DNA of 64,000 nucleotides, from assembly GCF_023055435.1 (NCBI RefSeq), contig NW_025963802.1, forward strand, positions 2,480,001-2,544,000, read 5' to 3'. This document shows, piece by piece, positions 1-64,000 of the stretch. Position 1 is the first letter of the stretch. The number at the start of each line of letters is the position of its first letter. The notes beneath the pieces are model-generated. The model saw only the letters and a program-made list of their open reading frames with translations, ran no database searches and was not told the origin of the DNA. This DNA comes from Haliotis rufescens. Lineage: Eukaryota. The position numbers were made by a program, and so were the translations under genes.

Positions 1-2277
1 CTGGTGTACTTACATCTGGAGGGTGTCTGGTGTACTTACATCTGGAGGGTGTCTGGTGTACTTACATCTGGGGGGTGTCTGGTGTACTTACATCTGGAGG
101 GTGTCTGGTGTACTTACATCTGGGGGGTGTCTGGTGTACTTACATCTTGAGGGTGTCTGGTGTACTTACATCTGGAAGGCATCTGGTGAAGTGTCCTTGC
201 ATGCAACAGTGGCATGGTGTACTTACATCTGGAGGGTGTCTGGTGTACTTACATCTGGAGGGTGTCTGGTGATCTTACATCTGGAGGGTGTCTGGAGCTG
301 GTATACTTACATCTGGAGGGTGTCTGGAGCTGGTATACTTACATCTGGAGGGTGTCTGGAGCTGGTGTACTTACATCTGGTGGGTGTCTGGTATACTTAC
401 ATCTGGAGGGTGTCTGGTGTACTTACATCTGGAGGGTGTCTGGTGTACTTACATCTGGAGGGTGTCTGGTGATCTTACATCTGGAGGGTGTCTGGAGCTG
501 GTATACTTACATCTGGAGGGTGTCTGGGGCTGGTGTACTTACATCTTGAGGGTGTCTGGTGTACTTACATCTTGAGGGTGTCTGGTGTACTTACATCTTG
601 AGGGTGTCTGGAGCTGGTATACTTACATCTGGAGGGTGTCTGGAGCTGGTATACTTACATCTGGAGGGCGTCTGGAGCTGGTGTACTTACATCTGGAGGG
701 TGTCTGGTATACTTACATCTGGAAGGTGTCTAGAGCTGGTGTACTTACATCTGGAGGGTGTCTTGGGCTGGTATACTTACATCTGGAGGGTGTCTGGGGC
801 TGGTATACTTACATCTGGAGGGTGTCTGGTATACTTACATCTGGAGGGTGTCTGGTATACTTACATCTGGAGGGTGTCTAGAGCTGGTGTACTTACATCT
901 GGAGGGTGTCTTGGGCTGGTATACTTACATCTGGAGGGTGTCTGGTATACTTACATCTGGAGGGTGTCTGGTGTACTTACATCTGGAGGGTGTCTGGAGC
1001 TGGTATACTTACATCTGGAGGGCGTCTGGAGCTGGTGTACTTACATCTGGAGGGTGTCTGGTATACTTACATCTGGAAGGTGTCTAGAGCTGGTGTACTT
1101 ACATCTGGAGGGTGTCTTGGGCTGGTATACTTACATCTGGAGGGTGTCTGGGGCTGGTATACTTACATCTGGAGGGTGTCTGGTATACTTACATCTGGAG
1201 GGTGTCTGGTATACTTACATCTGGAGGGTGTCTAGAGCTGGTGTACTTACATCTGGAGGGTGTCTGGGGCTGGTATACTTACATCTGGTGGGTGTCTGGT
1301 GTACTTACATCTGGAAGGTGTCTGGGGCTGGTATACTTACATCTGGTGGGTGTCTGGTGTACTTACATCTGGAGGGTGTCTGGGGCTGGTATACTTACAT
1401 CTGGTGGGTGTCTGGTGTACTTACATCTGGTGGGTGTCTGGTATACTTACATCTGGTGGGTGTCTGGTATACTTACATCTGGTGGGTGTCTGGTATACTT
1501 ACATCTGGAAGGTGTCTGGAGCTGGTGTACTTACATCTGGAGGGTGTCTGGGGCTGGTATACTTACATCTGGGGGGTGTCCGGGGCTGGTGTACTTACAT
1601 CTGGGGGGTGTCTGGAGCTGGTATACTGACATCTGGAGGGTGTCTGGTGTACTTCCATCTGGAGGGTGTCTGGGGCTGGTGTACTTACATCTGGGGGGTG
1701 TCTGGTGTACTTCCATCTGGAGGGTGTCTGGGGCTGGTATACTGACATCTGGAGGGTGTCTGGGGCTGGTGTACTTACATCTGGGGGGTGTCTGGTGTAC
1801 TTCCATCTGGAGGGTGTCTGGGGCTGGTATACTGACATCTGGAGGGTGTCTGGGGCTGGTGTACTTACATCTGGGGGGTGTCTGGTGTACTTACATCTGG
1901 AGGGTGTCTGGTGTACTTACATCTGGGGGGTGTCTGGTGTACTTCCATCTGGAGGGTGTCTGGGGCTGGTGTACTTACATCTGGGGGGTGTCCGGGGCTG
2001 GTGTACTTACATCTGGGGGGTGTCTGGAGCTGGTATACTGACATCTGGAGGGTGTCTGGTGTACTTCCATCTGGAGGGTGTCTGGGGCTGGTGTACTTAC
2101 ATCTGGGGGGTGTCCGGGGCTGGTGTACTTACATTTGGAGGGTGTCTGGAGCTGGTATACTGACATCTGGAGGGTGTCTGGTGTACTTCCATCTGGAGGG
2201 TGTCTGGGGCTGGTATACTTACATCTGGGGGGTGTCCGGGGTTGGTGTACTTACATCTGGGGGGTGTCCGGGGCTGG
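1..2277. repeat. Minisatellite of mixed 26- and 32-bp units (GGTGTACTTACATCTGGAGGGTGTCT +/- GGAGCT), roughly 75-80 copies, running off the window start
   Basis: Directly visible tandem repeat with one short interruption at about 178-215. On the minus strand the unit is CCAGACACCCTCCAGAT|GTAAGTACA, i.e. the ZDHHC16 exon end plus its donor site. Confidence 0.97.
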
Positions 2278-3888
2278 TGAAGCAGGCCATGATGTAGTTG
2301 AAGATGATCATGAGAAGCAGCCAGTGCCCAAACACCAGGTGAAACACAGTAGCTGCCATAGACTCGTAGTAAATATGTGGAAGCAGACACACATAGAAGA
2401 TGGCCACTACCATCGTCGTCAGGAACACAACCATTGTTACCATAATCTGAAATATTAAGACAAATATTATACTGAAATGTGTTTTTACTCATAAAAAGAG
2501 ATGTCTTCCCCTGTTTTGATTCATTAGTTCAATTTGTTACTACATAGAAAATCTCATCCGAGTTTCTTTTGATATCAAATTTATCAACGAGTGTTGATAT
2601 AATTGATATCAAAAGACACAAGGGTGAGATTCTATTTATCATCAAACAATCATTCTTCCAAGTTTTTCAATTTGTAGACAGTAATAAGCAGTGTCTAAGT
2701 GTAAAAAGTACTGCTAACAGCTTCAGAAGTAGAACCATTAGTGATGTTATTTGATTGTGACGTCATGGTAACCAATGAAGTCACAATGGTCTAAAAAGCA
2801 TTGTGATGCAATTACATTGCAGCGATATCTACAATGTAGATATCGCTTGATCTCGCCCAAGCATATTTCCTGTGGGAGCCAGTTATCGATGATAAATGTA
2901 TAAATCTGCTTGCAAATTTGAAAAACAATAATAGTGAGTGAGTATGGTTTTACGCCACTTTTAGCAATATTCCAGCAATATCATGGCGGGGGACACCGGC
3001 AAATGGGCTTCACACCTTGTACCCATGTCGGGAACCGAACCGAGGTCTTCAGCGTGACAAGCCAACACTTTAACCACTAGGCTACCCCACCTCCCTGAAA
3101 AACAATAATAGGAACATACAATCTCATTAAAATCAGATCTTAGATCTCGCTACCGCTAAACAAAGATCTGAGGACATCCCATTACGGGTCAGATCGACCT
3201 GGCGCGAACTTTGACCGACCAATGGAATGACCAATCAGAAGGTAGCTTCCTCGTGCTTTACGGCACTAATTTCAAATTGGCAACTACGCTTTCGAAACAT
3301 ATTTTGACAAATTCTCGATTACAAATCTGAAACCTAAACAAAAGAACATTCTGGAGTGGCTAATAGATGGTCTATATTGTATGTATTCAGTCGTTAAACC
3401 CGTAACTATCTTTCGGAATACCCCGTGTTAAAGTTTTCAAAATTGCATGTTTAGAAATCACAATCCGACTGTCACTTTCATAATTTGGTAAGCGACGCTC
3501 TGATTGGTCAGATGAAAGGTCGTTCTGACGTGACCCCTAATGGGATGTCTTCAGATCTTTGTTTAGCGATAGCGAGAACTAAGGTCTGATTTTAATGAGA
3601 TTGAGGAACATATAGCCTGGAAAATGGTTTCATGCAAGATGGATAGACACAGAGAAAAAGTCTTACCGGACCCATATACTTTGCAAAATGATCCACACAC
3701 CAAAACATTGGTTCCATCATTGCGTCTGTGGCAGTGTTACAAGAGTTATGGTCATTGTAAAACAGACTTTTGTACACAAGTGACCACCATTTCCTGTGCC
3801 TCTTGACCCACGCCCACACGCGAGATGGACAGTGGTGCACACGCCACGTGATACGGCCCATCAGGAGGACAGACCGTAGCACAAACAT
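2255..3888 (-). CDS. ZDHHC16: Palmitoyltransferase ZDHHC16-like, 5' coding exons only (3888-3667 and 2446-2255); DHHC exons lie beyond the window start
   Basis: Spliced translation ...KSLFYNDHNSCNTATDAMMEPMFWCVDHFAKYMGP|IMVTMVVFLTTMVVAIFYVCLLPHI...FGHWLLLMIIFNYIMACFTSPGHPPD resembles the ZDHHC16 N-terminus and TM1-2 (SLLYN..DTAVDAAFEPVYWLVD...GHW..ILIVFHY..A.T.PGYPP). GT-AG boundaries are at 3666/2447 with a donor at 2254, all phase 0. The acceptor of the ATG exon is at 3922-3923. The start could be Met at 3888 or 3861. Confidence 0.8.
2520..2890. repeat. Dispersed repeat / non-autonomous element, inverted relative to its copy at about 22370-22780
   Basis: Shares GCGATATCTACA..GTAGATATCGC, GTGACGTCA..GTTACCATGACGTCAC and GGCTCCCACAGGA blocks with NOP56 intron 5 in the opposite orientation. 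Confidence 0.7.
2935..3095 (-). mobile_element. tRNA-derived SINE, family A (about 165 bp)
   Basis: A/B-box head, tail GCTGGAATATTGCTAAAAGYGGCGTAAAACCATAC(TCAC)n, and target-site duplication TGAAAAACAATAATAG on both sides. Confidence 0.9.
3119..3603. mobile_element. MITE / non-autonomous DNA transposon, Mutator-like
   Basis: About 70-bp terminal inverted repeats (CAATCTCATTAAAATCAG...) and a 9-bp TSD AGGAACATA at 3110-3118 and 3604-3612. Confidence 0.88.
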
Positions 3889-4550
3889 TTGCTGCTTCCT
3901 GAAGAGATTCGTCAGCTACAACTGAAACGAGAGAATAAAGTATGACAACATCATCTCTAATTTAGTGATTCCTATAGGCCTGACTTTCATAATGCAATTT
4001 ATTTTGCAATAATGATTTATGTATTGCGATACGTACCACACTATATTGCATTCTTTCATCTGTAATTTGATTTTCTGATCATGTTTTCGTTTTTTTGTCC
4101 AAAATGGAACCATACACTGGAATTTTCCAGCACATTTTTTTACAACTTTGCTGACGTCCACAAGTGAAAAAAACCATTATAAACAGGAAGCTGGTCACGA
4201 AACGTTTTGCTTTTTCGATCACACGAATCAGTTGCTAATTCCATCATTTTAGTTTTGACTTTACACTTATGTCAACTTTGCCAACAAGATGAAAATCTGC
4301 ATGTTTTTTAATAGGAAATATACATATTGTAATCATTGGTATTTAACATCATGGCATATCTCTATAATTACTGTCAATAACTATTAGAGGCTCTCTTGTA
4401 CCATATGCTTGATACAGACGTCATATGGCAGGTTTCTGTCATATAGATATTTCCTTTACATATAGCTTTTTATTCGTGAAAATTCAGATAATTGTCCCCT
4501 AGAACATACACTTTCAATATAAACTAAAAAGTGATACATAGAAACACAAC

Positions 4551-4680
4551 AGTGGGTTCTAACACCGTTATCAAGCAAGTTACCATCACTTGCTTGATAA
4601 CAGTGTTAAAACCTCCACCCAAACGTCACTCCTAATTGTAATAAAGAAGTTGTTCATCCATATATCTTATCATTACTTAA
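4551..4680. mobile_element. Penelope-like terminal-repeat fragment (inverted arrangement) with a degenerate hammerhead motif
   Basis: Homologous to 5750-5910; TTGATAA at 4594-4600, with GAAA degraded to CAAA. Confidence 0.55.
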
Positions 4681-5749
4681 ATGATAATGATACTTTGAAA
4701 AACACTAATTTATGACATGTGGATATGGTCACAATAATTGGTTACGTTGCACACCAGTCCATAGGCGAATAACGTCAATACGTTTATATAGTCATAAAGT
4801 GTCATCTCACGTGAATTTGACCATAACATCGCTAACGACTTCCAAACACGTGACTTTCAGACGCAGATTGACGCATTCGTCACCAGGCTTGATATTGACA
4901 AGATCAATGCTGTTAAACGGGCATCCAGGCATCTGCCACCTTCACTGCCAAATGCAGCCGTGCAAGTGCAGAATTAAATAATGTGACAATTTCTACTAAC
5001 TGTAACGAGAGCATTGAATGTAGACGAATACCTTCCAAATCATCTTTGTCGATGATTGTGTCACATTGTCCGTTGTCTTTTACAACTACAAGTTCAGAGT
5101 AGTTCTACTGCTTCTCAATATTTCGAGCACGAGATGAGGAAGTAGGTTACGTCCCTTTGTGTACAAGATTTCAAGCTCCTCACAGTGATAGCCCGTTCGC
5201 GGAGCTCTCTATACGAGAGTGAAATGGTGTCACGCGCTGTATAGGAGCTTGACAAGAGTTTTCAAGCTCCTCAACATCGAAATGGTAACGATAGTGTCAC
5301 GCGCTGGGAAGGAGCTTGACAAGATTTACCACTCGGAAAACTCTCGGCCTCTTCCGGGAATGTATTTGGCCCATTCCAGGTATTAGCTGGGGTGAGTGAG
5401 TAAAATGTGTTTTTCACGTCGCATCGCCGAGAAGTCACTTCAAGTGTTTGCAACTTCTCCTCCATCACTGAAAAGACGGATGGAACAAGGCGGTACCATC
5501 TCTAAACGAGTGATTGTCAAGTGTCGTGCTCTATTCGTACTTTTGTGTTTTTATGTATTAATAAAAACACATCAAGTGTATTGGACAATTTGTTGAGCGG
5601 CACTCAGATCGACAGGACCGGCTTGCATAGTCACGTGACACTCATGTCTCAACTTAGTTAAACAAGGAAGAAATAAAATGAGGACATACACGTTGTTTAA
5701 AGATAAGTATGTCTTGTTTGATAGGCATTTTTGATAAGTTGGAGTACTA

Positions 5750-5910
5750 ATTAAGGATAGTATTTATGGATGAACAACTTCTTTATTACAATAAGAGCGA
5801 CGCTCGGTGTAGGTTCTAACACTTGCTTGATAACGGTGTTGGAAACTACACCGAAACGTCGCTCTTAATTATAATAAAGAAGTTGTTCACCCATAAATCA
5901 TATCCTTACT
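5750..5910. mobile_element. Penelope-like terminal-repeat fragment, palindromic, containing a minimal type I hammerhead ribozyme motif
   Basis: About 70-bp inverted arms. The plus arm reads TGC-TTGATAA-C-GGTGT(loop)ACACC-GAAA-CGTC-GC and is followed by AATAAA. Confidence 0.6.
5824..5863 (+). ncRNA. Minimal hammerhead ribozyme candidate (predicted cleavage after C5860)
   Basis: Core U3UGAUA8A9 (5827-5833, U3-A8 variant), stem II GGTGT/ACACC, GAAA at 5853-5856, palindromic ACGT helix III and GUC triplet. Helix I is very short. Confidence 0.55.
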
Positions 5911-7077
5911 TGATAATTATGTCGTTGAACCTTATGTGAAACATCCCCTCACATGCATGCACTGGCTTAATTTAGATGTGGAGTGGCGCCTTTAAGAGTA
6001 GAGACTGGTCGCGAAGAGAATGTACCTGGAGAAAAATATATTGTCTTAACTGTACAGACTTTATCAGGGACGAAGAGTATGTTTTATATATATGCCCTAT
6101 ATATAACGTCCAGAAGACCAACCGTCTTACTACATGTAACTTTACTCTACCTTATTTTAACACAATGTTTTGTACAGACAAATTTACTCTCGTATTATAG
6201 TAAACCCAGATCTTATCTTTTGCGTTGCCAAAACCTGTTATGCGCTGAAAGATTTGATATGGGTAATGTATGTGAATGTATACGTGTATATACATTAGAT
6301 TGTTTTATGTTATGTATATTGTGTATAGTTAGCTATTTTAGTCTCCTCATAAAATAACATTTTATGTATTTTATTATTTTGGTTTTATTGTATCTGATAA
6401 ATCGCTGTGCGGCTGGTCGTAGATATTGTGGTCATACATCTACATAACATGTATTTGTATTTTGAATGTATCTATGAGTGAGAGATAAGTAAACACTTCT
6501 GTCTGTCTGTCTGTCTTCTACTGAAACGTCTCGCGTGATTTGCAAGAGTTTTCACCCGGCTTTTAAAAAATTTCCATTTGGAACAAAAAATATGTTTTTT
6601 CAACATATAACACTGACTTAGGCCTCGCATCAACATTTGCTTGTTGACGCATGTAGGTACCTCTTTGCAACGTTGTTTATTTATAAAATGACAAGTCTTT
6701 TGTTTGGAATATACACAACAAAAGAATTGCGAAGTAGACCTTTTCGAAACTGCATGTCCACGATAATGTAAATCCGGTTGAGTCTACCAAGTCGATTAAT
6801 CAACGTTTGATTATGTCCATGGTAATGAATGTAGCATGAAAGTCACGGACCTGTATTCAATAATTCCGAGCTAAGTATTGTTTATATTATCCTTTGCCAG
6901 AAAGTATGTACCAACCTTTAGCATGTTTGGCATGAAAGGACGGTCGAATCAGTGTTTAGAAGCTGTCGGCCCTGACAAAACTCTTCTGGCACTCATTTAA
7001 GAAACTGCAGCTTCTTGTGACAAGTCTATTAATAGACTCGTAAATTTACTGCAGGCCATAAGGACCCATACAAATTT

Positions 7078-7341
7078 GACCCGTGAAGATTCCGGGGTAG
7101 AATAGGTCTTCAGCAACCCATGCTTGCCGTAAAAGGCGACTATGCTTGTCGTAAAAGGCGACTAATGGGATCGGGTGGTCAAGCTCGCTGACTTGGTTGA
7201 TGCATGTCATCGATCCCAATTGCGTGGATCGATGCTCATGATGTCAATCACTGGATTGTCTGGCCTAGACTCGATTATTTACAGACCGCCGTCATATAGC
7301 TGGAATATTGCTGAGTGCGGCGTTAAACAACAAACCAACCA
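7078..7341 (+). mobile_element. Short retroposon, family B (about 265 bp)
   Basis: GTCGTAARAGGCGACTAA hairpin, tail GCTGGAATATTGCTGAGTGCGGCGTTAAAC(AAC)n and TSD ACAAATTTGA. Other copies are at 25826-26086 and 52964-53228, with many decayed ones. Confidence 0.85.
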
Positions 7342-7766
7342 ACAAATTTGAAACTACGGGCCCGACACGAGATCTACCTGGCACGGGCCTATGGTCAGGC
7401 GCTCATTTCGAACACTGGAGGATTAGGTTTCAAGTTCTTAGACCAGCACTTCAGTTGCAAGGCGCGTCAGCTTGATGCGCGCCCAAAGTGATGCACGTCT
7501 GCTCAGAGGTTTACAACTTTGGTGAAGTCGATAAACATGGGTATGACACGAAGGCGAATCAGGGATTCGAACCGAAACCGTTGTTGTTCTGATGATTTAA
7601 CACCACTAACGTCTGGAACAATAGACGGTGTTATGTTTCTTCCAATGACCAATCAACTGTGAGGATCACTAAAATGCACATTATCGGAACGTTATTATAT
7701 TCGATTTTTCAGCCCTTATTGGTCTAAGGGAATGAGCATTTATTAGTGTGTGTTCTTTAGCCAATC

Positions 7767-7939
7767 GGGGCGGTCGGGTAGCCTAGTGGTTAAAGCGTTC
7801 GCTCGTCACGCCGAAGACCCGGGTTCGATTCCCGACATGGGTACAATGTGAGAAGCCCATTTCTGGTGTCCCCTGCCGTGATATTGCTGGAATATTGCTA
7901 AAAGCGGCGTAAAACCATACACACATATTCACTCACAAC
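7767..7939 (+). mobile_element. tRNA-derived SINE, family A
   Basis: Head GGGGCGGTCGGGTAGCCTAGTGGTTAAAGCGTTCGCTCGTCACGCCGAAGACCCGGGTTCGATTCCC and TSD TCTTTAGCCAATC. Confidence 0.92.
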
Positions 7940-8079
7940 TCTTTAGCCAATCAGCTGTCAGCGTTCTAAAACGATTCGGCAAAAAAAATATTACCACCTT
8001 GTTTTGGAAATTTAGATGGAACAAATGAAAACCTGCACATTACCCACATATTCCTTCGACGCTACTCCCTACTGGTTGT

Positions 8080-8165
8080 GTGTGCGCACGCAGTCATGGT
8101 GCTCAGAAACGACAGGTCACGAATGGGTGCCGCAATCTGTCTACTTCCGGAATTTGTAGTTTTAG
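8080..8165. promoter_or_regulatory. Housekeeping-type promoter motif cluster (NRF1-like, ETS, ZNF143-like)
   Basis: TGCGCACGCA at about 8083, ACTTCCGG at about 8143, and GGAATTTGTAGTT (reverse complement of an ACTACAA.TCC-type site) at about 8149. Confidence 0.45.
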
Positions 8166-9651
8166 TTCATTTTCGAGATACAGAAATACGATATGCTGAT
8201 TTCAATGCATCGCTCACTGAGTACCGAGAATTCAGAACTTCAACGCTGATTAGAAAGTTCACCTGACGCAAGCACTATATATGAAAGTGTCCTATCATGA
8301 CGCCGAGATGTGATGGGACTAATTCACGTACAGTGACCGTAGGACGATACTAGACTGAACATATAGTCCGTGACGTATGTACGCTTGACGCCAACAATAT
8401 AACAATGAATTCACGTCAACAGTATTGTATAGGGCACGTACAATTTGTTTGCGCATGTGCCTCGTGTGGATCATAAGTATACCCGATCCCATTAATTACC
8501 ACTTTGGTGAAATCCAGGAAATCATGTATGGTGCTTGCAAGCCATAATCAGAACAAATCAGGGATTCGATCCCAAGATCACTGGGTATTAAGCACTACAA
8601 AAGGACACAACTGCAAAGTGAACTGCAGCATTACACGCCTGGGTCGGCTAACTCGCTACAACCAAATAATAACTGTGTATGACAAGGACCTTATTTCATG
8701 TTTGAGAGAAACACTAGCACGTGTAAATCATTTCAACACAGTCATGCGATGATCCCTTTATATTCATCAGCCGTCAATTTTAAGACAAAACAGAACACAT
8801 CGCATTCATGATACACTCAGTAAAACAGTTTAATAAACATTCTTCGTGAGGCATACATAATAATATCCACAACCCACACGTATGAGAATAGTCACTCAAT
8901 GTCAACGTCAAGGTATAGGACTCGTACCGCTTTACAAGCAGTATATAAATACTAGTATTCCAAGTGAAGTTCTGTACCACGTGGAAACATGGCCATTCAG
9001 TTCACAGTTAGTCAACACCGCTTCAACGTTATTTCAGTTATATGACCGCATGTACCACTGAAACTCGCAAGCAAAGGTATGGTGCAGACAAACCACGGTT
9101 CATAGTCATGGAGAATCTGGTCTTCGATCCGTGGACCAGAGTATCCCTACAGCTAAGTATACGAACATAGCACAACGGCGCCTTCCACTACTGGGCCACC
9201 CGTGCCCCTTATTCACGTTACAGGTTTAAGAACGAATACCAAGTCCTATGTCGTACACATTTCACACGATCAGTTGGTGCAGTGGCATTCAATAGCACCG
9301 GGAACGTAACTCTGGAACAAGAGATAAGAACGACAGTCTAAATTTCACACTTTGATCACTCCGAAGAGATTGTGATTCAACACTGGACGACGGATTCTCA
9401 CGAAAGGCTGTTGGGTAATTCGACATGTCAGGATGGCCATCTGATTACGGTATGTAGAGACATTCAACACGTCTGATGGGCTCAACAATGACTTTTCATT
9501 CTAACACTGACAGTGTACACACCATATAGCCATTCATCTTTTTCAACTGTTCCATGTGAAAACAGGTTTCATCAAACTGAATTACATCATTGCATTGCCA
9601 ATAGATATGATCCTATCATCATGATCGTTATACTTCTGTGAGTGACCATCG

Positions 9652-10595
9652 CTAAATGCTGCCTTTCATGGGTTCATTACTGTCGTATGACTGGTTAAAG
9701 AAAATGTCCTCTGATGAGTCGGGTTTCGCAGTTGTATGTTCGTATTTGAAAGAATTACTTTGTGCTGTCCGAGCCCCGCCCACACCTTCCTGTGAGCCCC
9801 GCCCATCTCCGTCCCGACCACGCCGCGACATCTCCACCAACATCTCGGCGGCTGCCAGGACTTTCTTCCTCTGAGCTCTCTGTCCCTTGCGGTATCTACT
9901 GAGAGATTGCGCATCCTTCAAGGACAACCCTGTGCCCATGTGGAGAGACGGAATCCAGTCTGGACTGGAGATGTCGTACAGTGTAGTGGGTTTACCTGAA
10001 GTTATCAAGATGGTGTAATTACTCGATTCTGAAAGAAAATATAAAGAGAGCACAACATTCGTATAGGTCATCGGCATTCACCTAATGAACATACAGAGAT
10101 AGATAAAAAGGTGTGCAAATATACTGGGCTCCAGATAAAAAAAGAAAATAGGCATCGAATATTTACTCACGTTATCATTCACACTGATATTGTTCCTTGG
10201 GTATTGAATATAGTTTACCTCCTTGGGGCCAGTCTACACCGATATATCTGGAGTTCTGAATGTATGTATTATTACCGTGTCGAGTCCATACAGTAGGCGA
10301 ATAAATCCTCGTCCACTCGCCCAAAGTAATCAGGTCCATGTTAAACGTATCAAAGCAAATGAAATGACTTGTTTTTGACATGCAGCTGGTGTGCCTGTTT
10401 ATATGTTATCATTAATCGGATGTTTTCTCTGCAAGGGTTTGCTAAGAAGTTGGGACTTGCGGCGCCACACACCACTGGGCAAATCGTGAACTGACCTAGA
10501 ACACATAGTCCCCGAAAGAAAGTGAAGTGAGGTGAAATTCAAATTAGGTCTAACGTCGAGTTCAAGATTATTGCACTTACGTAGCGACGTGCATG

Positions 10596-10643
<48 letters not shown>

Positions 10644-11841
10644 TTCTAGTGTGTGTGTGTGTACTAGTCAAGACTAATGCCGATTTTATAGTGCTAGCCC
10701 ACTGAGATACAATCCCGCAGTTTAACACGAATAACCCACTCAGACACAGTATATCGACTCCGAGCCGACCAGTCCTTGTATCAGCCCCTTAATGCCAATA
10801 GCCAGGCAGGGTAACAAGTACCATATTTTAACGTCTTTTTTGGTATGACGCGACCGGGGATAGAACCCCCGACCTTCCGCTTTCCAGTACTGCCACAAGA
10901 CCACGTAGGCGGTCCGAAATAGTGAGTGAGTTGGGTTTAACGCCGCTTTTAACAGTATTCCAGTTATATCACGGCGTGTCAGCTTAATGTGGGAGGAAAG
11001 CCCGAAGTGATGCAGGTCTCAGACGTTTACCACTTCGGTGAAACCCACGAGCACGGGTATGGTGCTGACAAACCTAGAAACATAATCGGGGCGAACCGGG
11101 ATTCGAACCCACAATCATAGGTTTCTGGCGTGCCCAAGGGACGCAACTCTGCACAGCGAATGACGGCGCCTTAGACGACTGGGCTCCCCGTGCCCCCCGG
11201 TCCGAAATAAAGTGACGCGTGAGGCTGAATAAAATAATTCCACAAAAGGAGCCCTCAGGTATCTTACTTTACTGGAGCTGAAAATGGGCGGAGAACTGAT
11301 TTCTACAGCTAAGAATGGTATAATACAGCTAAGAATGGTATAAGAATGGTTGTTTCATAAAATGTCTAAAGATCTGTAAGAGAGACCAACAGAGTGCACC
11401 ATGACAAAAACTGATATATCATCGGACCAAGCATTTCTTGTCCCTCTCCCATGACATCTGATATTTTACGCTACAATCATCAATATGCAAGCTATGCCCC
11501 GTGCCCCGACAACGCGGGCTTTTACTGGTGCCAACGTGGGATAGACTACTGCCATTATTACTGGGGGCACTTTTCTGCCTCTGAATGCCTACGAGACTAT
11601 CTAAACATATTGACATATATGTCTCCTAACCTGATACGAAATGATCCGAACATATTTTGGTGTACTTTGTTGGGGAGTAGTTCTCCCTCCCGAGTTTAGC
11701 TATCCACTGGGCTCGTCGTTGCTCAGATAATTCTCGCGTTCGATCACCCTGGTTTATGATAACTGCAGGGATGGAATGATACGACTTCCCGTCCCGATTT
11801 GACCTGTTTGAACATCCTCTTACAGAACAGCAGTTCACCAT
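9652..11841 (-). CDS. THAP-domain protein, two exons (11841-11631; 9995 or 10028 to 9652), about 185-195 aa
   Basis: MVNCCSVRGCSNR...IP...W...ICSDHFVS|GKPTTLYDISSPDWIPSL gives a complete C2CH THAP signature including the AVP-like box after splicing. The donor is at 11630, and in-frame acceptors are at 9996-9997 and 10029-10030. Confidence 0.72.
10599..10661. repeat. (GT)n microsatellite, tail of the adjacent SINE
   Basis: Directly visible. Confidence 0.95.
10662..10915 (-). mobile_element. tRNA-derived SINE resembling molluscan Meta-domain SINEs
   Basis: Minus strand reads ...GTCATACCAAAAAAGACGTTAAAATATGGTACTTG...GCATTAAGG...AAGGACTGGTCGGCTCGGA...TCAGTGGGCTAGCACTATAAAA. A decayed copy is at about 23790-23990. 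The family name is from memory. Confidence 0.7.
10922..11198 (-). mobile_element. SINE family C with tRNA-Leu-like head
   Basis: Head GCCCAGTCGTCTAAGGCGCC...GTGGGTTCGAATCCC, shared GGAATACTG..AAAAGCGGCGTTAAAC tail, and 12-bp TSD CGGTCCGAAATA. Confidence 0.85.
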
Positions 11842-12272
11842 TACTGTCCTGGTGTCATGGCATCTCAAAAAACAAATCACGATTTCAGTGGTAGGTTATT
11901 GTTTCTATTTGACCTCAAACATGGCGGATTTTTCCCACAAATATGGCGGCACTAACAATCAGCATTATTCGAGGAACCCTTGGAGATCTCGGACAAATCA
12001 ATGAAGCCAAGCTCCTCACAGCTATCGCCCGTTCGCAGAGCTCTCTATACTATGTTACTGAGAGTGTAAACATGGTAAAGAAGGCGTCATGCGCTGGGAA
12101 GGAGTTTGCAAATGAAGCATTACAATGAAGCTCCTTGCAGTGATATGGCCCCATTACCTAATTTTCCCAGTATGTTGCATGTACTGCGTTAGAGCTTGTG
12201 CCGAATTATGCGGGGGAGGTTATCATCGGTATGTGCGAGTGTCAGATTCATTGAAGCCGCAGTTGGTCGAGG

Positions 12273-12354
12273 GGTAGCGTGGCCGAGCGGTCTAAGGCGC
12301 TGGTTTTAGGCACCAGTCTCTCCGGAGGCGTGGGTTCGAATCCCACCGCTGCCA
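12273..12354 (+). tRNA. tRNA-Leu (anticodon TAG)
   Basis: 82-nt GGTAGCGTGGCCGAGCGGTCTAAGGCGCTGGTTTTAGGCACCAG...GCTGCCA with a long variable arm and a T-run terminator at about 12360. Confidence 0.97.
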
Positions 12355-13135
12355 TCTGATTTTTTATTATGAAAGTCAGGAACTATCTTTCACTGTACAT
12401 TATATTTTCCCTATTATATAATTGCACCCAGAGACAGGTTATTTATGACGAAACTTCACAGTATGCGTGCACCAACCTGTCCAAGATTTATGTGAATTTG
12501 CTGAGGTTTTGCAAAGTTGCAGTTTCGACACGTTCAAAGGATGTGTGGCAATACATTTCGTGCAGAAAACAGGATAGAAATCTACAGAGAGAATGTATCT
12601 TAAGTTTTGGCAGCATCAGTGAGCTTGGGATTTGGCTCTTTTCAAAATACGACTGTGACGTCATACCTTTCGCGTCACAATGATGGAATGAGTATGGTTT
12701 TACGCCGCTTTTAGCAATATTCCTGTTGTAACATAAAGGCTGTTGTCGGTGGTGATTCCGTCATTCAGATCGACAACAGACTCAAAACACTGGACTCAAC
12801 CCATGCCCCTTCACTCATTAAAAGTCATTATATATAACATCAAAGAGTTCGCGTTTTGTTAAGTCATGGTAGAATCAAAGACGTATATACGTCCGTGGTA
12901 GAATGGACATAAACATACCGTGTTTTCAATGTAGAGCTAGGTTACCTGTAGATGAAAATTGAATTTGGAACCTCTACAAGCTCGACATAGAAAACACAGT
13001 ATGTTTATCTCGTAATCATATATGTCTGATTTCCCCAGTATGTTTTGACTGCATGCACTGAAGTCGAGCTGTTATAGAGATGTGCGGGGGAGGTAATCGG
13101 CATTTTCGATGGTTAGATTCATTAGCAGGTCATGA

Positions 13136-13217
13136 GGTAGCGTGGCCGAGCGGTCTAAGGCGCTGGTTTTAGGCACCAGTCTCTCCGGAGGCGTGGGTTC
13201 GAATCCCACCGCTGCCA
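13136..13217 (+). tRNA. tRNA-Leu (anticodon TAG)
   Basis: Identical to 12273-12354, with a T-run downstream. Confidence 0.97.
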
Positions 13218-13877
13218 TCGTATCTTTTTGTTTGAAAGTAACAATATTTTAGCGTGCATTATATTTGTTGTATCATTTTATTGTCCCCAGGTACCGGTTG
13301 TACCGGACAAACAGTCAAGCAAATTGATGGGGAGATAGAAGATCATTTATCGGCCACAACGCCTGTACATGTCACTTGCCAGATTTTCACGTGCCGATCA
13401 TTCCAGCTACCACCCATGACTATAGAGACTCGTTGTCATGCTAATATATCCCGGGCGAGATTATATTTCATTCAAATTTGTAAATCGTTTTTGTTTTATT
13501 TAATTTGCCTTTTGAAAAAAGGACGAGGTCTGATAAGGCCTCCCTTTGGCCCATTAGATGAGCGCTACTAACAACATGTCAATAATAAAAAAATGATAGA
13601 ACTCTTACATGCTTTGACACAAATCTCAAAAATCAAGAAGAAAGGCTAGTATGTTCTGAAGCGTTTTATGTTTACGTGGAGCATTTTTCTCATATTGGAA
13701 CATGATCTGACCCTTGGGCAAATGTGATTTTTATGAACCCCGATATGTTTATCCTCGTAGGTAATAAAACATAAGACATTTTTCGTCCGACATTCCGATT
13801 CTTTTCAGGGAAATATTTTTAATGCTTGTACATTTCATCAACATCCTTAAAGTGAACATAATGTTGTTACATCATAT

Positions 13878-14015
13878 AAGAAATAAACGACTCGTGGTCG
13901 TTGTTTATCGTACAATAAAACACTGCAGGGAAAATAAACCACTTGCCCCTCATGGTTTATACTCTCTGCAGTGTTTTATTGTACGATAAAAAAAACAAAC
14001 TCGTCGTTTATTTCT
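13878..14015. mobile_element. Short palindromic MITE-like element
   Basis: AAGAAATAAACGAC...TTTATCGTACAATAAAACACTGCAG is inverted as CTGCAGTGTTTTATTGTACGATAAA...GTCGTTTATTTCTT. Confidence 0.7.
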
Positions 14016-14930
14016 TAAATAATGTCAAGGACAATATTGTGGATTTGATTTCAGAACTAACACATAAACATGCAGTGGAAAATACCTGTAACGTTAAAGT
14101 CGTGCTTTCATTACGTTTACAAAGATGAATGTTTATCTTATTTCCAATTTTGATTTAACCTGTGATAATTGACGAAATCGTTTCAGCGATGAACTAAGAA
14201 CTTGCTTCAATGCAGAGTCAAATACAAGTGTAATTTCAACATGATCAGTCCCACGAAGCACCCTGTCACTGAAAGTAAGGGGCTGGGGCTGGGGCAAGAC
14301 AATAGAGACCGGAGAAACAATTGAGGCAAGCGCAAGGGTGACTGAGTTATTGTAATAGTGAGGCAGGTTAGATTGGGTGGTTGAGCAAGGACTAAGACTT
14401 TAAAATAGGAGCTGACATTAAAATACACTTCATGATAAATCACCCTACCACGGGTAAACAAACATTGGAGACTTATAAATTGATATTTGTTTTTTTACTG
14501 AAGTGAATTAAAAAGGCAAAAGTTGCAATATATATATTAGCCACATGTCATGAACGTAGCGCTACGACTGTCGTAAGCTAATGTTAAAGTATGGGAGTTA
14601 CGATCACCTTAGCGCTACGATCGCTTTGTGGAACGGGGCCATGAGTGTTCATTGCTCTCATTTTATACTGGTTTTAGTGATAGTACGCGCACCTACATTT
14701 GCGCTTTATAGACTTCACGTAAACTGGGAACCAGTCTATCACCACGTAGTACGCTTTGAGAAAAGCCATGTGTGGGATGTCAACCAGGGGTTATGGTTCT
14801 ATTATAGTTTTACCGTTTCATGTCAACAAAGAGTGAAACAACGCAATGAAATATCTCTTTTTCCCAAAGGCCATGCAATATTCATTGAGATGAACCTCTT
14901 AATCTTACCACGTCACATCATCGCCCAACT

Positions 14931-15012
14931 GGTAGCGTGGCCGAGCGGTCTAAGGCGCTGGTTTAAGGCACCAGTCTCTTCGGAGGCGTGGGTTCGAATC
15001 CCACCGCTGCCA
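14931..15012 (+). tRNA. tRNA-Leu (anticodon AAG)
   Basis: 82-nt cloverleaf with anticodon arm CTGGT-TT-AAG-GC-ACCAG and a T8 terminator at about 15018. Confidence 0.97.
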
Positions 15013-15496
15013 TCAGACTTTTTTTCCATTTGGATCTGAAAATAAAAACAATTGCATGGGTAACACTACGCACGAACACGTTCTTTTTTCATATGGATCT
15101 GAAAATAAAAACAACTACTCGGGTAACACTATGCATGAACACATTCAATGTATTTTAGTACTAAAGTATTGAAATACTGACATGGTTGCCTTTAACCCGT
15201 TCCCTTTCATCCTCCAGCATTTAGCATTATGCAAGCTTTGACTGTGTACATTTTAGCACGCACAAGAGGAAGCAATTTTAAACACGTTTAACTTCTTTCT
15301 TTCTATAAAATCGCTAAATGGATCTCACTCTGTTATGTTCAAGGACAAGTTATAGAAAGCATATGTACGCTGGTGTACAAATACGACTAGCAAAACTTTC
15401 CTTCCGTAGATAAAGCCTATTACTGCACGTTGTCACACAAGCATGCTTTCAAAGTATTTGCCAAACTATTGTAATCATTGGCCGGTCATTTGTTAC

Positions 15497-15497
<1 letters not shown>

Positions 15498-15527
<30 letters not shown>
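15498..15527. repeat. (GT)n microsatellite
   Basis: Directly visible. Confidence 0.95.
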
Positions 15528-15528
<1 letters not shown>

Positions 15529-15737
15529 TAGTCTTTTCTTTCATGTAACTAAAAGTAGCATCTATGAGGTTCATTTTATGGTTATTAACATTCATGGGGA
15601 CGTAGGATATTGAGGACCGTGTCATCTTGTTAAGTGGGGCGCAGTTGTGGTTCGGGGGTCCCTGGGGGCGGCAACGCCCCAGTCCTACCTCAAGTGGCAC
15701 CACTCGCTGTACAGCAACCCATGACAAAGAAACATTC

Positions 15738-15825
15738 CTTGCATGACAGCGGTATAAGGATCTATACCGAAAGGTCGCCTTTACAGTAAATAAAGAAGTT
15801 ATTATTCATAAATTATCTCCACTTT
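15738..15825 (+). mobile_element. Diverged copy of the Penelope-like hammerhead-bearing fragment
   Basis: TTGC-ATGACAG-C-GGTATA(loop)TATACC-GAAA-GGTC-GC ... AATAAAGAAGTT has the same layout as 5821-5890, with compensatory stem II changes. Confidence 0.5.
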
Positions 15826-16067
15826 GTCATCCGTCAACTTCTGGGCAATGCCTATGAAACAATTCAGCAAGCCATGGGTTTAGCGTTGCATGGGTTCGTT
15901 ATGTTGCCTGATGCTATGATCATGTTACAATGACTCTCTCTCTGCCTGAACGGGCAAGAGTTGTCATGTGATACGGGTAGGATTTGAGAAAAAACAAACT
16001 TGTACCTGACTCATAAACAACTGACTCAAAAACAGTCAGGCCATGGGAAAAACGTCTGCTTGACCCA

Positions 16068-16191
16068 TTTCCTTCCGCCGGAACTACGGATAGTCTGTGT
16101 AGGTTTACAACGCGCGTTCTTATTGGCCGTTGGTTCTTCGATTATCCAATAGCAGTCCACTTAACAACATTGTAGAAATAAAAGATTCAAG
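16068..16191 (+). promoter_or_regulatory. NOP56 core promoter / 5' UTR
   Basis: CTTCCGCCGGAACTAC, ATTGG at about 16122 and CCAAT at 16146, directly upstream of CAAGATG|GT. Confidence 0.55.
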
Positions 16192-19100
16192 ATGGTGGGT
16201 ACACGTGGTTTTGTATTTTCTCTAACAAATAAGGTTTTGAGCTATTTCCGTCATGGTAGGTAGACAAATATTAACATTTTTCTTTAACATCTGCCTCACA
16301 AGACATGGACGTGTACTTTTACATGAAATACAACAGTAACCATCTTGACATTCCCGAAACTAGAACCCTTTTGGGTGAAATCGCGATGTTGTGACCATGA
16401 CATGATGAATATTGTCTGCAGAGAACATACTCGCTGATATGTTCCCGCTCTTTCCCGGCGAAGGCTTGCCTGGAAAGGTTTTATGAGAGGAATCTGTAAA
16501 CTTTTATCCGAGCGCATGCTGTGTCCTGTCAGCGCAATTGATTCCAGGGCCCGGATACCGATCACCAACATTGCTCCAAATCCACTCTTCAAATGCATCA
16601 ACATACTGTGGCATACGCACATGCTCCAGCGCGAAGCCTCTGTTCGTCAAAATAACGCGAAGCGTAATATAATTATTAATGCATTTATAATTGTGAATAT
16701 ACAAAGACGTATATAGGTATGTACGTCTTTGGATTATGTTTAGGATCTGTTTGACACAATAGAATCACAAAAACAAGCTATGCACCTGAAGAAAAAATAT
16801 TCAGTAGCAGAAAATACATACTTGTGCGTACATCTTTGATCCTTAGGACAGTTTAGGTTTGTTGTGTAACTTGTGTTGCCCAAATCTTTCCGAGCCTTTT
16901 GATCCTTGACTAAAAAAGTGATGAACAGATATTATAGTGGACCTGTTTAGGTGAATTAAACATCCATTGAAACTTGGGAGATTTTACTGAAGTGAGTGAC
17001 TGTGGCTGACCTCAATCCTCTTTCAGTATTATTGGCCATCACGTCTGTTTCACTAAAATATTGTTTCAGTAACTTTTAGTATGTTTTTACGGTGTAAATA
17101 CTTAAGTCCTTGAATGGTATTTAAAGGTCTTCCTTATGTAAATACTTGACACTGAAAAATGCCACATTTGTGATCAACTTTGTCTGCACTTTTTTAATCA
17201 TGATACTAATAGGTAGTTTCTCTGAGTAATAGCCAATATTGAATGAGATTGAAATTACAAATTGTGTAGACATGTCAACATGTATATAAATGTTAACTCA
17301 ATATGCTTGCTTAGCTTTAACCTGATCAAGGGGCAAGAAATATCTGTGAAATGTCATTACAAGCACTAAAGACATTGTTATTTATTAATAGCTGTGGTAA
17401 CAATTTCACTGTGCTGCACCCTATAAACGTTTTCTGTGTAGCGACAAATCATTTATAGAGAGCAGACAGATAGGCATCTTCCCAAGGCAAGGGAGTTAAC
17501 TGACTGTAGTTTTCATCCTTGCCAAACTAGGCTAGTATTATGGAGTTATACGTAGGCTGGACTGAGTCTTTGCATAGTCCAATAAAAATTGTGCAAAGAA
17601 ATTGGCATCTGGTTCGTAAACTGTAGATTTCGGTTGATTGCGGGATTTGTAAAGCATGTGCACCGCCAACTCGGCATTGACAGATATTTTCCAAATGATT
17701 TCATGTTTTTAATCAAGGTGCTCACTTGATTTGATGCATTTCACGATTTAACACTCGTTTTATCACAATATAGATCTTGATTATTGATCAGATCGTCTTG
17801 ACTGGGCGTCGTCATTTTGTTTGAAGCAAATGCAAGTGATATGAAAGGTGGAATCTGATTGGTCAGTAGAAGAGGCATAGAAGGGACGTAACTCGTAATT
17901 GCCACCAGTGGCACTACGATCGAGCCCAGAAATTCCAGCCTAGTTTGGCAAGGGTGGAAAATGGACTTTTATATTCACTTAACTCCCTTGCCTCGGGAAG
18001 ATGAGAGATAGGTTACTTCAACTAATCCTTAAAAAGTGTCATGTCATCATGATCTGCCAACTTCATAGATCCGGGTACTAACAATACACTATTTGATGTA
18101 TAAAACTTTGACTGTAAAACTTTGACGTATGGTTGTATGATGACCATAGACAATAGACATGTTCAGACATCAGTATGATCAACAAATTCTCTTTTCTCAA
18201 CTGAACTGGAATTCACTATATATCCTGTCATGGATTTTGTACATTCAACCATGTAGTTAACCATATTCTGCTCTCAGCATAAAACATAATTTATTTATCA
18301 AATATTAAACAACAAAAACTGTCCTTTTATGTATTCATGACACTAATGAGTGATATTTATGAAATTGAAAAATATTTTGCAAACGAAAACAATGGAATCC
18401 ATTGTTATGACAAAAAATGGAAGCAACCGACTACTGCTACCCTCTGTCCACAATCAATTGAATCATGATAACAAGTGACATGTTCATAAATTATTTTATT
18501 AATGTTTAAGTAAAACTACTGTCTTCTTCAAACTTATTCAAGCCTTCCTTTATTTGTTTTTATCATGTCTGCTACTTTGATTGTAAATGTATTTGCCCAC
18601 TTGTTATATTTGTTAACATGTATTTTAGAACGGAATATAATCTCTGAAAAAAATATATTCACCTTAAATTTTATAATTAGCAATAATCATTTCATGCATG
18701 TATTTTGAATTGTCAGGAATCAGTGAGCCGAAATTGAGTGTCATAACAATATTTGTGCTCATGCTGTCAAGCATTTGTTGCTGGCTGGTCGGATTATAAT
18801 AATTACAATTAATTAATTAATAATAATAATGAGTTATAATTTACATGTTGCTCTGATGTAACAGGAATACTCAAACTACATTCACTCCCTCGGACTCAAT
18901 CTCACCTGTAATCTGTACTTACATTGCAGGCACAGAGTCTGTACACGCTGTATGAGCATGCCTCAGGGTACGCTCTGTTTCGTGTACGGGAGTTCGAGGA
19001 GGTGGCGATGTTACAGCCGCAAGTGGAGCAAAGTGTGACCGACCTCAGCAAGTTCAACTCCATTGTAAAACTGGTGGCCTTCTCCCCATTCAAGAGTGGA

Positions 19101-22100
19101 ACCAATGCTCTTGACAACATTAATAGTATCTCTGAAGGTGAGACCTAGCGGTACATGCATGAGGGTAGTGAGACCTAGCAGTACATACACGAGGGTAGTG
19201 AGAACTAGCGGTACATGCACGAGAGTAGTGAGGCCTAGCAGTACATGCACAAGGGTAGTGAGACCTAGCGGTACATGCACGAGGGTAGTGAGACCTAGCA
19301 GTACATACACGAGGGTAGTGAGACCTAGCAGTACATGCATGAGGTTAGTGAGACCTAGCAGTACATGCATGAGGGTAGTGAGACCTAGCGGTACATGCAT
19401 GAGGGTAGTGAGACCCAGTGGTACATGCACGAGGGTAGTGAGACCTAGCGGTACATGCATGAGGATAGTGAGACCTAGCGATACATGCATGAGGATAGTG
19501 AGACCTAGCGGTACATGCATGAGGGTAGTGAGACCTAGCGGTACATGCATGAGGGTAGTGAGACCTAGCAGTACATGCACAAGGGTAGTGAGACATAGCG
19601 GTACATGCATGGGGATAGTGAGACCTAGCGGTACATGCATGAGGGTAGTGAGACCTAGCGGTACATGCACGAGGGTAGTGAGACCTAGCGGTACATGCAC
19701 GAGGATAGTGAGACCTAGCGGTACATGCATGAGGGTAGTGAGACCTAGCGGTACATGCATGAGGGTAGTGAGACCTAGCGGTACATGCACGAGGGTAGTG
19801 AGACCTAGCGGTACATGCATGAGGGTAGTGAGACCTCGCGGTACATGCACGAGGGTAGTGAGACCTAGCGGTACATGCATGAGGGTAGTGAGACCTAGCG
19901 GTACATGCATGAGGGTAGTGAGACCTAGCGGTACATGCATGAGGGTAGTGAGACCTAGCGGTACATGCATGAGGGTAGTGAGACCATGTACACTTACAGA
20001 CCGGGTGCACATTGCAGGTCAGCTCTTTCTGGTAGTTACTCTGAAGTAACTTAGTTAGATCTACACATCATTCACTCATAGAGTTCAGTCACAATTTTTT
20101 CCTTTTTGTTTTGATATTTTGAGACCAAGTTGTTACATATATATATTTAACCTCGAAATGTTATTTTGTGGCCCTAAAAATAGACAACAAAGATCTATAA
20201 GGTACTTTATTTGCCGGTCCATAGGAACTGTTAGTCACATGAATTACCGATCCAAGCCTAATTCTACCAGTAGAAAACTGGCAATTACTGGTAAACGGGT
20301 GCGCTTAAAACATAGGAGATAAATCAAGGACTGGTCAGCTGACGCTAAACTCCATTTTATGCTCTCTACGTATACGATATCCCCACTATATACTCCCTAC
20401 ATGTGCAATATCCCCACTATATAATCCCTACATGTGCAATATCCCCACTATAGCCCCTCTGTGTATACATCTAACAGGGTTGTTGCACGAGGACCTGCGT
20501 CTGTTCCTGGAGACGAATGTGCCGAAAGCTGGCAAGAAGGAGAAGATAATTGTTGGTGTTGGTGATGCCAAGATTGGTGCGGCCATTTCAGAGGAACTTA
20601 GCATTTCTTGTCAACATATTGGTGTGGTGCCCGAGATTATCAGAGGTATGTTTCTGAGTCAGATTTTTCCCCCTAGTTCTCCAATGTCAAATGCAACGGG
20701 GATTATGTGTTAGAATTGGTCCCCAGCTACCTATGCTGGACGTAAGAGGGGATCCAATGGATCACTGGTCAGGCTTGGTGACTTGGTAGATTGTGTATCA
20801 TTATAAAGAATGGCATGGATCGCTGCTCACAACATCCATTAATGTTTGGTCCAAACTTGATTGATATCTTTAGACCACTGGAATATTGGTGACTGCCTCG
20901 TTGAACATCAAAACAAACAAACAAAAATACAATGAATTTAGAGATTTACAATGTATTGTTTTGCTTCTGTTCTTTTCTTTTCTTTTTTTGTATACAAAAT
21001 GAAAGATTATATAATTATTAAACAATACTTCTTCACTGAATTATGCTCCTTGCCATGGTTGTCTTTTGTTCACTGTAGAAAGACATGATCTGTAGTCACT
21101 TGAAGCACATGCATTATTGGAGGGTTCTCATCTCTTGAAAATGTAGCTGGTAATTAGTCGTGATTGCCACCCTACTGGTAATCATTGAAATCACTTTAGT
21201 TTTGCCAGAAATTTTATCTTGGTTTTACACAAATTAAAAAGTTATGGCATCCCACCGACTTTATGATGACATCATTTGAATATCTGAATCATTCTCAACA
21301 GTCCATATCTTCCTATTTTCACAGGAATACGTGTCCACTTTCCCAACCTCGTCAAGGGTTTGACTGACAAGTCGGCATCCAAAGCTCAGCTTGGCCTTGG
21401 ACACAGCTATTCCAGGGCCAAGGTCAAGTTCAACGTAAACCGTGTGGATAACATGATTATCCAAAGCATCAGCCTCCTCGACCAGCTGGATAAAGATATA
21501 AACACCTTCTCCATGAGGATCAAGTAAGTATGCCCAGAAAATATCCTCCATGTGTATTATTTACAGCTGGTGAAAAAGTTCATGTTTTCTCAATGACAGT
21601 TTATTATTTATCAGATGGATGGATGAAATCCGTTCCTATATCCCCCGCCCCACTTTGTGGCGGGGGATATAGGAACAGATTTCGTCCATCCATCTGACTT
21701 TCCGTCTGTCTGTCCGCTTCACAAAGGGGACAAATTTTCTCAAAAACTATTTAAGTTAGGGAAGGATATTTGTTCGATGCGTAAAACGCTGGTTTGTTTG
21801 GCAGTATTCCAGCTATAATACAGGTGCCTATTAATAATCATGTCTTCACCATACGAACCAGTGACTGATATTATGAGTGTCCCATGCTGTCAGTGTATGA
21901 TGACCCACTTTCAACGGAGCCTGTCCACCTGATAACTAGTTGGCATAGGTTGCTGGGGACTAATTTAATCCCAAATCCCCATGGAAGCTGGTATTTGTTA
22001 TTAATATAGGGTTAAAATTTTAATGTCGGGGTTAAAAAGTAGATGCACCAGTATAACAGTTACTGTACTAATTGCTATTTGCAGAGAATGGTACTCGTAC

Positions 22101-25100
22101 CACTTCCCGGAGTTGGTGAAGGTCGTACCCGACAACTACACATATGCCAAGGTCGTAAAGCTCATCCAGAGTCGCAAAGATTTGACAGAAGAGAAGAGTG
22201 AGGAACTGGAAGAGATGGTGATGGATGCTGGAAAGGTCAAGGCCATATTTGATGCGGCAAGGTCATCCATGGGTGAGTTGAGATGTCTGTATTTTCCATC
22301 AATCGGAAGGTAAACTTCATGGTTGATTCTGCAAGGTCAGCCAGATGGGTAAAACATGTATTATCATCCAAAACTGGCTCCCACAGGAGATATCCTTGGA
22401 TTAGATGAAGCGATATCTACACTGTAGATATCGCTGCAATGAAATTACATCACAATGCTTTGCAGACCATTGTGACGTCACTCGTTACCATGACGTCACA
22501 ATCTAATGACATCACTAATGGCTCTGCTACTGAAGCTGTTAGCAGTACTTTTTACACTGAAGTCACTGCTAATTATTGTCTACAAATTGAAAAAGTTGGA
22601 AGAATGATGTTGGATGATAAATAAAATCTCTCCCTCGTGTCTTTTGATATCAAATATATCAACACTCGTTGATAAAAGTGGCAAAAATCCTCGGCAAGCC
22701 TCGGAATTTTTCCACTTTTATCAATTCGTGTTGATATATTTGATATCAAAAGACACTCGGGTGAGATTCTCTGTCTATATAGGAAGTCCAAGGTCTTTCA
22801 TTATAGTTTGAGAATTCGTCCATTATTTCATCAGTAGGAGGGTCAAGGTCATCCATGACTTGGTAGAGACCTAGTGTCTCTGCATTATTGGAAGACAGCA
22901 CCATCTTGTGCATAGTACCCCTGTTGGGATTCTGGGTTAGAATTGGCACCTAGCATACTGTTTGTCATTTACGGCGACTAAATGGATCGGGTGATCAGAC
23001 TGTGTGACTTGGTGGATTGTGTGTCATCATACTCTGACAGTGTTGTTCATAATATCAATCATTGGATTGTCTGGTTTAATCTCGATTCTTTACAGACTGC
23101 CCATGTGCGGCTGTAATATTGCTGAGTGTGCAGACTTCAAAACAAATCGAATCCTATGATGAGTTTAGGCGTTGGTACAGTTGCTCTTGATGCTCTGCTT
23201 ATTGTGCTTGTGTGCTTGTGTTCACAGGAATGGATATCTCCCCCATCGATCTGATGAACATCAGCATGTTTGCAACACGAGTGATTGGATTGACAGATTA
23301 CAGGAAACAGCTGTCGGAGTACCTCAAGACCAAAATGAGCTCTGTGGCGCCCAATCTTGCTACTCTCATCGGTGAACAGGTGTGCAGTGATTTTACAAGA
23401 GACATATTTCAATGGGACATTTTCATGATTTAACCTTTGATAGGACATAATTCTATATCATAAAATTTTGTTTGAACATTTTGGATAACAACCAGTCAGT
23501 GTCCTTGAAACTGAACTGTGTCCACAGTCCATGGTCCCACATTGACCTTCAGTCCTGACTTCAGGCACAAACGTGTGTCAGGAGCTACATGTACAATTGT
23601 CCCTCACTTGATACATAATTCACTGAACATGAGTGAGTATGCTTTTAAGCCGCTGTTAGCAATATTCCAGCAATATCATGGCAGGAGACACCAGAAAAGA
23701 GCTTCACACATTGTACCCATGTGGGGAATCCTCATGACGAGCGAATGCTTTAACCACTAGACAACCCCACTGCCCCTGGACACGAGGACCACTTCCATGG
23801 CCTAGTGGATAGAGGGTCTGCAGAAGATCGGTGCTTCGATCCGCAGCTGTGGCATAGCTAAAGATGAATGATTTTTCTTGTTAAGCTGTCTGGCACTCTG
23901 CGTTATGGGGCTAAAACAAGGACTGGGTGGCTCGGAATGTTAACCTGCAGCATAGTATCTCAGTGGGCTAGCACTATAACACTGACATGAGTCTTGACGA
24001 GCACACCCGGACGTATGCATGCATGTCACTATTTGATCTTACTTCATTCATGGTTGTCTGTTGTTCAGGTTGGTGCCCGTCTGATCGCCCACTCTGGAAG
24101 TCTGACAAATCTGGCCAAATACCCGGCTTCCACTGTGCAGATCCTGGGAGCAGAGAAGGCGCTCTTCAGGTAGGGCCTCACATATCACTGTGGGGATTTT
24201 TGGGTTAGAACAGGTCCCCAGTGCCTCGTTTGTCTCCCTGTGATGTCTCAGGGTTTTTCCCAATTTGTCTGTGCAGTCTCTTCATAAGTCCCTGTAAATT
24301 CCTGATGAGTTTTATGACTTCAGTGACCTGAAGAAATGATTCTTCTGTAAGTCTTATTCAGAGAGTTTTTGTTTCAGAGCTTTGAAGACCCGAGGAAACA
24401 CTCCCAAGTACGGACTCATCTTTCACTCCACTTTCATTGGTCGAGCTGGCTCAAAGAACAAGGGCAGAATATCTCGCTATCTGGCCAACAAGTGCTCCAT
24501 TGCTTCCAGGATTGACTGCTTCTCTGGTGAGAAATATGCCATGTTAACACACACAACGTACAGCCATGCAGTTGTTCACAGACACACACACGCAAAACCA
24601 TTTGGCTAAAAAAAAAAAGTCTTAAATCTCAGGCACAGCCCACATCATCATAAAGCCTGCAGCATGCTCGTTTTTATTTCCATTTTTAAATTTATAAAAA
24701 ATATCCTTATACTTAAAAAACAATGCGATCCAATATATCACACAGTTACTTCCCTTTATATGTGCACTGCTTTACTGCCTTCTCATGTTATGGTCATGGC
24801 GGCAGTAGAAGTTTGTATGTTTGTTTATGTAGGGAGGACCTTTTCCAGGTCGATGGTACACTGTTTATTTGCTTACTTACTAGTTTGAACAAGCCAACAA
24901 GAAAAAAAAACCAAAATATGCCACCCACCCACACTATATTTTCACCACTTCTTATATTTTTTAAGCCTTATGTAGTAAGATATTCCTAGTTTTGTAGACA
25001 TTAGACTTTTTTTGTATTTCTTACAATGTGTAGAGGGGGCCTTGGGTGGAGTTGTGTCCCTTAGATGAACCAGGATTTGCTGGCAGTTCTAATCTGACAT

Positions 25101-26483
25101 TTGCGTCTACTATGATCCTTGTCAGGAGTGTAATTGTTCTTTTATAGCATATAGCATTTTGTGATTTCCTCCCACAAACTTGCACAGCATCATAAATTTG
25201 AATGTTCAAAGCATCATTAAAAACAAGCGCAAAGGTTCATTCAGTGAGATGTAGAGATTGTGTACTGTTGGGATACTGGCTTCAAATGGACTCCTTGTGC
25301 TATGCTTGTCCTAAGAGGAGACAAATGGATCAGTCGATCAGGATGGGTGACTTGGTTGATGACGTGGCGTCGTAGCCTGGCAACTGGATTGTTGCTCACA
25401 ATATCAATCACTAGATGGCCTGAGCCAGACTTGATTATTTACAGGTTGCCATCACATAGCTGGAATATTGCTGAGTGTGGTATTAAACAACAAAACAGCA
25501 ACAAAAAACAACTAAAATGAATCAACAAGGTGAAGGGTCCAATGAACTTTGATCATTGTGTTATCCACTGGCCTGTTTGTCCCAGATTGGTTAATGAAGA
25601 GCCTGGCGTGATCTAGCTGCAGTTTAAGACAAAGAAAATGTGTTGTATTTCTTACAGATTATCCGACGACTGTGTTTGGGGAGCATCTGCGGCAGCAGGT
25701 GGAAGACAGGTTAGCCTTCTATGAGAGCGGCACAACGCCCGCCAAGAACGTGGATGTTATGAAGCAGGCGGTGGAGGAGGTGAGACCATGGAGAAGGTGG
25801 CTTGGGTGTGTGACAGGATGAGATGCGACCCTTGAAGATCTGGGTAGAGAATAGGTCTTCAGCAACCCATCCCTGCCTTTAGAGGCGACTATGCTTGTCG
25901 TAAGAGGCGAGTAACAGGGTCAGGTGGTCAGGCTTGCTGACTTGGTTGATTCATGTCATGGTATCCCAAATGCGTGGATCAGTGCTCATGATGTCAATCT
26001 CTGGATTGTCTGGTCCAGACTACATTATTTACAGACCGCCGTCATATGGTTGGTATATTATTAAGGGTGGCATTGAGCAACAAGCAAATTGAACAGGATG
26101 TGATGCTTTTCGGTGGGTGGATGACAGATGTTTGGTAGAACTAACTAGTTGTGTGTCAGGATTTACTGCCTCGGGCTTGACATACATTGTTTTTTATTGA
26201 TACTTTAAGTACGCTTTTTGTTTTTCTTCACTTTCAGGCTGTGGTTGTTCAGGCTAAGCTGGCAAAGAAGGAGAAGAAGAAGAGGAAGAAGGAGAAGAGA
26301 AAGCTAGACGAAAGTGTTGGCGCCAACACGACTGGGGATCTTGACACCACCCAGGAGGATGACCAAACCCCAAAGAAGAAGAAGAAGAAAAAGAAGCCGG
26401 CAGAAGAAAGCATGGAGGTTGAGGAGGAGGAAGAAGTCGAGGAGCAGACGCCCAAGAAGAAAAAGAAGAAGAAGAAGAATTAG
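16192..26483 (+). CDS. NOP56: Nucleolar protein 56 (box C/D snoRNP core), 10 coding exons, 511 aa
   Basis: Exons 16192-16194 (ATG only), 18930-19137, 20478-20645, 21325-21523, 22085-22272, 23228-23379, 24069-24169, 24378-24526, 25658-25779 and 26238-26483 are all GT-AG and total 1536 nt in one frame. Motifs include [80 protein letters not shown] and a KKE/D-rich tail. Confidence 0.96.
16918..17009 (+). ncRNA. Candidate box C/D sno/scaRNA in NOP56 intron 1
   Basis: Box C GTGATGA at 16918-16924 and CTGA at 16987-16990 and 17006-17009. NOP56 is a known snoRNA host; the terminal stem is weak. Confidence 0.35.
17475..18003. mobile_element. MITE / non-autonomous DNA transposon (Mutator-like) in NOP56 intron 1
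   Basis: TIR CATCTTCCCRAGGCAAGGGAGTTAA, subterminal inverted TTGCCAAACTAGGCT, and 9-bp TSD ACAGATAGG / AGAGATAGG. Confidence 0.85.
18131..18208 (+). ncRNA. Candidate box C/D snoRNA in NOP56 intron 1
   Basis: Boxes in canonical order over 68 nt: C ATGATGA 18137-18143, D' CAGA at about 18164, C' ATGATCA 18175-18181, D CTGA 18201-18204, with a short terminal stem. Confidence 0.5.
19138..19985 (+). repeat. 30-bp minisatellite (GTGAGACCTAGCGGTACATGCATGAGGGTA) x28 plus a partial unit, starting at the first base of NOP56 intron 2
   Basis: Directly visible; unit 1 begins with the GT of the donor at 19138. Confidence 0.98.
20376..20452. repeat. Short tandem repeat of about 31 bp (ATATCCCCACTATA core x3) just upstream of the NOP56 exon 3 acceptor
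   Basis: Directly visible. Confidence 0.8.
21611..21750. mobile_element. Hairpin-forming element with (GTCC/GTCT)n tract, Helentron/DINE-like fragment
   Basis: TATATCCCCCGCC...GGCGGGGGATATA palindrome extended to about 40-bp arms and followed by CCGTCTGTCTGTCCG. Confidence 0.5.
22370..22780. repeat. Dispersed repeat homologous to 2520-2890
   Basis: Reverse-complement similarity, with an internal TTTGATATCAAA duplication. Confidence 0.7.
23631..23776 (-). mobile_element. SINE family A, decayed
   Basis: Matches the family A body and tail, with an internal deletion. Confidence 0.8.
25826..26086 (+). mobile_element. Short retroposon, family B, in NOP56 intron 9
   Basis: Colinear with 7078-7341. 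Confidence 0.85.
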
Positions 26484-28429
26484 GATGAATAAAACAACTT
26501 CCATCAATTGATTTCGCAAGAAACATTGAATTCGCATCAAATTTCATAAAGATTGCTGTTTGGAAGCCTCATATCAAACAATTTCATGAAGATATCTTTC
26601 CAAACATTTTTCATACATTTTGTGAGATTCAACTTCTTTTAGTAAGGCAGTTAGAGGCGATGCATGTTCCAGTTTCACTGGCATCTGTTCAGCAAGGCCT
26701 TCTTCTGGAGGCTTTTGATGCCTGCCCCTAACTTTGTTTCAGTGTTTTGTTTTAGTTACTGATTTTTCACCAGAGGTGATTAAGCAAATTTTAACATTAT
26801 GTTGGTATATTTGTTAACGGACTCATGCAGTTTCCTCAGATATGTTAGAATGATACAGTTCTTCAAAATTCGGAACTTCTTTGAGTTTAACACTTTCAAC
26901 ATTTCCATTCATATATATTTACATTTTATGCAATTCTTTTCAGTAGAATGCTCTCAATTGCTACACTCTGCTAACACACATGCTGCATTCATGGAATATC
27001 AATGATTCATTGATCGTGTGGGATTGTGTATGAGTAGTGCTGTGTGATGGATATAAAGAAATTCTTTTGTAAATAGAAAGTTCCTAAGGATTAGTTCATG
27101 CACCGTTTGTTAGAAAACCTTTTAGCATCATCTCTGTGCAATGGAAAAACAATCACAAAAGCATTTTTAGTTTTATTAACCATTATGTACACAAAAGTCA
27201 TTTATGTTTTAGTGAACTGTCAAAAAGTGCAAATATGATTGAAAGTAATTGCAAAAGGGCAATAAAATTTACCAGAAATGATATTCATGTTGTTGAGTTT
27301 ATTTGTCCTTGTTGCTGTGTTCAGTGAACCTTATGGAGAGCTGAACAGGTGCCGCTTGTCCAATGCTTTTGAATTAGGGAATGAAACTGACTTGCCCGAA
27401 TGTCTAATAAATGAGTGAGTATTGTTTTCTGCGGCTTTTTTTCAGTAATATCATGGCAGGGAACACCAGAACTAGACTTCTCATGTTATACTCATGTGGG
27501 GATTCGAACCTGGGCCCCCAGCGTGATGAACTAGAGCTTTAATCACTTGGCTGTACCTGACTTCCGACTGTTGAAAAAATCATGCATAAAGCAAGTCAGC
27601 AAGCTTGACCTCCTGATCCTGCGAGTCGCCTAATTCTAACCCGCATCTCACCGGCATGCACACCAGCTGGCATGTATTATTACATTCATATCATTTGGTT
27701 ATGTAATAAAAAAGAAATGTCTTTGTCAATGTATCGTTTGTGTTAAGGATTGAAGTTTTATTTGTTGACGTTCATCAGCTGATGAAGACGGTGCCTCACG
27801 TTAGCTTATTCCATGATGTGCTAAGTAATTCAATAACAATCATGAATCTTCTTCACTGGTAATGCAACAGAAAATACTATTGTTTCTAACTTTCTATCAT
27901 AACTCCCAAGAAACTGTAGCTTTGTACTTGGCCCTTCACTTTTGGACCAGTTGGTGGCAAACCCAAAAGACAGAAGCTCCCCAATAAGCATAGAGAGTTA
28001 TTCTGACATGCTTCTTTTGTCTCCTCAATTATCACAACTTCATCTAAGTTGACATAACTAGCACAAGAAAAATGCCTCATCATGTCACAAACTGCTTCAC
28101 TGAGGGTCTGAAAAATCTCTGGCCTGCGAGAGCAGCTGAACAGTAATTTAGTGTCTCCTTTTTTTAGAAAGTCTGTATCCCCATCTGTATCAATCCTGTT
28201 GCTTTGTAATCATCTGGATGTAATCAAACTGACCTACGGTCATGCCAGAGGTCGACCTTGGCCAACTATACTGTTCAGAATTTGCCGAGGATCACTACTT
28301 TAAAAGATAATACGAAAATTGTGTGCATCTGTTGAAATAGCCAAAGACAATATTGCGTGAAGACATGTTTAATGAACAAAAGTCTGTTGTCATGTGCCGC
28401 ACAATGCCAACAAACAACATGTGACCAGC

Positions 28430-28830
28430 TCCTGATCCAAGTAGGCATCAATCACACTGACAGTCTCGCATACACATCCTGAATGTCATCCCTGTAGCGC
28501 GCACACACCTGTCATTGTGCCCTGCTGTATGACATGGAGGTCGCTGAAGGACAGGAGATCAGTTCTTCTAGTTCTACTGATCCTACCACAACTTATGATT
28601 TAGCTTCCTCCCCTCATCGGGCATGACGATCTGTGAAATCTAAACAGTATCTGGTCTGTCCAATTGACGTGATCATCAGCCTGTGATGTCGGTACAGTGG
28701 GATGTGAATGGTTGCCATCCGGACGACGATTACGCCCTGTCAGAGTAGAAACGTAAATGCCACCAGCATTCCGCAATTCATTTCTGAGTGTGGTGGCAGT
28801 CGCGAAATCGCGAAGTTCCTGCACGTACGT
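28430..28830 (-). mobile_element. Heavily decayed Tc1-like transposase remnant
   Basis: Fragments DFATATTLRNELRNAGGIYVST..RNR, HVNWT.QILF, GGS and RYRDDI resemble Tc1 HTH and DDE segments; there are many frameshifts. Confidence 0.5.
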
Positions 28831-29484
28831 GCCCCATTCAAAACCCTGTCACGAGTACTATATATTCTATGTCGTAAGCCAATGCACTTGACCTTACATT
28901 GTGTTGCGTGACGCCAAAAGAACTGTGACAGAGGTACATTTCAGGTAAGCATCCGCTGGCTGCAACTGCTCCTCCATTATCAAAGCATTTGTGTCGGCCC
29001 ACTGCTGGAATGAGATGTCCACCGCTTTAGGAGCTATATTTTGCGAAAGTGTATCCTTACAACCGATCCAAAGCCCGTTTCAAAATCGTTAGCCCGCTTT
29101 TCTTCCCAGATATAGTTAATAAATAATCTGACAATCTGGGTAGAGAATAGGTCTTCAGCAACCCATGTTTGTCGTAAGAAAAATAAATAGTCCCCGAAAA
29201 TTCTTGAAAGAAATAATTATGCTTCATATACATGTAGTCGGAATCGTACAATAGACTCTACTTTGGGCATGTTCTTATTGTTATGGAAATGTTTTTGTTG
29301 CTTGTATTTATCTAACATGGGATAGACCAGGTATTATTCCATTTATCATATTATTCACGCTTATTAACAACAAAGTGATCGACCGTTTCCCGACCAAACC
29401 ACTTCCTCGATAATTCACGTACGAGAGGAAGTGTTCACTGACTTTCAACCGTTACTAAATGTAACGGGAAATAGGAAATATATA

Positions 29485-30989
29485 TACTGAACAAAAACGT
29501 TCCTGTGACATTGAATAACATTTAATGCAAAGTTATGTTTTTGACCAAATCTGAAACAATTTTGGTTTGCAACAGATAAAAGACCCTTTAAGTGTTCAAC
29601 TGGTTTAATTTGCCATACTCACTTCAGAAAATGCGTGATTCCATAAAAACATGAACATGCCAAAATGTCAATTTACAAATCAATAGCGTGTGTGTCCGCC
29701 TCTGGTTGCAATGCAAGCAACACATCTTCGTCTCATGGAATGGACTAGGCGTCGCACAAAGTCCTGTGGGATATCTGTCCATATCTGCTGGAGCATGTTT
29801 CGAAGTTCCTGGAGTGTCTGTGGAACACGTGGTTGACGTCGAAGGCGCCGATCCATCTCATCCCACGTGCTCGATTAGTGAGAGATCGGGGGAGCGAGCC
29901 GGCCAGAGGATGACATTCACGTTGTTTTGTTGAAGAGAATCCTGAACAAGTCGAGCAATATGAGGCCGGGCGTTGTCATGTTGAAAGGTAATGCCTGGGC
30001 AATGGCGACACAAAAACGGTAGAACAACAGGGCCGATGATCTCGTCGCGGTAGCGCTGTCCATTGAGATTTCCCTCTACCACTATCAAACGGGTCCTCTG
30101 TCTTGCTGTAATCCCACCCCATACCATAACGCTGCCGCCCCCGAACCGATCTTCTTCCATGACACAATGATTGACGTAACGTTCACCTCGACGTCGGTAG
30201 ACTCGAATCCGTCCATCGCTGTGGCTGAGGTGAAAACGAGACTCGTCAGTGAATAGTACTTGTCCCCACTGCATGGCCGTCCAGCGTAGACGCTATCTGC
30301 ACCACTGTAGACGTGCTTGACGGTGGTTTCCTGTCAAAATGGGACGTCTGGCGGGTCTTCTGGCGACAATCCCTGCACATCTGAGGCGACGACGTACGGT
30401 CTGTTCAGATATTCGTCGAAGGCCAGGGATGCTTCTTGCAGTCACTGTTGCTGGCTTGAATCGATTTCGTAGGTGTGTTGTTCGAATCCAGTTGTCTTGT
30501 CGATTATTGGTAACGCGTGGCCTACCACTCCGAGGATGATCTCTGACTGCATTCGTCTGTTGCCAACGTTGCCATAAACACCAAAAGGTGTTTCTGTGGA
30601 CGTTAACCTGTCTTGCAACATTACGTTGACTCGATCCTGCTTCAAGCATACCAATGGCTCGCAGACGCTCATTTTCGGACAGGCGTGGCATGTCGTAATG
30701 TTGAATATTTACGTAAATTTGTTGTTTTTCTGAGTGGTTGTTGTCAGGACGTTGCTAAACAATGCATATGGAATCCCGTTAACGCACATGTTTTTATACC
30801 CATTCTTGGGTAGTGAAATGCATGGGGCTTGCATAAAAGTCAACTTTTGAATGGAATGCATGCTTTTCTGTAGCAGTTGCGTTTTTGTGACTTGATTCCA
30901 TACATGTACTACAATATTGAAAACCAAACTTTACTTGTTTGAAAAATACACTAAAATATTAGTGTCACAGGAACTTTTGTTGTTGAGCA
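29485..30989 (-). mobile_element. Tc1/mariner (DD34E) transposon, full length, with defective transposase (30691 to about 29680)
   Basis: TIR TACT(G/C)AACAACAAAAGTTCCTGTGACA and TA TSD. Protein reads MPRLSENERLRAIGML..SGRPRVT..FTDESRF..FQHDNARPH-34aa-E, with a premature TAG at 30293-30295 and a 2-nt deletion near 29866. The empty site is visible in the paralogous spacer at about 37370. Confidence 0.95.
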
Positions 30990-31310
30990 TATAAATTGTT
31001 AATGCAAGAAAATAACCAGTCTAGATAAATGTTAAACTTGTTAGATAAAGCCAAGCAGAAGACTAATATTTCCCTGACGTGATACAATGGTATGTAATGC
31101 ATTACAAATCTAATCAGCCGTTCATAACAGTCAGCGTGGCGTCATGACTCATGTTCATTTTTCCATGCATATATATTTCACCGCTATTTTCCTTTTTCCA
31201 TGTTTGTCAACACCATATCCGTGCTTGTAGGTTTCACCAAAGTGGCTAACGTCTGTGGCCTGCTTTACCTCGAACTTCCCTCCCACATGAAACTGACCCG
31301 CGGTGATATA

Positions 31311-31468
31311 CAGTAAACTACGGTTATAACGAAGCCAAAGGGACCACTAATTTTAGTTCGTAATAACCGTAGTTTGTTATATGCATATATACAGCATATA
31401 TGCAACAAATGTCCGGGACTAAAAAATAAGTTCGGTATAAGCGTGTTCGTTATAAACGTAGTTTACCG
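31311..31468. mobile_element. Tc1/pogo-type MITE
   Basis: TIR CAGTAAACTACGGTTATAACGAA and TA TSD; empty site GATATAGCTGG at about 37685. Confidence 0.88.
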
Positions 31469-32384
31469 TAGCTGGAATACTGTAAAACGCGGTGTCCAGC
31501 CAAACGTACAGATTCACCATCTTTAAAACCAGCACCAATACACTTAGCATTGAATTATTCCGCCAGATGTTATGACAGTGGAGAGGGTGACAGTAATGGT
31601 GCCATCAATTCTCTCCAGGGAAATTCCTAATTCTCCTGATTTCTTGATCGAAGTTTTCTCAGATTATGACCCATTTCGCAGACTTGATAGTCTAACACTG
31701 TCTACCCACACTAAGCTTTCTTTTCGAGTTCTGGTACATACCTACCTGTGACATGTCCCTGGCCAAAGGAAATTCCCTGTGTGTTGGTAGTGTCTGTACT
31801 TGCTTCCAGATGACATTTTACTTGGATCACAGATTCGCTGAAGACAAAATATTTGAAAAAGTATTAATGACACAGTTTGACTATTTTTTTAACTTTTAGT
31901 GTGACAGTGCACAGTTATAAATTTTTAAAAAATCAACTACCTTCAAGTACCATGGATAGGAATAAAATATTATCTAGAATACCAAGTTCAGTGCTCAAGG
32001 TCGGCGAATAGGGGAATGTCGTTATTTTACATACATTTTGATGATTTTAAAGTTATTGCTTTCCAACATTCAAAGGTATTTCAACACTGTAGTTTCTCAT
32101 TGCCTGCAATGCAGCTATGTAATACTAAGCATGGAAGACTCTCTCCTTTTTGTCCTCTTAAATGAAAAAATATATCTGAGAGAGATATGTTTAACATCAT
32201 GATCCGGATAAGATAAATTAAGACATAAACCAACACAATGTTTAAAGTTAAGTTAAGTTAAGAAATTCGTTGAACACACATACTCACATGCACATGCACA
32301 TGCAGATACACGCACACGCCAAATTACTTACAGTCACGCACGCACGCAATCATACACAAACACGTAGACCCACTTACGAACATG

Positions 32385-32398
32385 CACACACGCGCGCA

Positions 32399-32465
<67 letters not shown>
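32385..32465. repeat. (GCAC)n(CA)n microsatellite
   Basis: Directly visible. Confidence 0.95.
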
Positions 32466-32466
<1 letters not shown>

Positions 32467-32895
32467 ATTCATACAAAGCCTTAACAATCAGGTTCCAAAT
32501 TGGCGTCTGAAGGAGACATGGCTTGATTCATCAGCACACTTTAGTCCGAAAAACAAAACCTGTCTGATACTTTAAATCACGCACAAAGCACACTATTGTC
32601 TCTCATTTTCTACAGTGTGTCAATCTAAAACTTCTCTATATATCATCTGTTCATTTTGGAACCTTCAGTCAAGAATGATGCTTACAAAACGCATGGAAAC
32701 TACAAATATTAAAACAACAAGGAAAACATGTTCAATAAAAAGATTCAATGTAAGAATAAGTCGTCAACTGCAACATATGGAAAAATAAATCTAGAAAATA
32801 AATCTAGTCAGCTTATATATACTCCTAAGAAGCGCTAAATATCAAGACTGAATAATTCCCATGTATTACGCCAGTATGTCATCAAGTAACACCCA

Positions 32896-33061
32896 GGGGC
32901 GGTCGGGTAGCCTAGTGGTTAAAGCGTTCGCTCGCCACGCCGAAGACCCGGGTTCGGTTCCCGACATGGGTACAATGTGTGAAGCCCATTTCTGGTGTCC
33001 CCCGCCGTGATATTGCTGGAATATTGCTAAAAGCGGCGTAAAACCATACTCATTCACTCAC
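32896..33061 (+). mobile_element. SINE family A
   Basis: Full length, TSD TCAAGTARCACCCA. Confidence 0.92.
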
Positions 33062-34217
33062 TCAAGTAGCACCCAGCACGACTGTAGTCAGTATGTAGCA
33101 CCACTTTACAAGTACCGTAGTAAACAGTAACGGAAACAGAAAAATCAAATGTTTGGACCAGCAACAAGCTATGTTAGGATTTGAATCAGCCATGAAATAC
33201 AATTTGATTTTAGAGTATACAGTCTTTAGTGTATCGTTTAAAAGATCGTTGCAGAGGGGTACAACTTACGACATTCACTATAATACGATATTACTTGGTT
33301 AGAAAATAGCCAAAACGCATAAACAAATGTCTAATGCGTTATGTTTTGGTGTTGCACCAACGTGATTAACGTCTCTGTCTGCAACACTCAGGATGTTTCT
33401 TACACAGTGAGCTGACACGCCGGGAAAATGAAAGCAACGTTCAAAATCATTGTAATGCGTAGTTTTTCAACATGATGTTATTTAAGTGTCACGATTCGTC
33501 TTTAATTTTTAGTTGTCCCTATTGGAACCATTCTTGACCATCCACGCTAATAATAGATCATAAGCGTTCAGGTGATTACAGTAAATATTTTATTTATTTG
33601 AATGCCCCGTGTCAACAAATACAAAAGGATATTTTCAAATACATGCTTCGTCCAAATTAAATTAACTTTCCTGTTGACCCAAATAAGATCTAGTTTGTTA
33701 GTAAACAACACTTATAATATTTAAGTGTTGTAAACTACATAATCTGTGCACCAATCTTTGTAGATTATTACACATTGTCACCTGTGTACCTTTCTATAGC
33801 CCGATGAGCCACCACCACTGTCTTCCTCGCTTGTCCTACACGAAAAATGTAACGAGCTGTCTTATTGTTCCACTGCGTACGTCTAATTTATACATCTTAT
33901 CTAATATACCTGTATTCCAACATCAATTATCGGTTTATTTGATACCCCGCCTGGATTATCACTTGGTGATAATCTCCTCTCATCCCCGTATAGAAACACT
34001 GGACACACAAGTCATCACCGTCCCTCCCCAAGCTGGAGCGCTGGTAACTCACGAGGTGCTAGCTTCCTATAATTGCTCCGTTTTAGGCTGGATTTGTTGT
34101 TACAGAGTTTCAGTGGCTGCCTAACTCCTAATAAAGTAATTAGCCAGAAGTGTTAGCGGTTGTGTGCAGTACTTGTTAAGTAGTTTGTATATGTAATCAG
34201 GTCATTGATAGTGTGTA

Positions 34218-34341
34218 GGTATATATACAGTATGGGAGGCTGCAGGGGACATCATTATCTCGCTACGGATGTATCTGACGCAGGGGCAGTCACTACAAGA
34301 AAACTCACACTTTTTGTCAAACAGGAAGACAGAAACTACAG
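34218..34341 (+). promoter_or_regulatory. Putative TATA box and non-coding first exon of Cdc25 copy 1
   Basis: TATATATA at about 34220 and strong donor ACAG|GTAAGG at 34342. The block is conserved in copies 2 (donor 40667) and 4 (donor 56210). The acceptor lies 6 nt before the ATG. Confidence 0.55.
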
Positions 34342-34580
34342 GTAAGGATTCATCTTTATTGAAGACGTTGTAATGTTTCACCAACAGTCAGGTCATGGCT
34401 GTTAATATCCATCAACACAACCCATAGGATACAGAGGACAATCACTAATTCACATCACATATCTGTTGTAGTACAGTTCAGTATGCATTGTTGCACAGTG
34501 ACATATATTTAGTATCTTCATTCATCAATATGTATTATGACTCAATTTCATAACAATGTAATTATTATTTTCAGTTTAAC

Positions 34581-36704
34581 ATGACCTCCTCGCCAGTGTC
34601 CCGGATGAACATGCTTTGCCTTGATAGTCCTGATCACGTGACACTGGGTCTTCTGGGTATTCACGAAGATGCTGGTGAATTGCCTCGTAACCTCACTTTC
34701 GACGACGATGATGACTCACGTGACAGCGGTTTCGAATCTCACGGGAGTGATACTGAGGTAAATGTCCCGACAGTGTTGCTATTTCCACAGAACAACATAC
34801 CATGCTTTTAGTGTTCAGCAGATGTGGGTAAACACGTGATACTCGTAGATTTATTTACCAGGACCTGAACAGACATTGCACCTTCACAATACATCGTAAT
34901 ATTTCCTAATATATGATACTGGGGACTCCGGGTTAGATTATGCCCCCAACAACCTATTCTGGTCTTAGGAGGCAACGAAATTGGATCGATGATCAGACTC
35001 GATGATTTGGCTGAATGCGTCATCATATCCCGACGGCGTGTATTGTTCCTCAACTTTTAATTCACTGGATTGTCTGGTTTATAGTCCGCCGTCAAATAGC
35101 TGGAATAATTCTGAGTGCGACCCTGAACAGTAAACAAACAAAACACATTTCCTATTAAAAGTATGAAGATATTTGCTATCTCTTTTTTTAGGGATCTCCA
35201 CTCAACTGTTTTCTGTCGAGTAGAACAATCACCGACTTCAGTTCAGTCAGAAAATCTTTATTCTCATCAAAACGACCACATGATGAGGATGAAAGTCCTG
35301 TGACAAAAAGATCCAGATTGGATGAAGTCACGGAGCATCAGGGAGAGCTATGTATTTCTGAATCCCCCGAATCCATGAAATCAGCAGTGGATAAGATGGA
35401 GGCGGAAATCAACCTGATTGGCGATGGCTCAGAGGTAATAATTTATGTATGGCAAATATTAATAAACCACACACGTGTTTACACACTATTCGTTGCTCGT
35501 TCACGACTTATTCATATTTTGAAATTAATCTGAAATGGTCTACAGGAGATGACTTTCATTAATTTCGGTTTATCATGTTTCATTGCATACTCAAGTCATT
35601 ATTTGTTATCCAGTGCCACAGACTCCCGACCATCACAGGCCGACACAAGGATCTCAAGTCAGTGTCTCCACGCACAGCCAGTCACCTTCTGACAGGCAAA
35701 TACAATGACGTCATTTCCGGGTACCAGATCATCGACTGTCGATACCCGTATGAATATGAGGGTGGTCATATTGAGGTAAATAAAAGTTATTTGTTGATGT
35801 TTAAGACGGCAATGATGCAATGTCCGTACAAATCATAAATATTCATAATAGCGTTCACAAGACATTTTGTACATATTTTCATTCCTATGATCATGGTTCT
35901 TACAGGGTGCCATAAATCTCCACAACGAGGCTCAAATCAAGGAGTTAGTCACCAGCCTACGGGGGAGGGAGTCGAATCAGCGGAACATCCTCGTCTTCCA
36001 CTGTGAATTCTCGTCAGAGAGAGCACCCAAACTGTAAGTCGTGGTACCCCTTTTGAAACATTCTTTTTCATTAAACACTGACGGGTAATGTTTAACTGGT
36101 TAAAGATGTCCTCGATTTTTGACCAAACCCAGGCATGGAACTAAGACTTAAAATAGTTTATAGTCGATATATAGTTTTATGCTATTATACACAGTTCATA
36201 CCAAGATGTTCCTCAACTGATGCAAACATTCTTAAACCCAGATTACGCCATTTGCGGAGTTTAGACCGGAAGTTGAACAGTGACCGCTACCCGTTCCTCT
36301 TCTACCCGGAAGTGTATCTGCTGGATGGCGGTTACAAGGCCTTCTATGAACAACATCAGGTGCGTTCACATTTCACTTACAGACAATTTTAATCATTGTC
36401 ATTATGTCAGTGAAACTTAGAAACAGCATATGTATAGTTCTTTATCTGATTAATACATCACGTATTTCACAAAGCTGTTTTTAAAAAAGAGGTTGCAGTG
36501 AAATTCCATTACGCACAATGTTCCTTCTTCTTTCAGCGCCAGTGTCAACCAAACACTTACATTCCCATGCTACACCCAGACTACGCCAGCCAACTACGTC
36601 ACTTCCGGTCCAAGTCCAAGTCGAACAAGACCACAAAAAACAGATACTTGCGGAGTCAATGTTTAGAAATTGATGTTTCACCACTTAAATTTTCACTCTT
36701 GTAA
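34581..36704 (+). CDS. CDC25: Cdc25 (M-phase inducer) phosphatase, copy 1, intact, 331 aa
   Basis: Exons 34581-34757, 35192-35434, 35614-35775, 35906-36033, 36242-36359 and 36537-36704 total 996 nt with GT-AG boundaries. Motifs: [25 protein letters not shown], catalytic [26 protein letters not shown] and CQPNTYIPM. Confidence 0.95.
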
Positions 36705-38839
36705 TACCGACATCACTTAAAGATCACTTTTGACATTGTTGATATTTATACATTGTTATGTATCTTTATTTGTTGATCGTTCTCTGCATTTTAGTGCTGA
36801 TTGTCTATGTTGTCTAAAACCGAAATAAAAAGTATACTTGTATGCATATATTTCTTCTTTTCCCAAGCGTTCCAGCTATCAATAGTCAATATGCAATCTG
36901 TCTTTAGGACGTTTGTACAACAAATACTTGAGGTACCATTTATAACATTTCTGACGTAAATTGATGCATCAGTGACAAACATGATGCAATTCCTTATCTT
37001 GATTTGTACCATATGTTAACGTGTTGTTTTCAGGTGAACAAATGACTTGCCTTGACATGTGTTTGTGACAGATGTCACTGGTGGGGCAGGATACGAATCT
37101 CTTTTAGCAAACAACTGGTGTCATCACTATTTGATAGTTAAACACATGCTCATGATATAGTCGGAATCGTACAATCGACTCTGCTTTTGGCAGAGATTTC
37201 TTATAGTTTGTCACTTGTATTTATCTAAAATGGGATAGACAAAGCGTTAAGTGCTCAATTTATCATATAATTCGAATTGATTAACAGCAAAATGATTGAC
37301 ACTTTCCTGACCAAACCACTTCCTCGATACTTCATACTTTATTGACTAAACGTGACGGGAAATACCAAATACAAATAAATTGTTAATGCAAGAGAATAAT
37401 CAGTCTAGATAAATGTTAAACTTACTTGCTAAAACCAAGCAGAAGACTAATATATGCCTGGCGTGATACAATGGCGTGTAATGCATTACATATCTAATCA
37501 GCCGTTCATAACATTCCGCGTGACGTCATTACTCATTTTCACTGATCCAGTCATATAATTTTCACCGCTATTTTGTTTTTTTACGCCCAACACCATATCC
37601 GCGCTTGTAGGTTTCACCAAAGTGGTTAACGTCTGTGACCTGTATTACCTCGAACTTTCCTCCCACATCAAGTTGACTCGTCTTGATATAGCTGGAATAC
37701 TGTTAAAAGCTCACAGATTCACCATCTACAAAATCAGCACCAATAAACTTAGCATTGAATTATTCCGCCAGATGTGATGACAGTGGAGAGGGTGACAGTA
37801 ATGATGGCATACGTGAAGTATTCAATTCTCTCCAGGGAAATACCAAATTCTCCTAATTTCTTGATCAATGTTTTTCCAGATCACCCATGAACACCTACCC
37901 AAGTATACAGTTACTCTGGAAGTGCCCCATTTCGCCGACTTGATAGTCTAACACTGTCTACCCACAGTAAACTTTCTTTTCGAGTTCTGGTACATACCTA
38001 CCTGTGACATGTCCCTGGCCAAAGGCAATTCCCTGTGTGTTGGTAGTGTCTGTACTTGCTTCCAGATGACATTCTGCTTTGATCACAGATTCACTGAAGA
38101 CAAAATATTTGAAAAAGTATTAATGACACATTTTTACTATTCTTTTACTCTCAGTCTGACAGTGCACAGTTATACATTTTCAAACGTCAAATGCTGTCAG
38201 TTATCACGAATAGGAATTAAAACTTATCTAGAATGCGAAGTTCAGTGCTCAAGGTCGGCGAATATTAGGGAAAGTCGTTATTTTATTTATAAGTTCGTAG
38301 TTTATCATTGTCAGCAATGCATGTATGTAAAACTAAGCATGAAAGACTCTCTCTCCTTGTTGTCCTATTATCAGTGAAATGAAATATATTACGTCAACGC
38401 TAGAGAACAATTTAATCAGTCTATTGTCTGTCAAAACAGATTCCACTGCAAAGCCTTAACAATCAGGTTCCAAGTTGGCGTATGAAGAAGACATGGCTTG
38501 ATTCATCAGCACACTCTAGTCTGAAAAACAAAACCTGTCTGATACTTTAAATCACGTACAAAGCACACTATTGTCTCTCATTTTCTACAGTGTGTCATTC
38601 TAAAACTTCTCTATACATCCTCTGCTCCTTTTGCATCCTTTAGTCAAGGATGATGTTCACAGAGGCATGGAAACTACAAATAATAACACAAAGAAAACAT
38701 GTTGAATAAAAATGTTCAATGTAAGAATAAGTCGTCAACTGCAACATATGGAAAAATAAATCTAGAAAATAAATCTCCTTATAAGCGGTAAATATCAAGG
38801 TTGAATAATTATCATCTCATATTTCGCCACTGTGTCATT

Positions 38840-39026
38840 AGTGAGTGAGTGAGTATGGTTTTACGCCACTTTTAGCAATATTCCAGCAATATCACGGCGG
38901 GGGGGGGGGGGGGGGGGGGGGGGGGGGCGCACCGGAAATGGGCTTCACACATTGTACCCATGTGTGGAATCGAACCCGAGATTTCGGCGTGACGAGCGAA
39001 CGCTTCAACCACTAGGCTACCCGACC
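38840..39026 (-). mobile_element. SINE family A with an expanded poly-G tract
   Basis: TSD GCCACTGTGTCATTA; G-run at about 38899-38927. Confidence 0.9.
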
Positions 39027-40864
39027 GCCACTGTGTCATTAAGTAACACACAGCACGACTGTAGTCAGTATACAGCATCACTAAGTACTGTAGCAAACAG
39101 AACAATCAAATGTATGGACCAGCAACTTACGACATTCACTATAATATGATATTACTTGGCTAGAAAATATCAAGTGAGCCAAAATGCATAAACAAATGTC
39201 TAATGCGTTGTGTTTTGGTGTTGCACAAACGTGGTTAACGTCTCCGTCTGCAGTTCAGGATGTTTCTTCCACAGTGAGCTGACACGCCGGGAAAATGAAA
39301 ATACCGTTAAAACCAGCGTAAACTTCAACTCATTCTAATGCGTAGTTTTTCAATATGATGTTATTTACGTGTCACGATTCGTCTTTAATTTTTAGTTGTC
39401 CCTATTGGTGCCATTTCTTGACCAACCCCGTTATTTCGTTAAGCATGTCACGAAATGAGCTAGTAATAGATCATAAGCGTTCATGTGATAAGTGTAACGT
39501 ATGTATATTTTATTTATTTCAATGCCCCTAATCAAAAAATACTAGAGGATATCTACAAATACATGCTTCTTCCAAATCAAATTAACTTTCCTGTTGACCC
39601 AAATAAGACCTGGTGCCATTACAAATAAAGTGTAGCCCATTATGAAGGGAATGTGTCGATGCTCTGCGCCATCATTGTCTTGTATAACTATTGTCCTGTA
39701 TAATTTATTTTCACCAAGAACGTCTAGTTGGAGATATAATAGCTATATCGTTAGAAATAACTAAAGATATATGTAGTCCTGATGTTATGGGTCGGTGCTC
39801 ATGCTTTCGACCACTGGTTTCCCGGTTCTTATACACCAGAGGTTTTAATTTAACCTCGTTTTTTTGTGATGCCATTCTTGACCATCCCCGCTAGAAATAG
39901 ATCATAAGCGTTCAGGTGAATACTGTAAATATGTCAATGCCCCGTGTCAACAAATACAAAAGGACATTTTCAAGTACTTGCTTCGTCCAAATCACATTGA
40001 CGTTCCTGTTGACCCAAATAAGATCTAGTTTGTTAGTAAACAACACTTATAATATTTAAGTGTTGTTAACTACATAATCTGTGCACCAATCTTTGTAGAT
40101 TATTACACATTGTCACCTGTGTACCTTTCTATGGCCCCATCAGCCACCACCTCTGTCTTCCTCGCTTGTCCTACACAAATAATGTAACGAGCTGTACACT
40201 GGGTATGTCTAATTTATACCTCTTATCTAATATACCTGTATTCCAACATCAATTATCGGTTTATTTGATACCCCGCCTGGATTATCGCTTGGCGATAATC
40301 TCCTCTCATCCCCGTGTAGAAACACTGGACACACAAGCCATCACCGTCTCTCCCCAAGCTGGAGCGCTGGTAACCCACGAGGTGTTAGCTTCCTATAATT
40401 GCTCTGTTTTAGACTGGATTTGTTGTTACAGACTTTCAGTGGCTGTTTAACTCCTAATAAAGTAATTAGCCAGAAGTGTTAACGGTAGTGTGCAATAGTT
40501 GTAAAGTAGTTTGTATATGTAATCAGGTCATTGATAGTGTATAGGTATATATACAGTATGGGAGGCTGCAGGGGACATCATTAACTAGCTACGGTTGTAT
40601 CTGACACAGGGGCAGTCACTACAAGAAAACTCACACTTTTTGTCAAACAGGAAGACAGAAACTACAGGTAAGGATTCATCTTTATTGAAGACGTTGTAAT
40701 GTTTCACCAACAGTCAGATCATGGCTGTTAAATACCTTCAACACATCACTTACGTTTCTGAAATGCAGTCCCAGCTTTATTGTTACCTCTATTTTGTATC
40801 TTCATTTATCAATATGAAATAAGACTCAATGTCATAACAATGTAATTATTATTTTCAGTTTAAA

Positions 40865-42950
40865 ATGACCCCCTCGCCTCCTTGCCTTGATAGTCCTGAT
40901 CACGTGACATTAGGTACTCTGGGTATTCACGAAGATGCTGGCGTTTTGCCTCGTAGCCTCACTTTCGACGACGACGATGATGACTCACGTGACAGCGGTT
41001 TCGAATCTCACGGGAGTGATACTGAGGTAAATGTCCCGACAGTGTTGCTATTTCCACAGAACAACATACCATGCTTTTAGTGTTCACCAATTGTGGGTAA
41101 ACACGTGATACTCATAGATATATCTACCAGGACCTGAACAGACAATGCACCTTCACAATGCATCGTAATATTTCCTAATATATGATCCTTGGGACTCCGG
41201 GTTAGATTAGGCCCCCAACAACCTATCCTGGTCTTAGGAGGCGACCAAAATTGATCGATGATCAGACGCCGTGACTTTGCGTCATCATACCACGACGGCG
41301 TGTATCGTGCCTCATGTTGTCATTCACGGGATTGTCTGGCCCTGATTCGTTTATTTTCAGGCCGCCTTCATAATGCTGGAATAATTCTGAGTGTCACGTT
41401 AACAAACACAATACATTTTCTATTACATGTATCAAGATATTTGCTATCTCTTTTCAGGGATCTCCGCTCAACTGTTTTCTGTCGAGTAGAACAATCACCG
41501 ACTTCAGTTCAGTTCGAAAATCTTTATTCTCATTAAAACGACCACATGATGAGGATGGAAGTCCTGTGACAAAGAGATCTAGATTGGATGAAGTCACGGA
41601 GCATCAGGGAGAGCTATGTATTTCTGAATCCCCCGAACCCATGAAATCAGCGGTGGATAAGATGGAGGCGGAAATCAACCTGATTGGCGATGGCTCAGAG
41701 GTAATAATTTATGTATGGCAAATATTAATAAACCACACACGTGTCTACACACTACTCGTTGCTCGTTCACGACTTATTCATATTTTGAAATTAATCTGAA
41801 ATGGTCTACAGGAGAAGACTTTCATTAATTTCGGTTTATCACGTTTCATTGCATAATGAAGTCAATTTTTGCCATCCAGTGCCACAGACTCCCGACCATC
41901 ACAGGCCGACACAAGGATCTCAAGTCTGTGTCTCCACGCACAGTCAATCACCTTCTGACGGGCAAATACAATGACGTCATTTCCGGGTACCAGATCATCG
42001 ACTGTCGATACCTGTATGAATATGAGGGTGGTCATATTGAGGTAAATAAAAGTTGATGATTAAGACGAGAATGATATAATGACTAATCTGTAACGATCCT
42101 AAATATATTCTAACAGCGTTCACAAGACATTTTGTATATATTTTCATTCCTATGATTATGGTTCTTACAGGGTGCCATAAATCTCCACAACGAGGCTCAA
42201 ATCAAGGAGTTAGTCACCAGCCTACGGGGGAGGGAGTCGACTGAACGGAACATCCTCGTCTTCCACTGAGAATTCTCGTCAGAGAGAGCACCCAAATTGT
42301 AAGTCGTGGTACCTCTTTTGAAACATTCTTTTTCATTAAACACTGACGAGTAATGTTTAACTGGTTAAAGATGTCCTCGATTCTTGACAAAACCAAGGCA
42401 TGGAACTAAGACTTAAAATAGTTCATAGTCGATATATAGTTTTATGCTATTATACACAGTTCATACCAAGATGTTACTCAACTGATGCAAACATTCTTAA
42501 CCCAGATTACGCCATCTGCGGAGTTTAGACCGGAAGTTGAACTGTGACCGCTACCCGTTCCTCTTCTACCCGGAAGTGTATCTGCTGGATGGCGGTTACA
42601 AGGTCTTCTATGAACAACATCAGGTGCGTTCACATTTCACAAAGAGACAACTATTTTCATTATGTCAGTGAAACTTAGAAACTGCATATGTATAGTTCTT
42701 CATCTGATTAATACATCACGTATTTCACAAAGCTGTATTTGAAAAAGAGGTTGCAGTGAAATTCCATTACTGACAATGTTCCTCCTTCTTTCAGCGCCAG
42801 TGTCAACCAAACATCTACATTCCCATGCTACACCTGGACTACGCCAGTCAGCTACGCAAGTCCAAGTCGAACAAGACTATGAAAAACAGATACTTGCGGA
42901 GTCGATGTTTAGAAATTGATGTCTCACCACTTAAATTTTCACTCTTTTAA
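40865..42950 (+). pseudogene. CDC25: Cdc25 copy 2: open frame except TGA at the catalytic Cys codon (probable pseudogene; recoding not excluded)
   Basis: Exons 40865-41026, 41458-41700, 41880-42041, 42171-42298, 42506-42623 and 42795-42950 have intact splice sites. The active site reads CAC TGA GAA TTC at 42264-42275. There are in-frame indels of -18, +3 and -12 nt, and DCRYP is changed to DCRYL. Confidence 0.85.
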
Positions 42951-45127
42951 TACCGACATCACTTAAAGATCACTTTTGACTTTGTTGATATTTATACATT
43001 GTTATGTATCTTTATTTGTTGACCGTTCTCTGCATTTCAGTGCTGATTGTCTATGTTGTCTGAAACCGAAATAAAAAGTATACTTGTATGCATATATTTC
43101 TTCTTTTCATAAGCGTTCCAGCTATCAATTGTTAACATGCAATCTGTCGTTGGGACGTTTGTACAACAAATACTTCAGGTACCATTTATAACATTTCTGA
43201 CGTAAATTGATGCATCAGTGACAAACATGATGTCCGATGCAATTCCTTATCTTGATTTGTACCATATGTTAACGTGTTGTTTTTTCAGGTGAACAAATGA
43301 CTTGCCTTTACATGTGTTTGTGACAGATGTCACTGGTGGGGCAGGATACGAATCTCTTTTAGCAAACAACTGGTGTCATCACTATTTGATAGTTAAACAC
43401 ATGCTCATGATATAGTCGGAATCGTACAATCGACTCTGCTTTTGGCAGAGATTTCTTATAGTTTGTCACTTGTATTTATCTAAAATGGGATAGACAAAAC
43501 ATTTAACAACCGTCGTTTAGTGCTCAATTTATCCTATAATTCAAATTGATTAACAGCAAAATGATTGACACTTTCTTGACCAAACCAATTCCTCGATAAT
43601 TCATACTTTATTGACTAAACGTGACGGGAAATACCAAATACAAATAAATTGTTAATGCAAGGGAATAATCAGTCTAGATAAATGTTAATTTTACTTGATA
43701 AAACCAAACAGAAGACTAATATTTCCCTGACATGATAGAACGGTATGTAATGCATTACACATCTAATCAGCCGTTTATGATATTCAGCTTGGCGTCATTA
43801 CTCATTTTCAGTAACCCAGTCATATAATTTTCACCGCTATTTTGGTTTTTACGCCCAACACCATATCCGTGCTTGTAGGTTTCACCAAAGTGGTTAACGT
43901 CTATGGTCTGTATTACCTCGAGCTTTCCTCCCACATTTAGCTGACTCGAAGTGATACAGTGGGAATACTGTAAAACGCGGCGTCCAGCCAAACTCACAGA
44001 CTCACCATCTTTAAAACCAGCTCCAATACAGCATTGAATTATTCCGCCAGATGTTATGACAGTGGAGAGGGTGACAGTAATGATGGCATACGTCAACTAT
44101 TCAATTCTCTCCAGGGAAATTCCAAATTCTGATTTCTGAATCGAAGTTTTCCCAGATCACCCATGGATGCCTACCCAAGTATACCGTCTCTCTGAAGGGT
44201 GTCCCATTTCGCCGACTTGATAGTCTAACACTGTCTACCCACACTAAGCATTCTTTTCGAGTTCTGGTACATACCTACCTGTGACATATCCTTGGCCAAG
44301 GCAAATCCCTGTGTGTTGGTAGTGTCTGTACTTGCTTTCAGATGACATTCTGCTTGGATCACAGATTCACTGAAGACAAAATATGTGAAAAAGTGTTAAT
44401 GACACTTTTTTACTATTCTTTTACTTTCAATCTGACAGTGCACAGTTATAAATTTTCAAAAGTCAACTGCTGTCAATTCAGTGCTCAAGGTCGGCGAATA
44501 TTAGGGAAAGTCGTTAATTTATTTAAAAGTTATTACTTTCTAAAATTCAAATGTATTTCGAAACTGTAGTTTCTCATTGTCAGCAATGCATGTATGTAAA
44601 ACTAAGCATGAAATACTCTCTCTCCTTGTTGTCCTATTATCAGTGAAATGAAATATATAACGTCAACGCTAGAGAACAGTCAGTCTATATTGCCTGTCAA
44701 AACAGATTCCACGGCAAAGCCTTAATAATCAGGTTCCAAGTTGGCGTATGAAGAAGACATGGCTTGATTCATCAGCACACTCTAGTCTGAAAAACAAAAC
44801 CTGTCTGATACTTTAAATCACGTACAAAGCACACTACTGTCTCTCATTTTCTACAGTGTGTCATTCTAAAACTTCTCTATACATCCTCTGCTCCTTTTGA
44901 ATCCTTTAGTCAAGAATGATGTTCACAAAGGCATCGAAACTATAAATAATAACACAAAGAAAACATGTTGAATAAAAATGTTCAATGTGAGAATAAGTCG
45001 TCAACTGCAACATATGGAAAAATAAATCTAAAAAATAAATCTAGTCAACATGAATGTACCTCCTCCTTATAAGCGTAAATATCAAGGTTGAATAATTATC
45101 ATCTCATATTTCGCCACTGTGTCATTA

Positions 45128-45294
45128 GTGAGTGATTGATTATGGTTTTACGCCACTTTTAGCAATATTCCAGCAATATCACGGCGGTGGGACACCAGAA
45201 ATGGGCTTCACACATTGTACCCATGTCGGGAATCGAACCCGGGTCTTCGGCGTGACGAGCGAACGTTTTAACCACTAGGCTACCCGACCGCCCC
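45128..45294 (-). mobile_element. SINE family A, same insertion site as 38840-39026 in the duplicated unit
   Basis: Same TSD (CCACTGTGTCATTA) and orientation. Confidence 0.9.
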
Positions 45295-46572
45295 ACTGTG
45301 TCATTAAGTAACACACAGCACGACTGTAGTCAGTATACAGCATCACTAAGTACTGTAGCAAACAGAACAATCAAATGTATGGACCAGCAACTTACGACAT
45401 TCACTATAATACGATATTACTTGGCTAGAAAATATCAAGTAAGCCAAAACGCATAAACAAATGTCTGATGCGTTGTGTTTTGGGGTTGCACCAACGTGGT
45501 TAACGTCTCCGTCTGCAACACTCAGGATGTTTCTTCCACAGTGAGCTGAAACACCGTTCAAACCAGCGTTAACTTCAACTCATTCTAATGCGTAGTTTTC
45601 CAATTTGATGTTATTTTCGTGCCACCATTCGTCTTTAATTTTTAGTTGTCCCTTTTGGTGCCATTTCTTGACCAACCCCGTTATTTCGTTAAGCATGTCG
45701 CGAAATGAGCTAGTAATAGATCATAAGCGTTCAGGTGATAAGTGTAACATCTGTATATTTTATTTATTTCAGTGCCCCGTGTCAACAAATACTAGAGGAT
45801 ATCTACAAAGACCTGCTTCGTCCAAATCAAATTAACTTTCCTGTTGACCCAAATAAGACCTGGTGCCATTACAAATGAAGTGTAGCCCATTATGAAGGGA
45901 CTGTGTCGATGCTCTGCGCCATCATTGTCTTGTATAACTATTTTCTGTATAATTTATTTTCACCAAGAACGTCTAGTTGGAGATATAATAGCTATATCGT
46001 AAGAAATAACTAAAGATATATGTAGTCCTGATGTTATGGGTCGGTGCTCATGTTCTCGACCACTGGTTTCCCGGGGTTTTTTTTATACACCAGAGGTTTT
46101 AATTTAACCTCTGTTTTTTTAGGGAAATGGAAATGTTACAGAAAAGATACATTTGGAAATATTAAAATCCGTTCATGAATTTACATCAGCATCTGGCAAT
46201 TTTACATATTTTGTCTAACTGCAAACTATCGTTTAATCTCTCATGTATCGGATTTCTGCTTACTTTCTTTTACTTCAGAGTGGACAACTGTTAATACAAA
46301 ATAACTACGTTATTATTTTCCCTTGACTGCACAATACAACTGTATGACTGTATGACATTGTATGACATCTGGGGCGGTATTGATACAAGTCTTGTTTACC
46401 AATCCAGCTTCTTACATGTCATGAAATAGATATATTTAAAACACATATTTACACTGGTCTGGTCGCCAACATGCTTCCATTCATTGCTCATTTCGCTTTA
46501 TTTAACGTGTATATTATGTGTATTATTGTTGAAAATAATCTTTAGACTACATGTTTAATATTATATCTAATA

Positions 46573-48066
46573 TACTGAACAACAAAAGTTCCTGTGACAT
46601 TGAATAAGATTTAATGCAAAGTTACGTTTTTTTACCAAATCTGAAACAATTTCGGTTTACAACAGATAAAAGACTCCTGAAAGTGTTCAAATGATTTAAT
46701 TTGCCATACTGACTTCAGAAAATGCGTGATTTCCTTAAAAAAAAAAATGAACATGCCAAAATGTCAATTTACAAATCAATTGCGTGTGTGTCCACCTCTG
46801 GTTGCGATGCAAGCAACACATCTTCGTATCATGGAATGGACCAGGCGTCGCACAAAGTCCTGTGGGATATCTGTCCATATCTGCTGGAGCATGTTTCGAA
46901 GTTACTGGAGTGTCTGTGGAACACGTGGTTGACGTCGAAGGCGCCGATCCATCTCATCCCACATGTGCTCGATTGGTGAGAGATCAGGCGAACGAGCCAG
47001 CCAGAGGATGACATTCACGTTGTTTTGTTGAAGAGAATCCTGAACAAGTAGAGCATTGACATTTTGAAAGGAAATGCCTTGGCCATCACGACGCAAAAAA
47101 CAGTAGAACAACAGGGCCGATGATCTCGTCGCGGTAGCGCTGTCCGTTGAGATTTCCCTCTACCACTATCAAACAGGTCCTCTGTCTTACTGTAATCCCA
47201 CCCCATACCATAACGCTGCCGCCCCCGAACTGATCTTCTTCCATGACACAATGATTGACGAAACGTTCACCTCGACGTCGGTACACTCGAATCCGTCCAT
47301 CGCTTTGGCTGAGGTGAAAACGAGACTCGTCAGTGAATAGAACTTGTCCCCACTGCATGGCCGTCCAGCGTAGGCGCTGTCTGCACCACTGTAGACGTGC
47401 TTGATGGTGGTTTCCTGTCAAAATGGGACGTCTGGCGGGTCTTCTGTCGACAATCCCTGCACATCTGAGGCGACGACGTACGGTTTGTGAAGATATTCGT
47501 CGAAGGCCAGGGATGCTTCTTGCAGTCACTGTTGCTGGCTGGAATCGATTTCGTAGGTGTGTTGTTCGAATCCAGTTGTCTTGTAGATTATTGGTTACGC
47601 GTGGCCTGCCACTCCGAGGATTGTCTCTGACTGCATTCGTCTGTTGCCAACGTTGCCATAAACACCAAATGGTGTTTCTGTGGACGTTAAATTGTCATGC
47701 TCGTTGGCTCGATCCTGCTTCAAGCATACCAATGGCTCGCAGACGCTCATTTTCGGACAGGCGTGGCATTTCGTAATGTATAAAAATTGCTTAATTTTGT
47801 TGTTGTTTTCTGACTGGTTGTCAGCACGATGCTAAACAATGCACATGGAATCCCGTTAACGCACATGTTTTTATACCCATTCTTGGGTAGTGAAATACAT
47901 GGGGCTTGTATAAAAGTCAACTGTTGCATGGAATGCATGCTTTTCTGTAGCAGTTGCGTTTTTGTGACTTGATGCCATACATGTACTACAATATTGAAAA
48001 CCAAACTTTACTTGTTTGAAAAATACACTAAAATATTGGTGTCACAGGAACTTTTGTTGTTGAGTA
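46573..48066 (-). mobile_element. Tc1/mariner transposon, second copy, defective
   Basis: Same TIRs and TA TSD as 29485-30989. It has frameshifts, a deletion removing the DNARPH catalytic segment, and a premature stop near 46902. Confidence 0.95.
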
Positions 48067-48629
48067 TATATTTAGCCATTTAAGGCTACCCCTTACATCA
48101 GTTTCCACCTATACTTCCATGTGACATTTCATTATTTTCCGTCTTTGACTTCATTTACGTAGTTTTGAATAAAAAGGCTTATGTTTCTCACGTTTCAATA
48201 TATGTATTTGTATGAACAAAGTTTCTTTCTCCGTTAAGAATTGTATACTGCTTTGCTTGGTCCAATCTGCATGGATAGACAAAGCGTGTAATCTTTTATG
48301 TATGTCTATTTACATAGATTGTGACCCAATCACGTTAAACAAGTAACCAATCAATCAGACCTACAGATAACTGCATGTTGCCCGCGTTGTGTCTTTAGTG
48401 TGGCACTTTCCCAACACAAACGATTATACCGAAGTGCCTGATGTTATTCTTCAACGTCACATTATAAATATGTATATATATATTTGGAAAAAGCACAGTA
48501 AAGTTCTAACTCTCAGGTACAATATAGTAATAATTAAATAAGTGGAGTAAGATTGAACACAGTTTCAATTGGCTTGCTCTTTGTTTGGTCTAGTTTGTTT
48601 GTACAAACCACACTTAAAATATTGATACT

Positions 48630-48830
48630 GATACCAATGACAGCATCGCGCACTGACTTAACCCACTCTGAAACACATTCAACAGGTTCCTCTTCTCTTC
48701 TGGCCCATTTATTGGCATATTCGTCGACAGCATCCATAATGATTTTACTCAAACCCAAATATAAGAATATATACCTGATATGCCAGTCCACGTGGCAATG
48801 TACAGGGCCATGTAAAATCGTGGACAATCA
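48630..48830 (-). mobile_element. Retroelement ORF fragment (resembles molluscan Penelope-like RT-associated ORF)
   Basis: KIIMDAVDEYANKWARREEEPVECVSEWVKSVR resembles a motif recalled upstream of RT domains in mollusc retroelements; not verified by search. Confidence 0.45.
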
Positions 48831-49439
48831 ACATGAATAAATGATGTCAAAAAAAATAATCAAAAAAATATCCATTATGATTTTAGAAGTTGTGATCCCA
48901 ATTGGTGTATCGTTTTAAGGATCCTCACAGACAGGGAGAACCTACGACAGTAATATACGATATTCCTTGGCTATCAAATAGCAAGTAAGCCACAACGCAT
49001 CAAGGCGTTTCTTATGCGTTGTGTTTTGGGGTTCCACCAACGTGGTTAACGTCTCCGTCTGCAATACTCAGGATGTTTCCTCCACAGTGAGCTGACACGC
49101 CGGGAAAATGCAAACACTGTTTAAACCCGCGTCAACTTCAACTCATTCTAATGCGTAGTTTTCCAATATGATGTTATTTTCGTGTCACCATTTGTCTTTA
49201 ATTTTTAGTTGTCCCTTTTGGTGCCATTTCTTGACCAACCCCGCTAGTAATAGATCATAAGCGTTCAGGTGAAAACTGAAAATATGTCAATGCCCCGTGT
49301 CAACAAATACAAAAGGATATCTTCAAGTACATGCTTCGCCCAAATCAAATTAACTTTCCTGTTGACCCAAATAAGATCTAGCTTGTTGGTACAAACAACA
49401 CTAATATTTAAGTGCTGTTAAACTACATAGTCTGTGCAC

Positions 49440-50091
49440 CAATCCTTGTAGATTATTACACATTGTCACCTGTGTACCTTTCTATGGCCCTATCAGCCAC
49501 CACCACTGTCTTCCTCGCTTGCCCTACACAAATAATGTAACGAGCTGTCTTATTGTGCCACTGCGTACGTCTTATTTATACATCTTATCTAATATACCTC
49601 TATTCCAACATCAATTATCAGTTTATTTGATACCCCGCCTGGATTATCACTTGGTGATAATCTCCTCTCATCCCCGTATAGAAACACTGGACACACAAGC
49701 CATCACCGTCCCTCCCCAAGCTGGAGCGCTGGTAACTCACGAGGTGCTAGCTTCCTATAATTGCTCCGTTTTAGGCTGGATTTGTTGTTACAGAGTTTCA
49801 GTGGCTGTTTAACTCCCAATAAAGTAATTAATCTGATTAATACATCACGTTTTTCACAAAGCTATATTTGAAAAAGAGGTTGCAGTGAAATTCCATTACT
49901 CACAATGTTCCTTGTTCTTTCAGCGCCAGTGTCAACCAAACACCTACATTCCCATGCTACACCCAGACTACGCCAGTCAGCTACGTCACTTCCGGTCCAA
50001 GTCCAAGTCGAACAAGACCACAAAAAACAGATACTTGCGGAGTCGATGTTTAGAAATTGATGTTTCACCGCCTAAATTTTCACTCATGTAA
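49440..50091 (+). pseudogene. CDC25: Cdc25 copy 3: upstream promoter region fused to the last intron; only the last exon (49924-50091) remains
   Basis: Junction AAAGTAATTA|ATCTGATTAA at 49830/49831 joins equivalents of about 34142 and about 36445 (about 2.3 kb deleted). The exon reads [16 protein letters not shown]...PPKFSLM*. Confidence 0.92.
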
Positions 50092-50365
50092 TAATGACAT
50101 CATTTACATATCACTTTTGACATTGTTGACATGGTTGATATTATTACATTGTTATGTATCTTTTGTTGATTGATCTCTGCATTTTAGTGCTGATTGTCTA
50201 TGTTCTCTAAAACCGAAATAAAAGTTTCAATGTACGCATATATTTCTTCTTTTCCCGAGCATTCCAGCTATCAATTCACAAAGGTGGTCACTCAAACATA
50301 CAACTAAAACTACTAGCAACGTATGCAATCTGTCTTTTGGGATGTTTCTACAACAAACAGTCCAG

Positions 50366-50472
50366 GACCCACTTGCACAAAGCGATCTTAGCGCTAAGAT
50401 GATTGTAACTCCCATACTTTAACATAGGCTTACGATAGTCTTAGCGCTAAGATCGCTTTGTGCAAGTGGTCC
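50366..50472. mobile_element. About 110-bp palindromic MITE
   Basis: Arms CCACTTGCACAAAGCGATCTTAGCGCTAAGA, flanked by CAG on both sides and absent from paralogous 3' flanks. A half copy is at about 14565-14640. Confidence 0.8.
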
Positions 50473-51448
50473 CAGGAAACATTCATAACATTTCTGACAC
50501 AAATGTGACCTATCAGTGACAAAACTGATGTCCGATGCAATTCCCTATCTTGACTTGTACAATATGTTCATTGTTTTTTTAGGTGACCAATGACTTGCCT
50601 TTGCATGTGTTTGTGTCAGGTGTCACTGGTGGGGTAGGATACGTACCTCTTTTAGCAAACAACTGGTATCTTCACTATTTGATAGTTATTCATGAACACA
50701 TGCTCATGATGTACTAGTTGTTAGATCGTACAATCGACTGTTCTTTCGGCAGAGATTTCTTATGGTAATGGAACTGTTTTTGACGCTTGTATTGATCTAA
50801 AATGGGAGAGACAAGGTATATGACAACCTCCTTTATGTATTCAATATGTAATCTAAATGTGTAAGTATTATTAGTAATTACCAATTACCCCAAGTAAATA
50901 ATACAAATTCAAAATGCATGCCTCTCCATCCTGAACTGTGATGTGGCTGAACTTGATCTACATCGCGATCCCTCGTCCCTACTGTCAATATGGCTCCCAT
51001 GGTTGTTGTTGTCCAGTCATAACATCTCGTGGAATAATTCAACACTAAGTGTATTATATCTTTATTTACAGTACTGAAAAGGTCAAAGGCCTATAGTATA
51101 CATATACATACAGTAGGAATGGGACTGATGTGGTTTTATAGATGGTGAGTCTGTGAGTTTACCTGGACGCCCCTTTTATTAATATTCCAGCTATATCACC
51201 GCGTGTCAGCTTAATGTGGGAGGAAAGCTCGAGGTAATGTAGACCATAGACGTTAACCACTTTTGGGAAACCTATAGGCACGGATATGGTGTTGACAAAC
51301 ATAGAAACACAATCAGGGCGTTATTCCATCGTGCGTAAAAAGGAAAATAGCGGTGGAAATTATATGAATGAATAACCGAAAATGAGTAATGAGCCACGCT
51401 GAATGTTATGAACGGCTGATTACATTTGTAATGCGTTACATGCCATTT

Positions 51449-52570
51449 GAAACCTCACGCTGCGCGTTCGGTTCCAAATTCAATTTAGCGCGGTTAAACC
51501 TACAGGTAACCTAGCTCTACATTGAAAACACAGTATGTTTGTCTCCTAATTCTACCCCGAATATGGTAAATACTCGATTTTTATTGGTTAATCGGGGGTA
51601 TCAAATCCCAATGAACTCCCTCTGATTGAAACAGCCGATTTGACGGCCTCATCACCGCGGAAGTTAATATTTATAGACAAGTACTTCTTTTACAGTCATT
51701 GTAGGTGGGGGTATTTTAATAATGATATGAACGATTATATGCTACAAATGCAAAGTTGCGGTTACTACGATATTCCAAGTATGTGTGGCAATATTTTCAA
51801 GCAGAGAACACAAATCTGCAAAGAGAATGTATTTCAAGCTACGAGGATAACAGAGAGCTTGCTATTTCACGCTTTTCTTTCTACGACCTAGACTTCATAA
51901 CCTTCATAACCACAATGAACTATATGATGTCATAAGGGTCATAAGAACGAAATATTTTCAAGGCTTGCTTTTCTTAAGGGCTGCCCACCTTCTGTTGGCT
52001 TACGAAGTTGACGTGCTACATGCTTTCAGAGCCTGTCATAAGTTTTTTTTAAAAATATTACGGGGTACACAAACTGCTTGAGCATATAGAGCGCCACATT
52101 TTGTTAAGAGGCTCTTGTCGGTGATTCCGTAAATTCTGATCGACAACCCACTGAAAACACTGGACTCAACTAATGCCGATTCACTCAATAATTTTCAAAC
52201 ACTAACGAGTTCGCGTCAGAATAGAGATAAACATACTGTTTTCAATGTAGAGCTAGATTACCTATAGATTTAACCGCGCCAAATTTAACACTCTGTCATG
52301 AATTTGGAAAATACTCGATTTTGATTGGATAATCAGGGGTATCAAATCGCAGAAAAGCCCCTCTGATTGAAACAGCCGATTTGACAGCCGCATCTCCACG
52401 GAAGCTGATATTTTTAGAATAGTACTTCTTTTACTGTCATTGTTGGTATCCTTATTTAAATATGAAACCTCACGCTGCGCGTTCGGTTCCAAATTCCATT
52501 TAGCGCGGTTAAACCTACAGGTAACCTAGCTCTACATTGAAATCACAGTATGTTTATCTCCTAATTCTTT
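51449..52570. mobile_element. Composite non-autonomous DNA element with long inverted and direct repeats
   Basis: 51449-51555 repeats directly at 52465-52570, and 52220-52420 is inverted relative to 51490-51700. Related sequence is at about 12470-13010 and 61055-61135. Confidence 0.65.
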
Positions 52571-52963
52571 CAGGTCAGGGATTTATTAGTCTCCTGTTTA
52601 GTTTTACAAGGTAAGTTTAACATTTATCTAGACTGATTATTCTCTTGCTTTAACAATTAAATATGTATTTGCTTTTTCCCGTTATACTTAGTCTATAAAG
52701 TGTGAACTCTTCCTATCGTGAATTATCGAGGAAGTGGTTTGATCAGGAAACGATCGATCGCTTTTTTGTAAATCAACTTGAATAATATGATAAATTGAAT
52801 ACTTAACGACGTTTTTCAAACACCTTGTCTATCCCATTTACTTATCCCCATTTATGTCAAATAAAAGCGACTAAAACATTTCCATAACTATAAGAAATCT
52901 CTGCCAGTAGCAGAGTCGATTGTACGATTCCGACGATATCACGAGCATGTGTTCATAAATAGC

Positions 52964-53228
52964 TTGTTTGTTTTGTTTGTTTGTTGTTTAACGCCGCATT
53001 CAGTAATATTCCAGCTATATGACGGCGGTCTGTAAATAATCGAGTCTAGACCAGACAATACAGTGATTGATATCATGAGCATCGATCTACGCAAATGGGA
53101 AACGACGACATGCATCAACCAAGTCAGCGAGCCTGACCACCCGATCCCGTTAGTCGCCTCTTAAGACAAGCACAGTCTCCTTTTACGGCAAGCATGGGTT
53201 GCTGATGACCCCGGATCCTCACGGGTTT
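52964..53228 (-). mobile_element. Short retroposon, family B
   Basis: Colinear with 7078-7341; TSD approximately TATTYATGAA, with the empty site at about 50687. Confidence 0.85.
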
Positions 53229-53691
53229 CATGAATATCTATCAAATAGTGATGATACCAGATGTTTCCTGAAAGAGGTGCGTACAAGTAGCACCTGTCAC
53301 AAACACATGCAAATCAAGTCAATTGTTCACCTGAAACACCACGTGAACATATGGTACAAGTCAAGATAGGGAATTGCATCGGACATAATTTTTGTCACTG
53401 ATGTTTTAAAGAAATATTATAAATAGTACCTGAAGTATGTGCTGTTCAAACGTCCAAAAGCCGGATTGCATATGCTTATAGTACGTTAATGCGTGACCAC
53501 CTTTGAGAATTGATAGCTGGAACGCTTGGAAAAGAAGAAATATGTGCGTACATTGAAACTTTTATTTCTGTTTTAGAGAACATAGACAATCAGCACAAAA
53601 ATGCAGAGATCAATCAACAAGAAATACATAACAATGTAATAATATCAACAATGTCAACAATGTCAAAAGTGATCTGTAAATGATGTCATTA

Positions 53692-55833
53692 TTACATGAG
53701 TGAAAATTTAGGCGGTGAAACATCAATTTCTAAACGTAGACTCTGCAAGTATCTGTTTTTCACAGTCTTGTTCGACTTGGACTTGGACCGGAAATGACGT
53801 AGCTGACTGGCGTAGTCCAGGTGTAGCATGGGAACGTAAGTGTTTGGTTGACACTGGCGCTGAAAGAACAAGGAACATTGTCAGTAACTGAATTTCACTG
53901 CAACCTCTTTTTCAAATACAGCTTTTTGAAATATGTGACGTAATAATCAGATCAAGAACTATACATATGTTGTTTCTAAGTTTCACTGACATAATTACAA
54001 TGATTAAAACTGTCTGTAAGTGAAATGTGAACGCACCTGATGTTGTTCATAGAAGGCCTTGTAACCGCCATCCAGCAGGTACACTTCCGGGTAGAAGAGG
54101 AACGGGTAGCGGTCACTGTTCAACTTCCGGTCTAAACTACGCAGATGGCGTAATCTGGATTTAAGAATTTTGCATCAGTTGAGTAACATCTTGGTATGAA
54201 CTGTATATAATAGCATAAAATTGTGTATCACCTAAAAACATTTATAATTCTTAGTTCATTACCTTGGCTTGGTCAAGAATCGAGGACATTTTTAACCAGT
54301 TAAACATTACTCGTCAGGGTCTAACGAAAAAGAATGTTTCAAAAGCGCTTCCACGACTTACAGTTTGGGTGCTCTCTCTGACGAGAATTCACAGTGGAAG
54401 ACGAGGATGTTCCGTTCAGTCGACTCCCTCCCCTGTAGGCTGGTGACTAACTCCTTGATTTGAGCCTCGTTGTGGAGATTTATGGCACCCTGTAAGAACC
54501 ATAATCATAGGAATGAAAATATATACAAAATGTTTTGTGAACGGTATCAGGAATATTTAGGATCGTTACAGATTAGTCATTGCATCATTCTCGTCTTAAT
54601 CATCAACAAAAAACGTTTATTTACCTCAATATGACCACCCTCATATTCATACGGGTATCGACAGTCGATGATCTGGTACCCGGAAATGACGTCATTGTAT
54701 TTGCCGGTGAGAAGGTGATTGACTGTGCGTGGAGACACTGACTTGAGATCCTTGTGTCGGCCTGTGATGGTCGGGAGTCTGTGACACTGGATAAAAAATA
54801 ATGAATTGAGTATGCAATAAAACACGACATGACACGAAATAATGAGAGTCAGATCCCGTTGACCATTTCAGAATAATTTCAAAATATGAACATGTCTTGA
54901 ACGAGCAACGAATAGTGTGTAGACACGTGTGTGGTTTATTAATATTTGCCATACATAATTTTTTACCTCTGAGCCATCGCCAATCAGGTTGATTTCCGCC
55001 TCCATCTTATCCAGCGCTGATTTCATGGATTCGGGGGATTCAGAAATACATAGCTCTCCCTGATGCTCCGTGACTTCATCCAATCTAGATCTTTTTGTCA
55101 CAGGACTTTCATCCCCATCATGTGGTCGTTTTGATGAGAATAAAGATTTTCGAACTGAACTGAAGTCGGTGATTGTTCTACTCGACCGAAAACAGTTGAG
55201 CGGAGATCCCTGGAAAAAAAGAGATCGCAAATATCTTCATACTTGTAATAGGAAATTTGTTTTGTTTGTTTACTGTTCAGGGTCGCACTCAGACTTATAT
55301 CAGCTATTTGACGGCGAACTATAAACAATCGTGTTTGAACCAGACAATCTAGTGAATTAAAATTGAGAAACAATACATGCCGTCGGGGTATGATGACGCA
55401 ATCAGCCAAATCACCGAATCTGATCATCGATCCATTTTGGTCGCCCTAAGACCAGGATAGGTAGCTGGGGGCCTAATCTAACCCGGACTCCCCAGGATCA
55501 TATATTAGGAAATACTACGATGCATTGTGAAGGTGCATTGTCTGTTCAGTTCTTGGTAAATAAATCTATGAGTATCACGTGTTTATCCACATCTGGTGAA
55601 CACTAAAAGCATGGTATGTTGTTCTGTGGAAATAGCAACACTGTCGGGATATTTACCTCAGTATCACTCCCGTGAGATTCGAAACCGCTGTCACGTGAGT
55701 CATCATCGTCGTCGAAAGTGAGGCTACGAGGCAATACACAAGCATCTTCGTGAATACCCAGAATACCCAATGTCACGTGATTGGGACTATCAAGGCAAAG
55801 CATGTTCATCCGGGACACTGGAGAGGGGGTCAT
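53692..55833 (-). CDS. CDC25: Cdc25 phosphatase, copy 4, intact, 331 aa
   Basis: Exons 55833-55657, 55209-54967, 54786-54625, 54489-54362, 54154-54037 and 53859-53692 have the same lengths as copy 1; [10 protein letters not shown] is intact. Confidence 0.95.
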
Positions 55834-57332
55834 TTTAAACTGAAAATAATAATTATATTGTTATGAAATTGAGTCATGATACATATCGATGAATGAAGAA
55901 ACTAAATATATGCCACTGTGCAACAATGCATACTGGACTGTACTACAACAGATATGTGATGTGAATTAGTGATTGTCCTCTGTATCCTATGGGTTGTGTT
56001 GATGGATATTAACAAGCATGATCTGACTGTTGGTGAAACATTACAACGTCTTCAATAAAGATGAATCCTTAAATGAAGATACAAAATATAGGTAACAATA
56101 AAGCTGGAACAGCATTTCAGAAACGTAAGTGATGAGTTGAAGGTATTTAACAACCATGATCTGACTGTTGGTGAAACATTACAACGTCTTCAATAAAGAT
56201 GAATCCTTACCTGTAGTGTCTGTCTTCCTGTTTGACAAAAAGTGTGAGTTTTCTTGTAGTGACTGCCCCTGCGTCAGATACAACCGTAGCTAGATAATGA
56301 TGTCCCCTGCAGCCTCCCATACTGTATATATACCTATACACTATCAATGACCTGATTACATATACAAACTACTTAACAGCTACTGCACACTACCGCTAAC
56401 ACTTCTGGCTAATTACTTTATTGGGAGTTAAACAGCCACTGAAATTCTGTAACAACAAATCCAGCCTAAAACGGAGCAATTATAGGAAGCTAGCACCTCG
56501 TGAGTTACCAGCGCTCCAGCTTGGGGAGGGACGGTGATGGCTTGTGTGTCCAGTGTTTCTATACGGGGATGAGAGGAGATTATCACCAAGTGATAATCCA
56601 GGCGGGTTATCAAATAAACCGATAATTGATGTTGGAATACAGGTATATTAGATAAGAGGTATAAATTAGACGTACGCAGTGGAACAATAAGACAGCTCGT
56701 TACATTATTTGTGTAGGACAAGCGAGGAAGACAGTGGTGGTGGCTGATGGGGCCATAGAAAGGTACACAGGTGACAATGTGTAATAATCTACAAGGATTG
56801 GTGCACAGATTATGTAGTTAGCAACACTTAAATATTATAAGTGTTGTTTGTACCAACAAACTGAACCAGTCAAGGAGGAAGACAGTGGGAAGGCACAATG
56901 TATAGTAATTATCCGTAGGGTAATGTTGTTTTATGCAGCAGTTAGCAATATTTCAGCTAAATAACAACGGCATGTAAATAACTGTGTAGACCAGTGAAAA
57001 CAGTGGTCAAAAGCATGAGCACCGATCCATAACATAGTACCAAATACTACGTATATCTTCAGTCATCTCAAACGACATAAATATTTTATCTCCAGCTTGG
57101 TATTCTTGGTGTTTTTTTGTCTGTTACACTGAAACTGTCATCTTGATGTTTTGAATATGCATGTGTCGATAAGCTCATGTACATCCGCTGGCTGATTGAG
57201 GTTGACTGACTTTCTGACAAGAATAGGATACTGTGGACTTACTGTGTCTCGGAATCGCCAGAGGGATGTCCTACAGGTTATACAAGACAATGATGGCACA
57301 GAGCATCGACACAGTCCCTTCATAATGGGCTA

Positions 57333-57605
57333 AGGGGCACTGGTGGCCCAGTAATAAGGCGCCGCGATTCGCTGTGCTGAGTTGCTTTCCTTGGGCACGC
57401 CAGAAACCTATGATTGTTGGTTCGAATCCCGGTTAGCCCGGATATGGTTGTAGGTTTGTCAGCACCATAACCGTGCTCGTGGGTTTCACCGAAGTGGTAA
57501 ACGTCTGAGACCTGCATCACTTCGGGCTTTCCTCCCACATTATGCTGACACGCCGCGATATAACTGGAATACTGATAAAAGCGGCGTTAAACCCGACTCA
57601 CTCAC
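57333..57605 (+). mobile_element. SINE family C with tRNA-Leu-like head
   Basis: Colinear with 10922-11198; TSD AATGGGCTA. Confidence 0.87.
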
Positions 57606-58676
57606 AATGGGCTAGACTTGATTTGTAATGACACCAAATTTTGGGGGGTTAACGGGAAATTAGCGAAATTATTTTGGACGCAGCATGTGTTTGTGAATAT
57701 CTTTTAGTATTTGTTGAAACGGGACATTCAAATAATTAAAGACATCATCTGAACACTTGTCAATTACCAGCTCATTTCGTGACATGCTAAACGAAATAAC
57801 GGGGATGGTCAAGAAATGGCACCAATAGGGACAACTAAAAATTGAAGACGAATCGTGACACGAACATAACATAATGTTGGAAAACATTAGAATGAGTTGA
57901 ATTTAACGCTGGTTTAAACGGTATAATTTTAATTTTCACGGCGCGTCAGCTCAATGTAGAAGAAACATCAAGTTGCAGTCGGAGACGTCAATCACGTTGG
58001 TGTAAAACAAACACAAAACATTAGACGCTTGTTCATGCGTTTTGGCTCACTTGATATTGTATAGCCAAATAAAATATGATATTATTATGAATGTCGTAAG
58101 TTCTACCCGTCTGCAACGATCTTTTAAACGATACATTAAAGACTGTAAACTCTAAGGTCAAATTTTATTTCATGGCTGATTCAAATCCTAACATAGCTTG
58201 TTGCTGATCCATACATTTGATTCGTATGTTTGCTACAGTACTTGCAAAGTGACAGTACATGCTGACTACAGTCGTGCTGGCTGGTACATAATCACACACT
58301 GACGTAATATTAGACGGGAATTATTCAACCTTATAAGGAGGCATTTACATGCTGACTAGATTTATTTTCTATATATTTTTTTCCATATGTTGCAGCTAAT
58401 AACTTATTCTTATATTGTTTTTTTTATTCAACATGTTTTTCTTGTTTTTCTATTTGGACTTTCTATGCGTTTGTAAGCACCTGTCAGGGCTGATGGTTTT
58501 AAAAGGAACAGAGGATACATAGAGACGTTTTAGAGTGACACACTGAAGAAAATGAGAGACAATAGCGTGCTTTGTACGTGATTTAAAGTATCTCCCACCT
58601 TTTGTTTTTCAGACTAAAGTGTGCTGATGTGTGGAAGAGTATTAGTGCCACAGTCTAAAAAACATCATCTACGTAG

Positions 58677-58882
58677 NNNNNNNNNNNNNNNNNNNNNNNN
58701 NNNNNNNNNNNNNNNNNNNNNNNNNNNNNNNNNNNNNNNNNNNNNNNNNNNNNNNNNNNNNNNNNNNNNNNNNNNNNNNNNNNNNNNNNNNNNNNNNNNN
58801 NNNNNNNNNNNNNNNNNNNNNNNNNNNNNNNNNNNNNNNNNNNNNNNNNNNNNNNNNNNNNNNNNNNNNNNNNNNNNNNNNN
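58677..58882. other. Assembly gap (206 N)
   Basis: Run of n. Confidence 1.
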
Positions 58883-59519
58883 ACATTGGCTTCATTAATA
58901 ATGACCGATTTGTTTGACCTTCTGCCTTGACGTGTCTTGAATGGGGTATTATCTAAATATTGCATCAAGTCAATCTTCATTTCAATGTGTCGAAGTTCTG
59001 GAGAATGACACACGCCATACTCTCTCACAACCGTAAAAAAAGAGAGGAAAGCACAAACTGTTCTCCAAACTACAAACAAATAAACAGCTAGAGCACATTA
59101 TTCAAAACTTTAGCGAAATCATATATCAACCACAACATGTTTAAAGCCGGAGAAATATGTTGATCCTCATGATTTCTCCATGACGGAAATTAGGTTTAAG
59201 AGGTAAAACGTGAATATGAAGGGGTGAGAATCATTCAAACTACAAACCTATATCAAACCAATACTCGTCATCATCTTATAAAGCACTGAAGGTACAATTC
59301 TGCAGTTTGTGTTTTTATTTAAGCGCTATTAGTTTGACAGGTTGAAAAAACAACAACATGCTCCCAAACATTTAATTAAATTAACATTAATAAAGTAATC
59401 ACCTTAATTAAAAACATAAATGTTTGTATCCAACTAGGGTCGCAACTGCAGAAGACAATATCACTCTCAGAGTAACGATACGTACGATAATAATATCACA
59501 TACAGGGATGAACCTATCT

Positions 59520-59895
59520 TCTACGTAGATGTAAGTATCAACTACGTAGATGTAAGTATCGTCTACGTAGATGTAGGTATCGTCTACGTAGATGTAAGTA
59601 TCGTCTACGTAGATGTAGGTATCGTCTACATAGATGTAAGTTTCGTCTACATAGATGTAAGTATCAACTACGTAGATGTAAGTATCGTCTACGTAGATGT
59701 AGGTATCGTCTACGTATATGTAAGAATCATCTACGTAGATGTAAGTATTATCTACGTAGATGTAAGTATCGTCTACGTAGATGTAGGTATCGTCTACGTA
59801 GATGTAAGTATCGTCTACGTAGATGTAGGTATCGTCTACGTAGATGTAAGTATCGTCTACGTAGATGTAAGTATCGTCTACGTAGATGTAGGTAT
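59520..59895. repeat. 21-bp tandem repeat (TCTACGTAGATGTARGTATCG), about 18 copies
   Basis: Directly visible; contains the palindrome TCTACGTAGA. The same motif abuts the left edge of the gap. Confidence 0.97.
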
Positions 59896-61717
59896 AATAC
59901 TAATACGCTTCCATACTGATAAATCAAAACTCATTGTTAAGGCTTTGCATTGGAATCTGTTTCGAGAGACAATATAGACTGACTGTTCTCTAGCGTTGAC
60001 GTTATATATTTCATTTCACTGATAGGAGGACAACAAGGAGAAAGAGTCTTTCGTGCTTAGTTTTACATACCTGCATTGCAGACAGTGAGAAACTACAGTG
60101 CTGAAATACCTTTAAATTTTAGAAAGTAATTACTTTCAAAATCATCCACTTCTGCATTAAATAACGACTTTCCCTAATTCGCCGACCTTGAGCACACTGT
60201 ATTTGGCATTCAAAAAAATCCTATTCATGGTAATTGATAACAGTATATTTTTGAATATTTAAAACTGTGCACTGTCACACTAAAAGTAAAAGAAAAGTTA
60301 AAATTTGTCATTAATACTTTTTCAAATATTTTGTCTTGAGTGAATATATATATTTAATCCAAGAAGAATGTCATCGTGAAGCAGGTACAGACAGTGCCAA
60401 CCTACCGGGAAATACCTTTGGCCAGGGACATGTCAGAGGTAGGTATATACCAGAACTCGAAACTAAAACTTAGTGTTACTATCAAGTCGGGCTAAATGGG
60501 GCACTTACGGAGTGATTGTAATCGTAGCTGATCTGGGAAAACTTGGATAAAGAAATTATGAGAATTTGGAATTTCCCTGGAGAGAATTGAATACTTAACG
60601 TATGCCATCATTACTGTCACCCTCTCCACTGTCATCACATCTGGCGGAATAATTTAATGCTAATTGTATTCAATCTTTATTTCAGTACTGAAAAAGGTCA
60701 AAGGCCTATAGTACACACATACATACAATAGCAATGGGATTGATGTGGCTTCCGTATATGGTGAGTCTGTGAGTTTGACCGAACGCCGCTTTTACCAGTA
60801 TTCCGGCTATATCACCATGTGTCAGCTTAATGTGAGTAACACTCGAGGTAATGCAGGCCATGGACGTTAACCACTTTGGTGAAACCTACAAGCACGGATA
60901 TGGTGTTGACAAACATAAATATAACCAGGGCGTTATTCCATCCTACAGAATAGCAGTAACAATTATATGAATGGATCAGTGAAAATGAGTAATGACGCCG
61001 CGCTGAATGTTATGAAAGTCTGATTAGCTTTGTAATGCATTACAATCCATTTGAAGCCTCATGCTGCGCGTTCAGTTCCAAATACAATTTAGCGCGGTTA
61101 AACCTACAGGTAACCTAGCTCTACATTGAAAAGTAGATTACATTGACAGAATGTTCTACCAGGTCAGGGATATATTAGTCTTCTGTTTAGTGTATCAAGT
61201 AAGTTAACATATATCTGGACTGCTATATCCCGTTATATTTAGTCTGTAAAGTATGAACCACTCCTCTGTCGTACGTGAATTATCGAGGAAGTGGTTTGGT
61301 CAGGAAAGTGTTAATCACTTTGTTGTTAAGCAACTTGCATTATCTATCCCATTTTACATAAATACAAACGACAAAAACATTTCCATAACCACACGAAATC
61401 TCTGCCAGTAGCAGAGACGATTGTACGATTCCGACTATATCACGAGCATGTGTTCACGAATAGCTGATGATATCAGTTGTTATAGTGATGATATCAGTTG
61501 TTTTCTAAAAGAGGTGCGTATCCTGCCCCACCAGTGGCACATGTCAAAAACACATGCAAAGGCATGTCGATTGTTCACCTGAAACACCACGTGAACATAT
61601 GGTACAAGTCAAGATGGGGAATTGCATTGGACATAATGTTTGTCACTGATGCGTCACATTTGCGTCAGAAATCTTATGAAAGTTTCCTTAAGTGTTTGTT
61701 GTATAAACATCCAAAAC

Positions 61718-61858
61718 GAGTGAGTGAGTGAGTGTGGTTTTACGCCGCCTTTAGCAATATTCCAGCAATAAAAGGGCGGGGGACACCATGCGGGAATCGA
61801 ACCCGGGTCTTCAGCGTGACGAGTGAACGCTTTAACCACTAGGCTACCCGACCACCCG
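61718..61858 (-). mobile_element. SINE family A, internally deleted
   Basis: TSD ACATCCAAAA. Confidence 0.85.
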
Positions 61859-62101
61859 ACATCCAAAAAGACAGGTTTCATATAATGATAGTAAATTAAT
61901 GCGTGACCATCTTTGAGAATTGATAACTGGAACGCTTGGAAAAGAAGAAATATATGCGTACATCAAAACTTTTATTTCGGTTTTAGATAACATAGACAAT
62001 CAGCACTAAAATGCAGAGAACGATCAACAAAAGATACATAACAATGTAATAATATCAACAATATCAACAAAGTCAAAAGTGATCTGTAAATGATGTCACT
62101 A

Positions 62102-63621
62102 TTACAAGAGTGAAAATTTAAGTGGTGAAACATCAATTTCTAAACATCGACTCCGCAAGTATCTGTTTTTCGTGGTCTTGTTTGACTTGGACTTAGACCG
62201 GAAGTGACGTAACTGACTGGCGTAGTCCAGGTGTAGCATGGGAATGTAAGTGTTTGGTTGACACTGGCGCTGAAAGAATAAGGAACATTGTCAGTAACGG
62301 AATTTCACTGCAACCTCTTTTTGAAATACAGCTTTGTGAAATACGTGTTGTATTAATCAGATAAAGAACTATACATATGCTGTTTCTACGTTTCACTGAC
62401 ATAATTACAATGATTAAAACTGCCTGTAAGTGAAATGTGAACGCACCTGGTGTTGTTCATAGAAGGCCTTGTAACCGCCATCCAGCAGATACACTTCCGG
62501 GTAGAAGAGGAACGGGTAGCGGTCGCTGTTCAACTTCCGGTCTAAACTCCGAAGATGGCGTAATCTGGGTTTGAGAATGTTTGCATCAGTTGAGGAACAT
62601 CTTGGTATGAACTGTATATAATAGCATAAAACTATATATCGACTATGCACTATTTTAAGTCTTAGTTCAATGCCTCGGCTTGGTCCAGAACCGAGGACAT
62701 TGTTAACCAGTTAAACATTACTCGTCAGGGTCTAACGAAAAAGAATGTTTCAAAAGAGGTACCACGACTTACAGTTTGGGTGCTCTCTCTGACGAGAATT
62801 CACAATGGAAGACGAGGATGTTCCGTTGAGTCGACTCCCTCCCCTGTAGGCTGGTGACTAACTCCTTGATTTGAGCCTCGTTGTGGAGATTTATGGCACC
62901 CTGTAAGAACCATGATCATAGGATTGAAAATATGTACAAAATGTTTTGTAATCGCTATCAGGAATATTTATGATATTTACAGATAAGACATTGCATCATT
63001 GCCGTCTTAATCATCAACAAATGGCTTTTATTTACCTCAATATGACCACCCTCATATTCATATGGGTACCGACAGTCGATGATCTGGTACCCGGAAATGA
63101 CGTCATTGTATTTGCCAGTCAGAAGGTGTTTGACTGTGCGTGGAGACACTGACTTGAGATCCTTGTGTCGGCCTGTGATGGTCGGGAGTCTGTGGCACTG
63201 GATAAAAAATAAGGAATTGAGTATGCAATAAAACACGACATGACACGAAATTAATGAGAGTCAGATCCCGTTGACCATTTCAGAATAATTTCAGAAGATG
63301 AACATGTCTTGAACGAGCAACGAAAAGTGTGTAGACACGTGTGTGGTTTATTAATATTTGCCATACATAAATTATTACCTCTGAGCCATCGCCAATCAGG
63401 TTGATTTCCGCCTCCATCTTATCCACCGCTGATTTCATGGATTCGGGGGATTCAGAAATACATAGCTCTCTCTGATGCTCCGTGTCTTCATCCAATCTAG
63501 ATCTCTTTGTCACAGGACTTTCATCCTCATCATGTGGTCGTTTTGGTGAGAATAAAGATTTTCTGACTGAACTGAAGTCGGTGATTGTTCTACTCGACAG
63601 AAAGCAGTTGAGCGGAGATCC
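62102..63621 (-). CDS. CDC25: Cdc25 phosphatase, copy 5; last five coding exons intact, first coding exon beyond the window end
   Basis: Exons 63621-63379, 63197-63036, 62900-62773, 62564-62447 and 62269-62102 keep an open frame; the active site reads CAT TGT GAA TTC. Confidence 0.93.
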
Positions 63622-64000
63622 CTGAAAAAATGAGATAGCAAATATCTTCATACTTGTAATAGAAAATTTGTTTTGTTTGTTTACTGTTTACAACCGCACT
63701 CAGAATTATTCCTGCTCTTTGACGGCGGACTTTAAACAATCGTGTTTGAACCAGATAATCCAGTGAAATAAAAAAGAGGAACGATACACGCCGTCGGCGT
63801 ATGATGACGCAATCAGCCAAGTCACTGCGTCTGATAATCGATCCATTTGGTCGCCTCTTAAGACCATCATAGGGTGCTGGGGGCCTGATCTAACCCCCAG
63901 GATCATAAATTAGGAAATATTAAGATGCATTGTGAAGGTGCATTGTCTGTTCAGGTCCTGGTAAATAAATCTATGAGTATCACGTGTTGACCCACATCTT

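What the first reader, a model, noticed from the sequence alone, without database searches (positions are those of the whole stretch)
42264..42275. Cdc25 copy 2 has UGA exactly at the catalytic cysteine: pseudogene, dead decoy or selenocysteine phosphatase?
Seen: HCEFSSER is encoded CAC TGA GAA TTC (TGA at 42267-42269), whereas copies 1, 4 and 5 have TGT. It is the only stop in the frame, all splice sites are intact, and all three indels are in frame. Established: Cys/UGA alignment at a catalytic residue is the classic selenoprotein signature, and I know of no Sec-containing Cdc25. Against: TGT to TGA is a single substitution; the 3' UTR is nearly identical to that of the Cys copies, with no canonical SECIS visible; and the conserved DCRYP (now DCRYL) and HFRS segments are damaged. 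As a stop it would be an NMD target or give a truncated protein retaining the degron and docking motifs. A pseudogene is the more likely reading.
Basis: partly seen in the sequence, partly recalled or inferred. Interest (0 to 1): 0.75.

Follow-up and report, generated by a model that had tools for sequence, protein, structure and literature searches.

The report
Broken copy of duplicated Cdc25 gene
One of several near-identical neighbouring copies of the cell-cycle phosphatase gene Cdc25 has a stop codon where its catalytic cysteine should be, and the evidence points to an ordinary, recently disabled duplicate rather than a selenium-containing enzyme.

Summary
Window 42264-42275 reads CAC TGA GAA TTC, and the TGA at 42267-42269 sits at the catalytic Cys of the Cdc25 HCX5R motif.

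The gene (c2) is one unit of a ~6.3 kb tandem array. c1, c4 and c5 are intact with TGT, and c3 is a remnant. Of 19 Cdc25-like paralog loci in this 1.33 Gb genome, 17 use TGT, 1 uses TGC, and only c2 has TGA.

The genome does use selenocysteine: it has tRNA-Sec, and GPx and deiodinase genes with in-frame TGA. Two methods found no SECIS near c2; together they found candidates in 5 of 10 control regions. The likely 3' UTR is ~120 nt, is 155/159 identical to Cys copy c1, and has no (A/G)TGA core.

In contigs of three other samples, under two organism labels, the only sequence laid on the site reads TGT and restores Pro in DCRYP. One of these samples carries c2's own 18-nt exon-1 deletion.

Verdict: a young nonsense allele or unprocessed pseudogene. 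It is ordinary. The base could not be checked in the source individual's reads, and no RNA evidence was obtained.

The parts
40865..41026 (+). c2 exon 1 (ATG at 40865). Carries the c2-specific 18-nt deletion after 40878 and a 3-nt insertion at about 40966-40968.
   Evidence: The X5 contig 40702-40940 lies across the deletion without a gap, and X5 lacks the 3-nt insertion.
41458..41700 (+). c2 exon 2 (regulatory region, 81 codons).
   Evidence: No Pfam match.
41880..42041 (+). c2 exon 3, start of the Cdc25/rhodanese catalytic domain. The CTG codon at 42012-42014 gives DCRYL in place of DCRYP.
   Evidence: Aligns to human CDC25[14 protein letters not shown] at E 4e-16. X1, X6 and X5 all read C at 42013.
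42171..42298 (+). c2 exon 4 with the active-site loop H-*-EFSSER.
42267..42269 (+). TGA in place of the catalytic Cys codon (TGT in c1, c4 and c5).
   Evidence: X1, X6 and X5 all read T at 42269.
42506..42623 (+). c2 exon 5 (its first base completes the split codon). c2-specific S>C and A>V changes.
42795..42950 (+). c2 exon 6 with the TAA stop at 42948-42950. A 12-nt deletion after 42856 removes the HFRS-coding codons.
42951..43090 (+). Probable 3' UTR, with the AATAAA at 43070 conserved in all four copies. No (A/G)TGA core lies in it.
   Evidence: The end of the UTR is inferred, not shown by RNA.
34581..36704 (+). c1, an intact paralog with TGT, and the sister copy of c2.
49924..50091 (+). 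c3 remnant. Only the last exon survives and it is intact, with HFRS. Exons 1-5 are deleted.
53692..55833 (-). c4, an intact paralog with TGT.
62102..64000 (-). c5, a paralog with TGT. Exon 1 lies just beyond the window end and reads open in L008.

Best explanation
c2 is a young, unprocessed (tandem-duplicated) Cdc25-like gene. In the assembled haplotype it has been disabled by a single T>A change that turns the catalytic Cys codon TGT into the stop TGA.

The UGA is read as a stop. Any product would be a ~221-residue fragment ending inside the rhodanese-fold catalytic domain. Any spliced mRNA would carry the stop upstream of two exon junctions and so would be open to nonsense-mediated decay (inferred).

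Function is covered by the intact neighbouring copies c1, c4 and c5 and by about 15 more paralogs on the same chromosome. The array evolves by birth and death with gene conversion. c3 is already a remnant, and c2 is the most recent loss, possibly still segregating as a null allele.

Shown: the sequence state, its uniqueness among the paralogs, the absence of a detectable SECIS, and TGT in the c2-like contigs of other samples. Inferred: termination at the UGA, NMD, lack of function, and the 3' UTR end.
For: - TGA is one substitution from TGT. TGT is used at 17 of 19 paralog loci, with 1 TGC and 1 TGA.
- c2 also carries P>L in the otherwise invariant [12 protein letters not shown] block, and a 12-nt deletion in exon 6.
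- c2-specific changes in exons 3-5 are 4 non-synonymous to 1 synonymous, against 4:12 summed over c1, c4 and c5 (Fisher p = 0.047).
- The Rfam scan of 40000-46500 on both strands at E <= 10 gave no SECIS_1 hit. My pattern scan gave 0 candidates in 42270-45200. At relaxed thresholds there were two candidates. They fold no better than shuffles (z -0.24 and +0.23), and one has a counterpart behind Cys copy c1.
- There is no (A/G)TGA between the TAA at 42948 and the conserved AATAAA at 43070. This UTR is 155/159 identical to c1's.
- At 42269 the only contig laid in each of X1, X6 and X5 reads T (32.5/32.5, 104.3/104.3 and 83/83). At 42013 all read C.
- The X1 contig 42158-42446 has 6 differences to c2, against 11, 22 and 11 to c1, c4 and c5. 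It is therefore c2-like, not a mislaid paralog.
- X5 carries c2's 18-nt exon-1 deletion and c2's letters at 41534 and 41558, yet has TGT. The paralog is therefore older than the stop.
- c3 shows that copies of this array do die.
Against: - c2's private changes are as rare in exons relative to introns (1.6% vs 4.3%) as in intact c4 (1.7% vs 4.2%). There is no frameshift, and all splice sites are intact. The copy therefore looks selected, or kept uniform by gene conversion, until very recently. A functional gene would look the same.
- Over all exons, c2's 11:6 against 23:28 in the others is not significant (p = 0.26).
- The A at 42269 could not be checked in reads of the assembled individual. 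No run held more than 0.50 of the words.
- Logan contigs can drop minority variants. The TGT contigs are deeper than the c2-unique contigs in the same runs (32.5 vs about 8 in X1). A minor TGA haplotype in those samples is therefore not excluded.
- The X6 contig at the site is closer to c4 and c5 (3 differences) than to c2 (5).
- SECIS detection was only moderately sensitive. Of 10 control regions behind genes with in-frame TGA, 3 hit by Rfam and 5 by either method.
- There are no RNA data. The one 'RNA?' run gave only unspliced pieces.
Confidence: 0.8

Rival explanations
1. The A at 42269 is an assembly or consensus error, or a somatic or rare read variant. The true c2 of this individual reads TGT and is an intact, if slightly odd, Cdc25 paralog.
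For: All three other samples read T at 42269. The source reads could not be examined. Exon conservation and splice sites look like those of a working gene.
Against: The site is not in a homopolymer or other simple repeat (CACTGAGAA). The same haplotype carries other private, damaging changes: P>L at 42013, also absent from the three samples, and the 12-nt deletion. These fit real decay. The contigs differ from the reference by about 2% throughout, so a private base is nothing unusual here.
Confidence: 0.08
2. The truncated product has a use of its own. It would comprise the N-terminal regulatory region plus half of the catalytic domain, and might act as a decoy for kinases, ubiquitin ligase or 14-3-3 partners of the intact copies. 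Alternatively, the transcript could be a regulatory NMD target.
For: Exons 1-2, with the DSGFES stretch, are open and conserved. The splice sites are intact.
Against: The stop is absent from the c2-like sequences of three other samples, including the one that shares c2's exon-1 deletion. It is therefore not a conserved state. A fragment ending inside the rhodanese fold is unlikely to fold (inference). There is no expression evidence.
Confidence: 0.05
3. The UGA is decoded. Either selenocysteine is inserted through an unrecognised SECIS, giving a Sec-Cdc25, or near-cognate readthrough yields a little full-length enzyme.
For: Cys aligned with UGA at a catalytic residue is the classic selenoprotein signature. 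The genome has tRNA-Sec with anticodon TCA, and GPx and deiodinase genes with single in-frame TGAs. The frame downstream of the TGA is open. SECIS detection missed half of the controls.
Against: No SECIS was found by either method. The probable UTR has no core motif and is 97.5% identical to that of Cys copy c1. TGA is unique among 19 paralogs and absent from three other samples. Conserved residues are damaged on both sides of it. The base after the UGA is G, not the C that I recall as favouring readthrough.
Confidence: 0.02

Closest known systems
Cdc25 (M-phase inducer) dual-specificity phosphatases, e.g. human CDC25A/B/C
   Same: Exons 3-5 encode the rhodanese-fold catalytic domain. They carry [12 protein letters not shown] and the HCEFSSER active-site loop, aligned to PDB CDC25A 1c25 and to CDC25B and CDC25C chains.
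   Different: These proteins are short (about 322 codons) and lie in a lineage-specific expansion of at least 19 loci. Exon 2, searched on its own, matched no Pfam family. c2 lacks the catalytic Cys codon.
Unprocessed (duplicated) pseudogenes, or segregating nonsense alleles, in tandem gene families
   Same: A single premature stop in one member of a near-identical array that keeps its introns and intact neighbours. Another member (c3) is already reduced to a remnant.
   Different: It is very young. There is no frameshift, and exon conservation is still like that of the intact copies.
Sec-containing rhodanese-like sulfurtransferase of marine bacteria (GOS selenoproteome)
   Same: A rhodanese-superfamily protein listed as a selenoprotein (PMC2398784, table passage seen). 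This shows that the fold can host Sec.
   Different: It is bacterial, uses a bacterial SECIS, and is a sulfurtransferase rather than a phosphatase. Nothing here shows decoding of the UGA in c2.
SelTryp of Kinetoplastida
   Same: A eukaryotic selenoprotein that contains rhodanese domains (PMC1557815, passages seen).
   Different: Its rhodanese active sites keep Cys. The Sec lies in a C-terminal CxxU motif, and the gene has a SECIS.

Membership tests
Cdc25 phosphatase | Rhodanese-fold catalytic domain similar in sequence to solved CDC25 structures | tested here: met
   c2 exon 3 against CDC25B chains, E 4e-16. c1 exon 4 against CDC25A 1c25, E 6e-06. Single exons gave only weak Pfam Rhodanese hits, below the cut-off.
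Cdc25 phosphatase | Active-site HCX5R loop with a catalytic Cys | tested here: not met
   c2 reads H-stop-EFSSER. c1, c4, c5 and 15 further paralogs have HCEFSSER.
Cdc25 phosphatase | N-terminal regulatory region of the M-phase inducer type (Pfam family name recalled, not called up) | tested here: inconclusive
   c1 exon 2 alone gave 0 Pfam families at E <= 1. Exon 1 was not searched. The joined protein was not searched, by instruction.
Eukaryotic selenoprotein gene | In-frame UGA aligned with Cys in homologues | tested here: met
Eukaryotic selenoprotein gene | SECIS element in the 3' UTR | tested here: not met
   No SECIS_1 hit at E <= 10 in 40000-46500. No pattern candidate in 42270-45200. 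No core motif in 42951-43070. Controls: 5 of 10 regions behind genes with in-frame TGA gave a candidate by at least one method.
Eukaryotic selenoprotein gene | UGA conserved in orthologues or other individuals | tested here: not met
   X1, X6 and X5 read TGT in the only contig laid on the site. Contigs cannot exclude a minority allele.
Eukaryotic selenoprotein gene | Purifying selection downstream of the UGA | tested here: inconclusive
   Counted from the listing, private changes downstream of the stop are 4 non-synonymous to 2 synonymous, plus a 12-nt deletion. The numbers are too small to decide.
Eukaryotic selenoprotein gene | Sec machinery present in the genome | tested here: met
   tRNA-Sec at 79.9 bits with anticodon TCA. 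GPx and deiodinase hits with a single in-frame TGA.
Unprocessed pseudogene / null allele | Disabling lesion in a copy that keeps introns and has intact paralogs | tested here: met
Unprocessed pseudogene / null allele | Relaxed constraint | tested here: inconclusive
   Catalytic core 4:1 against 4:12 (p = 0.047). Whole gene 11:6 against 23:28 (p = 0.26). The exon/intron ratio of private changes is like that of the intact copies.
Unprocessed pseudogene / null allele | No stable full-length product | not testable with these tools
   No spliced RNA contig was laid. The X19 pieces include intron sequence.

The most novel reading that the evidence does not exclude
c2 encodes the first selenocysteine-containing Cdc25, or any protein tyrosine phosphatase-type enzyme with Sec. 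On this reading it is a very recent Cys-to-Sec switch, decoded through a SECIS too divergent for Rfam and for my pattern scan, or lying in a longer UTR isoform.
Probability: 0.015. Interest if true: 0.85.

Novelty: already known. Interest (0 to 1): 0.08.

Why it matters
If the UGA were decoded as selenocysteine, this would be a new selenoprotein family and a natural test of selenium chemistry in a cysteine phosphatase. The evidence instead makes it a routine nonsense lesion in a redundant tandem duplicate.

Its practical value is twofold. First, it is a caution for selenoprotein screens: Cys/UGA alignment alone is expected by chance in large, young gene families whose Cys codon is TGT. Second, it gives a small, dated snapshot of birth-and-death turnover in an unusually large Cdc25 expansion.

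Tried and rejected
- The whole-genome search with Rfam SECIS_1 returned nothing, and nothing in its own controls either, so it says nothing.
- Pfam Rdx (SelW/T/H) gave no hit in the genome. Sep15/SelM gave one hit without a stop and was not used further.
- Two of four GPx and three of six deiodinase control regions gave no SECIS by either method. I therefore treat the negative result at c2 as supportive, not decisive.
- The 'RNA?' run X19 gave only pieces that include intron sequence, plus pieces of high-copy repeats. It says nothing about expression or splicing.
- Whether c2's 12-nt exon-6 deletion occurs in the other samples could not be read. There is no row for it, and coverage across it is not shown.
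- I considered a variant genetic code with UGA = Cys and rejected it. The copies end in TAA, and TGA inside the GPx and deiodinase hits is single.
- I considered A-to-I editing of UGA and rejected it. It would give Trp, not Cys (established knowledge).
- I did not identify the species.
- The spliced protein was not assembled or searched, by instruction. Exons were searched and counted one by one.
- The search for homologous proteins, the search of protein representatives, structure prediction and fold search were not used. Single exons fall outside their useful range, and the question did not need them.
- Literature: (Cdc25 + selenocysteine + SECIS) found 14 papers, of which 12 were listed. 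One search (selenoprotein + rhodanese + selenocysteine) found 51, of which 12 were listed. From titles and abstract starts alone, none reports a Sec-containing Cdc25. I read only passages of PMC1557815 and PMC2398784. Supplements were not consulted and could list further selenoprotein families.

Full report
**What is there.** The window reads GTC TTC CAC TGA GAA TTC TCG TCA GAG AGA around 42258-42287, with TGA at 42267-42269. In frame this is [16 protein letters not shown].

Motif and self-BLAST scans show a tandem array of ~6.3 kb units:
- c1 lies on the + strand, with its active-site exon at about 36000.
- c2 lies on the + strand and is the copy in question.
- c3 is a remnant. Exons 1-5 are deleted, and an intact last exon survives at 49924-50091.
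- c4 lies on the - strand.
- c5 lies on the - strand and runs off the window end. Its exon 1 reads open just beyond the end, in L008.

The units are about 88-95% identical over exons and introns.

**Gene model of c2.** By alignment to the other copies and by splice dinucleotides (with the exon 4 donor corrected), the exons are:
- E1 40865-41026
- E2 41458-41700
- E3 41880-42041
- E4 42171-42298
- E5 42506-42623
- E6 42795-42950, ending in TAA

That is 969 nt. The TGA is the only internal stop, and every acceptor AG and donor GT is present.

Exons were searched one by one. c2 exon 3 aligns to human CDC25B catalytic-domain chains (E 4e-16), with L in place of the P of [13 protein letters not shown]. 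c1 exon 4 aligns to CDC25A 1c25, with its Cys on the C of [13 protein letters not shown], and to the C-to-S mutant chain 8roz_C at the same column. Pfam on single exons gave only sub-threshold Rhodanese hits.

**How unusual is the TGA within the genome?** The window is G000:C24:2480001-2544000, in a 1.33 Gb assembly of 615 contigs. A DNA search with c2 exons 3-5 found only four copies at 93% identity or more, all inside the window. It also found two further clusters of Cdc25-like genes on the same contig, at 5.21-5.24 Mb and 36.68-36.77 Mb. Across the 30 fetched loci there are 19 distinct active-site exons. Of these, 17 have TGT, 1 has TGC, and only c2 has TGA. TGA is thus one transversion away from the family's standard codon, in a family large enough for such a hit to be unremarkable.

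**Can this genome make selenoproteins?** Yes.
- tRNA-Sec genes score up to 79.9 bits against a cut-off of 47, and ARAGORN reads the anticodon as TCA.
- Several GPx hits carry a single in-frame TGA.
- At least eight deiodinase-like open frames carry a single in-frame TGA.

The Sec reading cannot be dismissed on grounds of missing machinery.

**Is there a SECIS?**
- Rfam cmscan with permissive filters (E <= 10) over 40000-46500, both strands, listed four weak matches and no SECIS.
- A SECIS-pattern scan of my own looks for an (A/G)TGA core, AA or CC 9-13 nt on, a 3' GA, helix II of at least 8 pairs and helix I of at least 4. It found nothing in 42270-45200 and nothing behind c1. Shuffled sequence gave a mean of 0.08 hits.
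- With relaxed thresholds, two candidates appear, at 43289-43323 and 43732-43780. They fold no better than shuffles (z -0.24 and +0.23). One has a counterpart behind Cys copy c1, and it lies in a very high-copy repeat.

As controls I used 10 regions downstream of genes with in-frame TGA:
- Rfam found SECIS_1 on the right strand in 3 of 10: L047 at 30.8 bits, L054 at 33.6 and 33.2 bits, and L053 at 24.6 bits.
- My scan found candidates in 4 of 10: L045, L047, L049 and L054.
- Either method found a candidate in 5 of 10.

The negative result at c2 is therefore meaningful but not decisive by itself.

A structural point adds to it. An AATAAA at 43070 is conserved in all four copies, 120 nt after the stop codon. 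Between TAA and that signal there is no (A/G)TGA at all, and the stretch is 155/159 identical to the UTR of Cys copy c1. The UTR end is inferred, not shown by RNA.

**Other samples.** The run search listed 20 holders in 9 studies, none with more than 0.50 of the sampled words and none on record as RNA. That corresponds to about 2% difference, so the source individual is probably not among them. I laid Logan contigs of X1 and X6 (organism A, two studies), X5 (organism B) and X19 ('RNA?', organism B) on 40500-44500.

What the contigs read at the two damaging sites:
- At 42269, the single contig laid in each DNA run reads T: X1 32.5 of 32.5, X6 104.3 of 104.3, X5 83 of 83. X19 does not cover the site.
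- At 42013, all three read C, which restores Pro.

Are these contigs c2 or mislaid paralogs?
- The X1 contig 42158-42446 differs from c2 at 6 places, against 11 (c1), 22 (c4) and 11 (c5). It is closest to c2.
- The shorter X6 contig is ambiguous, with 5 differences to c2 and 3 to c4 or c5.
- The c2 lineage is present in the other samples. X6 has a 356-letter contig identical to c2's intron 1 (41150-41505), which holds c2-specific indels.
- X5 has a contig across 40702-40940 without a gap, so it carries c2's 18-nt exon-1 deletion. It also keeps c2's letters at 41534 and 41558. It lacks the 3-nt insertion and has Ser at 41638, Pro at 42013 and Cys at 42269.

The simplest reading is that c2 is an older, distinct paralog that normally has TGT, and that the stop and the P>L change are recent and private, or rare, in the assembled haplotype.

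Caveats, stated fully:
- Contigs show presence, not absence.
- The TGT contigs are deeper than c2-unique contigs in the same run (32.5 vs about 8 in X1). They may be shared by several copies, and a minority TGA path could have been dropped.
- 64 'other letter' rows were not shown.
- The source individual's own reads were not available.

**Pattern of change.** Counting sites where one copy differs from the others that agree, exon by exon:

| Copy | Non-synonymous : synonymous |
|---|---|
| c1 | 8:10 |
| c2 | 11:6 (including the stop) |
| c4 | 11:8 |
| c5 | 4:10 (exon 1 missing) |

c2 against the rest is not significant (p = 0.26). In the catalytic core (exons 3-5) c2 has 4:1 against 4:12 for the others (p = 0.047).

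Against decay, c2's private changes are 13/807 (1.6%) in exons and 44/1020 (4.3%) in introns. That is much like intact c4, at 1.7% and 4.2%. For most of its history c2 was therefore constrained, or homogenised by conversion. Site patterns favour c1+c2 | c4+c5 (39 sites), but 12 and 6 sites support the other splits, which indicates exchange between copies. This fits a very recent lesion.

**Mechanism.**
- Shown: the codon, the family context, no detectable SECIS, and TGT in relatives.
- Inferred: the ribosome terminates at UGA. The following base is G, and as I recall C is the readthrough-prone context. The result would be a ~221-residue fragment that ends within the rhodanese fold.
- Inferred: the stop lies 29 nt before the exon 4/5 junction, and a further junction follows 118 nt later. 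A spliced mRNA would therefore be an NMD candidate under the junction rule known from vertebrates; in invertebrates a long effective 3' UTR has the same effect, according to established knowledge.
- Loss of the copy is buffered by the intact neighbours.

**Comparison with what is known.** This is a member of the Cdc25 family by catalytic-domain sequence, but c2 fails the defining catalytic Cys.

It is not a member of the selenoprotein class. The UGA/Cys alignment and the machinery are there, but SECIS and conservation of the UGA were tested and not met.

Rhodanese-superfamily selenoproteins exist. A Sec-containing rhodanese-like sulfurtransferase is listed in the GOS marine microbial selenoproteome (PMC2398784, passage seen). 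SelTryp of Kinetoplastida combines rhodanese domains with a C-terminal CxxU, but keeps Cys in the rhodanese active sites (PMC1557815, passages seen).

Two full-text searches gave listings in which no paper reports a Sec-Cdc25.

**Verdict.** This is a real sequence feature with an ordinary explanation: a young nonsense allele, or unprocessed pseudogene, in a birth-and-death tandem family. Confidence is 0.8. The residual probability lies mainly with an unverified base in the assembly (0.08), a used truncated product (0.05) and decoding of the UGA (0.02). Interest is low. Earlier scan notes near this place concern unrelated minisatellites and did not bear on the finding.

Noticed in passing
G000 contig C24: 2.51-2.54 Mb (this window), 5.21-5.24 Mb and 36.68-36.77 Mb; loci L005-L034: There is a large lineage-specific expansion of short Cdc25-like genes. 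At least 19 distinct active-site exons lie in three clusters on one chromosome-scale contig, and all but c2 have HCEFSSER.
   Followed up: partly
window 45193-50800: Copy 3 of the array is a remnant. Its upstream region and an intact last exon (49924-50091) survive. The stretch matching c2 40468-42699, which holds exons 1-5, is deleted. Extra sequence lies between about 46120 and 48939.
   Followed up: partly
window 43180-43580 and 43850-43983: Very high-copy repeats lie just downstream of c2. Summed contig word depth reaches 380,000 in the DNA runs, against tens elsewhere, with many loose ends and joints.
   Followed up: no
G000:C113:5559460-5608893: There are 45 listed hits at an identical score of 45.7 bits to the tRNA-Sec model, just under its cut-off of 47. 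They are spaced roughly 0.7-1.8 kb apart. This looks like a long tandem array of one tRNA-like gene with a long variable arm.
   Followed up: no
G000:C1:79878667-79881375 (L002-L004) and C101:16879460-16879545 (L001): tRNA-Sec is multi-copy. Three hits lie in tandem within 2.7 kb on C1, two of which ARAGORN confirmed with anticodon TCA, and one more lies on C101.
   Followed up: partly
G000:C1:37385699-37470612 and C1:28778228-28793973 (L049-L054): There are clusters of deiodinase-like genes, at least eight hits, each apparently in one open frame with a single in-frame TGA. Only some have a SECIS detectable within 1.5 kb.
   Followed up: partly
window 58677-58882: A run of 206 N lies between copies 4 and 5 of the array. 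By instruction it was left alone.
   Followed up: no
window 38845-39146, with related pieces at 2933-3097, 7747-7919, 32891-33062 and 45127-45317: A short dispersed repeat with a G-rich run (it translates as poly-Gly) recurs between the array units and elsewhere in the window. It is probably a mobile-element fragment.
   Followed up: no
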